DNA from: Candidatus Saccharimonadota bacterium | Lineage (GTDB): Bacteria; Patescibacteriota; Saccharimonadia; Saccharimonadales; UBA4665 | Length of the DNA: 32,000 nt | Assembly (NCBI GenBank): GCA_002952755.1 | Contig: CP025011.1 | Location: 600,001-632,000 of the forward strand | Direction of reading: 5' to 3' | Translations under genes and position numbers: made by a program | Shown: in pieces, positions 1 through 32,000 of the stretch | Position numbering within the stretch: the stretch's first letter is position 1 | Layout: each line of letters begins with the position of its first letter | The notes under the pieces: generated by a model | The model's database searches: none | Told to the model about the DNA's origin: nothing | The model's input: only the letters and a program-made list of their open reading frames with translations

Positions 1-138
1 GGAGAAGAGCTGACTTTCCTTGAATGCAATCCGAACGGTCAGTACATGTGGCTTGAAGATGAACTGCACTTACCGTTATCCGAAGCTGTTGCAGATGAGT
101 TGATACGGATTGCCGAGGGCGGGGCTCACCTTCTCTGA
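1..138 (+). CDS. 3' end of a gene cut by the window edge; the C-terminus looks like an ATP-grasp ligase (RimK or ATP-grasp peptide-maturase type)
   Basis: Frame 1 is open from base 1 to TGA at 136-138: GEELTFLECNPNGQYMWLEDELHLPLSEAVADELIRIAEGGAHLL*. The FLExNPNGQ-aromatic-xW stretch followed by LPLxxAVAxxL is the pattern I associate with the C-terminal strand and helix of ATP-grasp enzymes. Only 45 residues are visible, so the family call is tentative. Confidence 0.4.
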   Translation, partial: GEELTFLECNPNGQYMWLEDELHLPLSEAVADELIRIAEGGAHLL

Positions 139-638
139 TGTGGCAGGGTGTGGGTCCGTCAACTGGCTCTCCTTGGTCGCAACTCTTATCCTTCTCGCAA
201 GAAAAAATAGAACAACTTAGCTTTATTTATAATCAAGGAGGGATAATTATTAGTGGTCCGGATGAGATTTGAAGTATGCTTTTAATTTTTCAATGTAAGA
301 ATTTTTTAAGCGATCCTCTGTAAATGCTTGTTGGTCATGGTTGTAATAAAGCTTGTCGTCTTCATATCGCGGGAAGACATGAACATGAAAACGCCAGACG
401 TCTTGATCTCCCGCTGGCTCATTATGCTGTCGTTTATTGCCAGAAACCGCACAGCGTAGCTAAATGCCAATAGCTTCGTCAAAATAGAGTAAAGACCGAC
501 CTTATATTTACAACAGAGATCTAGAGTTAGCAAGGGAGATTGTAGATAAAGGTTGGGTAGGCCCAGGTAATCCTCAGACAACTATTGTTGCAAAGCGTAG
601 CAGTTTTAAATATGATTTAAGCGTAAGTTAAATTCAGT

Positions 639-644
639 GGAGGG
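639..644 (+). promoter_or_regulatory. Shine-Dalgarno site for the Rhs gene
   Basis: GGAGGG at 639-644 lies 6 nt upstream of the GTG start at 651. It is preceded by an AT-rich ~500-bp non-coding stretch. Confidence 0.55.
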
Positions 645-650
645 TTTCCT

Positions 651-785
651 GTGGGTGTGTCTGTATTTCGTGTGCCTAAAACCTTTATCAACTCTTTCCT
701 GCGTGCTGGAAAGCGCCTGTCGGCGCTATTTTTATGCTTTTTCTTTTTGCTAACTTCTACAATACCCACGCTCTCTGCGTATGCA
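651..785 (+). other. Sec-type signal peptide of the Rhs protein (aa 1-45)
   Basis: MGVSVFRVPKTFINSFLRAGKRLSALFLCFFFLLTSTIPTLSAYA|AE has a basic n-region, a hydrophobic core and an A-x-A-type cleavage site (AYA). Confidence 0.75.
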
Positions 786-3700
786 GCTGAACGGCTAGAC
801 TCACCTCCCAAAGCTCCTATAGATCAAAGCATAACTGCTGCTCATTCTAAAACCCCACCTACAGGCCTCAACACGCCAATGAAAACAGACTATGCACCTG
901 CTTTGTCGACACTTCAATCTAAGAACAAGTTAGCGGCTGACTATTCTCCTGCAGTTAAGGGAGCGTCATCAGTTTTAGGCATGACGAATAATACAACTCC
1001 GTCAAATAGCAGCGCAGCTGGCCTGCAATCTCCAGTCGTGCCTAAAACAGGTAAGACCGAGGAAATCATTAGCAAGCGAACCGCTAACTCGACTACGACG
1101 AAAAATGAAGACGGTAGCTATACCGTCCGAAAGTACGAAACCTCCAAATTCTACAAGCGGAATAACGACTGGAAAACGATTGACACTAAACTTGTAGAAG
1201 ACACCGACTCTGGTGATGCTGGCAATGTTCTTGGTGATATTTTTGGTAAGGCAGAATCATTATTTAAATCGACAAACACTTACACGGTGAAACAAAACGA
1301 CTGGCTGGCACGCTTTGCTCCGAGCGGCTCCAAGCAAGCCATGGTCCGTATAAAGAAGGGCAATCAGGAGGTTGGCTTCTCGCCGCAAAATGCTAAGGAT
1401 GGCGTTACGCCTATTGTTACAACTGACGATAACGGGGAGCAGACAGTCCATTACTATGATCTCTGGCCGGGCGTAAATCTTGAGTACATAGTCAAAGCGG
1501 ATGAACTCAAGGAAAACATAGTACTCAAAGACAAATTGGCCACAAGTGACTTTGCCTTTAATGTTACCGGCGCGACACTCAAGAAACCGGCAGCGAAGAC
1601 TGAAGTTGCCGGACCTATATACGATATCGATGGTGCATTGGGGAATGAATTTGCAGTAGCGCCCTTGGCTGTCGTGCTAAACGCATTTGGTGTCGAAGAT
1701 GCCGGTCCAGCCTTGCAGCACTCCTACGCGGATGGCGTGTTCAAGATTTCACTAACCCATGACTATGTATCTAATCTTCCGGGTAAGGCATTCCCTTTGG
1801 CAATTGACCCAACATATGTGCACCAAAATCACTTTGGGACACGTGCTGGCGGTAACTACGTAAGTTTTAAAAGTGACGGATACGTGTGCGACGCAACAAT
1901 TTGTAACCCATATTTCGGATCGGTGCTTGACTCTAATTACATATGGCGCAGCTGGCGCAGCATGCTTTTTTCTGACTATAGTGAAGTTAAAGGGCATCAG
2001 CTCAATAATGTCACGTTCCACTTCACACAGCGCCTTGGTCTGTCCGTATCTGGACCTACCGATCCGCATGCGTTATATACCTGGCATGGTAGCTGTTTTA
2101 ACTATAATTGCCGGGGAGTCCAAGGTGGGTCGGGCGTTGTTGGTACATCGGGGGACATCGATGTTACGGCAATCTACCAAAACCGCATTGCCGCCGGTGA
2201 CTATGGAGCATGGCTTCAGTTAAGTGGTGAAGAAGGTACTTATACGAGCTATAAAAATACTGATCCGGATAATTCGTGGGTCCAATTTACATTTACGGAC
2301 GTGCTGCCAGCTCCTAATATAGTCACCCCGGCTAACGGGCAGGTGTATATTGACCCCCAAGTTTCATTTAGTGCCACGCCAGGCTTGACTAATCCGTCGA
2401 GTAACGCAGCCTTGCAGTATAATTTTTGCGTCAGTACGGGCCCGGCTTGTGCGGGAGCGGTTATGGTATCCAGTCCGCAGCCCAGTTCTCAGTGGACGAT
2501 CCCCGATGGTCTGTTGCAGGACGGCACTACTTATTATGTGCAGGCACAAACGTACGATACGAACTTACAGATATACAGTCCTTATGGCGTTGCGGCATCT
2601 TTCAAAATAGATAGTCGCACTGGCAAAGATAGCACACAGGCCTATGACACACTCGGCCCGGTATCGGTGGATTTAGCAACTGGCAATGTGAATACTAGTG
2701 AGGCAAGTCATACGAGCGCGGCCCTCGGTGGAACCATGGGCATCAGCCTTGATTACAATTCGCCAGTTAAGTCACGTCGTGGCTTAGTCGGGAAATACTG
2801 GAATGTAGTCGCAAACTATGCCGGTGGTCTACCGGCAGGTTCGCCGGATTTGACGAGAGTGGACCAAACGGTTGATTTTGATTGGCAGACAGGTTCGCCA
2901 TTAGCAGGCACTATAAACAACGATTGGATTTATGCAGCCTGGGACGGATTCTTTGTGCCTCAGACCACGGGAACTTACTATTTCGGCGGCAATAATGACG
3001 ACATGCTGAGCATAAAGGTAAACGGCCAACAGCTTTATTCAAATGGGGGCTGCTACAGTGGCGTCTGTTATGGCTCATCGATTAATCTTGCGGCTGGCCA
3101 GGCGGTGCCAATTCATATGGAGTACGAAGAAGTAACGGGTCCTGCCTATGCCCATCTGCACGTAAAGACTCCTGATAGTGTTGATCATGTTATGCCAGTT
3201 GATTGGCTACAGACGGGCGTTAGGCCGGTAACACAGAATACGGGTTTGACTGGTAAGTACTATAGAGACCCTAATGGCACTCACGATTTTACTGACTCAA
3301 ACAATACACTTCTCATGCAGCGTACCGATCCTGTTGTCAGCTTTAACTGGCAGAGCGGGCCAGCTGTGCCAGGCGGTCCAAGTGATAAGTTCATGGCGAG
3401 ATGGACGGGATACGTGACTGCACCCACTAGTGGAAGTTATGACTTTGGGACGGTTAGCGACGACGGAAGTCGCATCACGATAGGCACTAATAATACTCAA
3501 ATCGTAAACAAATGGAATGATGATGGCGGAACACCAGCGTGGGGTACGTATTCATTAGTAGGCGGTGTGCCGACCCCGATTACCGTTGACTATTATGAAA
3601 ATGGCGGCGGGGCGATGATGTACCTCAAGATGCGCGGCAATGGCATGGCCGAACAGATTGTGCCTACCAGTTGGTTATCGACGGGAGCCTCCGTGCTGCC

Positions 3701-6700
3701 GAGTGGCTGGGCGATGGGAATCGACGCTGACGGCAATCTGTCGTACGACCACCTCAAAGCAATGCAGAACAGCGTAGTACTCACAGATTCAACCGGCAGT
3801 ACTCACGAATACGTTTGGGATAACGATAAGCAGAACTACAAGCCGCCGGTTAACGAAGATGGCAATTTAGTGCGAAATGCTGACGGTACTTACACACTCC
3901 AGGACACCGATGGCCGTACGTATGTATTCAAGGCCGATGGTACGATTGATTCAGTTACTTCAGCTACTGACGACTTGAAGCCGACAGCGCTGAAGTATCA
4001 ATATGGCGGCACACCGTCGCACCTAATTGAAATAACGGACGGCGTAGATACCTCTCGCTGGGCTAGGGCCTACTACTACGGTGATACCGCCAATTGCCCC
4101 GCATCGGTAATTGGCTTTGACACTCCAGCAGCTGCGCTAAATAAACTCTGTGCCGTAACGACCAATGATGGCCGTACTACGTCGATCTACTACAAAGACG
4201 GCAATCTGGTGCGTATCCAAAAGCCGGGTAACGAAATTACCGATTACCAATATGATGCGCCTGGAAGAATCGTATCAATGCGAGATTCAGTTGCAAACGA
4301 CGCCATTGCGGCTGGAGTACGCACCGATGATGCTACCGTCCTGACGGCACTTTACTATGACGATCTAGGGCGGGTTATCAGTGTGACTGAGCCTGCTGCT
4401 ACGGCGGGTGCTGTCCGTTTGCAGCATAGCCTCGAATATCTGCCAGGCAACGGTACCTACTACGGAGCAACTCAGCAACGTACGGTAGGGGCAACAGAAC
4501 CAAACGGCTATGCGCACCGAGTCGAGTATGATAGCCTATACCGCACGATCGCCGATAAAGACATCGCTGGTCTCACCGATACTACTGCATGGGATCCTGT
4601 AAAAGATCTCATGCTCAGCACAACTGATGAGACTGGCCTTAAATCAACGACTATTTACGACGACGACGATCGTGCAATATCCCACTATGGTCCGGCACCA
4701 GCGGCCTGGTACGGAACAGACCGTAAACCGTCAAGCTCATATGTTAACCAAGTCCCGCATACCGACACGAACTATGATGAAAATATCCCAGGCATGGCAC
4801 TTGCATACTACGGATATGCCCCCACGAGCAAAGTATTAACTGGTGCTCCTAAGCTTCATACTACGAATATTCCTGGCGCAGCCACCGGCACATTTAGTAA
4901 CGATTTTGGTACAACTTCTCCGATAACTGGGGTAACGGACAATTGGGGCTTCCGGGCTACTGCTAAATTACGCCTGCCTCTGACTGGCAACTATACCTAC
5001 AGAATTGTTTCCGACGACGGCGTGCGACTCTATATTGACGATACGCTACAACTTGATGACTGGAACGCTGGCCCTACTCGTAGCCACCCCGCCGTTGGTT
5101 ACGTAAATACTGCCAATACTCTGCATCGTTTTAAGATTGAGTATTTCCACACCAACGACGCTACCAGTACAAATAACGCGAACATTACCCTGTATATCAC
5201 CCCTCCCGGTGGCGCAGAAACAGCCGTTAATCTTACCCAGTACTTCACACCTGATTACGATTTGGTAACTTCTACCAAGGAGTATGATTCGGCCATCGGG
5301 GATGCTACAGCCACAACCAACTACGGCAGCAGTCCGGAACTTGGCCTAGCGCAAAGCAAAACAGCCGATTCAGCAGGTCTCAACCTGACCTCCTCAAGTA
5401 CGTACGAAACTCAAGGTGCCACTGGCAGCTTACTTCGTCAGACTAGTTCTACTCTTCCTGGCGGTACTACCTCTACCTACAGCTACTATGGCGCAACCGA
5501 AACACGGCAGAACCCCTGCAACACTTCACAAACCTTCAGACAGGCGGGTATGCTAAAACTAAAGACGGAGGCGGACCCAGACGGCGCTGGTTTACAGGCG
5601 GCACGTACCACCGAAACCGTGTATGATGATGCCGGAAGAGTGATAGCAACTCGCTTAAACAGCGACCCTTGGACTTGTACGACCTACGATGCACGTGGCC
5701 GTGTAACAGAAATCGACATTCCAGCCTTTAATGGTGCAGCTGCAAGGACAGTACGAAACGATTATGCTGTCGGCGGAAATCCATTTGAAGCTACAACTTG
5801 GGATGGCAGCGGCTGGATAGTAACTTGGATAGATCTGTTAGGGCGTACTACCAAATACCGCGACGTCTTTGACGACGAGACCATAACCACCTATGATAGC
5901 CTTGGTCGTATGACCCAACAACAAAGCCCTGCGGGGACCCAAACGTATATCTACGACAACTATAATCGGCTCACACAGCAACAGCTCGATGGCACCACAT
6001 TGGCCAATGTCTACTATGATGCATATGGCAGGATAGATCACGTCAGCTATCCAAATGCCGGCAATCTTGGCCTCGCCAGTATAAGCAGGGATGCTAATGG
6101 CCGGACAAGCGGGCTGACATATAACACCAGTACCAATACGCCTGGTTCTAATCTAGTGCCAAATCCATCACTTGAGACAGTAACAGCCGGCCAGCCAGAT
6201 AACTGGAACCAGGATCACTGGGGTACCAATACGACGAACTTTGCCTATTCCACTGACGCTCACACCGGTACTCATAGCGGCAGGGTAGATATGACCAGTT
6301 ACACCGATGGGGACGCCAAATGGGACTTTACCCCGGTTAACATCAGCGGTGGTACCAATTACACCTTTAGTGATTACTATAAATCAAATGTTGCCACCAA
6401 TGTCTTCGTGCAATATACCTACGCCGACAATAGTACTTCATATCAATGGCTCGGTAATCCGGCGGCCTCTAGCGGTAGTTGGGCGCAGGCAACCTACAAT
6501 TTTACTGCACCGGCTACAGCCATTAAAGCATCGATATTCCATGCGATAAACGCGGTCGGCTGGATGCAGTTAGATGATATGGACATGCATTTAACGTACG
6601 GGTCGGCAGCGGTTTCTGACGCTGTCACCCGCAGCCAGTCCGGACAAATCCTGAACGACATCGTAACTGCTGGCTCCAACAACCTCTGGAGCACCTACCA

Positions 6701-8111
6701 GTACGACAAAGCCGACAGATTAACTAGCGCGGCGATCGGGCCGCACACATACAGTTATGGCTTCGGGACAGAAAATGCAGCTTGTGGCAGCGGAGCCGGA
6801 ACAAATGTGAACGCTGGTAAAAACGGCAACCGTACCACGCAGACCATAGATGGCACAACTACTTGGTATTGCTACGACAATGCCGACCGGCTAATTAGCA
6901 GCAGTGATCCCACAGCCGATTACAGTGAATACGACCCTCATGGCAACATGACTTACCTTGGTACCGGCACCATACCACTGCGTCTGTGTTATGACTCCAG
7001 TGACCGTAATTCTTGTCTGGTTAACTACAATAGTTCGGGAAATGGCTCGGCCACGTACTATAGTCGTGATGTCCAGGGCCGTATAACCTACCGTGAAAAT
7101 GACACCATAACGGCCCGCAATTGGAACGCGAATTCTCAGATCTGGTACGATTACACGGGTGCGGGCGACACCCCGGATTACGCCCGTGACCCCAATTGGA
7201 ACATTGTAGAGAAATACATCCAACTTCCTGGTGGTGCAGAGCTGACAATCCGTCCACTGCAACCCACCGCTGCAGCCAAAGCCGTCTACTCACTCCCCAA
7301 CATCCACGGGGATACCCTGCTCACTACTGACGGCACCGGCACCAATACCTCCACCGGCAATGGCCCAGCCAACAGTTTTACCTACGATCCCTTCGGTAAT
7401 ATATTACCTGGCAGTACTCAGCCCAGTAACATAGCTGGTACTGGTTCCTTTGGCTGGCTTGGTCAACATGAGAAGTTCACTGAAAGTACTCTAGCTCTCG
7501 CACCAATTCAAATGGGCTCAAGAGTATATCTGCCGACGCTTGGACGATTCACGAGTGTAGACCCGGTGCAAGGCGGCACCGAGAACAATTACGTCTACGT
7601 CCTCGACCCAATTAACGAGTTCGATCTTGATGGCAACTTTGGCTGGGGCAACCTCGCGAAGAGCGTGACAAGGGTCGCGACGATTGGCTCGTTTGTACCG
7701 GGGCCGATAGGTTTAGCTTGCACTGGTGTAGCTGTGGCGGGCAATCTGGCACAAGGACACTACAAGGAAGCCGGACTTGCTGCTGTCGGGGGCGCCTTCG
7801 GAGTGGCAAGACTTGCAACGAAGGCGACGGCGATTGCAAGAGTTGCAGCGGCAACTTCTAAAGATGGCAATGCAGGCTTCAATATGCTCAAGGCGCATAC
7901 TATTACTGCTCGACTTGCTGGAAAGATATATACTTCGGGATCTAATGGGCAGAAAGGCTTTCGCATCGCTACTAAGGCCAGTGGAGCAAAGATCGCAAAT
8001 TTCGAACAGTTTAGGCGTAGCATCACGTATGCTAGCAGAAATAGTACTTTAAGGCGATTCCCGAATAGAAGTCAAAATCTACACCTTAGAATAGGAGGAT
8101 GGTTATGGTAA
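651..8111 (+). CDS. Giant secreted Rhs/YD-repeat polymorphic toxin (WapA-style, Sec signal) with PA14 and CBM-like modules and a variable C-terminal toxin tip
   Basis: A 7461-nt ORF of 2486 aa with a GTG start after an SD. It has an N-terminal signal peptide and an S/T/P-rich linker. There are many YD repeats: YQYDAPGRIVSM, YYDDLGRVISV, VEYDSLYRTI, VYDDAGRVIAT, TYDARGRVTEI, TYDSLGRMTQQ, IYDNYNRLTQQ, YYDAYGRIDHV, YQYDKADRLTSA, CYDNADRLISS, EYDPHGNMTYL. The RHS core reads FTYDPFGN...GWLGQHEKF...GSRVYLPTLGRFTSVDPVQGGTENNYVYVLDPINEFDLDGN and is followed by a non-repeat tail. Confidence 0.95.
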   Translation: MGVSVFRVPKTFINSFLRAGKRLSALFLCFFFLLTSTIPTLSAYAAERLDSPPKAPIDQSITAAHSKTPPTGLNTPMKTDYAPALSTLQSKNKLAADYSPAVKGASSVLGMTNNTTPSNSSAAGLQSPVVPKTGKTEEIISKRTANSTTTKNEDGSYTVRKYETSKFYKRNNDWKTIDTKLVEDTDSGDAGNVLGDIFGKAESLFKSTNTYTVKQNDWLARFAPSGSKQAMVRIKKGNQEVGFSPQNAKDGVTPIVTTDDNGEQTVHYYDLWPGVNLEYIVKADELKENIVLKDKLATSDFAFNVTGATLKKPAAKTEVAGPIYDIDGALGNEFAVAPLAVVLNAFGVEDAGPALQHSYADGVFKISLTHDYVSNLPGKAFPLAIDPTYVHQNHFGTRAGGNYVSFKSDGYVCDATICNPYFGSVLDSNYIWRSWRSMLFSDYSEVKGHQLNNVTFHFTQRLGLSVSGPTDPHALYTWHGSCFNYNCRGVQGGSGVVGTSGDIDVTAIYQNRIAAGDYGAWLQLSGEEGTYTSYKNTDPDNSWVQFTFTDVLPAPNIVTPANGQVYIDPQVSFSATPGLTNPSSNAALQYNFCVSTGPACAGAVMVSSPQPSSQWTIPDGLLQDGTTYYVQAQTYDTNLQIYSPYGVAASFKIDSRTGKDSTQAYDTLGPVSVDLATGNVNTSEASHTSAALGGTMGISLDYNSPVKSRRGLVGKYWNVVANYAGGLPAGSPDLTRVDQTVDFDWQTGSPLAGTINNDWIYAAWDGFFVPQTTGTYYFGGNNDDMLSIKVNGQQLYSNGGCYSGVCYGSSINLAAGQAVPIHMEYEEVTGPAYAHLHVKTPDSVDHVMPVDWLQTGVRPVTQNTGLTGKYYRDPNGTHDFTDSNNTLLMQRTDPVVSFNWQSGPAVPGGPSDKFMARWTGYVTAPTSGSYDFGTVSDDGSRITIGTNNTQIVNKWNDDGGTPAWGTYSLVGGVPTPITVDYYENGGGAMMYLKMRGNGMAEQIVPTSWLSTGASVLPSGWAMGIDADGNLSYDHLKAMQNSVVLTDSTGSTHEYVWDNDKQNYKPPVNEDGNLVRNADGTYTLQDTDGRTYVFKADGTIDSVTSATDDLKPTALKYQYGGTPSHLIEITDGVDTSRWARAYYYGDTANCPASVIGFDTPAAALNKLCAVTTNDGRTTSIYYKDGNLVRIQKPGNEITDYQYDAPGRIVSMRDSVANDAIAAGVRTDDATVLTALYYDDLGRVISVTEPAATAGAVRLQHSLEYLPGNGTYYGATQQRTVGATEPNGYAHRVEYDSLYRTIADKDIAGLTDTTAWDPVKDLMLSTTDETGLKSTTIYDDDDRAISHYGPAPAAWYGTDRKPSSSYVNQVPHTDTNYDENIPGMALAYYGYAPTSKVLTGAPKLHTTNIPGAATGTFSNDFGTTSPITGVTDNWGFRATAKLRLPLTGNYTYRIVSDDGVRLYIDDTLQLDDWNAGPTRSHPAVGYVNTANTLHRFKIEYFHTNDATSTNNANITLYITPPGGAETAVNLTQYFTPDYDLVTSTKEYDSAIGDATATTNYGSSPELGLAQSKTADSAGLNLTSSSTYETQGATGSLLRQTSSTLPGGTTSTYSYYGATETRQNPCNTSQTFRQAGMLKLKTEADPDGAGLQAARTTETVYDDAGRVIATRLNSDPWTCTTYDARGRVTEIDIPAFNGAAARTVRNDYAVGGNPFEATTWDGSGWIVTWIDLLGRTTKYRDVFDDETITTYDSLGRMTQQQSPAGTQTYIYDNYNRLTQQQLDGTTLANVYYDAYGRIDHVSYPNAGNLGLASISRDANGRTSGLTYNTSTNTPGSNLVPNPSLETVTAGQPDNWNQDHWGTNTTNFAYSTDAHTGTHSGRVDMTSYTDGDAKWDFTPVNISGGTNYTFSDYYKSNVATNVFVQYTYADNSTSYQWLGNPAASSGSWAQATYNFTAPATAIKASIFHAINAVGWMQLDDMDMHLTYGSAAVSDAVTRSQSGQILNDIVTAGSNNLWSTYQYDKADRLTSAAIGPHTYSYGFGTENAACGSGAGTNVNAGKNGNRTTQTIDGTTTWYCYDNADRLISSSDPTADYSEYDPHGNMTYLGTGTIPLRLCYDSSDRNSCLVNYNSSGNGSATYYSRDVQGRITYRENDTITARNWNANSQIWYDYTGAGDTPDYARDPNWNIVEKYIQLPGGAELTIRPLQPTAAAKAVYSLPNIHGDTLLTTDGTGTNTSTGNGPANSFTYDPFGNILPGSTQPSNIAGTGSFGWLGQHEKFTESTLALAPIQMGSRVYLPTLGRFTSVDPVQGGTENNYVYVLDPINEFDLDGNFGWGNLAKSVTRVATIGSFVPGPIGLACTGVAVAGNLAQGHYKEAGLAAVGGAFGVARLATKATAIARVAAATSKDGNAGFNMLKAHTITARLAGKIYTSGSNGQKGFRIATKASGAKIANFEQFRRSITYASRNSTLRRFPNRSQNLHLRIGGWLW
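2781..3216 (+). other. PA14 domain 1
   Basis: GLVGKYWNV...TRVDQTVDFDWQTGSP...AAWDGFFVPQTTGTYYFGGNNDDMLSIKVNGQ...HMEYEE matches the PA14 pattern (GLxGxYW/Y, xVDFxW, rWxG, tGxYxF, DDxxxlxi). Confidence 0.8.
3243..3686 (+). other. PA14 domain 2
   Basis: GLTGKYYRDPNG...RTDPVVSFNWQSG...DKFMARWTGYVTAPTSGSYDFGTVSDDGSRITIG...VDYYENGGGAMMYL is a canonical PA14 motif series. Confidence 0.85.
4791..5262 (+). other. PA14 domain 3, inserted between blocks of YD repeats
   Basis: GMALAYYGY...DNWGFRATAKLRLPLTGNYTYRIVSDDGVRLYIDD...HRFKIEYFH. YD repeats lie on both sides (ending about 4700 and restarting about 5600). Confidence 0.75.
6150..6590 (+). other. CBM4/9-like carbohydrate-binding (jelly-roll) module inserted in the YD-repeat region
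   Basis: NLVPNPSLETVTAGQPDNWNQDHWGTNTTNFAYSTDAHTGTHSGRVDMTSYTDGDAKWDF...GGTNYTFSDYYKS...WAQATYNFTAPATA...GWMQLDDMDM. The NPSFE/xxxPxxW...GxxSxxV...Y.fS.w.k pattern is typical of CBM_4_9-type modules. This is assigned by motif only. Confidence 0.55.
7377..7637 (+). other. RHS repeat-associated core domain ending in a variant cleavage motif
   Basis: FTYDPFGNILPG...GWLGQHEKFTES...IQMGSRVYLPTLGRFTSVDPVQGGTENNYVYVLDPINEFDLDGN. The canonical cores end in DPxGL, whereas here the ending is D-L-D-G-N. Confidence 0.85.
7638..8108 (+). other. Variable C-terminal toxin tip (157 aa), family not recognised
   Basis: The position immediately after the RHS core is where polymorphic toxins carry their effector. 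The sequence is FGWGNLAKSVTRVATIGSFVPGPIGLACTGVAVAGNLAQGHYKEAGLAAVGGAFGVARLATKATAIARVAAATSKDGNAGFNMLKAHTITARLAGKIYTSGSNGQKGFRIATKASGAKIANFEQFRRSITYASRNSTLRRFPNRSQNLHLRIGGWLW. I could not find any known catalytic motif in it. Confidence 0.7.
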
Positions 8112-8473
8112 GTGTAAAACTGAATAATGTATTCATCGAGCACGGGGAAAAAGAACTCCTTTCAAAATCTTTGGGTCAAAAAAATACGCGTTGGTATGCT
8201 GCCGTTGCCTTGGATTTAACTGATCTATCTTCAAATCAGAAAATCGCTGAATGGTTCTACCTAATGTTATGTTCGCCTGAGTACGCTAAACAACCTTTTA
8301 AAAGGGGCCCGCATATCGAAACCGACCAACCCTATGTCGTGGTCCAAGACCAATTAGATATGGACAAGGCATTAAAGATCGCAGAAGACAAAGTGAAAAT
8401 TATTCAGGCCGATAACTGGGACGAGTTCTATACTAAAATGAGCGAAGAATTCCTATATGAAGATAAGGCCTAA
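8105..8473 (+). CDS. Putative cognate immunity protein (acidic, Imm8-like motif pattern)
   Basis: AGGAGG at 8093-8098 lies 6 nt before ATG 8105. The ATG at 8099 given in the ORF track has zero spacer. The start overlaps the Rhs stop (ATGGTAA, TAA at 8109-8111). The protein has 21 D/E against 15 K/R. The motifs WFYLMLCSPEY, PYVVVQD and NWDEFYTKMSEEFLYED resemble my recollection of Imm8 family proteins (FxVxVCTPxW ... hLIV ... TWxEVxxKLxxxxxWEFEDY). Confidence 0.7.
   Translation: MVSVKLNNVFIEHGEKELLSKSLGQKNTRWYAAVALDLTDLSSNQKIAEWFYLMLCSPEYAKQPFKRGPHIETDQPYVVVQDQLDMDKALKIAEDKVKIIQADNWDEFYTKMSEEFLYEDKA
8192..8360 (+). repeat. Direct repeat copy 1 (169 bp, inside the immunity gene)
   Basis: By base-by-base comparison it is identical to 9211-9379 (offset 1019 bp). 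Confidence 0.95.
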
Positions 8474-8481
8474 ACTGAAAG

Positions 8482-8907
8482 ATGGTAAGTAATTCAGTTG
8501 ACGAAGTCATTCATAAAATTAAGCACGTATACGATGCTGATATATCAATCCAAAATGAAGGAAATCAGTTCATCGACAAAAGGTTAACTATTAAAGACCT
8601 ACATGATAATGGAGTTACGATAGAGCTTAGTTTTAACAGTGAGGGTAAGGCTTCTATGCTTCAGCTACTGGGCTTTAAAGACGCAAATTTCAATATAGCG
8701 GAAGAATATACAAGCAATACAATATTGGAAGCAGTTTTTTTGTTAATGCAGGGTGATTTTAGTATAAAAAGAAGCGTATTTGGCCGCCCGTCACTGCTCG
8801 TTAAACAATTTGGAATAAAATTTAAAGCGACAGGCGGCACTAGAGTAGACGTTGGACCATACGCAAACTCTGCCAGCAAGGAAGAATCTAAATACGCTGA
8901 CCTTTAG
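8482..8907 (+). CDS. Hypothetical protein (141 aa) in the toxin/immunity cassette; possible second immunity or accessory protein
   Basis: The ORF starts 8 nt after the immunity-gene stop on the same strand. It is AT-rich (about 35% GC in 8521-8580 by hand count). I see no recognisable motifs, signal peptide or TM segment. Confidence 0.6.
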   Translation: MVSNSVDEVIHKIKHVYDADISIQNEGNQFIDKRLTIKDLHDNGVTIELSFNSEGKASMLQLLGFKDANFNIAEEYTSNTILEAVFLLMQGDFSIKRSVFGRPSLLVKQFGIKFKATGGTRVDVGPYANSASKEESKYADL

Positions 8908-8937
8908 GACGCCAGCTTAGGGGAGTAAAATAACGGC

Positions 8938-9405
8938 ATGCGCATAGAAGACTTCGAAGCAGCTATAGCTGCTACTGGACTAGTCGGCGCAGGTGCAGTT
9001 ACTAAACTTGCCGCGAAAGCTGTAGATCATGCTGCCTTAGCTGGGAAGAGTGCTAATATAATTGCACGTGCAGCGGAGGGCGCTGGTGCCAAATTGGCAA
9101 GAGCTCAATCAAACTTGCCACTAGTGGGGAGTGCGAGCAGAGTTTTTAGGAGATATATCAGCTACAATGAAAAAATATGTAGTTCAGCATACCAAATAAG
9201 TCTAGGAGGATGGTATGCTGCCGTTGCCTTGGATTTAACTGATCTATCTTCAAATCAGAAAATCGCTGAATGGTTCTACCTAATGTTATGTTCGCCTGAG
9301 TACGCTAAACAACCTTTTAAAAGGGGCCCGCATATCGAAACCGACCAACCCTATGTCGTGGTCCAAGACCAATTAGATAAACTACAACCTGACTACTTGT
9401 TCTAA
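8938..9405 (+). CDS. Orphan divergent toxin-tip fragment fused in frame to a truncated copy of the immunity gene (probable recombination remnant)
   Basis: It has its own ATG with GGGGAG 12 nt upstream. Residues 1-91 (..ATGLVGAGAVTKLAAKAV...RVFRRYISYNEK...ISLGGW) align loosely with the last ~110 aa of the Rhs tip (..AGLAAVGGAFGVARLATKAT...EQFRRSITYASR...LRIGGW). Residues 92-147 are identical to immunity residues W-Y-A-A-V...VVQDQLD. The last 8 aa (KLQPDYLF) are unrelated. Confidence 0.6.
   Translation: MRIEDFEAAIAATGLVGAGAVTKLAAKAVDHAALAGKSANIIARAAEGAGAKLARAQSNLPLVGSASRVFRRYISYNEKICSSAYQISLGGWYAAVALDLTDLSSNQKIAEWFYLMLCSPEYAKQPFKRGPHIETDQPYVVVQDQLDKLQPDYLF
9211..9379 (+). repeat. Direct repeat copy 2 (169 bp, inside the orphan fusion ORF)
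   Basis: It is identical to 8192-8360. The 12 nt preceding it (taggaggatggt, 9203-9214, overlapping the repeat start) also occur at 8092-8103. Confidence 0.95.
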
Positions 9406-9639
9406 TATTTGCTATAATACTGCCCCAACCAAGATATTCTCTTTAGGAATTAATAGGTTTTCCCTCTGGAAACCGCCAAGCCATTGATGAGGATGTGAGC
9501 GCGGCGGCGGAGTATGGAGCCAGAGCCGTTAATCTTGAACATCATCAGCTGTTAAAATTAAGGTCTTTCGAGGTGATAACCTGAGGAGCGCGGCTATGAG
9601 CCCTTCGAGCATTTTCATCTTGCTTCTGCATCTGGAGAT

Positions 9640-10383
9640 CTACTTATCTAAAAACTCCTGTACCACATTCGCTAGAATCATCCCACCTTTTGTATTAAGA
9701 TGAACACCATCGACATGATATTTCCAACCATTCATTTCAGCTATTTCATCGAAACTATGACGCAGAATAAATTCACGCCAATAATAATCGCGAAAAAAGG
9801 AACGCCAACGAAATTCAGTAAACGCTTTACCGGGTGAAGCCTCTATTTGTTCTTCGAGTTTTTCGTAAAAGGGAATGTAGTCCACGCCTTCCTGTTCCGC
9901 AACTTCCTTGATAATGCCCGCGAACTCCTTTGCCAGCTGGGCGAGGCGGGCCTGGTTTGGGTTCCGGGAGTGCGGGTCCTCGCCGATAAGGGGCAGTGAG
10001 GTGAGACCGATCCGGGCGGAAGTCGTGGATTTCAGCTTCCTCACAATCGCCTCCAGGTTCTCGCGATACCACTCAGATGTGGGTTCGGTCGGTAGTCGTT
10101 TCCAGCGGGTCTCGACTCGCCTTACGATCGGAAATGCTTGGCAGAGGAGGTCGTTCCCGCCGGTGATGAGGACGACATAGTCCGGGTGGACGGCGATTGT
10201 CTTGTGCAGGCGTTGCAGCGTTTTGTAGGCCACATCGCCGCCGATGCCGCGGTTGACGAACTTGAGGTGCTCGTTCTGGGGGCGTCGCTCCAGCTCCTTG
10301 ATCCAGTTGAAGACGCCATGGGCGGCAGCAGTACTACTTCCCACACAGGCAACGATTCCTGATTGCTGATTTTGATCCTGCAT
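9640..10383 (-). CDS. SGNH/GDSL-family hydrolase (lipase or esterase-like)
   Basis: The SGNH blocks are present: VACVGSSTAAAHG (block I Ser), NRGIGGD (block II Gly), ITGGNDL (block III Asn), DGVHLN (block V His). GAGGGGG lies upstream of the ATG. Confidence 0.8.
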   Translation of the reverse strand: MQDQNQQSGIVACVGSSTAAAHGVFNWIKELERRPQNEHLKFVNRGIGGDVAYKTLQRLHKTIAVHPDYVVLITGGNDLLCQAFPIVRRVETRWKRLPTEPTSEWYRENLEAIVRKLKSTTSARIGLTSLPLIGEDPHSRNPNQARLAQLAKEFAGIIKEVAEQEGVDYIPFYEKLEEQIEASPGKAFTEFRWRSFFRDYYWREFILRHSFDEIAEMNGWKYHVDGVHLNTKGGMILANVVQEFLDK

Positions 10384-10653
10384 ATAAATAAACCCCCCCT
10401 CATTAAAATAAAAATTAATTACATACTAATTCTGAAGCAACATTGCCGTCAACCCCCTTCGGGCTATCTTGAAACGAGGAATCTATCATCTAATCAAACT
10501 AGCGCATAAAGCGATACATCAATCATTGCGCAGTATTGAGGATACAGTTATCTCTCGACGCCGTCCCATACCAGCTTCGCATTATCAAAGCGGTTCTCGG
10601 TGTAACCAGAGGCTACAGCATCAATGATACACTCCGGTGGTATCGGTGTAGCG

Positions 10654-11268
10654 TTAGGATTTTTGTTGTTCCAGGTAGGCTTTTGCCTCAGGATGGTGAG
10701 CTTTAATATTTTGAGCAGCAAGCTCGGCGGTTTGAGCTACTCGTACAGCGCGTGTCTCTGGTCGTTTAGCTGCGGCGATCCATTGAAAGATCCAGCGTTT
10801 TGATGTCTTAGGAAATGCTTGAAAGTTCTGAAGTGCAGCCTTATCTTTATCGAAGAGCTTTTGGAGGTCTTCAGGGATAGTAACATTTATAGGTTCATCC
10901 ATCGCGTCCCATGTCTTGATCGCCTGGGCGTGATCGATAAGCACTTGACCTTGTGGCTGCATGAGCCCTTGCTCTATCATCTTTTCTGCAAGCTGACGAT
11001 ACTTTGAGCCCCAGACGCTTTTGGGATTTCGCGGCATACAACAGATGTAGAACGTGTCGTCATTTACTTTATGCAATTTATTGTCGGTCCAGCCGTAACA
11101 TACGGCGTGCTCAATGACCTCATACATTCTCATGCCAGGTAGCATACTGGACTTGTAGCGCGCTAATACCCAGATCTTTCTATCGGTTTGACCGTTTTTC
11201 TCAAGCCAAGATCGCCATTCTGCCGGTGTAGTGGCGTTGAATACAGGCGCATTGTCAATCGTTTTCAT
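10654..11268 (-). CDS. YdeI/OmpD-associated (OmdA) family protein
   Basis: PAEWRSWLEKNG...IWVL...AVCYGWTDNKLHKVNDDTFYICCMPRNPKSVWG...ALQNFQAFPKTSKRWIFQWIAAAKRPETRAVRV matches the pattern I associate with YdeI-type proteins. Confidence 0.65.
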   Translation of the reverse strand: MKTIDNAPVFNATTPAEWRSWLEKNGQTDRKIWVLARYKSSMLPGMRMYEVIEHAVCYGWTDNKLHKVNDDTFYICCMPRNPKSVWGSKYRQLAEKMIEQGLMQPQGQVLIDHAQAIKTWDAMDEPINVTIPEDLQKLFDKDKAALQNFQAFPKTSKRWIFQWIAAAKRPETRAVRVAQTAELAAQNIKAHHPEAKAYLEQQKS

Positions 11269-11350
11269 CGCATGTCTTTCTCAGGTCATTAATTAAAAGT
11301 AGGTATAGGCGAGAAAGCCTACACCTACTTTGCGTCTACCCATGTCCTAC

Positions 11351-11671
11351 TTATCGAGCGAGAATCTCGTAGACTTCCATGCTGCCCTGGCCGGAGGTTA
11401 CGCCCGGTGCGCTAGCTGCGAGTTTTTCCGCTGCTTCAAAACTGTCGGCTTCGACAATAGTAAAGCCACCCAGAAGGTTATCGGCTGTAGCTGTGCCGTC
11501 CGTAGTGACGCTCTTTCCGCCAAACTTAAAAGCTTCGCCGCTCTTGGCTGCTTCGCCAAGGGATCTCGTCCAGACATCCCAGGCAGATATTGTTTTTTGA
11601 ACTTCTTCTGGTGGCAATGTGGTCCAGTCGAAAGCTTCGCGAGATTTGTATATCAAAGCGTATTGTGTCAT
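11351..11671 (-). CDS. YciI/YCII-related (DGPF-like) small protein
   Basis: This is a 106-aa ORF with AAGGAG 8 nt upstream of its ATG. GGFTIVEADSFEAAEKLAASAPGV...MEVYEI parallels the C-terminal half of YciI-type proteins (..[22 protein letters not shown]..). Confidence 0.6.
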   Translation of the reverse strand: MTQYALIYKSREAFDWTTLPPEEVQKTISAWDVWTRSLGEAAKSGEAFKFGGKSVTTDGTATADNLLGGFTIVEADSFEAAEKLAASAPGVTSGQGSMEVYEILAR

Positions 11672-11775
11672 GGAGAGAACTCCTTTTAGTAATGAATAAT
11701 ACTGAGTATAGAAGGATTACTTGGAAAAGACAAGCGAATTGTTATCAATCCAGAAAGTATAGTAAACTATATATT

Positions 11776-12252
11776 ATGAAATCAACTGGAATTACTGGCA
11801 ATTGCCCTATAAATTTTACGCTAGAAACGCTTGGCAATCGCTGGGCATTATTGATTGTCCGCGATATAGCTTTTTATGGTAAGCGGACATATGGAGAGTT
11901 TTTGCGTTCTGAGGAAGGCATTACTACTAGTATGCTAGCGGATCGATTGCTGGTGTTGGAAAAACAAGGCATGATCATTAAAAAGCGTTCAAATACCGAT
12001 CGGCGTAAAGAGATTTACACATTAGATCGACGTGGCTATACACTAGTTCCATTGTTACTTGAGCTTTCACGCTGGGGTATGTATGAGAACGGTTTAGCTG
12101 ATCTCAATCCAGCTTGGGTAGAACAGCTGCAAACTAACCATGACGCGCTGGTGCAGCTTATTTACGAAACGCTCGACGAAGGTGGTTCAGTGTTTAGGGG
12201 AGAGAGAAGCGTGGTTGAGAAGCTTGGCATCCAAATATATTCTAACAAGTAG
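11776..12252 (+). CDS. HxlR (DUF24) family transcriptional regulator, paralog 1, with a C-terminal extension
   Basis: MKSTGITGNCPINFTLETLGNRWALLIVRDIAFYGKRTYGEFLRS..ITTSMLADRLLVLEKQGMI..R..YTL is the classic HxlR winged-helix signature with a conserved N-terminal Cys. I chose the ATG at 11776 because the ORF-track start at 11590 overlaps the divergent gene. Confidence 0.85.
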   Translation: MKSTGITGNCPINFTLETLGNRWALLIVRDIAFYGKRTYGEFLRSEEGITTSMLADRLLVLEKQGMIIKKRSNTDRRKEIYTLDRRGYTLVPLLLELSRWGMYENGLADLNPAWVEQLQTNHDALVQLIYETLDEGGSVFRGERSVVEKLGIQIYSNK

Positions 12253-12337
12253 TCGCGTGCAGCAGTAGCACGGTACGAATTAGTAGTACAGAGAACATAA
12301 AGCGCCAGATATGATGCCTTAGCCGGAGCTCATGTAT

Positions 12338-13144
12338 TCAAAGTTGTTCCTGGAAGAATGCAGCCAGTACAGGTACAAGCTTATCTGCTTTTAGGTTGTG
12401 CGTTTGATCTTGAAGGAGATGGTAGCGGGCATTCGGAAGGAAACTCGCGAGCATTCTCTCGCTATGCTGCATCCATTGAGGACTTTTTCCTCCTGCTCCC
12501 ACCCACGTCGGCATTGCAACATGCCGCCATTGAGTCTTCGGTAATGGAACGCCAGTCTGATAGGGAGTCGTAATAGTAAAATCATTAACGAGTGTGAGGG
12601 CGATTGACTTCATCTTGGGCCAGACTGGGGTTAATCGCAAAATAACAGAGAAGACGCCGGGAAGCTCGATGCTTTTAAAGAAGAACTTAATCGCATCCTT
12701 ACGCCGGTTCTCTTCGGCCAGAGTCTGCATACGGCGTAGGTCTTTTTCTCCAAGGGGGAAACGATCACTATTTGTGATAAGTGGCGCTTCATACACGGCA
12801 AGTTTTTTGATGACCCGAGGCCCAAGTAGATCTGCGGCCTCTAGTGATAAGATAGCACCCGACGACTGACCAAACACATAGACCGAACCACCGGCTAAAG
12901 TAATTATCGATTCCAGATCTTCGATCTCTCGCTGGGCAGCATATGGCTGTGTGTCACCGCTTTCGCCCCGACCTCGCCGATCGTACAAGTAAACTGTAAA
13001 GTTTTGCGAGAGCAGTTTGGCTATTTTGCGACCAGGGCCGGAGTCATGGTAACATAACGCACCATCAACTAGCACTACAGCTGGTCCGTTCCCACTTACT
13101 TCGTAGGCGATGGATGTGCCGTCCTTAGATGTTGTTTTTAGCAT
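12338..13144 (-). CDS. Alpha/beta-fold hydrolase
   Basis: It has the nucleophile elbow GQSSGA, an HG-like oxyanion region (VVLVDGAL) and a late His (QDQTHNL). It starts 4 nt after the upstream VOC gene stop, so the two likely form an operon. Confidence 0.8.
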   Translation of the reverse strand: MLKTTSKDGTSIAYEVSGNGPAVVLVDGALCYHDSGPGRKIAKLLSQNFTVYLYDRRGRGESGDTQPYAAQREIEDLESIITLAGGSVYVFGQSSGAILSLEAADLLGPRVIKKLAVYEAPLITNSDRFPLGEKDLRRMQTLAEENRRKDAIKFFFKSIELPGVFSVILRLTPVWPKMKSIALTLVNDFTITTPYQTGVPLPKTQWRHVAMPTWVGAGGKSPQWMQHSERMLASFLPNARYHLLQDQTHNLKADKLVPVLAAFFQEQL

Positions 13145-13147
13145 TAC

Positions 13148-13549
13148 CTATCCTTCATATATCGCCATCCAGAGATGACCATCTAAATCTCTAAAATATC
13201 CCACATAGCCCCAAGGTTTTTGACTGGGCTCTTCCGGGATAGTCGCACCCGCGGCTCGCGCTTTCTCGACAAGTGCATGTACGTCGTCCTTAGAATCAAG
13301 ACTAAGCGCCATTACGCACTCAGAGGTGCCTGGCCGTGCCACTTGATTACCGGGAGCAATCCACGCAAAACCGTCACTAGGTACAAGCATAAAATGAAGA
13401 CCAGAGTTAACCTGAAACACAACAGGCTCAGGTCGTTCGCCTTTTTTGGTCTCGACAACGAGCTTGAAGTTCATGCCTTTCCAGTAAAATTGATAGGCTC
13501 GCTCAAGATCGTTCGTTGGCATGCTGATAGTTACAAAGGTTGTTTGCAT
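13148..13549 (-). CDS. VOC/glyoxalase-bleomycin resistance family protein
   Basis: FYWKGMNFKL...PWGYVGYFRDLDGHLW is typical of the glyoxalase/VOC fold. I chose the ATG at 13549 (MQTTFVTI..) preceded by GGAGGAG; the alternative upstream ATG at 13582 cannot be excluded. Confidence 0.75.
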   Translation of the reverse strand: MQTTFVTISMPTNDLERAYQFYWKGMNFKLVVETKKGERPEPVVFQVNSGLHFMLVPSDGFAWIAPGNQVARPGTSECVMALSLDSKDDVHALVEKARAAGATIPEEPSQKPWGYVGYFRDLDGHLWMAIYEG

Positions 13550-13619
13550 AAATGGGTTATCTCCTCCATGAGAGCATAACACGCTTCCATTATGGGAGCA
13601 ATAATGCTACAATTGATGA

Positions 13620-14072
13620 ATGAAACGAAACGATAGAAAATCTGATTGCGCTATTAATTACGCTTTGGATATGATCGGCGACCCTTGGTCGATGCTTATT
13701 GTGCGTGACATTGTATACTTTGGCAAACGAACCTTTGGCGAGTTTTTAGCCTCTCAGGAACGGATCGCTACCAGTGCTTTATCCAGACGTCTGATCGATC
13801 TAGAGTATAAGGGCATCTTAGACAAAACAACCTCGCTCGAAGATAAGCGCAAAGAAACCTATACACTCACCAACAAAGGCCTGGATCTAATCCCCACCAT
13901 GCTTGAGCTAGCTGCCTGGGGAGCTCGGTATGATGCGAATACTGGTGCTTCGTCGGCATGGATAACCGCCGTCGAGCAGGATAAACCGGCTATGATAGAC
14001 CGCATCCGCCAGGCAGTTCGAACGGGGAATGCTGTATTTTCTGAGGGCAAAGAAGCAACCTGGTCGCTTTAG
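13620..14072 (+). CDS. HxlR (DUF24) family transcriptional regulator, paralog 2
   Basis: SDCAINYALDMIGDPWSMLIVRDIVYFGKRTFGEFLAS..IATSALSRRLIDLEYKGIL...ETYTLT. It is divergent from the VOC/hydrolase operon. Confidence 0.85.
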   Translation: MKRNDRKSDCAINYALDMIGDPWSMLIVRDIVYFGKRTFGEFLASQERIATSALSRRLIDLEYKGILDKTTSLEDKRKETYTLTNKGLDLIPTMLELAAWGARYDANTGASSAWITAVEQDKPAMIDRIRQAVRTGNAVFSEGKEATWSL

Positions 14073-14131
14073 CAATGACCTGGCAGAAGACCTCAAGAGA
14101 GCCCGGTATCAGCTCGACAGAGCCTAATGTA

Positions 14132-14956
14132 TCACGATAAGTCTGGTATGTCAGCGGCATACGGATCACGTGCTCTCACTAGTCCACCAAAGAACTCGCC
14201 TGGGTCATAATTTCCCTCATTCCAGTTTGCTATATATAGTGGTTCATTGATTCCGAGCAGCTTTGCGGCCTCAGTGGGCAGCTTCTTAAATGACTCTTTA
14301 ATAACAAATCGAGCCAATCCTAGCTCACGAGCTTGAGGTTGTCTAATGGCCCCAGCATCCTCATAGAATTGTATAGCAGCAGGTTCATCCGGAAGGGGGT
14401 TTGTGGTCGTTCGCGCTTTCGCCCGCGGAAGATCATCGAGAGATGCAATTGAAGCGAGCCTGGCAAGATGACCGCGCCATACTTTGTCCATCTGTTTTTG
14501 ATATCGCAAGTACTCGGGAGTACCCACATCATAGGTGAGCGGTAATTCAACGCTCATCATATGCGGTATGCCGCGGTCCAGCTCATCGTTTTCGTATACG
14601 GCATGCCGTATACCTAGCTTAGCCATCACGCGCGTCATTCGAGGGTCGACAGTAGGGTTGACATATGCAGTGTTTGGCCCCGGGAAGCGGGCATTGTGGA
14701 ACGATAGGATCAGGTCAAATTCTGAAAACATTCCTCGGAGCTCAGCTGATCGTCGTCGTTCATAGAGCGGCGAGTCGGGGTTTGGTTGAGCGCTAAAAGC
14801 AAGCTCTACGTCAATATAGCGCTCACCTAAGTCTACCGCCCTCGGGTTTCCTAGTATGGGTACGACTCCCGGGATAGGGTCAGCCTCTAATGATGCATAG
14901 AGGTCTATGGGGTATGGCTCGTTGCCGTGGACGCTGCACAATGCACCAATAAGCAT
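14132..14956 (-). CDS. Succinylglutamate desuccinylase/aspartoacylase (AstE/AspA) family zinc deacylase-like protein
   Basis: It has an N-terminal SVHGNE (the GxHGNE zinc motif) and a later DLILSFHNARFPGP, which is comparable to the DLHNTTxNMG region of aspartoacylases. Confidence 0.55.
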   Translation of the reverse strand: MLIGALCSVHGNEPYPIDLYASLEADPIPGVVPILGNPRAVDLGERYIDVELAFSAQPNPDSPLYERRRSAELRGMFSEFDLILSFHNARFPGPNTAYVNPTVDPRMTRVMAKLGIRHAVYENDELDRGIPHMMSVELPLTYDVGTPEYLRYQKQMDKVWRGHLARLASIASLDDLPRAKARTTTNPLPDEPAAIQFYEDAGAIRQPQARELGLARFVIKESFKKLPTEAAKLLGINEPLYIANWNEGNYDPGEFFGGLVRARDPYAADIPDLS

Positions 14957-15023
14957 GATCGTTGATTAAACACTGCACCATGACACAGGTCAAGTAGCAC
15001 TGGAAGCATTTTGCACAGTGTGC

Positions 15024-15257
15024 TCAGGGTGCAAATGCCTCAATAGCTGTGCGGGCCGGCGGATGAATGCTAATTGCGATTGTGGCCTCAAAACCACGAC
15101 CTATTTTGGCCGAATCAACTTCAGCATGATAGCCACTGACTATTTGTTTTCGTTCGAGTGCTTTGTTCGTTCTAGCAACGTGTAGGGCGATACCTCTGCC
15201 AGCGAATACGGATGCCATACTCGCTGATGTCGATCCCTGGCAGCGGGCATCATGCAT
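15024..15257 (-). pseudogene. Lrp/AsnC-family regulator fragment (truncated at both ends)
   Basis: ..ARTNKALERKQIVSGYHAEVDSAKIGRGFEATIAISIHPPARTAIEAF.. aligns with the Lrp segment ..RVRRLERQGFIQGYTALLNP..LLVFVEITLNRGAPDVFEQF... The ORF has only 77 codons and a stop replaces the remaining ~70 aa of the RAM domain. The N-terminal HTH is degenerate. Confidence 0.45.
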
Positions 15258-15309
15258 CCCTATCCCTTTTTCGTTTGCTTAGCTATACTATTTAGCACTA
15301 GGGGGTAAC

Positions 15310-17364
15310 ATGAAAAGAATCCGTTATTGGCTCCTCGCAATAGCTATGGCCGTACTGCCGTTTATATCAGTAGGACGAGCGTTAGCAGTAAGTTGTGGGG
15401 CTGGGAAAAGCATGAATGTTGTCGCACACGAAGACGACGATCTGCTCTTTCTAAATCCAGCTATTTTGCACGACATCCAAAATAACAGGTGCGTGCAAAC
15501 AGTATTTATGACAGCCGGTGATGCCGGTAGCGGGTCTAGTTATTGGGGCGGACGAGAGTCGGGAATGAAGGCAGCGTATGCGCAGATGGCCGGCGTTAGC
15601 AATGTATGGGATGATACGACACCAACTATTTTGGGCCACACCGCGCACTTGTCTACCTTGCATAATGCGCCGCAGGTATCGTTGCTGTTTCTGCGACTAC
15701 CAGACGGCGGTGAACATGATGGTATTGAGGGCTTTGCTAGTGATAACTATGAAACGATGCGTAAGCTTTGGCAGGGTACCATTGGTACGATACATGCTGT
15801 AGACGGGTCGGCTAGTTACGCACGGGAAGAACTTACCGATACATTAGCCACGCAGATGGCGCTCTATGAGCCAGGTACTATTCGTTCATTGGACTATACA
15901 GGTACCTATAGCGACTTGAGCGGAGGTGATGACGACCATTGGGATCACCACTCGAGCGCCTATTTTACACAGGTCGCCCAAGCTAAACATACCGTAGTCT
16001 CACACATGCTAACGGGGTATATGGGGTATCCAGTTGATAGCCAGAGTACGAACATTTCAGGCACAGATCTGACGAACAAGCAGAACGCGTTTTACACATA
16101 CAATGCCTATGATGGCGGTGACTGTACGAGCAGCAGCAATTGCACCGCCGTGCTGGCAGATTATTTACAAAAACAATATGCAGTGGGAACACAGTCGGGC
16201 AGTAATCGTTGGTCATATACCACTATGGAGGGTGACCCCGGTTCTTTAAGCGGCCGGAATGCTGATGTTGGCAATCAGCCGTCAACGGTTGTTTTTGGCA
16301 CCAATGTATATAGTTTCTATTACGACGCTACAGCAGGCGATTTACGCTACGCCAAATCATCTACCAGTACTACAACGCCTAGCTGGACATTCGGCATACT
16401 CGACGGTGCGGGTGGCTCAAGCGGCCGCTTGAATACCGACCTTGGGTTAACCCCTAATTCGATCGTGTTCAATGGCGTGTTGCATGTGTTCTACTACGAT
16501 CCGACTAGTGGTAACTTGCGCCATGGTTGGACATCTGACGGGGTTAATTGGTCATTTAACAACCATGATGGGGATACGGGCTCTATCGGCGGTCTGAACG
16601 CCAATCTGGGTAAAACTCCAATTGCGACAGTATACGGATCGTCTCTCCAGCTATTTTACTACGATGCGAGCAATGGTAATCTACGCCACTCATGGTCATC
16701 TGACGGTAGTGCATGGTCATTTGAGACCCTGGATGGGGACAGTGGTGCAGTGTCTGGGTATAACGCCAACGTTGGTGGGGACCCAAGCGTTACTGTTTAC
16801 GGATCGACCTTGCAGCTATTCTATTACGATTTGACACAGGGGGACCTGCGCCATGCATGGTCGGATGCGAGCGGTTGGCACTTCGAGACGCTCGATGGAA
16901 GTGGCGGTTCGAGTGGCAGGGTATCGGCGGATGTAGGCATTACTTCTACAGTAGCTGTGCAAGGTTCATATCTGAATGTTTTTTACTATGATTCATCAAA
17001 TGGAAACCTAAGGCATATGTGGACTAGCCCAACTGCCGGTTGGCAGGCCGAGAATCTTATCGGTGATGCTTCCTCAGTAGTTCGCTACAATGGTTCTATC
17101 GGCGCTATGCCGGTGGCTATAGCCAACGGCAGCGCCATGGAATTGTTCACCTATGACGCTTCGCATCAGGCTCTTATTCACCTGTGGGATGCGGGCAGCG
17201 GGTGGCAGGAAGAGTCAGTAGATGGTTTTGGCGCCGATAGCGCAGGCACGGTCGGTAGCAACGTAGGGCTCGATCCTAGTTTAGTTATTTACGGCTCGGC
17301 CTTACATGTCATTTACTACGATGCAGGTCAGGGTAATCTGCGTTATGCGCAACTCAGTATCTAG
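15310..17364 (+). CDS. Secreted PIG-L/LmbE-family deacetylase fused to a seven-blade lectin-like beta-propeller
   Basis: AGGGGG lies 4 nt before the ATG. The signal peptide is MKRIRYWLLAIAMAVLPFISVGRALA|V. PIG-L motifs are VVAHEDDDLLF (AHxDD) and DDDHWDHH (HxDH). The C-terminal half consists of seven ~54-aa tandem repeats. Confidence 0.85.
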   Translation: MKRIRYWLLAIAMAVLPFISVGRALAVSCGAGKSMNVVAHEDDDLLFLNPAILHDIQNNRCVQTVFMTAGDAGSGSSYWGGRESGMKAAYAQMAGVSNVWDDTTPTILGHTAHLSTLHNAPQVSLLFLRLPDGGEHDGIEGFASDNYETMRKLWQGTIGTIHAVDGSASYAREELTDTLATQMALYEPGTIRSLDYTGTYSDLSGGDDDHWDHHSSAYFTQVAQAKHTVVSHMLTGYMGYPVDSQSTNISGTDLTNKQNAFYTYNAYDGGDCTSSSNCTAVLADYLQKQYAVGTQSGSNRWSYTTMEGDPGSLSGRNADVGNQPSTVVFGTNVYSFYYDATAGDLRYAKSSTSTTTPSWTFGILDGAGGSSGRLNTDLGLTPNSIVFNGVLHVFYYDPTSGNLRHGWTSDGVNWSFNNHDGDTGSIGGLNANLGKTPIATVYGSSLQLFYYDASNGNLRHSWSSDGSAWSFETLDGDSGAVSGYNANVGGDPSVTVYGSTLQLFYYDLTQGDLRHAWSDASGWHFETLDGSGGSSGRVSADVGITSTVAVQGSYLNVFYYDSSNGNLRHMWTSPTAGWQAENLIGDASSVVRYNGSIGAMPVAIANGSAMELFTYDASHQALIHLWDAGSGWQEESVDGFGADSAGTVGSNVGLDPSLVIYGSALHVIYYDAGQGNLRYAQLSI
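16210..17361 (+). repeat. Seven tandem ~54-aa protein repeats (beta-propeller blades)
   Basis: Each unit reads W-x-F/A-E-x-L-D-G-x-x-G-x-x-G-x-x-x-A-x-V-G-x-x-P-S-x-x-V-Y-G-x-x-L-x-h-F-Y-Y-D-x-x-x-G-N/D-L-R-H/Y-x-W. Examples are WSFETLDGDSGAVSGYNANVGGDPSVTVYGSTLQLFYYDLTQGDLRHAWSDASG and WHFETLDGSGGSSGRVSADVGITSTVAVQGSYLNVFYYDSSNGNLRHMWTSPTAG. Confidence 0.85.
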
Positions 17365-17444
17365 GTGGCACGGGGTTTGATTCACTTTACGTAGGCGATA
17401 CTCAAGAACCGAACTGGCGGGCTAAGCCATCCCACCTCGCAATT

Positions 17445-18326
17445 TTACCCGCGAGTACTTTCTTCGCACTGTCGGGTATCAGCTGCTCTGGAAGTGAGCG
17501 ACGCCAAAGACAGTACCAGTAATATACTGGCCGCTACAAAAGCCATTGTGATGCGGTGCGTCAATAATGCATTTCCGCTCAGAGAAGGAGCATTCGCGCC
17601 TGAGAACACAGCTATAAGAATAGCGAGCCCGAGCGTTGCGCCTAGCTGCATTGCAACATACGTAATGCCTGACGCTGCTCCAACGTCCTTCGCGTCAACG
17701 CCTGCTAAGCCCTCTGTTGTGATCGGACCCTGAGACAAGCCTAAACCTACTCCTAGTAGAAGAAGTGGTAGTGCGAAATGCCATAGGTACGAACTTTGCG
17801 GAGTAATCCGGCTTAGGAGTAGCATGCCCACAATCGTAATAGTAAAAACTGTCGAGATGAGACGTGAGTTGCCGATGCGACGCACTAGTCGCGGTATATA
17901 CAGCGCCGACCAGAAGTTAGCCAAAGTCATCGGCAAAAATGCGAAGCCGGCCAAGATCCGACTGAAGCCTTTGACTATGTGTAAGTACTGACTAGCAAAG
18001 AACCAGAAGCCAATGATAACTCCTATATAAAGCGTACGGCTTACATAGGAAGCGGTACGCTTGGGGCTTGCAAATAGCCGAAGGGGTAAGATAGGCTGTT
18101 TGGCTTGGCGCTCGCCGAGAACGAACAATCCCAATAATCCTAGGCCAGCCACTAACAGAGCTATAGTGGCAGCATTACCCCAACCCGTATCAGCAGCGTG
18201 GACTATACCATAAATAACCGAAAACATTCCCAGAATTGACACTGTGGCACCAGTAACGTCCGTAATGCTGCTGTGCTGCCTGTTCTCAATGCCATTATCG
18301 GGAAAATAGATCTGATGAGACAGTAC
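17445..18326 (-). pseudogene. 5'-truncated MFS (DHA2/EmrB-type) transporter paralog; only the C-terminal half is present
   Basis: The ORF-track product (GTG at 18242) corresponds to the region after TM6 of the adjacent intact MFS. ITDVTGATVSILGMFSVIYGIVHAADTGW matches LDFIGIVLMTAGIFGIAWGFIRSSTLGW. The homologous frame stays open upstream to 18326 and then hits a stop at 18327-18329. No N-terminal six-TM half exists. Confidence 0.55.
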
Positions 18327-18471
18327 CTAGATACCGGAAGCGTATAGGCGCAGGTTTTTTGCTTTCCACTTAATGATCTTGGATAGCAGCAAGACCGTAT
18401 CAACAGTCGCCAATACAAAACGCTGCCCGATCAGTGAATTGCTGAATGGCATACTAAATATTCTGCCTAGT

Positions 18472-19848
18472 CTACAATGGCTTATGAATGTGTTTTGGTA
18501 AGAGCAGACCGGCTAATGCGCCAACTAGCGACAATCCCGCGCTGGCACCGATTGCGGCCGCGAAGCCATTACTAAATAATTGCGGCGATCCATATGAACC
18601 TACTCGGGCAAATATTGCAACTGCTACCGCAACACCAAATACTCCTCCGAGTTGCCGAAGCATGTTATACACTCCTGATGCTTGCCCAACTTGGAGTGGT
18701 TCCACGGCACTCACTACAGCATGCTGTGAAGCTGGTATAGCCATGGATGCGCCTGCTCCAGCAATAATCAGCGGTATAATAAGCATGGAATAACTAGGGT
18801 GAGATGTAGCTAAGAGAGCAATCGAGCTCATACCAATTGTCTGCATAGTGAGTCCAGCCACCAAAAGGAGCCGTTCTCCGACACGATTGACGAGCGACCC
18901 GGTGATGGGCCCGATAAAAAACAGCGTTGCTGTCCATGGGAGTAAACGGAGCCCCGTGCCAAGTGGATCATAGTGTTCTGCCGTCTGCAAAAATTGCGCT
19001 ATAAAGAAAAGCGCACCAAACATTGAACTATACAGAAAGAAGTTTGCGGTATTGCCGGCTGAAAAGGCTCGCAATCGGAATAACCGCATCTGCAGCATTG
19101 GCCGCGCCACATGCCGTTCCCATAATACAAATACCATAAGAGTTAGTAGTCCAGCAATCAGTGCGCCAGTAATTTCAACATTGCCCCATCCTAAGGTACT
19201 ACTACGAATAAACCCCCAAGCAATGCCAAAGATACCGGCAGTCATGAGTACTATACCAATGAAGTCGAGGTGAAGTTCGGTTTTTTCACTCTCATGAAGC
19301 TTCGTGAGGATAAGTGGGATTATGATAAGCCCAACAGGTACATTAATCCAAAAGATCCATTGCCAAGATATACCCTGTACGATTGCTCCACCTACGACTG
19401 GTCCGCTTAAGATCGCAAGACCGGTAATGCTTGCAAAAAGCCCAAGCGCCTTGGCGCGCTGTTCCTTAGGGAAGGCTGAGCTCAATAATGCCAACGCAAG
19501 GGGCATGACAAAAGCCGCGCCAACTCCTTGGACAACACGTGCTGCAATGAGTGCACTAGTGTCCGAGGCTAGAGCACAAGCCATAGAGGCAAAGGTAAAT
19601 AGAGCGAGGCCGGAAGCAAACATACGTCGCCTTCCAAACCGTTCACCCAATGCAGAGCCAAGCATGATTAATACTGCGAAACTCAAAGTATATGCCGTAA
19701 TCATCCAGCCTAGTGCTGCTACCGACGCTCCTAATTTAAGCCGGATTGCACTAAGAGCTGTCGTTACTACGAGCGCATCCAGGGCTACCATAAAAGAGGC
19801 TACGCCCGTAAGGAATAACGTCCAGTTTTTGAGTCGTTTTTCGTCCAT
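18472..19848 (-). CDS. MFS transporter, DHA2 (14-TM drug:H+ antiporter) type
   Basis: 458 aa and highly hydrophobic. It has MFS motif A-like GSALGERFGRRRM and motif C-like GLFASITGLAILSGPVVGG. Confidence 0.85.
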   Translation of the reverse strand: MDEKRLKNWTLFLTGVASFMVALDALVVTTALSAIRLKLGASVAALGWMITAYTLSFAVLIMLGSALGERFGRRRMFASGLALFTFASMACALASDTSALIAARVVQGVGAAFVMPLALALLSSAFPKEQRAKALGLFASITGLAILSGPVVGGAIVQGISWQWIFWINVPVGLIIIPLILTKLHESEKTELHLDFIGIVLMTAGIFGIAWGFIRSSTLGWGNVEITGALIAGLLTLMVFVLWERHVARPMLQMRLFRLRAFSAGNTANFFLYSSMFGALFFIAQFLQTAEHYDPLGTGLRLLPWTATLFFIGPITGSLVNRVGERLLLVAGLTMQTIGMSSIALLATSHPSYSMLIIPLIIAGAGASMAIPASQHAVVSAVEPLQVGQASGVYNMLRQLGGVFGVAVAVAIFARVGSYGSPQLFSNGFAAAIGASAGLSLVGALAGLLLPKHIHKPL

Positions 19849-19939
19849 ACATTCTCGTTTCTTTGTATTTGTGAATAGCTAGTCGGCATGGAATGTGGTC
19901 AAGCCGTTAAGCAGTAGGCCCCAAGCACCCACATGGAGC

Positions 19940-19979
19940 CCCTAGACACCTGACTAGCACAGGGCAGGGGTGTCTAGGG
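19940..19979 (-). terminator. Perfect 11-bp inverted repeat (hairpin) just downstream of the MBL hydrolase gene
   Basis: ccctagacacc (19940-19950) pairs with ggtgtctaggg (19969-19979) around an 18-nt loop. There is no U-tract, so an intrinsic terminator call is weak and it could be a regulatory or RNA-stability hairpin instead. Confidence 0.25.
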
Positions 19980-19991
19980 AGAGCGAAGGGC

Positions 19992-20903
19992 TTACAGGTT
20001 TTGATCGTCAATCGGGCGCCAGACCGGGTGTCCCTCGTCGGTTTCAACGCGACCGAATACCATGTCAGGGAAGTGGTCGCCGTACCCGATCACATTAGGG
20101 TCAGACAATCTTTCTATAACGGTACTATGCAAGCCTGTGGACTGCGCGCGGTCGTAGTCAACCTTGGCAACCCATTCCGGATGGTCGATCTGAGCTGGGG
20201 AGTGGAAGGTATCACCAAAAGCAACGATCCGTTTTCCGCCGGCACTGATTATGTAGGTAGTATGTCCGACGCTGTGGCCTGGGGTAAACTTGACGCGGAC
20301 GCCAGGGAAGATCTCCTCGTCATCGCCTACAGTCTGCACCTGAGGCTCCATAGCTTTGAGCATATCGCTACTCACACCCGTTGCTTCGGCCAGGTGACGC
20401 TGGGTCCACTCGGGTTCGGCGACAAGGTATTTAGCGCCTGCGAACGCTGGTCGATCGCCGCCCGGGGCAGGCTGCCAAGCCCATCCGATATGGTCGATAT
20501 GTAGATGAGTGAAAGCAACCGCCTCAATATCCGCGGGATTACGGCCGAGTTCGGCAAGGCCTTCTAGTAGCTTACCACCATCCAGACTGATGCGGTATGG
20601 GTTCTGGGACGCATCCATGGCCATCGGGCCAACACCAGCGTCGATGAGTAAAGCGCGACCATCTCGTTCTACCAAGAGCGCTCCGACACTGCCTACTAGA
20701 CGTCCAGCGTCGTCAAGGTACTCAGGATGCTCCGCCCAATCTTTATCGGTAGTGTCTAGCCAGATCTTGGGGTCAAATGTCACCTTGCCATCTGGTACGA
20801 AGCTAATCTTCGTAACCTTACCATCCGTGTCCTTGAACGTTAAGGACCGCATACCCGATGGTCGTGTGAGCCGTTTATTTAGGTCTGTTGTATGGTGCGT
20901 CAT
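19992..20903 (-). CDS. MBL-fold metallo-hydrolase (lactonase-like)
   Basis: It has HLHIDHIGW (the HxHxDH zinc motif) and a later GHSVGHT. I chose the ATG at 20903 (MTHHTTD..) because GGAGGA lies 6 nt upstream; the ORF-track start at 20930 lacks an SD. Confidence 0.85.
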   Translation of the reverse strand: MTHHTTDLNKRLTRPSGMRSLTFKDTDGKVTKISFVPDGKVTFDPKIWLDTTDKDWAEHPEYLDDAGRLVGSVGALLVERDGRALLIDAGVGPMAMDASQNPYRISLDGGKLLEGLAELGRNPADIEAVAFTHLHIDHIGWAWQPAPGGDRPAFAGAKYLVAEPEWTQRHLAEATGVSSDMLKAMEPQVQTVGDDEEIFPGVRVKFTPGHSVGHTTYIISAGGKRIVAFGDTFHSPAQIDHPEWVAKVDYDRAQSTGLHSTVIERLSDPNVIGYGDHFPDMVFGRVETDEGHPVWRPIDDQNL

Positions 20904-20938
20904 GAATGTTCCTCCAATCTTATTTGTCATTTACGTAG

Positions 20939-20983
20939 GTAGATTATCATAATCTACTATCATTATGATAGTAGATCTACTAT
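20939..20983. promoter_or_regulatory. Nested palindromic operator array in the MBL / HxlR-3 divergent promoter region
   Basis: There are three overlapping perfect palindromes: gtagattat-c-ataatctac (20939-20957), atctactatcat-t-atgatagtagat (20952-20976) and atagtagatctactat (20968-20983). The half-site ATCTACTAT/ATAGTAGAT recurs. A TATAAT box sits at 20981-20986. Confidence 0.7.
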
Positions 20984-20992
20984 AATGAATAT

Positions 20993-21430
20993 ATGAACTT
21001 ACATGAACTACGATCCGATTGTCCAATAAACTATGTCAGTGAGCTCCTCGGAGATAAGTGGAGTTTTCTTATCATGCGTGACATCATTTTCCTGCATAAG
21101 AGTTCCTATGGTAGCTTTCTTAGTTCAAAAGAAAAGATCGCTCCTAGCATTTTGGCTCGCCGCCTTGCTTCACTCCAAGACAGCGGTTTCTTAAGAAAGC
21201 AACGAGATCCCGAGAATAAAGCGAAATACATATATACCCCGACAGATCAAACAATCGGCCTCATCCCTCTTCTCGTCGACATGATGTTGTGGAGTGAGCA
21301 ATATGCTCCTTCTCTACCTATATCTGAAGAGCGCCAAGCAGACTTACAAAAAATCCATTACAATAAAGAGGCCTTTATCCACGAAACACGAGAACGTATC
21401 CTAGCTCATGTAACATCAGACAAAATATAA
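20993..21430 (+). CDS. HxlR (DUF24) family transcriptional regulator, paralog 3
   Basis: SDCPINYVSELLGDKWSFLIMRDIIF...YGSFLSS..IAPSILARRLASLQDSGFL...YIYTPT. Confidence 0.85.
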   Translation: MNLHELRSDCPINYVSELLGDKWSFLIMRDIIFLHKSSYGSFLSSKEKIAPSILARRLASLQDSGFLRKQRDPENKAKYIYTPTDQTIGLIPLLVDMMLWSEQYAPSLPISEERQADLQKIHYNKEAFIHETRERILAHVTSDKI

Positions 21431-21532
21431 AGACAAAGATCTTATGGCCGTTAATCCGTATTATCTTCATTACCCCGGCCATAAGAAAGTGCAATCAACG
21501 CCGGCAATTGATAAGTGGGTTTATCACCGTAC

Positions 21533-22888
21533 ATGACAAAACAGCAGCGCCGTACTCTCATTATCAGCATTCTTGCATCTGCGATCGCTTTTCTTGACGT
21601 TTCAATAATCAATGTAGCATTACCAGCAATCAGTGGAGAATTTCACGGCGGCCTGCCATTGCAACAATGGGTGGTAGACACGTATCTTATTACGCTCGGA
21701 TCTCTCATGCTTCTTGCCGGCTCGCTATCTGATCAATATGGCCGTAAAAAGATCTTGAATATTGGGCTAATCGGTTTCGGCGTCGCCTCATTCATGTGCG
21801 CCTTTGCACCAAATGGCGTATCGCTTATTCTGGCGAGAGGGCTGCAAGGAATGGCTGGCGCTCTCTTGGTACCCAGTTCTCTTGCACTTATCATGTCGAA
21901 ATTCACTGGCGCGGCCGTTGGCAAAGCGATTGGGATATGGACCGGTTGGACTATGGTTGCATCAGTGGTTGGGCCTCTTCTTGGTGGGTTCCTTATTGAT
22001 ACTGTCTCGTGGAGGCTCATCTTTGCTATTAACGTTCTCCCCATACTCATAACCTTACTGTTGATGCGTAAGCTCGCGGCTTCAGATGCCCATCAAAGAA
22101 CTCAGCCTGATGTAAAGGGGGCTCTTTTAAGTATTATTAGCCTGAGCGCACCTGTGTATGCCCTGATTGAAAGAGCGCATTACGGATGGACTAACCCGCT
22201 CATTATTAGCACGCTTGTCGGGGGCTTCATTGCCGTCTCTTTATTTATCAATCACGAGAAACAGGCTGAGCACCCTATGGTACCACTAGACCTTTTTAAA
22301 AACCGAAACTTCGCTATAGGGAATATTGCCACAGCTACCGTCTTCACAAGCATGTCAATATTCATCTTTTTATTACCAATCTACTTGCAACAAATTGCTG
22401 GCTATAGCGCTTTCTCGGCGGGCCTGGTACTTCTTCCAGTAACTATTATCATGTTTTTATTGGCCCCCATCTTCGGAAAGTTAACCGGCAAAAAGGGAGC
22501 CCATTTATTTATAACTATCGGCCCCCTACTAGCCAGCTGCGGATTCTTGTCGATACTTCGTATCACTACGCATCCCCAGTACTGGATTCAGATCTTTCCG
22601 GGGATTATTATACTTGGTGTTGGGCTGTCGATGACGGTTGCCCCTCTTACGACTGCTATCTTGGGGGCTATTCATACGGAACAGTCTGGCATTGCTTCAG
22701 CCATCAACAACACCATCTCGCGTATCGCCGGTCTTTTGGGTGTCGCCATGATCGGGACAGTAACAGGGTTTCAGGTCACCCTTGATGGCTTCCACCGCGG
22801 ACTGTTTGTAGTTGCTATGTTAGTTTTCGCAGGGGCTATTATCGCAGGATTTGGCATTCAAGATATAAAACCCATGGACAAGCCGTGA
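21533..22888 (+). CDS. MFS transporter, DHA2 type
   Basis: MTKQQRRTLIISILASAIAFLDVSIINVALP... has the typical DHA2 N-terminus and motif A-like GSLSDQYGRKKI. I prefer the ATG at 21533 to the GTG at 21515. Confidence 0.85.
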   Translation: MTKQQRRTLIISILASAIAFLDVSIINVALPAISGEFHGGLPLQQWVVDTYLITLGSLMLLAGSLSDQYGRKKILNIGLIGFGVASFMCAFAPNGVSLILARGLQGMAGALLVPSSLALIMSKFTGAAVGKAIGIWTGWTMVASVVGPLLGGFLIDTVSWRLIFAINVLPILITLLLMRKLAASDAHQRTQPDVKGALLSIISLSAPVYALIERAHYGWTNPLIISTLVGGFIAVSLFINHEKQAEHPMVPLDLFKNRNFAIGNIATATVFTSMSIFIFLLPIYLQQIAGYSAFSAGLVLLPVTIIMFLLAPIFGKLTGKKGAHLFITIGPLLASCGFLSILRITTHPQYWIQIFPGIIILGVGLSMTVAPLTTAILGAIHTEQSGIASAINNTISRIAGLLGVAMIGTVTGFQVTLDGFHRGLFVVAMLVFAGAIIAGFGIQDIKPMDKP

Positions 22889-23026
22889 GACTTACGTGTG
22901 CTATTCGCCGACAAAATTCTGATAGAGATATGTCGATTCAGCCGCATGACGTACTTTTCTGTATATTTTCAAGGGGTATCCAGTTTTCTCAGAGGCCGTA
23001 CGATCCCATTATTGATAAACGCTGAT

Positions 23027-23134
23027 GAGACATTTCCCATCAAGCCGGCTGTCGCACTTAAAGACCTAGAGAGGATCGACATTCGTGTCGGCACAATTGA
23101 AAGAGTTGGCACGAGCACAACTGTCAGGACTTAG
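23027..23134 (+). pseudogene. Remnant of a CsaA/tRNA-binding-domain gene (first ~25 residues only)
   Basis: ..PIKPAVALKDLERIDIRVGTIERV.. parallels the N-terminus of B. subtilis CsaA (..IDDFEKLDIRTGTIVKAE..). The frame stops after GTSTTVRT, and the rest of the ~110-aa OB-fold domain is absent. Confidence 0.4.
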
Positions 23135-23221
23135 TTGCCCTTGGTCTGCGGTTTGATTGGGCAGAAGTAGCGTTACAATCGTTACGCCGGCGAGAGCACA
23201 AAGATAGAGTGTATCCTTATC

Positions 23222-23887
23222 TCATGTATCCCTGCGGGTAGTACGCAACACATGAATGGCTAAGGCAGTAAGGTAACTCCAAACACAAAATGCAGCAATG
23301 CGCTGGTATAAGCCGCCGTAGGCAACAAATTTCGGCGCTTGGTTAAAAGCTAGTGCGGATAGCGCGAACGATGTAGTTAACATGACGCCGTTTATCACCG
23401 AATAGACTGCCCACTTGCGATGCTCCTGCCTCTTAAACCATCGGCTGAATATGAAACAGCAGGCGATTATCATGCCAACAAAAGCAGGCAGCGCAAAGCT
23501 ATCATGGATGCTGCCGTGCAAGGTATGTGTTAGTGGTATGTTGGGTGTACCTTTCGGATATCCACTAGCCGGATCGGTAGTACATATGCCATCAACGATG
23601 AGCATGATCGCCCAATAGCCTACCAAGAGTGGCCCCCACGTTGTTCCTTTCGGCGTGCCTTTTCGTATAATGCGCCAGAGGCCAATAGCGAACGCCATGC
23701 TCAAGACGCCAGTTATTAGGAATGTTAGGGTCTGCACCCAGCCGTAAGGGCCGAGGGCAAGCGAACTGCCCGGATGTCTCAGCCAGTTATAATCCGGCTT
23801 AAGTGCACCATGAATAAGTAGAGACGTCATAAATAATGGGCCGGCAAGTAGACCGCACCAGAGTAGGTACTTGTTATGTATTTTCAT
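23222..23887 (-). CDS. DUF998-family integral membrane protein
   Basis: There are six predicted TM segments. GPLFMTSLLIHGALKPDYNWLRHPGSSLALGPYGWVQTLTFLITGVLSMAFAIGL matches the pattern I associate with DUF998. I prefer the ATG at 23887 (MKIHNKY..). Confidence 0.6.
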   Translation of the reverse strand: MKIHNKYLLWCGLLAGPLFMTSLLIHGALKPDYNWLRHPGSSLALGPYGWVQTLTFLITGVLSMAFAIGLWRIIRKGTPKGTTWGPLLVGYWAIMLIVDGICTTDPASGYPKGTPNIPLTHTLHGSIHDSFALPAFVGMIIACCFIFSRWFKRQEHRKWAVYSVINGVMLTTSFALSALAFNQAPKFVAYGGLYQRIAAFCVWSYLTALAIHVLRTTRRDT

Positions 23888-23922
23888 GAGCTTATTTATA
23901 GCAGTAATCGTGATATAGTGCA

Positions 23923-23946
23923 ATTTTATCAGCATGCTGATAAAAT
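23923..23946. promoter_or_regulatory. 24-bp perfect palindrome, likely the MarR operator
   Basis: attttatcagcatgctgataaaat is its own reverse complement. It lies 7 nt upstream of the MarR ATG (23953) in the divergent intergenic region with the DUF998 gene. Confidence 0.7.
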
Positions 23947-23952
23947 ATAGAG

Positions 23953-24366
23953 ATGAAAATGTATCATATTGCCCTGCAGCTCAACGCCACCAATAATGCT
24001 TTTGGTGCAGCTATCGATTCAAAACTCAGGCCACTGGAGATCAATAGTGCGCAAATGCACGTATTGCTTATACTACATCGTTATCCTGAGACTACTGTCG
24101 CGCGCTTATCGCGTCTGCTAGATGTCACACCTCAGACCGTGCATCGTACGATAACAAGTCTAGAACGACGTGAACTAGTGATTCGTGGTAATAAGCCAGG
24201 TAACAAAAAAGACTTGCCCGTAACTTTGACTAACTACGGTGTGGATGTTCTTGCGCGGGGCGAACTGATTATCAAAGAGATTATGGACAGGGCACAGCGC
24301 AATTTTAGCCCAGCGGAAATGGAGCAGCTGAATGCTCTGCTAGAGCGATGTCGACAGGCTTTATAG
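23953..24366 (+). CDS. MarR family transcriptional regulator
   Basis: LEINSAQMHVLLILHRYPETTVARLSRLLDVTPQTVHRTITSLERRELVIRG...VTLTNYG is a MarR winged-helix signature. Confidence 0.85.
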   Translation: MKMYHIALQLNATNNAFGAAIDSKLRPLEINSAQMHVLLILHRYPETTVARLSRLLDVTPQTVHRTITSLERRELVIRGNKPGNKKDLPVTLTNYGVDVLARGELIIKEIMDRAQRNFSPAEMEQLNALLERCRQAL

Positions 24367-24513
24367 AATTATGCAACGTTAAATAGGGAATCTCTTATAT
24401 ATTTCTATGGATAGGCTTTTCTGCGTAGCACCTATTGAATTCCCCGCTAGGCAGGAGGGTGGGGCTGCTGGATAGATTTACTTAGTTTGCTCCGACCTAT
24501 TTTAGGCGTTTAT

Positions 24514-24590
24514 GTATCGGGAGAACTCCTTAAAACTGTTGCTTATGATGCTTGGCAATCTGAAACAATTCACAGAAAAATAGATCCGCG
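24514..24590. repeat. Dispersed 77-bp repeat, copy A
   Basis: 62 of 77 positions are identical to 30804-30880 with no gaps (hand alignment, offset 6290). The core is cttatgatgcttggcaatctgaaacaattcacagaaaaatagat. Confidence 0.75.
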
Positions 24591-24646
24591 TACTCATTGA
24601 TTTCGGGCCCTAGTGTTCATCTTGGATAGGCCTGCAGCTTACGAGA

Positions 24647-25084
24647 TTACATCGCTGGATTTTTTTGGTCCCGACCGAGCACCAAGATAAATTGAGCATC
24701 GGGATAGCTCAAGCTCAGCGTCGTATTTTCCACCCGAACCTTGCCAAACAGTGATTCTAATTCGGCGAATGTGGCGGGCTTTTTGCCATGTGAGTTGTCG
24801 ATGATGGTGGTGCTTGATTGCCAGCCGGAAGAATTGACTACCTTTATTACCTTCATACCTTTTGCCTTGAGAACTGTCTTCCATCTGGCGCCGACATCCC
24901 ATACGCCATCGCTTGATAGAAGAACGATCGTTACCCCTTCCCGTGTCGTCGAATTGTCTAAAATTTGCTGTTTGGCGCGGTGATTATGATGGTATATCGC
25001 AAAACCAATTGATACACTCCCGCCTATAAGTAATAGAGCTATAGCCAGGTATATTATCGGTCGGCGATCTCTGTGTTGCTTCAT
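24647..25084 (-). CDS. Membrane-anchored LytR_C-domain protein
   Basis: It has an N-terminal TM anchor (IIYLAIALLLIGGSVSIGFAIY). This is followed by VTIVLLSSDG...KAKGMKVIKVVNSSGWQSSTTIIDNSHGKKPATFAELESLFG, which resembles the LytR C-terminal domain pattern (V.VlNg....A......L...G..v....n......T.I.y). Confidence 0.55.
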   Translation of the reverse strand: MKQHRDRRPIIYLAIALLLIGGSVSIGFAIYHHNHRAKQQILDNSTTREGVTIVLLSSDGVWDVGARWKTVLKAKGMKVIKVVNSSGWQSSTTIIDNSHGKKPATFAELESLFGKVRVENTTLSLSYPDAQFILVLGRDQKNPAM

Positions 25085-25500
25085 GTTTGTATATTACCAC
25101 TAGAAAAGGAAATCCAGGCTTTCATGTTTTGGCGGCAGCGCGTGCTTGCTCCAGTATGTACCGTATTGTAGAGAATATGCCGTTTCCCGAACAACCTACT
25201 GTCCGTCTAGTCTATAGGTCAAATTTATAGTATATAACTACTATAATGCCTTCGTGTTGCGTGCCATCGAAGTCACAGTAAGCCACTCTTAGCGATACAA
25301 GCTGGGCTACGACGTCCGCCCAAGTTACCACTATCATCTGAAAGTGCTCCTAGGCCCGCTGAGACAGAACTATGTATAGCCCGGTTCTGTATATAGCAGG
25401 AGACGTGCTTTAGGTATTGCCAGCCAGAATTATGCAATGCCCTTGCGACGAGAAGCCAAGAGTTGGGAATAAAGAGCAGGGGCTATCCTTGCGTAATGAT

Positions 25501-26289
25501 CTAAAGTTTGCTTATGCTACTTGTCGATCCAGTTATGTAGCACCCCTTTTCAATGCCGCTGAAATATAGGTGTGCTAATGAACTTACGGAGCCATCGCGG
25601 CGCCAGATCGTCATGATGCCGATAGTCTGAAATATCGCATGATCGTTGTAACCGTAATTATCCATTGATAGTACGATATCTTGGCGTTCGCCGGTGTTGG
25701 TATCGATAAAATAGCCGAGTGCATCGTTAAAGACATAGGCGGTGTCGCTGTCGCATTCGACAGCGACGGTATCATTAGCAAAATCCTTCTGCCACAACGC
25801 TTTATCATCACGCCGGCGTATGAGGTAAACGTGGGTTGGGTGCGAGGGCTGGTTATATGCAATCTTTGTGGCCACCAGCGAAGTCGCATTTTCATTGAGG
25901 ACAATCCCTTGTGTTCCGTCGGGAAAGGTATAAGCAATTTTTGGGGGAGGATTGGTGGATTTGTATGTGCCATTGCAAGATTGGGGCAGGTTCAGCGAAG
26001 TCATAAAGAGAACGGGCATAAACGCAAATACGAGAATGAAAATGCTCAATAGCAAGCCGGAGGAAGTTAGACTAGAAAAGAGAAAAGCTCTTCTCTTTTG
26101 TCTTGCTGACCTAGCAGCGGTTATAAAGCCGCCGATGAATGGCCCGACCCCGAAGGCTAGCACTGCGAAGAAATAGAACAATGATTTTGGAGCATGCAAT
26201 ACCATCTGATACGTAATGCCTGATAGAACGCCCCACAACAAACCAACTACGATTCCGATTCTAGTGGGTGTAACGATTGGTAATCTCAT
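25501..26289 (-). CDS. Hypothetical membrane protein (3-4 TM segments plus an extracytoplasmic domain)
   Basis: AAGGAG lies 6 nt before the ATG at 26289 (MRLPIVTP..); the ORF-track start at 26322 lacks an SD. It has hydrophobic N-terminal segments followed by a ~170-aa soluble domain with no motif I recognise. Confidence 0.6.
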   Translation of the reverse strand: MRLPIVTPTRIGIVVGLLWGVLSGITYQMVLHAPKSLFYFFAVLAFGVGPFIGGFITAARSARQKRRAFLFSSLTSSGLLLSIFILVFAFMPVLFMTSLNLPQSCNGTYKSTNPPPKIAYTFPDGTQGIVLNENATSLVATKIAYNQPSHPTHVYLIRRRDDKALWQKDFANDTVAVECDSDTAYVFNDALGYFIDTNTGERQDIVLSMDNYGYNDHAIFQTIGIMTIWRRDGSVSSLAHLYFSGIEKGCYITGSTSSISKL

Positions 26290-26302
26290 CCTATGCTCCT
26301 TA

Positions 26303-26389
26303 CTACTGCCTTGGGATACCAATGGCGAGGGTCAAGCTTGCTATCACGAGGATGACGACTCCAGTTATGATCATGGTCTTTTTGCTCAT
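26303..26389 (-). CDS. Possible 28-aa single-TM micropeptide
   Basis: MSKKTMIITGVVILVIASLTLAIGIPRQ* is preceded by AAAGGA 5 nt upstream. It sits between the histidine kinase and the membrane protein on the same strand. It is below the ORF-track size cutoff and unverified. Confidence 0.3.
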   Translation of the reverse strand: MSKKTMIITGVVILVIASLTLAIGIPRQ

Positions 26390-26479
26390 ACCGTTCCTTT
26401 CGTATCACTTATGTGATGATTTAAATCTACTATCGACATAAACGATAACCTAAAGGTCTTGGAAAAGTCTGAAATATGT

Positions 26480-27346
26480 CTAGACGTGCAGCTGAAGGTC
26501 TACATGTAGCCCACGATCTGGGTTCCTTGCCAGCGTAATAGTGCTGCCATTTCTTTCTGCTAATTTTTTGGCGATCGCCAGGCCGAGCCCGCTTCCGTTC
26601 GTATTCGTAGCCTTGACTTGGTAAAATGGCTCAAAGGCTCGTGCGACATCTCTTTTACTCATGCCAACACCCTGGTCTCGGATAGAGATGATAGTGTGTG
26701 TTTTTAGCACATGGTTGGTGACCGTAATCGCGCCGCCCTCTGGACTGAATTTGATGGCATTGTCCAAGATAATTGTCAGTATATCATTGAGGTCGTCTGG
26801 ACGAAATTTGGCTTTTTGAAGTGCCAGGCTTGCGGTAATAGTAATCTGCTTCGAAGCTGCGAGGGGTCGAACGCTAGCGATGGTCTGTTCAATGATTCCT
26901 TGTACGTTAACGATCTTGGGCTGATCACCGCTTTGATCAAGGTTCAGCCGAATAAGCTGCTTTGAAAGTCGCTCCAGCTTTGAGTTTTGTGCCAAAGCGC
27001 GATCAATGAAGCTGTGCCACTCTTCGGTAGACATGGGTGGGATATCGCTTCTCGATACCTCAAGCAGGGCTCGTTGTGCGGCAATCGGCGTTTTCAGCTC
27101 GTGCGAGGCGTGCGCGATGAATTCTTCTTGGGTGGCAATGAGCTGCTGTTGTTTTCGTTGGAGCTGTCTAGTCAATGCTAGTCCACCAGCGATTAATGCA
27201 AGTGCCGAGATGGCCGCAATACCAACCAGACGCTGCGCAACATTGTTCAATCGGGCAACAGTACCGCCAAATAATAAGAACAACAATATCGGCAGTCCCA
27301 TATATTGCAGACCGAACCCAAGTGAGTGTTTCTTAGACGGTCTCAT
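26480..27346 (-). CDS. Sensor histidine kinase (two TM segments, minimal sensor loop)
   Basis: H-box FIAHASHELKTP, N-box DNAIKFSPEGG, G1 IRDQGVGM, G2 GSGLGLAIAKKLAERNG. The start overlaps the response-regulator stop (ATGA). Confidence 0.9.
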   Translation of the reverse strand: MRPSKKHSLGFGLQYMGLPILLFLLFGGTVARLNNVAQRLVGIAAISALALIAGGLALTRQLQRKQQQLIATQEEFIAHASHELKTPIAAQRALLEVSRSDIPPMSTEEWHSFIDRALAQNSKLERLSKQLIRLNLDQSGDQPKIVNVQGIIEQTIASVRPLAASKQITITASLALQKAKFRPDDLNDILTIILDNAIKFSPEGGAITVTNHVLKTHTIISIRDQGVGMSKRDVARAFEPFYQVKATNTNGSGLGLAIAKKLAERNGSTITLARNPDRGLHVDLQLHV

Positions 27347-28014
27347 TTAATGGTGTATCCCTGTCCCCAGACGGTATAAATGAGTTTTGGCTTATGAGTA
27401 AATGGCTTATCTATTTTGGCTCTTAAGTAGCTGATATAGGTCTCAACGGTCGAAGGTAGCACATCGGCCTCTTCACTCCAGACACGCTGAAGCAGTGCTT
27501 CGCGGGAATACACAAAGCCCGGATGGTGCATAAAAAGCTCAAGTAAGGCAAACTCCTTGCTGCTCAAACCGATCTCAATGCCACCCCGTATTGCCAGGCG
27601 ACGATTTCTATCAAGCAGGAGGTCACGAACCGTTAACGTTGTCGGTGCTATGTGTGTCATGCGGCGGCTAAGTGCGCGGAGACGAGCTAGTAGCTCATCG
27701 AATGCAAAGGGTTTTGTCAGGTAATCGTCGGCACCTGCATCAAGACCTGCAACGCGGTATGTGGTACTCGCTAGAGCGGTCAGGAACAATATTGGCGTTG
27801 CAATATGCTGCATTCGGAGATCTTTACATATGGTTTCGCCTGATGTATCGGGTAGCATCCAATCAAGAACGATAATGTCATGGGTGCCCGATTGTGCAGA
27901 CGCAAGGCCAGTCTCTCCACCGTTTGCAATGTCAACCGCATAGCCCACACGCTCCAAGCCCTTTTTGATCGAAGCAAGTAGTTCTTCATCATCTTCGATC
28001 AGGAGTACTTTCAT
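27343..28014 (-). CDS. OmpR/PhoB-family response regulator
   Basis: The receiver domain is MKVLLIEDDEEL...IIVLDWMLPD...KPF. The winged-helix output domain is LSSKEFALLELFMHHPGFVYSREALLQRVW...TVETYISYLRAKID...TVWGQGYTI. Confidence 0.9.
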   Translation of the reverse strand: MKVLLIEDDEELLASIKKGLERVGYAVDIANGGETGLASAQSGTHDIIVLDWMLPDTSGETICKDLRMQHIATPILFLTALASTTYRVAGLDAGADDYLTKPFAFDELLARLRALSRRMTHIAPTTLTVRDLLLDRNRRLAIRGGIEIGLSSKEFALLELFMHHPGFVYSREALLQRVWSEEADVLPSTVETYISYLRAKIDKPFTHKPKLIYTVWGQGYTIK

Positions 28015-28218
28015 ATAGGATTATTATAGCTGGCTTGTACAAACCTCATTCGCTCGCTCGTCGCTAAGTTTACACTTACACTTCGGTCTTACCGGATGCT
28101 TCATGGGTGGAAACACTATGCTCGGGTTGTTTGATGTAAAATAAAGTAGCCTAGAAACGTCTCAGTGAACAATTGGTTAAGCTGGTTACCACTGTTGGAT
28201 GGACTAGCCGGCAGGTCC

Positions 28219-28419
28219 CTAGCGTGAATTTACAAACCTCTGGCCTGATGGAGTTATGCAAACTTCTGGGTAGCTTTGCTGTACTGGATACTTGGCGGCA
28301 CAGGCCTGAAAGGTGTTTATAGATGAGGATTTTTTGTTGTCAATATATCGAGTAATACCGAACACAATGATAACCAATAATAACAAACCAGCGACTATTA
28401 TCAGAACTTTCTTGTTCAT
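28219..28419 (-). CDS. Small membrane-anchored or secreted protein with a conserved Cys pair
   Basis: It has an N-terminal TM/signal anchor MNKKVLIIVAGLLLLVIIVFGI followed by FQACAAKYPVQQSYPEVCITPSGQRFV. I recall the F.xC..xGYP..ESYP..C.TPDG..F pattern from small exported proteins of Gram-positive and CPR bacteria, but I have no family name for it. Confidence 0.55.
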   Translation of the reverse strand: MNKKVLIIVAGLLLLVIIVFGITRYIDNKKSSSINTFQACAAKYPVQQSYPEVCITPSGQRFVNSR

Positions 28420-28563
28420 GCAGGTAGTATAGCAGAGCTGAGTAGCCTGGATAGAGCAACCCCAAAGAATTTGCCTATATTTACTATTTATTCAAAATTT
28501 GAATCGGAAGGCGAAAAGCTTATTGGGCGCCTTACTTAATGCAACGAGGTGAACGAAAGGGTA

Positions 28564-29097
28564 TTATTTCTTTGATTTCGGCGTGCTGAAGGTTCTTTGT
28601 ATCCATCTATCGATGCCTGGTTCTAGTGTGTGCAGGAAAGGTAGCTCTATGCTCATCACTACCAACATAATAATGAACGAGACGAGAGCTATAAAGGGAC
28701 GAATGTGTCCGTAAGCGGCCATTCGCCAAAGCGCATATACAAACCATGGCAATGTCGCGTAGGCCGTAATGGTAGACGGAGTATAACGGCGATACTGAAT
28801 CCATTCCATACAGTGCATAACCAAATGAACAGTGAATACAGCTAGAAAGCCCCACAGAAATGAGTACCAACCGAACAACACCGATAGCAGAGTAGCTAGG
28901 GTGAAAAGTACGAAGTTTAACCCGATCATGAGCGTGGTGGCTGCGGTGGATATACCGCGCAAGGAATTGAAGGGCAATTGAGAGGCCTGCGGGTCGCCCT
29001 CACTGTGGTTGAGAAACGGCTCGATAAAAGCAATTTCTTCAAATTCGTGAAACATAATTACAGCCAGCGATAGCCAGGCGATGTCGTTGCTATGCAT
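28564..29097 (-). CDS. HXXEE domain-containing membrane protein
   Basis: It has an N-terminal MFHEFEEIAF (the H-x-x-E-E motif) and multiple TM segments. Confidence 0.7.
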   Translation of the reverse strand: MHSNDIAWLSLAVIMFHEFEEIAFIEPFLNHSEGDPQASQLPFNSLRGISTAATTLMIGLNFVLFTLATLLSVLFGWYSFLWGFLAVFTVHLVMHCMEWIQYRRYTPSTITAYATLPWFVYALWRMAAYGHIRPFIALVSFIIMLVVMSIELPFLHTLEPGIDRWIQRTFSTPKSKK

Positions 29098-29107
29098 ACG
29101 ATTTCCC

Positions 29108-30070
29108 TTAGACGTGTACCTTAACGACTAGCTTACCCTGAACTGCGCCTCCCGTTTCTAAATGCGCAAGAGCCTGCGGGAGTTGTTCGAAAGGGTAGGC
29201 ATTATCAATATTAACTCGAATCTTGCCGTCAACGACTTGCTGGGCTAATTCTGCCAGCTGTTTTGCATTTGGCTGTACCGCTACTATCTTAACCTGTACA
29301 CCTTTTGCTTTTATGGCGTCCTCAATCGTCACGAGCTCTGGGACTCGAGTGGTTACCATCAGCCCACCTGGTGCTACTACGTCGAGCGAACGCCGCATGA
29401 CTTCGCCGCCTACGGTGTCGAGCACGAGATCCATATCGTGGGCAGTATCTTCGAACTGCTGAGTTTGATAGTTAATTACCTCGTCGGCACCAAGACTCTT
29501 CACAAAAGCTACATCCTTGCTGCTCGCCGTCGCGAAGACATACGTATGGTGCTGTTTAGCGATCTGTACGGCCATATGGCCAACCCCGCCTGCTACTCCA
29601 TGGATTAAGACTCGTTGCCCCTCTTTTATATCACCCACATCTTCGAGCGCCTGCTTTGCGGCTAGGCCAACAACCGGCAGGCCAGCTGCCATATCAAAGG
29701 AAAGGCCAGCTGGCATTTTAATAACTTGATTAGCTGGTGCGGAAGCGTACTCGCCGTATCCATGCCCTGTAATTGAACCGTCCGAGCCCGGGAAATTAAT
29801 TATGCCACATACTTTATCCCCAATTTGGAGTCCCACTACGTCGGAGCCGATTTTCTCCACGATCCCGCTTACATCATTGCCGAGTATGGCAGGCAGCTTG
29901 ATGCGGTCACGTATAAAATCCCGACCCGCTATCGCGTATAGGTCGAGCGGATTAAGCCCCACGCTCATCACTTTGATAACTATTTCATGCGGTGCTGGGT
30001 CGGGTATGGGCATCGATTCGAGTTTAAGCTGATTAACACTGCCAAATTGACGTAGAACGTAAGCTTGCAT
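29108..30070 (-). CDS. NADPH:quinone oxidoreductase / zinc-type alcohol dehydrogenase (MDR) family protein
   Basis: The MDR N-terminus is EIVIKVMSVGLNPLDLY, the Rossmann motif is LIHGVAGGVGHMAVQIAKQ, and the C-terminus is GKLVVKV. Confidence 0.85.
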   Translation of the reverse strand: MQAYVLRQFGSVNQLKLESMPIPDPAPHEIVIKVMSVGLNPLDLYAIAGRDFIRDRIKLPAILGNDVSGIVEKIGSDVVGLQIGDKVCGIINFPGSDGSITGHGYGEYASAPANQVIKMPAGLSFDMAAGLPVVGLAAKQALEDVGDIKEGQRVLIHGVAGGVGHMAVQIAKQHHTYVFATASSKDVAFVKSLGADEVINYQTQQFEDTAHDMDLVLDTVGGEVMRRSLDVVAPGGLMVTTRVPELVTIEDAIKAKGVQVKIVAVQPNAKQLAELAQQVVDGKIRVNIDNAYPFEQLPQALAHLETGGAVQGKLVVKVHV

Positions 30071-30146
30071 AGCTGTCTCCTTAGATTTTTTAATGTCCGT
30101 ACAAAGTATGCTGAGCGCAAGTGCCGAGAAGATCAGATAGAGTGCA

Positions 30147-30632
30147 CTAACTTTCTAACCGCTCTTGCAAAAGAGCGATGACCCGCTTCGCGACATCAAT
30201 ATCTTCGAGAGATACACCTCGCAGAAAAGTCTCAGCATGCGCGATATGCGCTTGAAGCGCTGCCATGATACGCTCGCGGCCGGCGTTGGTCAGGCTTACG
30301 GTCGCACTCCGTTTGTCGGCTGCCGAGGTCTCGCGCTTAATCAGGCCTTGCTGTTCAAGTAGCCGAAGGCGGTGTGTCATCGTGCCAGATGTGACGCCAG
30401 CTTGACCCGCTAACTCCGTAGGCGTGCATTCATTAGCTCGGTAGAGCATAGCGAGCATGTCGTAGCTCCATGCCTCCAGGCTATAGTCGCGCAAGAGTAT
30501 GTTGCGTTTGCGGCTGAGGGTAGCGGCAGTCTGCGCTAATCGGGCAAGTAGCTCTAACTTTTCAAGCTTTAGATCGGGGTGGTTCGTCAGCCATGCAGCT
30601 TTTGCCTGTGTGAGGTAGTCTAATTTATTCAT
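30147..30632 (-). CDS. MarR family transcriptional regulator (first gene of the MarR-oxidoreductase-HXXEE operon)
   Basis: LEAWSYDMLAMLYRANECTPTELAGQAGVTSGTMTHRLRLLEQQGLIKRE...VSLTNAG. Confidence 0.85.
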   Translation of the reverse strand: MNKLDYLTQAKAAWLTNHPDLKLEKLELLARLAQTAATLSRKRNILLRDYSLEAWSYDMLAMLYRANECTPTELAGQAGVTSGTMTHRLRLLEQQGLIKRETSAADKRSATVSLTNAGRERIMAALQAHIAHAETFLRGVSLEDIDVAKRVIALLQERLES

Positions 30633-30803
30633 TTAGTACGATCTTGGTATAAACCAGATGGCATACCCTTGGCCTTTCTGGAGTGATTTTAGCAATTTTT
30701 TAGTTTGACATCAAGCTTTTATTGACGTTGCCCCCTTCCAAAAAACTCCGACGCTGAAATACTATATCTCCGTTGTGCGGTAAGGTAACCTTAAATCCGG
30801 GGA

Positions 30804-30880
30804 GTATCGAGAGGATTCCCTAAAGCTGTGGCCTATGATACTTGGCAATTTGAAGCAATTCGCAGAGAAATAGATTTGAG
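30804..30880. repeat. Dispersed 77-bp repeat, copy B
   Basis: It is 80% identical to 24514-24590. It overlaps the start of the weak ORF 30828-31079. Confidence 0.75.
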
Positions 30881-31079
30881 TGTTTGGTTATTTACTCTTG
30901 TTGGTCAATCGCGTGTGAGATTACATTACCTACCTTTAGGACAGATGCCAGTTGCCAAATTGGTGCTCAACGACATGGTGATAGGCAGCGCGAGGTACCT
31001 CTTGCGCAAAAAGGGGGTATCCTTAACGGTGGCTGGTCTTAAGGCGACCTCGGTTTCAACCGTGGATTATAACGAATAA
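30828..31079 (+). CDS. Hypothetical 83-aa ORF (weak)
   Basis: The frame is open but uses a GTG start with no clear SD. I see no recognisable motif. Its 5' end is formed by dispersed repeat copy B. Confidence 0.25.
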   Translation: MAYDTWQFEAIRREIDLSVWLFTLVGQSRVRLHYLPLGQMPVAKLVLNDMVIGSARYLLRKKGVSLTVAGLKATSVSTVDYNE

Positions 31080-31447
31080 CGACTAGCTAAAGCCGTTATT
31101 TTAAGCATAAGTGCAATGGCTGGGTGTGAGTTCGACGGAGGGAATACCCTGCTGGCTGGCTTTATACTTTTCGGTCAAAAGCTAGAAGAGTTTGGCTTTG
31201 CTATCATCAAGGCAAGACAATCGTCATCGATTTGTGAATTTAACCTTTGAGGTTTTTCTGGAGCCACGTGGCAATTACGGGGTCTAACTTTTGGACAATA
31301 ATCTTAATCGCAAAATCCTCGATCTCACCGTTATGGACAGAAAATAGCTGTCCATTAATTTCCGGCAGAGTTAGGCTAGCTGACATTGCTGTCCGTTTAT
31401 TACCGTCAACAAGAGGACGCCGCAGTTATCGTACTGGCCGCCTATTG

Positions 31448-32000
31448 CTATTCTGGGCGGTTCGGTGAAGCACTTCCGAAAGCATACGGTGTCATGACAT
31501 TGTCATAACCAATCATAAGATCCATACCCTGGGCAGCATGGATGAGATTGTGGCAGTGCGACATCCAGATACCAGGGTTATCGGCGACGAAAGCTACCTC
31601 CCAGGTGTCGCCAGGTTTCACTTGCAGGGTATCAAGCTGAAGATTACTGCCGATATCGGGTTGCCCATTATGGCTGAGAACGGTGAAATGATGGCCATGA
31701 AGGTGCATAGGATGGTCATCTACAGTACGGTTGCGGAACGTAAATTTAACAGTATCGCCTTCGTGTACCATGAGCATCTTGGTATGGGGCAAAAGTTTGT
31801 CGTTGATGGTATGGATAGGCAGGAATTGTCCATCGAAGAAGCCAATGCTGGCATCGATATTTACCACGTAGGATTTATCGAAATGGCTTGAGGTAGTCAG
31901 GGTGCCTACAGTAGGTCTGCCGTACTGTGTCATATCGAAGAGCGGAGCTTGAGGTTGTGGGGCCAAGCGACCACTAGCGCTATCACTGCCGTATACCAAG
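31448..32000 (-). CDS. Multicopper oxidase, C-terminal cupredoxin domain (5' part lies beyond the window)
   Basis: Copper-ligand motifs HPMHLHGHHF and HCHNLIHAAQGM are present. The frame is open to the window edge, so the TTG start in the ORF track is probably not real. Confidence 0.85.
   Translation of the reverse strand, partial: LVYGSDSASGRLAPQPQAPLFDMTQYGRPTVGTLTTSSHFDKSYVVNIDASIGFFDGQFLPIHTINDKLLPHTKMLMVHEGDTVKFTFRNRTVDDHPMHLHGHHFTVLSHNGQPDIGSNLQLDTLQVKPGDTWEVAFVADNPGIWMSHCHNLIHAAQGMDLMIGYDNVMTPYAFGSASPNRPE

Follow-up and report, generated by a model that had tools for sequence, protein, structure and literature searches.

A pre-toxin module similar to nodavirus gamma peptides precedes a rare cationic domain in the tip of an Rhs-type polymorphic toxin

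The window, i.e. the whole stretch of 32,000 nucleotides analysed here, contains the gene for an Rhs/YD-repeat polymorphic toxin, in which RHS/YD repeats and the core stand immediately before a variable C-terminal tip. This gene and its surroundings comprise the following features:

651..8111, + strand: Rhs/YD-shell polymorphic toxin gene, 2486 aa, with Sec-type signal peptide, three PA14 stretches, RHS repeats, core and tip
7383..7637, + strand: RHS repeat-associated core domain (TIGR03696), C-terminal end DPINEFDLDGN, putative aspartyl autocleavage region
7638..7796, + strand: conserved pre-toxin module with likeness to nodavirus gamma, tip aa 1-53
7797..7862, + strand: basic Ala/Lys/Arg-rich linker helix, tip aa 54-75, predicted with low confidence
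7863..8108, + strand: rare cationic domain, the putative toxin, tip aa 76-157
8105..8473, + strand: putative cognate immunity gene, Imm8-like (PF15586), 122 aa from the ATG at 8105 (alternative ATG at 8099)
8482..8907, + strand: acidic ORF of 141 aa, G+C 37%, between immunity gene and orphan remnant
8938..9405, + strand: orphan remnant, consisting of a tip fragment rich in Ala/Lys and, joined to it in frame, an internal piece of the immunity gene

From reading the sequence, the product of 651-8111 starts with a signal peptide (MGVSVF...LSAYA, followed by AE), and a Pfam scan identified PA14 (E=3e-44) and RHS_repeat (E=2.7e-7). TIGR03696 matches residues 2245-2328 (E=9.6e-12, model positions 1-75 of 76). 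Since the model ends at residue 2328, the core ends with ...DPINEFDLDGN (nt 7637) and is directly followed by a tip of 157 aa (7638-8108), as stated in the original prediction. A ...DPxN.FDLDG motif also precedes the module in related RHS-linked loci. Autocleavage is known for Rhs and TcC proteins, and the tip is held within their protein shell.

The start of the immunity gene overlaps the toxin stop (ATGGTAA), and a Shine-Dalgarno sequence (GGAGGA, 8094-8099) lies ahead of the ATG at 8105. Its product has a pI of 4.9, is predicted to be soluble, has no hydrophobic segment, and scores 25.1 bits against PF15586 (E=2.1e-5), just under the Pfam cut-off of 27. The precomputed annotation of the sequence collection lists PF15586 for this protein, and P0034, which is 49% identical to it, exceeds the Pfam Imm8 cut-off with 35.4 bits. 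The C-terminus reads NWDEFY, with W-D-[ED]-F-Y invariant in four relatives. Behind three other members of the tail family lie related immunity genes: the immunity protein of L051 is 35% identical to that of the window, that of L048 aligns to it by hhalign with E=6.9e-6, and that of L050 is weakly related (Pfam Imm8 E=0.015, hhalign E=0.001). Imm8-like genes thus accompany the tail, and the proposed pairing of the tip with an acidic immunity gene agrees with the pI, the Imm8 likeness and the overlap with the toxin stop. For the ORF at 8482-8907 no family was found; it may be a second immunity-type gene, a role at which we can only guess. The orphan remnant starts within the last conserved segment of the module, EAAIAATGLVGAG, its tip fragment ends with ...ISLGGW, and 169 nt are 100% identical between 8192-8360 and 9211-9379.

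Several properties of the tip had been described beforehand from composition. Tip residues 14-60 are indeed rich in Gly/Ala/Val (26/47) but only nearly uncharged, since they include 2 K/R, 1 E and 1 H. The excess of 15 K/R versus 2 D/E in the last 86 aa was reproduced by the count, and the tail has a pI of 12.0. The supposed threefold motif [AF]R[LI]A[TG]K is present at tip positions 57, 91 and 108, with the first copy (ARLATK, 7806-7823) in the linker and the others (7908-7925 and 7959-7976) in the cationic domain; three copies occurred in 0/200,000 composition-preserving shuffles, the pattern having been picked post hoc. It is, however, no conserved repeat unit or family feature, since in homologues the copies map to different elements, namely a basic helix that follows the module, a helix ahead of the beta core, and an invariant R...K motif ('YRGPAIK' in relatives). 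The tip glycines 25/30/35/40 are spaced by 5 residues and not by 4, so that a canonical glycine zipper (GxxxGxxxG, with Gly recurring at i, i+4 and i+8) was rejected. PT-TG (PF14449) was rejected as well, with no match at E<=10 for 17 module sequences or at E<=0.1 for 10 full tips. The suggested resemblance to glycine-zipper or pre-toxin-TG helices therefore had to be given up. The module shares with PT-TG and PT-HINT the slot between trafficking/repeat region and toxin, and it co-occurs with PT-HINT in actinobacterial relatives, but the conserved Gly/Asp/Arg loop that defines PT-TG is absent.

The tip had also been regarded as a single small helical effector. Instead, its Gly/Ala segment belongs to a separate and widely conserved pre-toxin module, composed of a W-containing amphipathic helix (aa 1-19), an invariant PGPIG hinge at aa 21-25 (nt 7698-7712), a hydrophobic stretch of Gly/Ala type at aa 24-40, and HYKEAGLAAVGGA. 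The module is common to 22/22 sequence relatives, while the tails diverge. Related loci, counted at species level (n=47), are found in Actinomycetota (35), Saccharibacteria (6), Bacteroidota (3) and Lentisphaerae (1), and two are unassigned. The module directly follows an RHS core in 43/47 loci; in the three Bacteroidota loci it resides in non-RHS proteins, and 1/47 is too short to reveal the upstream context. Payloads behind the module include GIY-YIG (E=5.4e-6) and PT-HINT (E down to 1.6e-17) with Tox-URI2, other relatives end in 'GWS' tails or other small basic tails, and the downstream genes vary along with the tail. The module is therefore both conserved and portable. Since it precedes unrelated nuclease payloads, it probably represents a delivery or processing element and not the toxic part. 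Protein identity of 28-66% across phyla suggests that selection acts on the peptide as well as on the DNA. In hydrophobicity the module is borderline for a membrane-spanning helix (maximum Kyte-Doolittle mean over 19 residues, 1.57), and the hydrophobic moment of the first helix in the tip is not significantly above shuffles (p=0.07).

In a search of the PDB, a profile of 17 module sequences matched only nodavirus gamma chains (E=2.9e-4 to 0.017). Broadening the profile to 24 sequences lowered the best E value from 2.9e-4 to 8.8e-8 (FHV gamma, 35.1 bits) and increased the coverage from 30 to 38 of 44 residues; the alignment pairs module positions 3-40 with gamma residues 4-41 without gaps. Further matches were BBV (1.7e-6), FHV capsid alpha residues 367-404 (3.8e-6), NoV (5e-4) and PaV (9.5e-4), and the first unrelated PDB entry appeared at E=1.1. 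In the reverse direction, the gamma region of Pfam Peptidase_A6 matched 17/17 module members with a best E of 8.9e-7, and it matched actinobacterial variants as well. No composition shuffle out of ~98,700 scored above 16 bits. Even with IPGPIG kept fixed, 0/100,000 shuffles reached 35.1 bits (mean 11.8, sd 4.0), so that the flanks contribute beyond PGPIG. At the sequence level, these searches demonstrate a specific similarity of the module to gamma peptides. The window protein itself scores 12.6-15.3 bits against PF01829 (Peptidase_A6), below the whole-protein cut-off of 27 bits, and aligns only with profile positions ~316-349 of 353, i.e. the gamma region; membership in the jelly-roll capsid family was therefore rejected.

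FHV gamma is membrane-lytic, is freed by Asp-catalysed autoproteolysis and is stored inside a protein shell (PMC8046363). The alphanodavirus gamma peptides (FHV, BBV, PaV and NoV; C-terminal region of PF01829) and the module have in common the succession of a W close to the new N-terminus, an amphipathic helix, [IV]PGP[IV]G and a Gly/Ala/Ser hydrophobic stretch. Both lie just after a cleavage site, which is putative for the Rhs protein, with the match starting equally far from it, and both are kept within a protein shell, for Rhs proteins as a matter of general knowledge. Amphipathicity and hydrophobicity of the module are on par with FHV gamma but modest. Unlike gamma, the module occurs in a bacterial toxin and not in a viral capsid, has no jelly-roll capsid domain and no C-terminal FEGFGF, and runs on into a linker and a payload. 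The C-terminal half of FHV gamma also serves RNA packaging. The likeness extends over only 38 residues, which are restricted in composition, and it could have arisen by convergence; storage in a shell, and not membrane attack, might lie behind the common features. This resemblance, which was absent from the original prediction, is the most interesting feature of the tip.

Accordingly, one may ask whether the module has a structural or processing role, for instance as a plug or as a helix packed in the Rhs shell, or serves as a recombination homology region for orphan cassettes, the gamma likeness having arisen by convergence or chance. The start of the orphan remnant at 8938 within EAAIAATGLVGAG fits recombination at this position, the storage of gamma peptides in a shell would allow the common features to reflect packing, and both the marginal hydrophobicity and the shortness of the match are in line with such a role. 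We nevertheless consider it unlikely: the match is specific to gamma and strengthens with more diverse bacterial sequences, the flanks add to the score beyond PGPIG, conservation across phyla is seen at the protein level, and the module is also present in the non-RHS Bacteroidota proteins.

Judged by its sequence, the tail is a genuinely rare, undescribed family, with 7 clusters (representatives) among 1.84 billion proteins plus one metagenome locus. No toxin family in Pfam or NCBIfam matched the tip, and the tail had no match in Pfam, NCBIfam or PDB sequences either, which agrees with the earlier view that the tip resembles no characterised toxin. Its landmarks are T88, A92, NGQKGFR109 (7944-7964), K113, N121-F122-E123 (7998-8006), PNR144 (8061-8069), H149-L150 (8082-8087) and a C-terminal GGWLW. 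Across the family the T, the A, R109, K113, N121-F122-E123 and H149-L150 never change, in contrast to the basic residues around them, and this alignment overturns the statement that the tip has no catalytic signature. AlphaFold, whose two models of the tail are poor (pLDDT 55 and 46), gives with low confidence a helix and then beta strands bearing R109, NFE and HL. With Foldseek, nothing similar turned up in the PDB (best E=0.65).

Ntox7 was described as a predicted BECR RNase with the motif 'DGx+xhR, N', and Imm8, with 'WEa at C-terminus', as its predominant immunity protein (Zhang et al. 2012, PMC3482391). The system in the window resembles Ntox7/Imm8 in that a small domain forms the C-terminus of an RHS protein and has an Imm8-like partner ending in W-[DE]-aromatic. 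Compared by the published motif alone, the tail would fit with its [ND]G-x-[KR]-x-h-R and a conserved N behind it (NGQKGFR109 and N121). This short motif fits 5/8 tail-family members if D or N is allowed first, D itself being present only in P0031; unlike the published motif, the window has N for D, and the family adds invariant K, E and H. A BECR fold consists of an N-terminal helix and a 4-stranded meander, and with poor AlphaFold models and an empty Foldseek search it is unproven for the tail. Tox-EHHH, the other reported partner of Imm8, was rejected, since the tail has a single invariant His instead of the HNH/EndoVII motifs ([ED]H, H, H) and no match to Pfam Tox-HNH-EHHH. Due to the Imm8-like partner and the fit to the Ntox7 motif, the toxin may be a divergent Ntox7 and not a wholly new kind. 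Of the notion of an undescribed toxin family, the rarity and the missing match to any curated family hold, but the tail may be a divergent member of a family that is already named, though poorly documented.

Could the whole tip be a membrane-depolarising pore former, like Tse5 and some CdiA-CTs, with the Gly/Ala helices as pore and the basic tail anchoring to anionic lipids? A pore-forming Rhs toxin has been described (PMC10684867), and Tse5-type toxins provide a precedent, in that the C-terminal fragment borne by their Rhs shell is hydrophobic and active on membranes. The Gly/Ala-rich hydrophobic stretches together with the very basic tail, the likeness of the module to a membrane-lytic viral peptide and the lack of a confident globular AlphaFold fold for the tail point in the same direction. 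Immunity to pore formers is usually conferred by a membrane protein, while the immunity protein in the window is acidic, Imm8-like and soluble. Moreover, in other proteins genuine nuclease domains and PT-HINT follow the module, so that the module is not itself the payload; in P0028 and P0031 the tail follows a different hydrophobic segment lacking PGPIG, and its invariant polar R/K/N/E/H are typical of an active site. By the available descriptions, the window system is set apart from Tse5-type toxins by a portable hydrophobic part ahead of soluble enzymatic payloads and by its soluble immunity protein, and we regard pore formation by the whole tip as quite improbable. Least credible to us is a non-enzymatic cationic effector that acts by binding to nucleic acids or ribosomes, or like a cationic antimicrobial peptide, for although its small size, pI 12, low-confidence structure predictions and lack of a matching catalytic family suit such a tail, residues of catalytic type (R, K, N-F-E, H) are strictly invariant while nearby basic residues vary, and a dedicated soluble immunity protein belongs to a family reported with RNase toxins.

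In ABP toxins of Gram-positive bacteria, an amphipathic helix is released by cleavage together with the RNase or DNase domain joined to it, which is highly cationic, and entry into Gram-positive cells needs the membrane potential and was proposed to be receptor-independent and potential-driven (PMC13460014). AbpT/AbpP/AbpI and the Rhs tip have in common Sec export, a proteolytic cut (putative in the latter) that frees an amphipathic helix joined to an extremely cationic toxin, enzymatic in the former and probably so in the latter, and a cytoplasmic immunity protein. In contrast to ABP toxins, a Pfam scan of the neighbouring genes shows no partner serine protease, a cut here would fall to the autoprotease of the Rhs protein, the helix module has no sequence relationship to theirs, and the carrier is a YD shell of 2300 aa.

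With some reserve, we lean towards a gamma-like membrane-entry module that delivers a cationic toxin, probably an RNase; cleavage, membrane activity, RNase chemistry and neutralisation are steps that we infer. By analogy with Rhs and TcC proteins, the tip would be enclosed in the shell and cut after ...DLDGN by a built-in aspartyl autoprotease, freeing a 157-aa fragment with two functional parts, the module and then the linker helix with a toxin domain of ~80 aa. The module (aa 1-53) would bind and insert into the cytoplasmic membrane of the target and start translocation of the downstream part, and the membrane potential may assist in drawing the toxin in by virtue of its cationic charge, as proposed for ABP toxins. 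In the cytoplasm, the toxin domain would most likely act as a small RNase of the BECR/Ntox7 kind that needs no metal, while the producer would be protected by the translationally coupled, acidic and soluble Imm8-like protein (8105-8473).

Several features of the window have to be considered together with the Rhs tip:

651-8111, + strand: Rhs polymorphic toxin gene, product of 2486 aa
8105-8473, + strand: Imm8-like immunity gene, placed after GGAGGA and overlapping the toxin stop codon (ATGGTAA)
8482-8907: acidic ORF of 141 aa, pI 5.6, between the immunity gene and an orphan remnant
8938-9405: the orphan remnant, a chimeric ORF in which an Ala/Lys-rich tip fragment is fused in-frame to a stretch from inside the immunity gene

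The toxin gene encodes a Rhs polymorphic toxin, which is a known kind of protein. Its product starts with a Sec-type signal peptide, as read from the sequence, and Pfam detected three PA14 stretches (E=3e-44) as well as RHS repeats. The NCBIfam model TIGR03696 for the RHS repeat-associated core matched residues 2245-2328, with model positions 1-75 of 76 covered. Since this match stops at residue 2328, the core ends at ...DPINEFDLDGN (nt 7637) and the tip extends from 7638 to 8108, the same bounds as in the original prediction of 157 aa following the RHS core. That finding is real, but the tip is more structured than described: it is composed of a module (tip residues 1-53, counted from the residue after DLDGN), a predicted linker helix (54-75) and a tail (76-157). 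Two of its features we did not find described, a gamma-like pre-toxin module common to monoderm phyla and a very rare cationic toxin domain.

Among 5.8 billion proteins we found 22 relatives, all having in common a block that adjoins the end of the RHS core and has the consensus 'W.W...K..T.VA.VASFIPGPIGMVASGVAVAGNLAQGNWKGAA.AAVG', while the C-termini behind it differ. At least five proteins were matched by the module profile in a word-indexed protein search. A census with one genome scanned per species revealed 47 loci, comprising 35 of Actinomycetota (19 of them Streptomyces), six of Saccharibacteria, three of Bacteroidota, one of Lentisphaerae and two unassigned. The module starts a few residues past ...DPxN.FDLDG in 43 of the 47 loci; the three Bacteroidota loci have no link to RHS, and the 623-nt contig of L007 opens within the module, so that the upstream context falls outside it. 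The payload after the module can be a small basic tail of the 'K.GWS...FR.G' type, a nuclease of the GIY-YIG kind (E=5.4e-6), or a basic linker with PT-HINT and a further domain, identified in locus L013 as a nuclease of the Tox-URI2 type. The gene that follows the toxin varies with the tail type. Because both the following region and the downstream gene vary among loci, the Gly/Ala segment is a portable pre-toxin module and not the toxic moiety, as part of which it had been regarded before. A purely structural or recombinational role of this module is a main rival explanation.

In Saccharibacteria and some Actinomycetota the module is most often followed by an unclassified basic tail of ~70 aa with the consensus Q[AS][KR]...IG..S.LFG...G.LN...K.GWS...FR.G (loci L002-L012, proteins P0004-P0021), and no Pfam or NCBIfam toxin family matched these 'GWS' tails. 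The actinobacterial loci L013, L024, L025, L045, L046, L010 and L007 exhibit the order RHS core, module variant (ASYIPGPIG..A..ISAVSYAATGNWRKAAEM), very basic linker, Hint-type domain and further C-terminal region. In L013 and L010, the two loci covered by Pfam, PT-HINT was matched both times, the two E-values being 3.8e-13 and 1.6e-17, and the Hint domains of the other five loci, like a GIY-YIG-like region in L025, were recognized by eye. Toxins of this architecture would pass two successive self-processing steps. PGPIG-centred copies of the module are also located mid-protein in ~260-aa non-RHS proteins with a helical N-terminal part (L036 5719-6528, L038 5680-6456, L039 5707-6480), encoded by Bacteroides, Rikenellaceae and Alistipes MAGs; no Pfam family matched the proteins of L036 and L038, the two that were scanned.

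Taken alone, the window sequence of the module gave only weak hints to its relationship (Peptidase_A6 gamma region of Pfam, E=0.07; gamma chain of BBV, E=0.41). A profile of 17 module sequences matched six PDB sequences below E=10 (E=2.9e-4 to 0.017), which without exception are capsid or gamma chains of alphanodaviruses and represent four viruses. After addition of diverse actinobacterial variants the resulting 24-sequence profile gave stronger matches, with FHV gamma at E=8.8e-8 (35.1 bits), BBV at 1.7e-6, residues 367-404 of FHV capsid alpha at 3.8e-6, NoV at 5e-4 and PaV at 9.5e-4, and the first unrelated PDB match followed at E=1.1. Module positions 3-40 align without gaps to gamma residues 4-41 of 44. 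In the reverse search, every one of the 17 module sequences was matched by the gamma region of the Pfam capsid model (best E=8.9e-7). The score is not a product of composition, since the shuffle controls fall short: ~98,700 shuffles of FHV gamma stayed at or below 16 bits, and 100,000 shuffles restricted to the flanks, with IPGPIG kept in place, had a maximum of 34.4 bits (mean 11.8, sd 4.0), below the 35.1 bits of FHV gamma itself. Other likenesses proposed for this segment did not hold. The glycines of the hydrophobic stretch are five residues apart, hence there is no GxxxG zipper, and a relation to pre-toxin-TG found no Pfam PT-TG match, the G/D/R loop that defines PT-TG in the literature being absent from the tip. 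Residues 14-60 are indeed rich in Gly, Ala and Val (26 of 47), but nearly rather than fully uncharged, as had been stated (2 K/R, 1 E; plus 1 H).

We take the module to begin at the Rhs aspartyl autocleavage site that is expected from Rhs and TcC proteins, and it would presumably be kept within the Rhs shell. FHV gamma begins at the Asn363/Ala364 autocleavage site, where the cut is made by Asp75 within the capsid, and consists of a lytic, amphipathic N-terminal helix and a hydrophobic part behind it (PMC8046363). This is a notable register, as both begin at an autocleavage site, known for FHV (PMC8046363) and expected for Rhs. The hydrophobic moment of the first helix is 0.33-0.65 for the modules and 0.41 for FHV. 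The highest 19-residue hydrophobicity mean is 1.57, a borderline value for a transmembrane helix. Another main rival is that the tip is a pore former, for which the resemblance to a lytic peptide might be quoted, and against which stand the nuclease payloads found behind the module elsewhere. A scan of viral contigs gave no module copies, and in the literature we found neither gamma peptides or Peptidase_A6 tied to Rhs toxins nor Saccharibacteria tied to Rhs polymorphic toxins. That the module is a true homologue of alphanodavirus gamma and carries protein cargo across the bilayer unaided by other proteins is a tentative proposal, to which we give less than an even chance.

The toxin family of the tail is very rare; its candidate catalytic residues stand out clearly, and an immunity family goes with it. 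When the tail profile was run with full HMMER against 1.84 billion representatives, seven clusters were identified at E<=0.001; the orphan ORF of the window (P0027) was part of the query alignment and matches by construction, and the others rest on shared invariant motifs. Scanning of metagenome contigs added one further member, L051. Conserved are an invariant T..A in a helix, the motif [ND]G-x-[KR]-x-h-R, further (G)P..K, N-F-E, (Y/F)PN(R/K) and (N)G-H-L, and a W at the C-terminus; the window tail provides T88, A92, N103-R109, K113, N121-F122-E123, P142-N143-R144 and H149-L150. In P0028 (L050 2121-5801) and P0031 the tail family follows another Gly/Ala hydrophobic segment without PGPIG, and RHS tips of this kind seem generally to be built with a hydrophobic leader ahead of their payload. 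P0028 keeps 'SYAATN', which recalls the actinobacterial module variant. Profile searches, suggested with the original prediction and run with Pfam and NCBIfam, matched no toxin family to the tip or the tail family, and among PDB sequences the tail matched designed helical repeat proteins only (E>=0.11). AlphaFold placed a helix before strands bearing R109, NFE and HL (pLDDT 55, 46 in a second run), and Foldseek matched nothing to these low-pLDDT models. Kinship with the commoner 'K.GWS...FR.G' tails was rejected (hhalign probability 1%).

The last 86 aa carry 15 K/R against 2 D/E, exactly as first counted, and the pI is 12.0 for the tail and 4.9 for the immunity protein. The threefold motif [AF]R[LI]A[TG]K noted earlier is present at tip positions 57, 91 and 108, and three copies appeared in none of 200,000 shuffles. 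It is not a conserved repeat, because in homologues the copies sit in three separate structural elements, with the third copy in the form 'YRGPAIK'.

The immunity protein matches Pfam Imm8 with 25.1 bits (E=2.1e-5; cut-off 27), and a 49%-identical relative clears the cut-off with 35.4 bits. Related immunity genes lie behind three other tail-family members, with 35% identity in L051, an hhalign E=6.9e-6 over 114 columns in L048, and a weak relation in L050 (Pfam Imm8 E=0.015, hhalign E=0.001); tblastn against plasmids with an Imm8 relative as the query gave no match. Imm8 is described as an alpha+beta protein with 'WEa' at the C-terminus that predominates among the immunity proteins of Ntox7, for which a BECR-fold RNase is predicted and the motif is 'DGx+xhR, N' (Zhang et al. 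2012, PMC3482391). The window immunity protein has NWDEFY where Imm8 has 'WEa', and NGQKGFR...N of the tail would fit the published Ntox7 motif if N is allowed in place of its D. An Imm8 neighbour has been used by others as grounds for RNase activity of another unannotated Rhs tip. The remaining main rival sees in the tail a cationic effector without catalysis, for which its basic character could be quoted, and against which stand the conserved candidate catalytic residues. Judged from sequence, the tail is probably an Ntox7-like RNase.

Downstream, the start of the orphan ORF falls into the last conserved segment of the module, and its unclassified 5' part ends with ...ISLGGW. Along 169 nt (8192-8360 = 9211-9379) the immunity piece shares 100% identity with the immunity gene, and it is shortened at both ends; the fusion joint at a TGG (Trp) codon common to both parts points to a deletion or recombination of recent date. 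The N-terminal part (8938-9210) was rejected as a tail paralogue (hhalign probability 0.2% with an orphan-free profile, BLASTP only E=0.009); a strong match to a profile built with the orphan in it was circular. The ORF 8482-8907, matched by no Pfam or NCBIfam family, could be a second immunity-type gene. The G+C content is 39.7% for the immunity gene and 37.3% for this ORF, compared to 50.1% for the RHS gene and 48.3% for the window, and the low G+C of 8099-8907 fits a horizontally acquired cassette. Elsewhere in the window (15310-17364), a 684-aa protein with a signal-like N-terminal segment contains, by eye in translation, about six tandem ~45-aa units of the type …LQLFYYD..GNLRH.W….GW.FE.LDG….

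We propose that the toxin would be cleaved by itself after DLDGN, that the gamma-like module would then bind and insert into the membrane, and that the cationic payload would enter, possibly aided by the membrane potential in the way suggested for ABP toxins (PMC13460014). In the cytoplasm the payload would cut RNA, and the Imm8-like protein would guard the producer. The module is a concrete and testable candidate for the step by which Sec-secreted Rhs/WapA-type and other polymorphic toxins cross the Gram-positive cytoplasmic membrane, being short, conserved, ahead of several payloads, at the expected autocleavage site and similar to a well-studied viral lytic peptide, and it could serve as a compact protein-delivery tag. 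Its likeness to gamma would, unexpectedly, connect bacterial toxins at the sequence level with the capsid maturation of non-enveloped viruses. If the homology is true, one device would be common to monoderm bacteria (Actinomycetota, Saccharibacteria and the source organism) and to one family of animal viruses without an envelope, namely autocleavage within a shell and subsequent release of a lytic peptide, which would explain how nuclease and RNase payloads of Sec-secreted Rhs toxins cross the Gram-positive cytoplasmic membrane without a receptor-translocon.

Follow-up and report, generated by a model that had tools for sequence, protein, structure and literature searches.

Probable recombination scar joining a fragment of an Imm8-family immunity gene to a displaced toxin tip in an Rhs locus of Saccharibacteria

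Saccharibacteria are ultrasmall episymbionts the interbacterial weapons of which have been little studied. Under the classical model, orphan rhs-CT/cdiA-CT modules, each with an immunity gene, arise by displacement of toxin tips; a separate type of rearrangement, microhomology-mediated tandem duplication, leaves remnants in bacterial genomes. The closest analogue of the locus analyzed here is the main/orphan rhs pair of Salmonella Typhimurium LT2, where a 522-bp repeat with 95% identity lies within the rhs coding region, and recombination, by which the tip of the orphan becomes part of the main gene, activates the orphan, which keeps its own immunity gene (PMC3967940). Among the described toxin-immunity families, Imm8 is defined by a C-terminal W-E-aromatic motif and has as its main partner Ntox7, with the motifs DGx+xhR and N (PMC3482391).

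The window, that is, the whole 32-kb stretch of DNA that was analyzed, comes from the genome of a soil-dwelling member of Saccharimonadales and encodes a large Rhs toxin followed by an immunity gene, a small gene of unassigned family and a chimeric open reading frame (ORF). The relevant features are as follows.

651-8111, + strand: Rhs/YD-repeat polymorphic toxin, 2486 aa (Pfam PA14, E 3e-44; RHS_repeat, E 2.7e-7)
7764-8954, + strand: block missing from relatives, with the distal main tip, the Imm8 gene and the 141-aa gene
8105-8473, + strand: intact Imm8-family immunity gene, 122 aa (alternative ATG at 8099)
8192-8360, + strand: repeat copy 1 (putative source copy), immunity-gene codons W30-D85 plus 1 nt
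8482-8907, + strand: 141-aa gene, family unassigned, probably an orphan immunity-type gene
8938-9405, + strand: 155-aa chimeric ORF (displaced tip aa 1-92, Imm8 W30-D85, tail KLQPDYLF)
8955-9150, + strand: segment of the orphan tip with homology to the C-terminal tip that the Rhs proteins of relatives use as their main one
9203-9214, + strand: 12-mer TAGGAGGATGGT, also present at 8092-8103, where it spans the last part of the toxin tip and the Shine-Dalgarno sequence of the overlapping immunity gene
9211-9379, + strand: repeat copy 2 (putative derived copy), internal part of the Imm8 gene, lacking 29 codons at the start and 37 at the end
9380-9405, + strand: tail KLQPDYLF and stop, origin uncertain

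The two repeat copies are identical base for base over 169 nt, with their starts 1019 nt apart; the perfect identity claimed in the preliminary description was upheld on re-inspection (169/169). This pair is the sole direct repeat of at least 30 nt with high identity in the whole window (the other repeat family, a 53-nt protein-motif repeat, shows 64-72% identity), and a perfect match of this length in 32 kb cannot be due to chance. The identity ends abruptly at both edges. On the left, TGGTATG is preceded by CGCGT in copy 1 and by GAGGA in copy 2, and on the right, TTAGATA is followed by TGGACAAGG in copy 1 and by AACTACAACC in copy 2. The outer flanks are unrelated, with no DNA-level alignment on either side, in agreement with the earlier statement that the flanking sequences are diverged; moreover, the left flanks differ in kind, being the 3' end of a toxin sequence for copy 2 and the 5' region of the immunity gene for copy 1. 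Taken together with the comparison of related loci described below, these observations suggest that the repeat is probably a recombination scar of recent date, left when part of the immunity gene became joined to an old, displaced tip, rather than part of a working cassette or a switch.

The main gene encodes a protein with the layout of an Rhs/YD-repeat toxin: a signal-peptide-like N-terminus, three PA14 domains, RHS repeats, an Rhs-associated core (TIGR03696 Rhs_assc_core, E 1.5e-9, above the cutoff) and a C-terminal tip of about 150 aa that is unlike the tips of relatives with ~90% identity. The core has a DPxGL-type end, DPINEFDLDG (window 7605-7634, aa 2319-2328), and its closest relatives come from Candidatus Saccharimonadales MAGs. 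The first half of the main tip is an Ala/Gly-rich hydrophobic region that is common to other Saccharimonadales Rhs proteins. No Pfam toxin domain was detected in the main tip even at E ≤ 10; at the level of motifs, without a profile match, the tip resembles Ntox7 (NGQKGFR...ANFE in the window, RDGLRGFR...ANFE in a homologue from the soil metagenome contig L007).

Directly 3' of the tip lies the 122-aa gene, the start of which overlaps the toxin stop (ATGGTAA). Its product matches the Imm8 profile (PF15586) with E 2.1e-5 and 25.1 bits, compared with a gathering cutoff of 27, and a precomputed table assigns PF15586 to the proteins P0001, P0002 and P0004. The residues N104, W105, D106, F108 and Y109 are invariant in three homologues, and the sequence NWDEFY, in which they lie, corresponds to the C-terminal motif of Imm8. 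The same tip/immunity pair, with ~50-59% identity, occurs in the soil metagenome contigs L001 and L007, where homologues of the immunity protein with 46-50% identity, encoded behind the same tip type, are collinear with it over the full length. Because this pair is kept in both contigs, the 122-aa gene is the putative immunity gene for the main tip. No homologues were found among 185,579 species-representative genomes, and the one homologue in JGI metagenomes is that in L007.

The copy 1 region carries 24 of the 43 family-invariant positions and is embedded in the gene that is collinear with its homologues, so copy 1 appears to be the native one. Copy 2 is without 19 of the 43 positions, including NWDEFY, which is located outside the repeat in the main gene, and is not flanked by Imm8 sequence on either side. 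In an AlphaFold2 model of the immunity protein, which is of low confidence (pLDDT 60), the segment corresponding to copy 2 comprises strands 2 and 3 with a loop; no solved structures related to Imm8 were found.

The origin of the tip to which copy 2 is fused can be gleaned from the sister loci. The Rhs protein of the window clusters at 90% or higher identity with P0014 and P0016 (loci L054/L055 and L056), and these Rhs proteins from soil genomes (~90% identical) employ the tip type of the orphan as their main tip. In these relatives, a 124-aa immunity-like gene lies behind the tip and belongs to one family with the genes found behind P0009 in locus L052; neither an Imm8 gene nor a homologue of the 141-aa gene was detected in the L054/L055 and L056 loci. 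At the DNA level, positions 7000-7784 of the window align with 9227-10011 of L054 (80% identity; L056 shows the same pattern), and the alignment resumes with window positions 8955-9071 at 9993-10109 of L054 (88%). These breaks delineate ~7764-8954 as an extra block of ~1.2 kb relative to the sister loci, and the pentamer GAAGC is present at both block edges (7767-7771 and 8956-8960). As for the direction of the change, the block may be a gain in the window or, alternatively, a loss in the relatives via main-orphan fusion.

The orphan tip is similar in sequence to the main tips of these relatives. The amino acid identity is 73% with L054 and 70% with L056 (E 2e-28), the first 69 residues of the ORF at 8938-9405 match both of these tips, and the DNA identity is 88% over 117 nt. 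A full HMMER scan yielded further homologues, P0009 (E 2.5e-9) and P0012, both located in arrays of tips and small genes. Judging from these sequence relationships, the orphan appears to be a displaced alternative (former main) tip of the lineage.

Relative to the tips of L054 and L056, this tip is 5'-truncated, beginning ~50 residues past the core, and is without ~31-37 internal residues. The 124-aa-type gene that accompanies this tip type in L052, L054 and L056 is absent from window positions 8400-9700, and no remnants of another gene were detected in 9380-9640. The earlier notion that the 1019-bp unit bracketed by the repeat is a toxin/immunity cassette has to be abandoned, although its listed contents (the orphan tip, the 141-aa gene and the 3' part of the gene for immunity) do all lie inside the unit: what is left of the tip is a remnant that has lost its 5' part and an internal stretch, and the immunity gene that belongs to it is missing. 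In the 155-aa ORF, the remnant continues in frame into the Imm8 fragment, with the junction Trp counting twice, as residue 92 of the tip and as W30 of Imm8. This ORF most likely encodes a pseudogene product. As a tip fragment without a delivery region, located downstream of a main toxin/immunity pair, the locus resembles an orphan module. However, the main and orphan tips share only ~19 nt of loose similarity around GAAGC, and in place of the cognate immunity gene, a fragment of Imm8 is fused to the tip; with these two defining features of a functional orphan module lacking, "decayed orphan" bearing a duplication scar is the most apt description of the locus. The octapeptide tail of the ORF was also compared with the 124-aa-type gene, and its similarity to the C-termini of that family is not significant (p 0.16).

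The 141-aa gene, also within the extra block, has no matches in Pfam or NCBIfam. Its sole homologue is P0006 (62% identity), which is encoded in locus L008, in an island of small genes that start with MV and have no toxin close by. Between the 141-aa protein and the 124-aa immunity family that goes with the orphan-type tip, there is a weak, collinear resemblance (hhalign E 0.0074, probability 5%); kinship with that family was considered but not accepted (BLASTP E 0.12; hhalign probability 2% and then 5%).

The left join of copy 2 can be examined at single-nucleotide resolution. The last four nucleotides of TAGGAGGATGGT, TGGT, are at the same time the first four nucleotides of copy 2, so that the join displays a 4-nt microhomology; TGGT is also found at 8100, 8106 and 8192. 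The motif TAGGAGGA that precedes TGGT occurs at tip ends elsewhere, too, as the Shine-Dalgarno sequence for an overlapping immunity gene start, and a similar sequence, TAGGAGGAT, is present at the tip end in L053. Because the same motif ends related tips, as in L053, the eight identical bases of TAGGAGGA were not counted as part of the copied tract; they may reflect family-wide conservation instead.

The 169 nt show no differences, compared with 12% between the orphan and the sequences closest to it, which leaves a recent copying event as the only reasonable reading. Copy 2 is missing from all relatives and hence is derived in the lineage of the window whichever way the block changed; if the block was inserted, copy 2 is as young as the block or younger given that its Imm8 source belongs to the block. 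The preliminary description left the choice between a very recent duplication and gene conversion open; of that claim, recency stands, whereas conversion fares poorly given the non-homologous flanks. The combination of unrelated flanks with the 4-nt TGGT join is better compatible with an illegitimate partial duplication or a template switch than with gene conversion. Under this scenario, copy 1 would be the native core of the Imm8 gene, and copy 2 a recent, non-reciprocal partial duplicate, which would have been joined in frame, at TGGT, to the last codons of the orphan tip and would now fill the place of the orphan's own immunity gene. Two histories appear most likely. In the first one, a microhomology-mediated tandem duplication of 8192-9210 would have been followed by a deletion past the second 169 bp that took the last codons of the orphan along with its immunity gene; in the second one, a single template-switch event would have produced the same arrangement. 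The locus is represented in public contigs by one clone only, and the pre-duplication state is thus a reconstruction.

The alternative that fares best is classical gene conversion, whereby a diverged Ntox7-like tip end and a likewise diverged Imm8 paralogue would once have occupied the orphan position, with the central part overwritten by the sequence of the main gene, and separate deletions would have removed the 5' 92 nt of the paralogue and ~75 nt near its 3' end. Several similarities outside the repeat speak for such a history: the tail KLQPDYLF resembles the Imm8 C-terminus KMSEEFLY (BLOSUM score 18; simulated p ~0.004), the tip end, in its final 22 residues (FRRYISY...SLGGW), is weakly similar to FRRSITY...RIGGW of the main tip (E 0.014), and TAGGAGGATGGT is shared by the two sites. 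The 12-mer, however, is conserved across the family, and gene conversion implies homologous, if diverged, flanks, whereas neither flank aligns at the DNA level. Furthermore, orphan-type tips are paired with immunity-like genes other than Imm8 in L052, L053, L054 and L056, and the model calls for at least three events the ends of which must match the conversion tract exactly. We therefore regard gene conversion as unlikely and retain the partial duplication or template switch as the preferred origin of copy 2.

A different question is whether the arrangement, however it came about, is maintained as a functional device. A perfect direct repeat of 169 bp is long enough for RecA-dependent recombination (compare Lovett et al. 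2002, cited in PMC3967940), so it is plausible that, in principle, the repeat serves as a substrate for deletion or amplification of the 1019-bp unit, as originally proposed. The predicted product of the deletion, in line with the alternative short C-terminus foreseen in the preliminary description, is a 93-aa hybrid immunity protein that ends in ...VVQDQLDKLQPDYLF, with the last 37 residues of the immunity protein swapped for 8. The conserved C-terminal third is thereby missing: of the 43 family-invariant positions, 10 are lost, among them the NWDEFY signature, and the exact sequence of the deletion-product protein, in either possible form, is absent from a collection of 15 billion public proteins. 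Cells that undergo the deletion would be expected to become sensitive to the toxin of their siblings and so be removed; if the toxin is active, such killing would explain the persistence of the repeat.

A maintained repeat that toggles immunity or copy number, or a 155-aa chimera with a role of its own, could draw on the length of the perfect match, sufficient for homologous recombination, on the in-frame fusion within an open ORF that starts with ATG and on the precedent of main/orphan rhs rearrangements that are selected in Salmonella (PMC3967940). Nevertheless, such a device appears very unlikely because the deletion product lacks conserved residues and is seen nowhere in the public collection, the arrangement is kept in no relative and known from one clone, the modelled fold is incomplete in the chimera, which has neither strand 1 nor the two C-terminal helices, and there is no convincing promoter or Shine-Dalgarno sequence ahead of the chimeric ORF. 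Examination of the relatives points in the same direction. In L016, L025 and L030, which contain classical orphans, the repeats are in the rhs core (50-290 nt, 70-85% identity), and there is no repeat within the immunity gene, suggesting that the repeat in the window is not the usual, conserved recombination handle. In its specific forms, a subpopulation switch between immunity-deficient and multi-copy states or a toxin-modulating fusion protein, the maintained device strikes us as highly improbable. Were it nonetheless real, loss of the intervening genes would be lethal because collapse of the repeat destroys an essential immunity gene.

The repeat structure is supported by public assemblies, namely, Logan contigs (k=31) from at least five sequencing runs; the source samples include SRR34954208, SRR34954209, SRR9952756 and SRR9952761. 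Those contigs that carry the Rhs gene (L004-L006, from three runs) stop at window position 8221; a 910-bp contig found in four samples (L002) corresponds exactly to 8331-9240; and the contig that carries the downstream GDSL gene (L003) terminates at 9350. All four junctions are present, and every contig break lies k-1 = 30 nt inside the repeat, as expected of a true two-in/two-out repeat and not of an artefact of a single assembly; the earlier concern about misassembly is thereby answered across several runs. All Logan contigs are 100% identical to the window, as is the JGI copy of the Rhs protein, so this read evidence is replicated for one clone rather than drawn from independent lineages, and in a de Bruijn graph, the assembled order looks the same as a mixture with minority deletion or amplified forms. 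The weakest alternative, an assembly artefact or strain mixture in which one real copy was supplemented by a second one through mis-joining, gains something from the repeat being about as long as a read and from the apparently metagenomic or uncultured origin of the genome, but is largely refuted and barely credible given the four junction k-mer paths, which occur in several runs belonging to two or more accession series, the 850 bp of unique sequence that form one unbranched contig with the repeat at both ends, and the minimal path through the graph, which is the assembled order. Campbell-type integration of a circular molecule with the 169 bp on it was also considered and rejected, as the full-length collinear Imm8 gene would then have to be a chance product of two separate molecules.

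The locus provides a clean, naturally occurring case of tip replacement in a saccharibacterial Rhs toxin system, and the state without the cassette is kept in sister genomes, so that the cassette boundaries are readable to within a few bases. It further suggests that illegitimate recombination in Rhs loci can copy fragments of immunity genes in addition to toxin tips, producing direct repeats the collapse of which would destroy immunity. For annotation purposes, chimeric pseudogene is the appropriate label for the 155-aa ORF, which should be entered as neither a new toxin nor a new immunity protein.

Compared with the Salmonella LT2 main/orphan rhs pair (PMC3967940), the locus similarly consists of a full-length rhs gene with an immunity gene followed by a tip fragment without the delivery part, and contains direct repeats able to support duplication and deletion rearrangements. 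Unlike in Salmonella, the main and orphan genes share almost no DNA, the orphan has no immunity gene, and the repeat lies in the immunity gene, where recombination would only harm immunity. With respect to Ntox7/Imm8 pairs (PMC3482391), the similarity is apparent in the match of the immunity protein to Imm8, with the C-terminal W-[DE]-aromatic motif, and in the tip encoded in L007, which has the DGx+xhR-like RDGLRGFR and a later N (ANFE); the differences are that the tip in the window has N in place of the motif D (NGQKGFR) and that the Pfam score is just under the curated cutoff.

As in the classical orphan rhs-CT/cdiA-CT modules, a layout seen in L016, L025, L030 and L053, the orphan is the main tip type of sister lineages and is located directly behind the newer tip/immunity block. 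Classical orphans, however, keep part of the 3' end of the conserved core (repeats of 70-85% identity) and an intact cognate immunity gene, whereas the orphan in the window is internally deleted, has its start ~50 residues beyond the core and runs into an immunity-gene fragment that comes from the other module. Finally, in common with remnants of tandem duplications, the locus has a perfect short direct repeat, a 4-nt microhomology join and non-homologous flanks; it differs from them in that just 169 bp of the presumed 1019-bp second copy are retained, so that a second event, a deletion, or else a template switch must be assumed. The current understanding of polymorphic toxin systems is unchanged by these findings, which add a new example of known locus dynamics from an unusual host lineage.

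The tip/immunity junctions of four loci, namely the window, L007 (a metagenome contig with the same pair of toxin tip and Imm8-family immunity gene) and L052 and L053 (contigs with homologues of the orphan tip), were located as follows:

window 8092-8111, tip end and immunity start
L007 ~405-432, tip end and immunity start
L052 ~270-295, tip end and immunity start
L053 ~4489-4511, tip end and immunity start

In the superfamily of the window toxin, the tip ends with the signature h-x-h-G-G-(W/Y)-x-W-stop, the stop of the tip overlaps the start of the immunity gene (ATGGTA), and a GGAGG Shine-Dalgarno sequence coincides with the GG codons at the tip end. Cassettes that are otherwise diverged share this translational-coupling junction. 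Two of these contigs carry arrays of Rhs orphan modules:

L053 104-4966, orphan-module array
L052 20-1983, orphan-module array

In the L053 array, an HNH-type tip and a DUF2314 gene precede two orphans bearing core; P0012, a further tip in this contig, is fused directly onto a core fragment (HGDAMATTNAAG). In L052, two tip/immunity pairs of one family come in succession, the second tip being cut to ~35 residues.

The Rhs protein of the window (2486 aa, with three PA14 domains and a signal-peptide-like N-terminus) finds its best core matches in Candidatus Saccharimonadales MAGs; it is large relative to the small genome (source contig, 1.45 Mb). In the set of full-text papers searched, only three name Saccharibacteria, Rhs and toxin together. 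On either side of the ~90%-identical Rhs locus, sister genomes carry genes for serine recombinases with Resolvase plus Recombinase domains, along with those for a Toprim and a PIN-TPR protein:

L054 307-2466 and 16673-20362, flanking genes
L055, likewise

These surroundings are unlike those of the window and of the sister locus L056. The recombinase-type flanks, together with the differing context, suggest that the whole Rhs locus may be carried on, or adjoin, a mobile element.

Elsewhere in the window, a short motif recurs within a 684-aa ORF, with a weak PIG-L domain match in its identical counterpart on the public contig L003:

window 16633-17342, four copies of a 53-nt motif (64-72% identity) inside ORF 15310-17364

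The copies are spaced by ~165 or 330 nt and look like an internal protein repeat.

For the 141-aa gene, the sole homologue is P0006 (62% identity), which lies among small unannotated genes:

L008 9343-12135, small-gene island including P0006, between housekeeping genes

Three island genes, P0006 included, have an MV start, and no toxin was found near 9343-12135; the island looks like a polyimmunity-type one. As for the main toxin tip of the window, it contains NGQKGFR (7944-7964), versus RDGLRGFR in its closest homologue, that of L007, which fits the Ntox7 motif DGx+xhR (Zhang 2012, PMC3482391). Asn thus replaces the motif Asp in the window toxin, which, by this comparison of sequences, may be an attenuated or variant form.

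Follow-up and report, generated by a model that had tools for sequence, protein, structure and literature searches.

The open reading frame (ORF) at 8938-9405, located where an rhs toxin locus has its 3' end, is composite and is most likely a non-functional scar. It joins a toxin tip (tip 2), which a related locus carries attached to its main rhs gene, to an internal piece of imm1, the predicted immunity gene of the tip with which the main rhs gene now ends (tip 1). All coordinates refer to the window, that is, the whole 32-kb stretch of DNA that was analysed, and the features discussed below are collected in Table 1.

The composite ORF lies downstream of three co-oriented genes, namely the main rhs gene, imm1 and ORF141, and is followed by approximately 235 nt of non-coding DNA, which separates it from a convergent GDSL-lipase gene (9640-10383, minus strand). 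The product of the main gene comprises an N-terminal signal/TM segment, three PA14 domains, a GLEYA domain, RHS repeats and an Rhs-associated core. Its assignment to the RHS family is based on matches to PF05593 (E 2.7e-7) and TIGR03696 (40.4 bits against a cut-off of 32.5). The core is followed by a pre-toxin (PT) segment, which is highly conserved among 17 database relatives of tip 1, the tails of these relatives being different. When two tail families were compared with hhalign, the PT segment was the only match (probability 99.8%), and no Pfam model for it was found. Among species-representative genomes (GTDB), the segment occurs mostly in Candidatus Saccharibacteria MAGs, as well as in some Streptomyces and other Actinomycetota. 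The main protein is of the Sec type and rich in PA14, and its relatives are likewise mostly from Candidatus Saccharibacteria MAGs. Scanning the window for Rfam families and tRNAs gave no hits.

Table 1. Features of the rhs locus and of the composite ORF (window coordinates), with the tip ends of related loci.
Feature	Position	Strand	Description
Main rhs gene	651..8111	+	2486 aa; ends in tip 1 (..HLRIGGWLW*)
Pre-toxin (PT) segment	7635..7790	+	NFGW..SFVPGPIGLACTGVAVAGNLAQGHYKEAGLAAVG; post-core, after DPINEFDLDG
Boundary segment	7767..7785	+	GAAGCCGGACTTGCTGCTG (E-A-G-L-A-A); last main-gene stretch aligning with L038
Inserted cassette	7785..8955	+	absent from L038; tip-1 variable tail, imm1, ORF141, 48-nt spacer
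12-mer, copy 1	8092..8103	+	TAGGAGGATGGT; encodes (I)GGW of tip 1; holds GGAGGA SD for imm1
imm1	8105..8473	+	predicted immunity gene of tip 1; ATG overlaps tip-1 stop; alternative ATG 8099; 122/124 aa
169-nt repeat, native copy	8192..8360	+	inside imm1, codons W32..D87 counted from 8099
ORF141	8482..8907	+	141 aa; matches no family
Composite ORF	8938..9405	+	155 aa, ATG start; P0001, a nameless protein in the NCBI annotation
MRIEDF	8938..8955	+	ATG and 5 codons; homologous to no tip; 3' end of inserted cassette
Displaced tip, linker part	8956..9072	+	EAAIAATGLVGAGAVTKLAAKAVDHAALAGKSANIIARA; 88% DNA identity to L038 6000-6116
Displaced tip, variable toxin tail	9073..9213	+	..KLARAQSNLPLVGSASRVFRRYISYNEKICSSAYQISLGGW; related to P0020 and P0023
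12-mer, copy 2	9203..9214	+	native (L)GGW and embedded SD of tip 2
imm1 copy	9211..9379	+	169 nt, 100% identical to imm1 8192-8360, same frame as imm1
7-codon ORF	9215..9238	+	MLPLPWI*; starts 5 nt downstream of retained GGAGG
Unique tail	9380..9405	+	(K)LQPDYLF and stop; no relatives detected
Tip end	L005		GGAAGGAGGTGGACAAGATGA
Tip end	L006		GTAGGAGGATATAAACCATGGTAG
Tip end	L009		CGGAGGAGATTTTAATG
Tip end	L038		GTAGGAAGAGGCTGGAGATAA

The frame runs for 155 codons from its ATG, as described in a first-pass annotation of the same DNA. At the junction of its two main parts, the tip-2 frame ..S-L-G-G-W (GGW at 9205-9213) abuts W-Y-A-A-V.. of the imm1 frame with no break, which bears out the in-frame Trp-to-Trp joint proposed earlier. 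The imm1 copy lacks the N-terminus and the C-terminal third of imm1, including NWDEFY. The 3' cut that had been noted was also recovered: the copy ends at 9379 (equivalent to 8360), 113 nt before the imm1 stop at 8473. The immunity segment is cut at both ends and has no start of its own, in agreement with the proposed fusion. Searches with the composite ORF returned no Pfam or NCBIfam matches. A word-indexed protein search with tip 2 as the query retrieved P0001 itself as the sole match, a profile built from tip 2 and its two relatives gained no further members, and in the protein searches the ORF is known from one genome only.

The 5' end of the ORF has to be read differently from the first-pass annotation, in which the ORF was credited with its own start. 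The ATG and the first 6 codons (8938-8955) are non-homologous, and homology to the tip begins at 8956. Because the ATG and MRIEDF are the 3' end of the inserted cassette, the start is fortuitous and the orphan is 5'-truncated within a conserved segment. The reported absence of RHS-core homology upstream was confirmed, none having been found, and homology to rhs relatives starts at 8956. On this comparison, the orphan is to be regarded as a 5'-truncated module and not as an independent gene.

The origin of tip 2 is revealed by L038, a metagenome contig of 226 kb. L038 aligns without gaps to window 1783-7784 (82.9% identity over 6002 nt), and its positions 6000-6116 then match window 8955-9071 at 88%. 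The intact main gene of L038 reads ..GNLAQGHYAEAAIAATGLVGAGAVTKLAAKAVDHAALAGKSANIVARAV.. in frame, on to ..GRHIDYGVGRGWR*. The tip that stands as an orphan in the window is attached in frame to the main gene of this relative. In the three-way alignment, the switch takes place at GAAGCnGC..GCTGCT, a site found at 7767-7785 of the main gene and again at 8956-8974 of the orphan, and the L038 bases that match 7767-7785 also align with 8956-8974. The sequence preceding 8956 in the orphan resembles neither L038 nor any tip. Moreover, the GC content is 0.37-0.47 over 7785-9379 against 0.50 for rhs, and this low-GC trough matches the pattern described for dissociated tips (PMC2935791). On the basis of the three-way alignment, the region 7785-8955 is interpreted as an insertion of approximately 1.2 kb and the orphan as a former tip. 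The direction of change is read from one relative, L038, at 83% identity, and downstream synteny with L038 was not found. The suggestion that the ORF is a displaced tip recording tip exchange is thereby upheld, since L038 carries the same tip in frame on its main gene. Judged from this alignment, the main gene formerly ended in tip 2, which was displaced by an insertion at the end of the conserved PT segment.

According to the comparison with L038, the displacement proceeded as follows. The PT segment of the main rhs gene was once followed immediately by the tip that now occupies 8956-9213, as it still is in L038. Incoming DNA with a different tip tail, imm1 and ORF141 recombined into rhs; the left crossover fell within conserved rhs/pre-toxin sequence, and 8955/8956 became the right junction. 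This moved the old tip downstream without the core, most of the PT segment and the delivery domain, and an ATG located 18 nt upstream in the cassette DNA lies in frame by chance.

The divergence from L038 bears on the position of the left crossover and on the age of the event. In the main gene, pS reaches 0.85 at 7485-7766 compared with an average of 0.59, and the PT segment carries the signature ACT both in the window and in P0003, a member of the tip-1 family, and VCS in L038. These observations suggest that the PT segment came in with the donor DNA, the left crossover being located near 7480; the sliding pS windows are heterogeneous (0.27 to 0.89), and the sliding identity/pS signal for this crossover is not sharp. 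The combination of a homologous left anchor with the non-homologous junction 8955/8956 would be more easily accounted for by homology-facilitated illegitimate recombination than by the integration of a circle through a 19-nt stretch. Between L038 and the 39-codon linker (8956-9072), there are 14 synonymous changes and 1 non-synonymous change (pS 0.42, pN 0.012). Such a 14:1 synonymous excess implies purifying selection for nearly all of the divergence and, consequently, a recent displacement. Long neutral drift should have left many replacements, but the low pN/pS of the linker could also reflect ongoing constraint. Either the displacement would be young compared with the divergence of the two lineages, or constraint would still act on the linker. 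Past 9071, the DNA similarity to L038 drops abruptly while the protein motifs go on, which indicates a second mosaic boundary inside the tip.

The relationship between the two tips is weaker than had been supposed. The first-pass annotation described the N-terminal 91 aa of the ORF as a diverged homologue of the main tip. A BLASTP comparison of tip 1 and tip 2 gave 13/50 identities with E 0.016, hhalign of tip 2 against the tip-1 profile gave a probability of 1.7%, and DNA alignment of the two tips revealed no similarity, so the proposed homology was not sustained. Sensitive alignment likewise detected nothing significant outside the pre-toxin segment that the tips have in common. When tip 2 was compared with the profile of the larger tail family, significance was reached by 15 residues only, EAAIAATGLVGAGAV, which align with the extreme end of the PT segment (E 8e-5). 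Robustly common to both tips are the PT end (EAAxAAxG) and the terminal Shine-Dalgarno (SD)/GGW module. Among the elements previously listed as shared, the terminal GGW is retained, and the FRRxIxY match between the tips has at least two competing registers.

A HMMER scan of 1.8 billion representatives yielded two real relatives of tip 2, P0020 and P0023, both of which are orphan modules within toxin/immunity arrays. Their identity to the composite ORF is 49-62% over ORF residues 16-70. The P0023 orphan, located in L006, begins at the same PT-end boundary as the present one. Tip 2 is approximately 35 aa shorter than the tips attached to main genes (L038, L009 and L008), and P0020, the other short form, is also an orphan. 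The shortness of tip 2 fits decay, and a natural short variant would also be possible.

The 3' end of tip 2 deserves separate consideration, as it is there that the fusion took place. The 12-mer was found at both of the positions given previously, which are its sole sites in the 32-kb window (0.00 expected from shuffles). When the second locus is anchored on the 12-mer and the repeat, positions 8104-8195 are unrepresented there, in accordance with the 92 nt described as missing relative to the first locus. The view that this gap arose at a 12-nt microhomology did not hold, since the bases present at both ends of the gap are only TGGT (8100-8103 and 8192-8195). These four bases are both the last 4 nt of the second 12-mer copy and the first 4 nt of the imm1 copy. 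Furthermore, 9/12 bases of the 12-mer recur at the homologous tip end in the unrelated locus L006, again as an embedded SD. The tip end CTAGGAGGATGG is homologous to GTAGGAAGAGGCTGG of L038 (VGRGWR*) and to GTAGGAGGATAT of L006, with the SD within the last codons each time. In general, in the related tip ends (L005, L006, L009 and L038), the SD is embedded in the last codons and the immunity start overlaps the stop.

Because L006 shares 9/12 bases and V-G-R-G-W-R* of L038 aligns with L-G-G-W, GGW is taken as the native C-terminus of tip 2. This agrees with the earlier placement of GGW at the end of the tip, as L038 ends in VGRGWR* at the homologous DNA position. The native stop would have lain one or two codons past GGW. 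It was also considered that GGW might be an internal K-x-G-W-S motif of a 3'-truncated tip 2; this candidate was rejected, given that VGRGWR* of L038 aligns as DNA and that P0020 ends in HIDLLAGRRWTR*. The 12-mer can accordingly be described, from these alignments, as mostly a conserved functional SD/Gly-Gly-Trp module and as neither a copying footprint nor a deletion microhomology. In this genome, the sequence downstream of window 9170-9210 is TGGTATGCTGCC. The small ORF at ATG 9215 (MLPLPWI*) was reproduced as the only one that the retained SD had been said to drive, and the conserved GGAGG in the last Gly-Gly codons would now serve this 7-codon ORF only.

The immunity part of the ORF was identified as one copy of a perfect 169-nt direct repeat, 8192-8360 being identical to 9211-9379, which overlaps the 12-mer feature by TGGT. 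The parent gene, imm1, is intact at its native site and weakly resembles Imm8 (PF15586) over residues 46-121 (E 2e-5), with 25.1 bits, below the gathering cut-off of 27; the composite ORF gives no match to this family at E<=1. The signature of Imm8 is a C-terminal W-[D]E-aromatic region (Zhang et al. 2012, PMC3482391). Near its C-terminus, imm1 has NWDEFY (W-D-E-F), an inexact match to the W-E-aromatic motif, and the orphan fragment ends before it. A further difference from Imm8 concerns the partner toxin, which cannot be recognised as an Ntox7.

The first-pass annotation treated this part as the truncated immunity copy of a decayed second toxin/immunity pair. In L001, a tip-1 homologue (P0004, 52% identity) is directly followed by an imm1 homologue at 27% identity, so that immunity genes here diverge no more slowly than tips do. 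A stretch of 169 nt that is 100% identical, beside a tip that has no DNA similarity to tip 1, can therefore not be what is left of an ancient cognate pair. In L038, L005, L006 and L009, the relatives of tip 2 precede immunity genes unrelated to imm1. The immunity gene of L038 matches two immunity genes of L005 (E 5e-9 and 3e-7), and imm1 does not match a profile of the immunity genes that accompany tip-2 relatives. The search of related genomes for an intact version of the second pair thus produced relatives of tip 2, paired with immunity genes other than imm1. The position after tip 2 is occupied by an internal imm1 fragment instead of a cognate immunity gene. The complete identity to imm1, together with the unrelated immunity family of the tip-2 relatives, contradicts the decayed-pair interpretation; the fragment was recently copied from part of imm1, the resident and non-cognate immunity gene.

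The fate of the original immunity gene can be approached from two sides. ORF141 is collinear with the tip-2-type immunity family at a level that is not significant (BLASTP E 0.22-2; hhalign E 0.02-0.03, probability 2%), which gives only a hint that it may be an orphan immunity gene, perhaps the tip-2 cognate moved upstream. The possibility that KLQPDYLF* represents the last 8 codons of the lost cognate gene (cf. ILRPYTIS* and LFTPRTIY*) was rejected, as it found no DNA or tblastx support.

The route by which the fragment reached its present position is inferred from its end-points. In a later and recent illegitimate event, the end of the old tip (..GGA TGG T) would have been joined to the interior of imm1 at TGGT through a template switch, a templated patch or a copy-and-paste process, with a second junction at 9379/9380 leading into unique DNA. 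The 169 nt of imm1 would have taken the place of the stop of the old tip and of its unrelated immunity gene. The route is judged from one genome, and rival routes give the same sequence. The simplest route would be a single illegitimate TGGT junction, from the end of tip 2 to imm1 8192, followed by the junction 9379/9380. It is also conceivable, albeit unlikely, that a full second copy of the tip-1 end and imm1 once stood after tip 2. Such a copy could have been produced by a 1111-nt tandem duplication via unequal exchange at the 12-mer and reduced by a 92-nt deletion between the TGGT repeats and a larger 3' deletion. The 12-mer and the 169-mer are collinear at both loci, the 12-mer is unique to those sites, TGGT direct repeats flank the missing 92 nt, and 12 nt of identity can suffice for short-homology exchange. 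However, this scenario requires three events where one junction suffices, and the rest of the duplicated unit left no trace. In addition, the 12-mer is mostly the conserved SD/Gly-Gly module, native in L006 and L038, and needs no copying. An old and diverged cognate pair, as in the original version of this explanation, is contradicted both by the complete identity of the fragment to imm1 and by the immunity genes of the tip-2 relatives, which belong to an unrelated family.

A repeat of 100% identity at a junction is also a classic signature of misassembly, and a chimeric join caused by the 169-nt repeat has to be weighed. A Logan unitig found in 4 samples (L039) equals window 8331-9240 at 100%, spanning ORF141, tip 2 and 30 nt of the repeat, and the source contig is 1.45 Mb long. 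Because L039 crosses the tip-2/imm1 junction, this junction is not an artefact of one assembly; the independent support covers this junction and stops short of 9379/9380. Taken together, an assembly artefact is considered extremely improbable, and the copying of an imm1 piece onto the end of tip 2 is retained as the explanation.

With regard to function, the product of the composite ORF would lack the Rhs shell for export, its tip would be short by about 35 aa, and of the immunity protein, a non-cognate one, it would contain no more than the central 56 residues. The ORF remains open for 155 codons over two junctions, on the operon strand and with no predicted terminator in between, and a promoter/terminator scan gave nothing above shuffles. 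The ORF may consequently be transcribed and to some extent translated. This raises the question of whether it could be an expressed, functional toxin-immunity chimera, acting as an intracellular toxin/antitoxin-like element or as a decoy. Besides the open frame and the co-orientation with the operon, there is a distant GGAG 12 nt upstream of the ATG, and the linker has accumulated 14 synonymous changes against 1 non-synonymous change. In Salmonella, orphan Rhs toxins can be expressed (PMC7043789). Nevertheless, the start codon lies in non-homologous DNA, and the tip is devoid of the pre-toxin segment and of the ~35 aa present in its attached relatives. The immunity piece corresponds to the middle 56 of ~122 residues, is non-cognate to tip 2, matches no family and is without the C-terminal W-[D]E-aromatic region that is the signature of Imm8 (PMC3482391). 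Finally, only one genome carries the ORF, that is, there is no conservation. A functional chimera is accordingly judged improbable, and the reading of the ORF as a scar is preferred.

A broader proposal can be formulated from the boundaries of the orphans. Two independent orphans, the present one and P0023 in L006, begin exactly at the PT end (GAAGCnGC..GCTGCT, E-A-A-x-A-A), on account of which this site might be a preferred joint for core-independent tip exchange in Rhs proteins of the Saccharibacteria/Actinomycetota type. The full proposal, in which a toxin-immunity chimera containing the displaced tip would in addition still be produced and have a function in the cell, has little probability.

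The locus shares its main properties with the dissociated (orphan) Rhs tips, which arise by C-terminal displacement (Jackson et al. 2009, PMC2935791; Poole et al. 2011, PMC3150448). As in those systems, the rhs gene (651-8111), imm1 (8105-8473) and the orphan (8938-9405) are all on the plus strand, the orphan tip differs from the attached one, a relative has the orphan tip attached, and the orphan is probably silent and degenerating. In contrast to them, there is no fragment of the core or of the hyperconserved motif here, only ~19 nt (6 codons) of the PT segment, and the cognate immunity gene is replaced by a fragment of the resident non-cognate one. The related loci L001, L006 and L009 do hold classical orphans with core fragments. 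As only 13/19 bases match the main gene, the present orphan would have no ready means of re-attachment by homologous recombination. In Salmonella Typhimurium, an expressed orphan Rhs toxin acts as a toxin-antitoxin-like module (PMC7043789). The Salmonella orphan likewise lacks the delivery part and lies adjacent to a full-length rhs gene. It differs in keeping an intact toxin domain and its cognate immunity gene, whereas the tip described here is shortened and fused to a non-cognate immunity fragment.

Homology-facilitated illegitimate recombination and microhomology-mediated template switching are general routes of bacterial recombination. The former combines, as seen here, one homologous anchor in rhs with a non-homologous right junction (8955/8956). 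The latter is characterized by features also present at the tip-2/imm1 junction, namely a 4-nt TGGT microhomology and locally templated filler DNA. The difference from both routes is that the mechanism at this locus is deduced from end-points only.

The composite ORF represents a known phenomenon with some unusual features of decay and constitutes no new mechanism or system. For annotation purposes, the 155-aa "hypothetical protein" is better regarded as a remnant. In these toxins, the Gly-Gly-Trp that recurs at the C-terminus is linked to the embedded ribosome-binding site of the immunity gene, and secondary short-homology events can splice pieces of a resident immunity gene into old modules. 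In a group that has received little study, the locus documents the replacement of an Rhs tip cleanly and in a form that can be dated. It shows that displacement can deprive a tip of all core homology and turn it into a dead end, and not a reusable reserve like the classical orphans.

The Rhs core is followed by a pre-toxin (PT) segment, a strongly conserved joint that leads from the core into the variable tails of Rhs proteins from both Saccharibacteria and Actinomycetota. The tails behind this joint, which are putative toxins, are small, basic, and variable. The PT segment has a glycine-zipper-like sequence, and it lacks a Pfam model. One of the related contigs carrying it, L003, also contains two IS200/IS605-type Y1 transposase genes (236-3380) just 5' of the PT-bearing orphan tip P0007; no full-length rhs gene is present in the 5 kb of this contig upstream of P0007. 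In a metagenome contig with a homologue of tip 1, the tip of the main rhs gene, ClpP and rpoB are called as runs of several short genes (L001 8147-12822). Frameshifts, errors in the assembly, or a non-standard genetic code of the organism concerned are the suggested causes.

Coordinates of the joint, the orphan P0023, ORF141, and the toxin-immunity overlaps
Feature	Location	Remarks
PT segment	window 7635-7790	also in L008-L012, L001, and L003; motif ..SFIPGPIGMVASGVAVAGNLAQGN[WY]KxAAxAAxG
P0023	L006 4152-4511	second orphan, retained tip
ORF141	window 8482-8907	8 nt 3' of imm1, the tip-1 immunity gene
Toxin-end/immunity-start overlap sites	window 8092-8111; L005 1100-1135; L006 4475-4510; L009 8540-8570; L038 6345-6380	

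The displaced tip 2 was compared with L038, a related metagenome contig in which a tip of this type is still attached to the main gene. Inside the tip, DNA identity falls sharply from 88% to none at window 9071/9072 (L038 6116/6117), while protein motifs (LPxVGxxS) persist beyond this point. Judged from the alignment, this position is a second mosaic boundary, at which a conserved linker meets a variable toxin tail. Within the main gene, synonymous divergence from L038 is raised at 7425-7766 (0.78-0.85, against an average of 0.59) and comparably high at 1785-2024. The protein encoded by 7425-7766 is nearly identical to that of L038 despite this divergence, and it may be here that the imported DNA has its left end. 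The tip of P0023 starts at the same pre-toxin-end boundary (AAAGLIG..) as the window orphan. It is joined directly to a core remnant of 8-10 residues (MATTNAAG) that the adjoining classical orphans carry unchanged in their core, and this direct fusion therefore points to an internal deletion.

The Shine-Dalgarno sequence of the immunity gene lies, at several loci that are unrelated to one another, within the Gly-Gly or Arg-Arg codons at the end of the toxin gene, and the immunity ATG overlaps the final Trp or stop codon of the toxin. This embedded signal, together with the overlapping start, may be the nucleotide-level reason why a GG(x)W motif recurs at the C-terminus.

A search for a family match to ORF141 returned none. 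Its alignment with the immunity family found behind tip-2-type toxins is collinear over 98 columns and includes a common motif (..LxxxxxG[DN]hxhK+..), but is not significant (E about 0.02). ORF141 is thus a possible orphan immunity gene.

Among promoter-like sites in the region, the best (9389-9418, forward strand; CTGACT, 18 nt, TATAAT, with TG; 10/12 matches) lies partly within the 3' end of the orphan ORF. It is directed into a non-coding stretch of about 220 nt, toward a convergent GDSL-lipase gene. The number of such sites in the region is not above that in shuffled sequences.

The two 169-nt perfect direct repeats (8192-8360 and 9211-9379) have a spacing of 1019 nt. If they recombined, ORF141, tip 2, and the 3' third of imm1 could be lost. 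Immunity to tip 1 would go with this deletion, and counter-selection should follow.

Follow-up and report, generated by a model that had tools for sequence, protein, structure and literature searches.

The window, i.e., the whole stretch of 32,000 nucleotides analysed here (contig CP025011.1, positions 600,001–632,000, from a Candidatus Saccharimonadota bacterium), contains a gene for a protein in which a PIG-L/LmbE deacetylase domain precedes a seven-bladed β-propeller. An ORF check found the reading frame at 15310–17364 exactly as an earlier note on this DNA had described it: it lies on the plus strand, starts with ATG, and encodes 684 aa followed by a stop codon, and is thus a complete CDS. 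The gene, its parts, and its upstream neighbor are as follows.

14132–14956 (−): divergently oriented upstream gene (274 aa), only marginally aspartoacylase/AstE-like
15301–15305 (+): Shine-Dalgarno-like GGGGG, 4 nt 5′ of the ATG, read directly from the sequence
15310–17364 (+): CDS; same-architecture homologues P0002–P0011 show 40–59% identity at 98–100% coverage
15310–15387 (+): predicted Sec-type signal peptide (aa 1–26, MKRIRYWLLAIAMAVLPFISVGRALA), based on sequence features, with predicted cleavage before VSC
15388–16197 (+): divergent PIG-L/LmbE (CE14-type) deacetylase domain (aa 27–296), based on Pfam, AF2, and Foldseek
15424–15441 (+): motif 1, AHEDDD (aa 39–44), with H40, D42, and D43 invariant in 56 clade members
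15934–15951 (+): motif 2, DHWDHH (aa 209–214), with D209 and H213 invariant and D212 conserved at ≥90% in 56 clade members
16204–17361 (+): seven-bladed β-propeller (aa 299–684), based on sequence repeats, AF2, and Foldseek

Public gene callers place the start at the internal Met13, which results in a protein of 672 aa (P0001). The Met13 ATG has no Shine-Dalgarno sequence, and an alignment of ten full-length homologues revealed a basic and then hydrophobic N-terminus in all of them. Given the Shine-Dalgarno-like sequence upstream of 15310 and an N-terminus that aligns across the ten homologues, 15310 is the better start. The leader (MKRIR / YWLLAIAMAVLPFISVG / RALA, followed by VSC) can be read as n-, h-, and c-regions with an AxA site, and its residues 2–18 form a low-confidence N-terminal helix in the AF2 model. 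The signal peptide claimed in the earlier note therefore holds, with leaders retained in 10 of 10 full-length homologues, and it does not result from a mis-called start, given the Shine-Dalgarno-like sequence at 15310 and the hydrophobic leader present in 102 or more of the 134 N-domain clade members. Attachment as a lipoprotein via Cys29 was considered and rejected: there is no lipobox here or in the homologues, because Arg23 precedes this residue and the homologues carry P or D at positions −1/−2. The protein is thus predicted from its sequence to be Sec-exported, soluble, and composed of two modules.

The CDS is monocistronic by geometry, with a divergent gene upstream and a convergent gene downstream. 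A promoter and terminator scan of the gene region gave a result no better than that for shuffled sequence, and the source genome has a GC-content of about 48–50% and a set of genes as is typical for soil bacteria. The upstream gene is divergent, as previously noted, whereas its description as aspartoacylase-like survives only marginally, with HMM scores under the cut-offs (Pfam AstE_AspA_cat: E = 0.024, 14.6 bits vs. a cut-off of 25; NCBIfam: 23 bits vs. 180). The AstE_AspA_cat match comprises the N-terminal ~90 aa only, and an HGNE motif is located at aa 10–13. A functional link between this gene and the deacetylase fusion was rejected, because its counterpart is missing from all fetched homologue loci and its product has no homologue in an index of 5.8 billion proteins.

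The PIG-L/LmbE domain and its clade

The Pfam PIG-L model (PF02585) matches residues 35–219 (E = 7e-8) with 33.4 bits, above the cut-off of 28.2; clade relatives score 43–58 bits, and NCBIfam has no match for the fusion protein. When the AF2 model of this domain (pLDDT 91.3) was compared to the PDB using Foldseek, the best 42 matches were all LmbE-fold proteins (all E < 1e-3), nearly all of them GlcNAc-conjugate deacetylases, including BC1534, diacetylchitobiose deacetylase, MshB, BshB, LnmX, and teicoplanin Orf2*. Identity to the solved LmbE-fold members is 11–16% (TM 0.44–0.62), and HMM searches of the domain against PDB sequences returned nothing significant, i.e., only a non-significant match to LnmX. 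The Pfam score above threshold, the modelled LmbE fold, and the presence of both AHEDDD and DHWDHH uphold the PIG-L assignment made earlier from these motifs.

By analogy to MshB, we take AHEDDD to be the equivalent of the AHPDD metal-ligand/general-base motif of the family, and DHWDHH is presumably the equivalent of HxDH, in which the second His is a metal ligand. No exception to H210 is seen among the 11 full-length proteins, and Cys29, Cys61, Cys272, and Cys278 are likewise invariant in the full-length alignment. With the metal and catalytic motifs intact, we infer de-N-acetylase chemistry for this domain by analogy. The window protein shares the fold, the Pfam model, and the AH(P)DD and HxDH motifs with MshB, BshB/BC1534, archaeal diacetylchitobiose deacetylase, teicoplanin Orf2*/Dbv21, and LnmX, and the reaction expected for all of them is a metal-dependent hydrolysis that cleaves the N-acetyl group from a GlcNAc conjugate. 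Unlike known members of the superfamily, it is predicted to be exported and not cytoplasmic, carries an E in place of P in motif 1 as well as four invariant Cys residues, and is fused to extracellular binding modules. Its proposed job, to deacetylate GlcNAc residues of extracellular peptidoglycan, chitin, or exopolysaccharide, resembles that of the CE4 deacetylases (PgdA, PgaB, IcaB, and chitin deacetylases), which are often fused to CBMs; however, CE4 enzymes have an unrelated fold and belong to a different family (NodB), and the Pfam scan found no CE4 signature in the window protein.

Judged by sequence, the N-domain clade is large, mostly secreted, and fused to interchangeable carbohydrate-binding modules (fusions: DUF7402/F5_F8_type_C, Ricin-B, PA14, PKD, TIG, and PASTA). 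At least 507 species-representative genomes encode members of this clade, and further members are found in Aspergillus.

The seven-bladed propeller and its relatives

The C-terminal module is made of seven sequence repeats, all on the plus strand.

From 16204 (+): repeat 1 (aa 299–356)
From 16378 (+): repeat 2 (aa 357–411)
From 16543 (+): repeat 3 (aa 412–466)
From 16708 (+): repeat 4 (aa 467–520)
From 16870 (+): repeat 5 (aa 521–575)
17035–17199 (+): repeat 6 (aa 576–630), a degenerate blade with ENLIGD for ExLDGD and ALIHLW for NLRHxW
From 17200 (+): repeat 7 (aa 631–684)

The repeats are 54–58 aa each (386 aa in total) with a mean pairwise identity of 40% (range 25–57%), far beyond chance, and have the consensus WxFExLDGDxGSx7VGxxPxxxVYGxxLQxFYYDxxxGNLRHAW, which agrees with the seven tandem ~54-aa repeats and the consensus reported in the earlier note. 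The AlphaFold check proposed there for a seven-bladed propeller yielded a confident model of 28 strands (7 × 4) spanning aa 301–683, with pLDDT mostly 95–98; the confidence given for the repeat region is pLDDT 91. A conserved aromatic and charged motif recurs in each blade. The degeneration of repeat 6 occurs at the same position in the homologues P0002–P0005 and is readable in the CHAP fusion P0063.

Among the top Foldseek matches of the propeller, CV39L (6gxs_D) has the best TM-score (0.73 normalised by target; E = 1.9e-11, rmsd 4.4 Å, 382 columns, 16% identity), and monomeric RSL and AAL are also found among the top structural matches (E about 1e-10, TM 0.55–0.62). At the sequence level, the propeller has no Pfam match, with DUF346 absent even at E ≤ 10 and no match to the Fungal_lectin model. 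Searches of PDB sequences with the complete protein, two profiles of the family, a single-blade profile built from 55 sequences, and a DUF346-positive relative gave nothing meaningful: AAL and RSL were absent using the full-length profile (E ≤ 1), the single-blade profile (E ≤ 10), and the single sequence (E ≤ 1), and the PLL, PHL, and CV39L chains had no sequence match to the full-length and single-blade profiles. The searches of Pfam and PDB sequences therefore assign the repeat region to no known non-lectin propeller family, and lectins are among its best structural neighbors. The β-propeller described in PMC13622651 is an unrelated WD40 sensor.

The PLL-family lectins (Photorhabdus PLL/PHL, Chromobacterium CV39L; DUF346; UniLectin PropLec7A) and the window propeller both have seven four-stranded blades of ~50 aa each, which are Trp-rich and carry a repeated motif. 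PLLs, which recognise fucose and O-methylated sugars, occur as lectins on their own in Gram-negative insect pathogens, whereas the window propeller is the C-terminal module of secreted enzymes, lacks a DUF346 match, and is only 16% identical to CV39L in the structural alignment. UniLectin equates DUF346 with PLL-like lectins (PMC7778903), and the binding sites of PLL are located between adjacent blades (PMC12203525), an arrangement that we propose as a model for the window propeller. DUF346 is matched by 8 of 72 propeller relatives at E ≤ 1e-4, and in a separate scan four relatives reached 25.7–38.8 bits (cut-off 22); given that these relatives match DUF346 and the window protein does not, the relationship of its propeller to this family is at best transitive.

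With AAL, RSL, and BambL (AAL and RSL being the lectins of Aleuria aurantia and Ralstonia solanacearum), the propeller shares a similar blade core consisting of a hydrophobic strand with Tyr, a turn, x-W, and G-W. However, AAL and RSL have six blades (in AAL formed by one chain, in RSL by a trimer whose units contribute two blades each) instead of seven, and their Arg/Glu/Trp fucose triad is presumably not at equivalent conserved positions in the propeller. Thus, the resemblance to AAL/RSL suggested earlier is retained in structure, but not as sequence-level membership, nor in blade number.

The propeller family comprises 2371 representative clusters. Peptidoglycan-hydrolase domains occur in about a third of the propeller proteins sampled (CHAP in 16, M23 in 4, and Amidase_2 in 3 of 72 representatives, with NlpC/P60 fusions also seen), and about two thirds lack a recognised wall-hydrolase domain; other partners are proteases, a cutinase, a phosphoesterase, and unknown domains. 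The window propeller aligns end to end (~380 aa, 47–52% identity) with those of the CHAP and M23 fusions, implying that it moves as a whole cassette. Because most sampled members lack a wall hydrolase and some are joined to proteases or a cutinase, the propeller may be a general surface or glycan anchor. Like LysM, SH3b, CW_binding/choline-binding repeats, and PASTA, it is repetitive and presumably multivalent, and like LysM/SH3b-type modules it lies C-terminal to CHAP, M23, Amidase_2, and NlpC/P60 domains in secreted proteins; the analogy is functional only, given that the folds are unrelated and that wall binding by the propeller is suggested by domain co-occurrence only. A search of 50,697 phage records for the propeller as an endolysin binding domain returned no match.

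Possible action on extracellular glycans

The two modules suggest, tentatively and with somewhat less than even confidence, an extracellular Zn-dependent de-N-acetylase acting on a GlcNAc-containing wall glycan, to which it would be held by a multivalent glycan-binding propeller. In this scheme, module 1 (aa 27–296) would be a metal-dependent (probably Zn) PIG-L/LmbE de-N-acetylase that removes the acetyl group from a GlcNAc-type residue. The near-identical blades of module 2 (aa 299–684) could offer up to seven equivalent inter-blade sites and serve as a multivalent lectin-like anchor, keeping the catalytic domain in place on a cell-wall polymer that contains GlcNAc. Both the binding of glycan by the propeller and the identity of the polymer are what we infer from structural neighbors and fusion partners. 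Since many peptidoglycan hydrolases carry this propeller cassette at their C-terminus, the peptidoglycan of the producer or of neighboring cells would be the most likely target, and chitin is a possible one. An extracellular glycan such as peptidoglycan or chitin had been proposed in the earlier note, and the occurrence of the same cassette on CHAP, M23, Amidase_2, and NlpC/P60 wall hydrolases lends it independent support. To our knowledge, the known peptidoglycan GlcNAc deacetylases are all CE4 enzymes and none belongs to PIG-L, which counts against peptidoglycan, and chitin is indicated just as well by the fungal N-domain homologues and by the structural resemblance to diacetylchitobiose deacetylase. 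Genomic context is uninformative in this respect: no conserved gene order was detected in the neighborhoods of two other full-length fusion genes, P0005 and P0003. In literature searches, no characterised example turned up for the fusion, for the propeller family, or for the secreted PIG-L clade, consistent with the earlier statement that no characterised example was known.

If chitin or chito-oligosaccharides, either exogenous or in fungal walls, were the substrate (for nutrition or antagonism), the propeller would bind chitin or another fungal glycan. The archaeal diacetylchitobiose deacetylases are among the closest solved folds, many Aspergillus species encode secreted N-domain homologues with 42–45% identity (e.g., A. 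fumigatus P0212, with a signal peptide and a Ser/Thr-rich tail), and the discoidin/DUF7402, Ricin-B, and PA14 modules of the clade are typical of secreted polysaccharide-active enzymes. We nevertheless consider this unlikely, if with a real chance of being correct, because peptidoglycan hydrolases (CHAP, M23, and Amidase_2), and not chitinases, make up the great majority of the recognised propeller partners, and no chitinase or chitin-utilisation genes were found near the gene in the window. A distant propeller relative does exist inside a 1600-aa GH18 protein on a Tolypothrix plasmid, the only result of the plasmid search, but the matching stretch is only 22.6% identical. Alternatively, by analogy to PgaB/IcaB and Agd3, the enzyme might mature a secreted or capsular GlcNAc/GalNAc polymer of the producer itself, deacetylating it after export while the propeller binds it. 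In 20 of 80 genome loci, the N-domain homologue has GT4 glycosyltransferase genes, frequently more than one, within 8 kb, and in locus L019 of Ktedonobacteria bacterium brp13 the homologue ends an operon of four GT4 genes and a DUF2206 membrane protein gene and is followed by GH5 and flippase genes. This homologue, however, has neither leader nor propeller and is thus probably a cytoplasmic pathway enzyme, the propeller occurred in 0 of 80 genome loci with N-domain relatives, and the window gene and its full-length homologues lack both glycosyltransferase neighbors and conserved synteny, which makes maturation of an own polysaccharide quite unlikely.

Two further alternatives concern the propeller alone. 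It could be a scaffold or protein–protein interaction module, linking a variety of secreted enzymes to a protein on a surface instead of binding glycans, in line with the common role of propellers as protein-interaction platforms, the proteases, cutinase, and phosphoesterase among its partners, and the lack of any sequence-level link to a solved lectin. Several of its best structural neighbors are lectins, though, its relatives reach the DUF346/PLL-like model, and every blade carries the aromatic and charged motif typical of multivalent lectins; we regard a scaffold role as improbable. A glycosidase function of the propeller (sialidase/neuraminidase-like or GH-type), which would make the protein bifunctional, appears highly improbable. 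Although the lowest Foldseek E-value belongs to the putative neuraminidase 4irt, with many sialidases and GH32/GH43 propellers next, those enzymes have 5–6 blades and fit poorly (TM about 0.3–0.6, rmsd 6–15 Å; TM 0.36–0.61 for the sialidase/BNR propellers) compared to CV39L (0.73, 4.4 Å), and no BNR, sialidase, or GH Pfam model matches. In catalytic propellers, the blades differ from one another and surround a single active site. The blades found here are instead 40% identical on average and carry the same conserved residues, which is easier to reconcile with repeated binding sites than with one active site.

In the wall-glycan de-N-acetylase reading that we favor, a broader claim is conceivable, albeit doubtful at present: that the cassette represents a new, widespread class of wall-glycan-binding propellers (in Saccharibacteria, Actinomycetota, and Chloroflexota) and the N-domain the first extracellular CE14/PIG-L, non-CE4 de-N-acetylase of peptidoglycan (or chitin), from a clade that crossed kingdoms into Aspergillus. 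Every biochemically studied PIG-L/LmbE enzyme that we know of is intracellular and acts on small GlcNAc conjugates (mycothiol, bacillithiol, GPI precursors, chitobiose, and glycopeptide antibiotics). If the claim is true, a secreted clade with swappable carbohydrate-binding modules would extend the superfamily to extracellular polymers and add to CE4 a second way of de-N-acetylating peptidoglycan or chitin, a modification that governs lysozyme resistance, immune evasion, and chitosan formation. The propeller, a large family absent from Pfam, is a candidate new cell-wall-targeting module because it is repeatedly found together with CHAP, M23, and amidase domains, also in the episymbiotic Saccharibacteria; such a role would help to explain wall attack or remodelling by these organisms and could be of use in targeted lysin engineering. 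The named sources among the propeller–wall-hydrolase proteins are Saccharimonadales and Streptomyces.

The PIG-L-propeller gene and its catalytic domain

The open reading frame for a PIG-L-propeller protein that an earlier note had placed at 15310-17364 is present, real and intact. Its upstream neighbour is divergent and its downstream neighbour convergent, a geometry that makes it monocistronic.

Features of the gene and its product (window or residue coordinates)
15310..17364 (+), PIG-L-propeller ORF, 684 aa, ATG start, intact
15301-15305 (+), GGGGG run, four bases 5' of the ATG at 15310
aa 39-44 (+), AHEDDD, PIG-L motif
aa 209-214 (+), DHWDHH, PIG-L motif
aa 299-356, 357-411, 412-466, 467-520, 521-575, 576-630 and 631-684 (+), propeller repeats 1-7

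Public gene calls start this protein (P0001) at the internal Met13 (15346 vs 15310), giving 672 aa, and the Met13 ATG has no ribosome-binding site. Because the N-termini of all ten full-length homologues align as basic then hydrophobic, the ATG at 15310 is the better translation start. A canonical Sec signal occupies the first 26 aa (MKRIR, 17 hydrophobic residues as the core, RALA, then VSC); the earlier note had already seen a signal peptide here. The Met13 start removes the charged n-region, so that localisation predictors would miss the export signal. Cys29 was rejected as a lipobox cysteine, both here and in the homologues, where positions -1/-2 are P or D. Among the full-length proteins, the four cysteines C29, C61, C272 and C278 do not vary, consistent with disulfide bonds outside the cytoplasm.

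Pfam PIG-L matched residues 35-219 (33.4 bits vs a gathering score of 28.2, E=7e-8), and both motifs cited in the earlier note were found. An AlphaFold2 model of the N-domain, built on a 56-sequence alignment, was confident (pLDDT 91.3, pTM 0.88). The top 42 matches of this model in the PDB (E<1e-3 throughout) were without exception LmbE-fold proteins and nearly all deacetylases, including BC1534/BshB, Pyrococcus diacetylchitobiose deacetylases, MshB, LnmX, TT1542 and the teicoplanin/A40926 deacetylases Orf2*/Dbv21. However, TM scores to these solved proteins were only 0.44-0.62 with 11-16% identity, and HMM searches of PDB sequences gave no significant match, showing that the N-domain is a divergent branch of the superfamily. 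H40, D42, D43, D209 and H213 are invariant across the 56 clade members, and D212 is kept in at least 90%. Since these residues, which we take to be the metal ligands and general base of MshB-type enzymes, are conserved, the domain is expected to be an active hydrolase.

Structure and relatives of the propeller

The C-terminal 386 aa comprise seven repeats of 54-58 aa (mean pairwise identity 40%), and the consensus of a 55-blade family alignment (WxFExLDGDxGSx7VGxxPxxxVYGxxLQxFYYDxxxGNLRHAW) agrees with that of the earlier note. In the full-length AlphaFold2 model (pLDDT 90.9; propeller blocks mostly 95-98), 28 strands over aa 301-683 make up seven four-stranded blades, bearing out the proposed seven-bladed fold. 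The propeller matched no Pfam family, even at E<=10, and no PDB chain when searched as a single sequence, two family profiles or a single-blade profile. The lowest-E structural match was the putative neuraminidase 4irt (TM 0.61). Of the top matches, CV39L, a seven-bladed PLL-like lectin of Chromobacterium violaceum, superposed best (6gxs; target-normalised TM 0.73, rmsd 4.4 A, identity 16%). Next, at E about 1e-10, came two fucose lectins, RSL (as monomeric constructs) and AAL (1iub), and sialidases and GH32/43 propellers ranked below them with poorer geometry. DUF346, a Pfam model that corresponds to PLL-like lectins (PropLec7A) in UniLectin (PMC7778903), was matched at E<=1e-4 by 8 of 72 representative propeller relatives; PLL lectins bind sugars between adjacent blades (PMC12203525). 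Given the structural neighbours CV39L, RSL and AAL and these DUF346 matches, the description "lectin-like, reminiscent of AAL/RSL" is fair in structural terms, although the nearest known family is PLL-like, not AAL/RSL, and the window propeller falls outside formal PLL-like membership at the sequence level.

Searched exhaustively with phmmer, 1.84 billion cluster representatives yielded 2371 family proteins at E<=1e-3 (870 at E<=1e-10; 182 at E<=1e-30), in which the propeller is nearly always C-terminal. The sources named for such proteins are Candidatus Saccharimonadales and Streptomyces.

N-terminal partners of the propeller in 72 representative proteins scanned against Pfam
CHAP, 16/72
Peptidase_M23, 4/72
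Amidase_2, 3/72
Cutinase, 2/72
Subtilase (S8), 1/72
Matrixin (M10), 1/72
Peptidase_C70, 1/72

The remaining members carry Ig-like or unrecognised N-terminal domains, and NlpC/P60-propeller fusions were also found. About one-third of sampled members are peptidoglycan hydrolases, so that a cell-wall-targeting role is the most economical reading of the propeller. Among 50,697 phage records searched, no lysin carried it. The window propeller aligns end-to-end (~380 aa) with those of CHAP and M23 fusions at 47-52% identity, about as close as to the propellers of other PIG-L fusions (46-59%). Its degenerate sixth blade recurs in the full-length homologues P0002-P0005 and is legible in the CHAP fusion P0063; end-to-end alignment and this shared blade indicate that the seven-blade unit moves as a cassette. 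Giant proteins of 1677-3684 aa (P0263, P0308, P0315, P0316, P0347, P0348 and P0357) contain up to 16 stretches matching the repeat, and thus some family members have several propellers or long blade arrays.

The fusion, its clade and the candidate polymers

The PIG-L-propeller fusion occurs in 11 clusters (P0001-P0011; 662-733 aa, 40-59% identity), all with leaders, and the propeller was absent from all of the best 80 N-domain loci in species-representative genomes; the fusion is therefore rare but kept over considerable divergence. No conserved neighbourhood was found at the fusion loci examined. Relatives of the N-domain turn up in at least 507 stretches of species-representative genomes, mainly from Actinomycetota (Arthrobacter, Paenarthrobacter, Cellulomonas, Curtobacterium, Actinoplanes and Micromonospora), Ktedonobacteria, Saccharibacteria and further CPR phyla. 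Most of the clade is exported: 102 of 134 sequences have a hydrophobic leader ahead of the motif, and a short signal peptide of a fungal protein or a probably mis-called start accounts for most of the others. Interchangeable modules follow the catalytic domain across the clade (DUF7402/F5_F8_type_C [discoidin], Ricin-B lectin, PA14, PKD, TIG and PASTA); in the window protein this module is the propeller.

Unexpectedly, secreted N-domain homologues (41-46% identical) were found in many Aspergillus species (P0170, P0171, P0174, P0182, P0191, P0195, P0204, P0206, P0207, P0211-P0213, P0226 and P0234). The sequences that were read, A. fumigatus P0212 among them, begin with a signal peptide and end in a Ser/Thr-rich tail. 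Automatic annotation labels the Aspergillus homologues GlcNAc-PI deacetylase, but they are clearly not the ER enzyme. Transfer between bacteria and fungi could account for them.

The analysis shows the architecture of the window protein, its export signals and folds, the conservation of its motifs and the co-occurrence of its domains; ligand, substrate and reaction we infer. In the proposed mechanism, the protein leaves the cell through Sec and loses its signal peptide. The propeller would then attach to a repetitive wall glycan via up to seven inter-blade sites and so concentrate the Zn-dependent PIG-L domain locally, where this domain would remove N-acetyl groups from GlcNAc-type residues. 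Peptidoglycan is the most likely polymer in view of the propeller's partners and of PASTA fusions within the N-domain clade, and we hold this overall reading tentatively, at a little under an even chance. The main rival polymer, chitin, is rather unlikely; it draws on the fungal homologues, the similarity of the N-domain fold to chitobiose deacetylase and a distant propeller relative linked to GH18. This relative is a GH18 protein of 1600 aa encoded on a mobilizable plasmid of the cyanobacterium Tolypothrix sp. PCC 7601 (NZ_CP064889.1; locus L087, 550-5352). Its propeller-like stretch shares 22.6% identity over 82% of the propeller length (E=1e-6) and gives only Kelch- and DUF6242-like fragments in Pfam.

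Maturation of a self-made exopolysaccharide is less probable still. In 20 of 80 loci, GT4 genes lie within 8 kb of the N-domain homologue, and the homologue of Ktedonobacteria bacterium brp13 closes a four-GT4 operon, but it has neither leader nor propeller. At that locus (L019, AP024096.1, 610-16664), the leaderless 311-aa PIG-L member ends an operon of four GT4 genes and a DUF2206 membrane protein gene; downstream are genes for a GH5 protein, an AMP-binding domain-polysaccharide flippase fusion and an 849-aa thaumatin-domain protein. Two minor rivals concern the propeller itself, which would be a protein-interaction module (improbable) or a glycosidase (very improbable). Each blade repeats the same aromatic and charged residues, and this, with the high blade-to-blade identity, argues for repeated binding sites over a single catalytic centre.

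Both halves of the protein belong to or resemble known kinds, a PIG-L/CE14 fold and a seven-bladed, lectin-like propeller distantly akin to DUF346, and an enzyme with a carbohydrate-binding module is a familiar design. What is new is the extracellular PIG-L clade, the sizeable unannotated propeller family linked to wall hydrolases, and their union in one protein. No characterisation of any clade member, of the propeller family or of the fusion was found in the literature searched; the earlier note, too, knew of none for the fusion.

Other genes in the window

At about 48-50% GC, the genome has the kind of genes usual in soil bacteria. The upstream gene at 14132-14956 (-), called aspartoacylase-like in the earlier note, encodes 274 aa with a weak AstE/AspA likeness (first ~90 aa; HGNE motif at aa 10-13, almost where the ORF begins), but the matches are sub-threshold. 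A search of a 5.8-billion-protein index returned only the protein itself, and the gene is absent from the homologous loci examined; as such an orphan, it was rejected as a functional partner of 15310..17364. Truncation or fast evolution may have left it as a remnant.

A giant 2486-aa ORF at 651-8111 (+) combines three PA14 domains, GLEYA and RHS repeats, a composition that suggests a secreted adhesin or polymorphic-toxin-like protein. It is followed by a 155-aa ORF at 8938-9405 (+) with no Pfam match, which lies in a stretch of low GC (0.40 at 8001-9000 vs about 0.50 elsewhere). Together, the two ORFs could form a toxin/immunity-type pair or an acquired island. A 265-aa ORF at 17445-18242 (-) covers only positions 134-346, the C-terminal half, of the MFS_1 model. 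It comes immediately downstream of a complete MFS/TRI12-like transporter of 458 aa at 18472-19848 (-) and is probably a truncated duplicate or split gene. Three HxlR-family regulators within 10 kb (11590-12252, 13620-14072 and, at 11644-12081 of locus L001, about window 20993-21430) alternate with genes for glyoxalase, alpha/beta-hydrolase, metallo-beta-lactamase-fold and MFS proteins, an arrangement that suggests several small units for detoxification or efflux clustered together.
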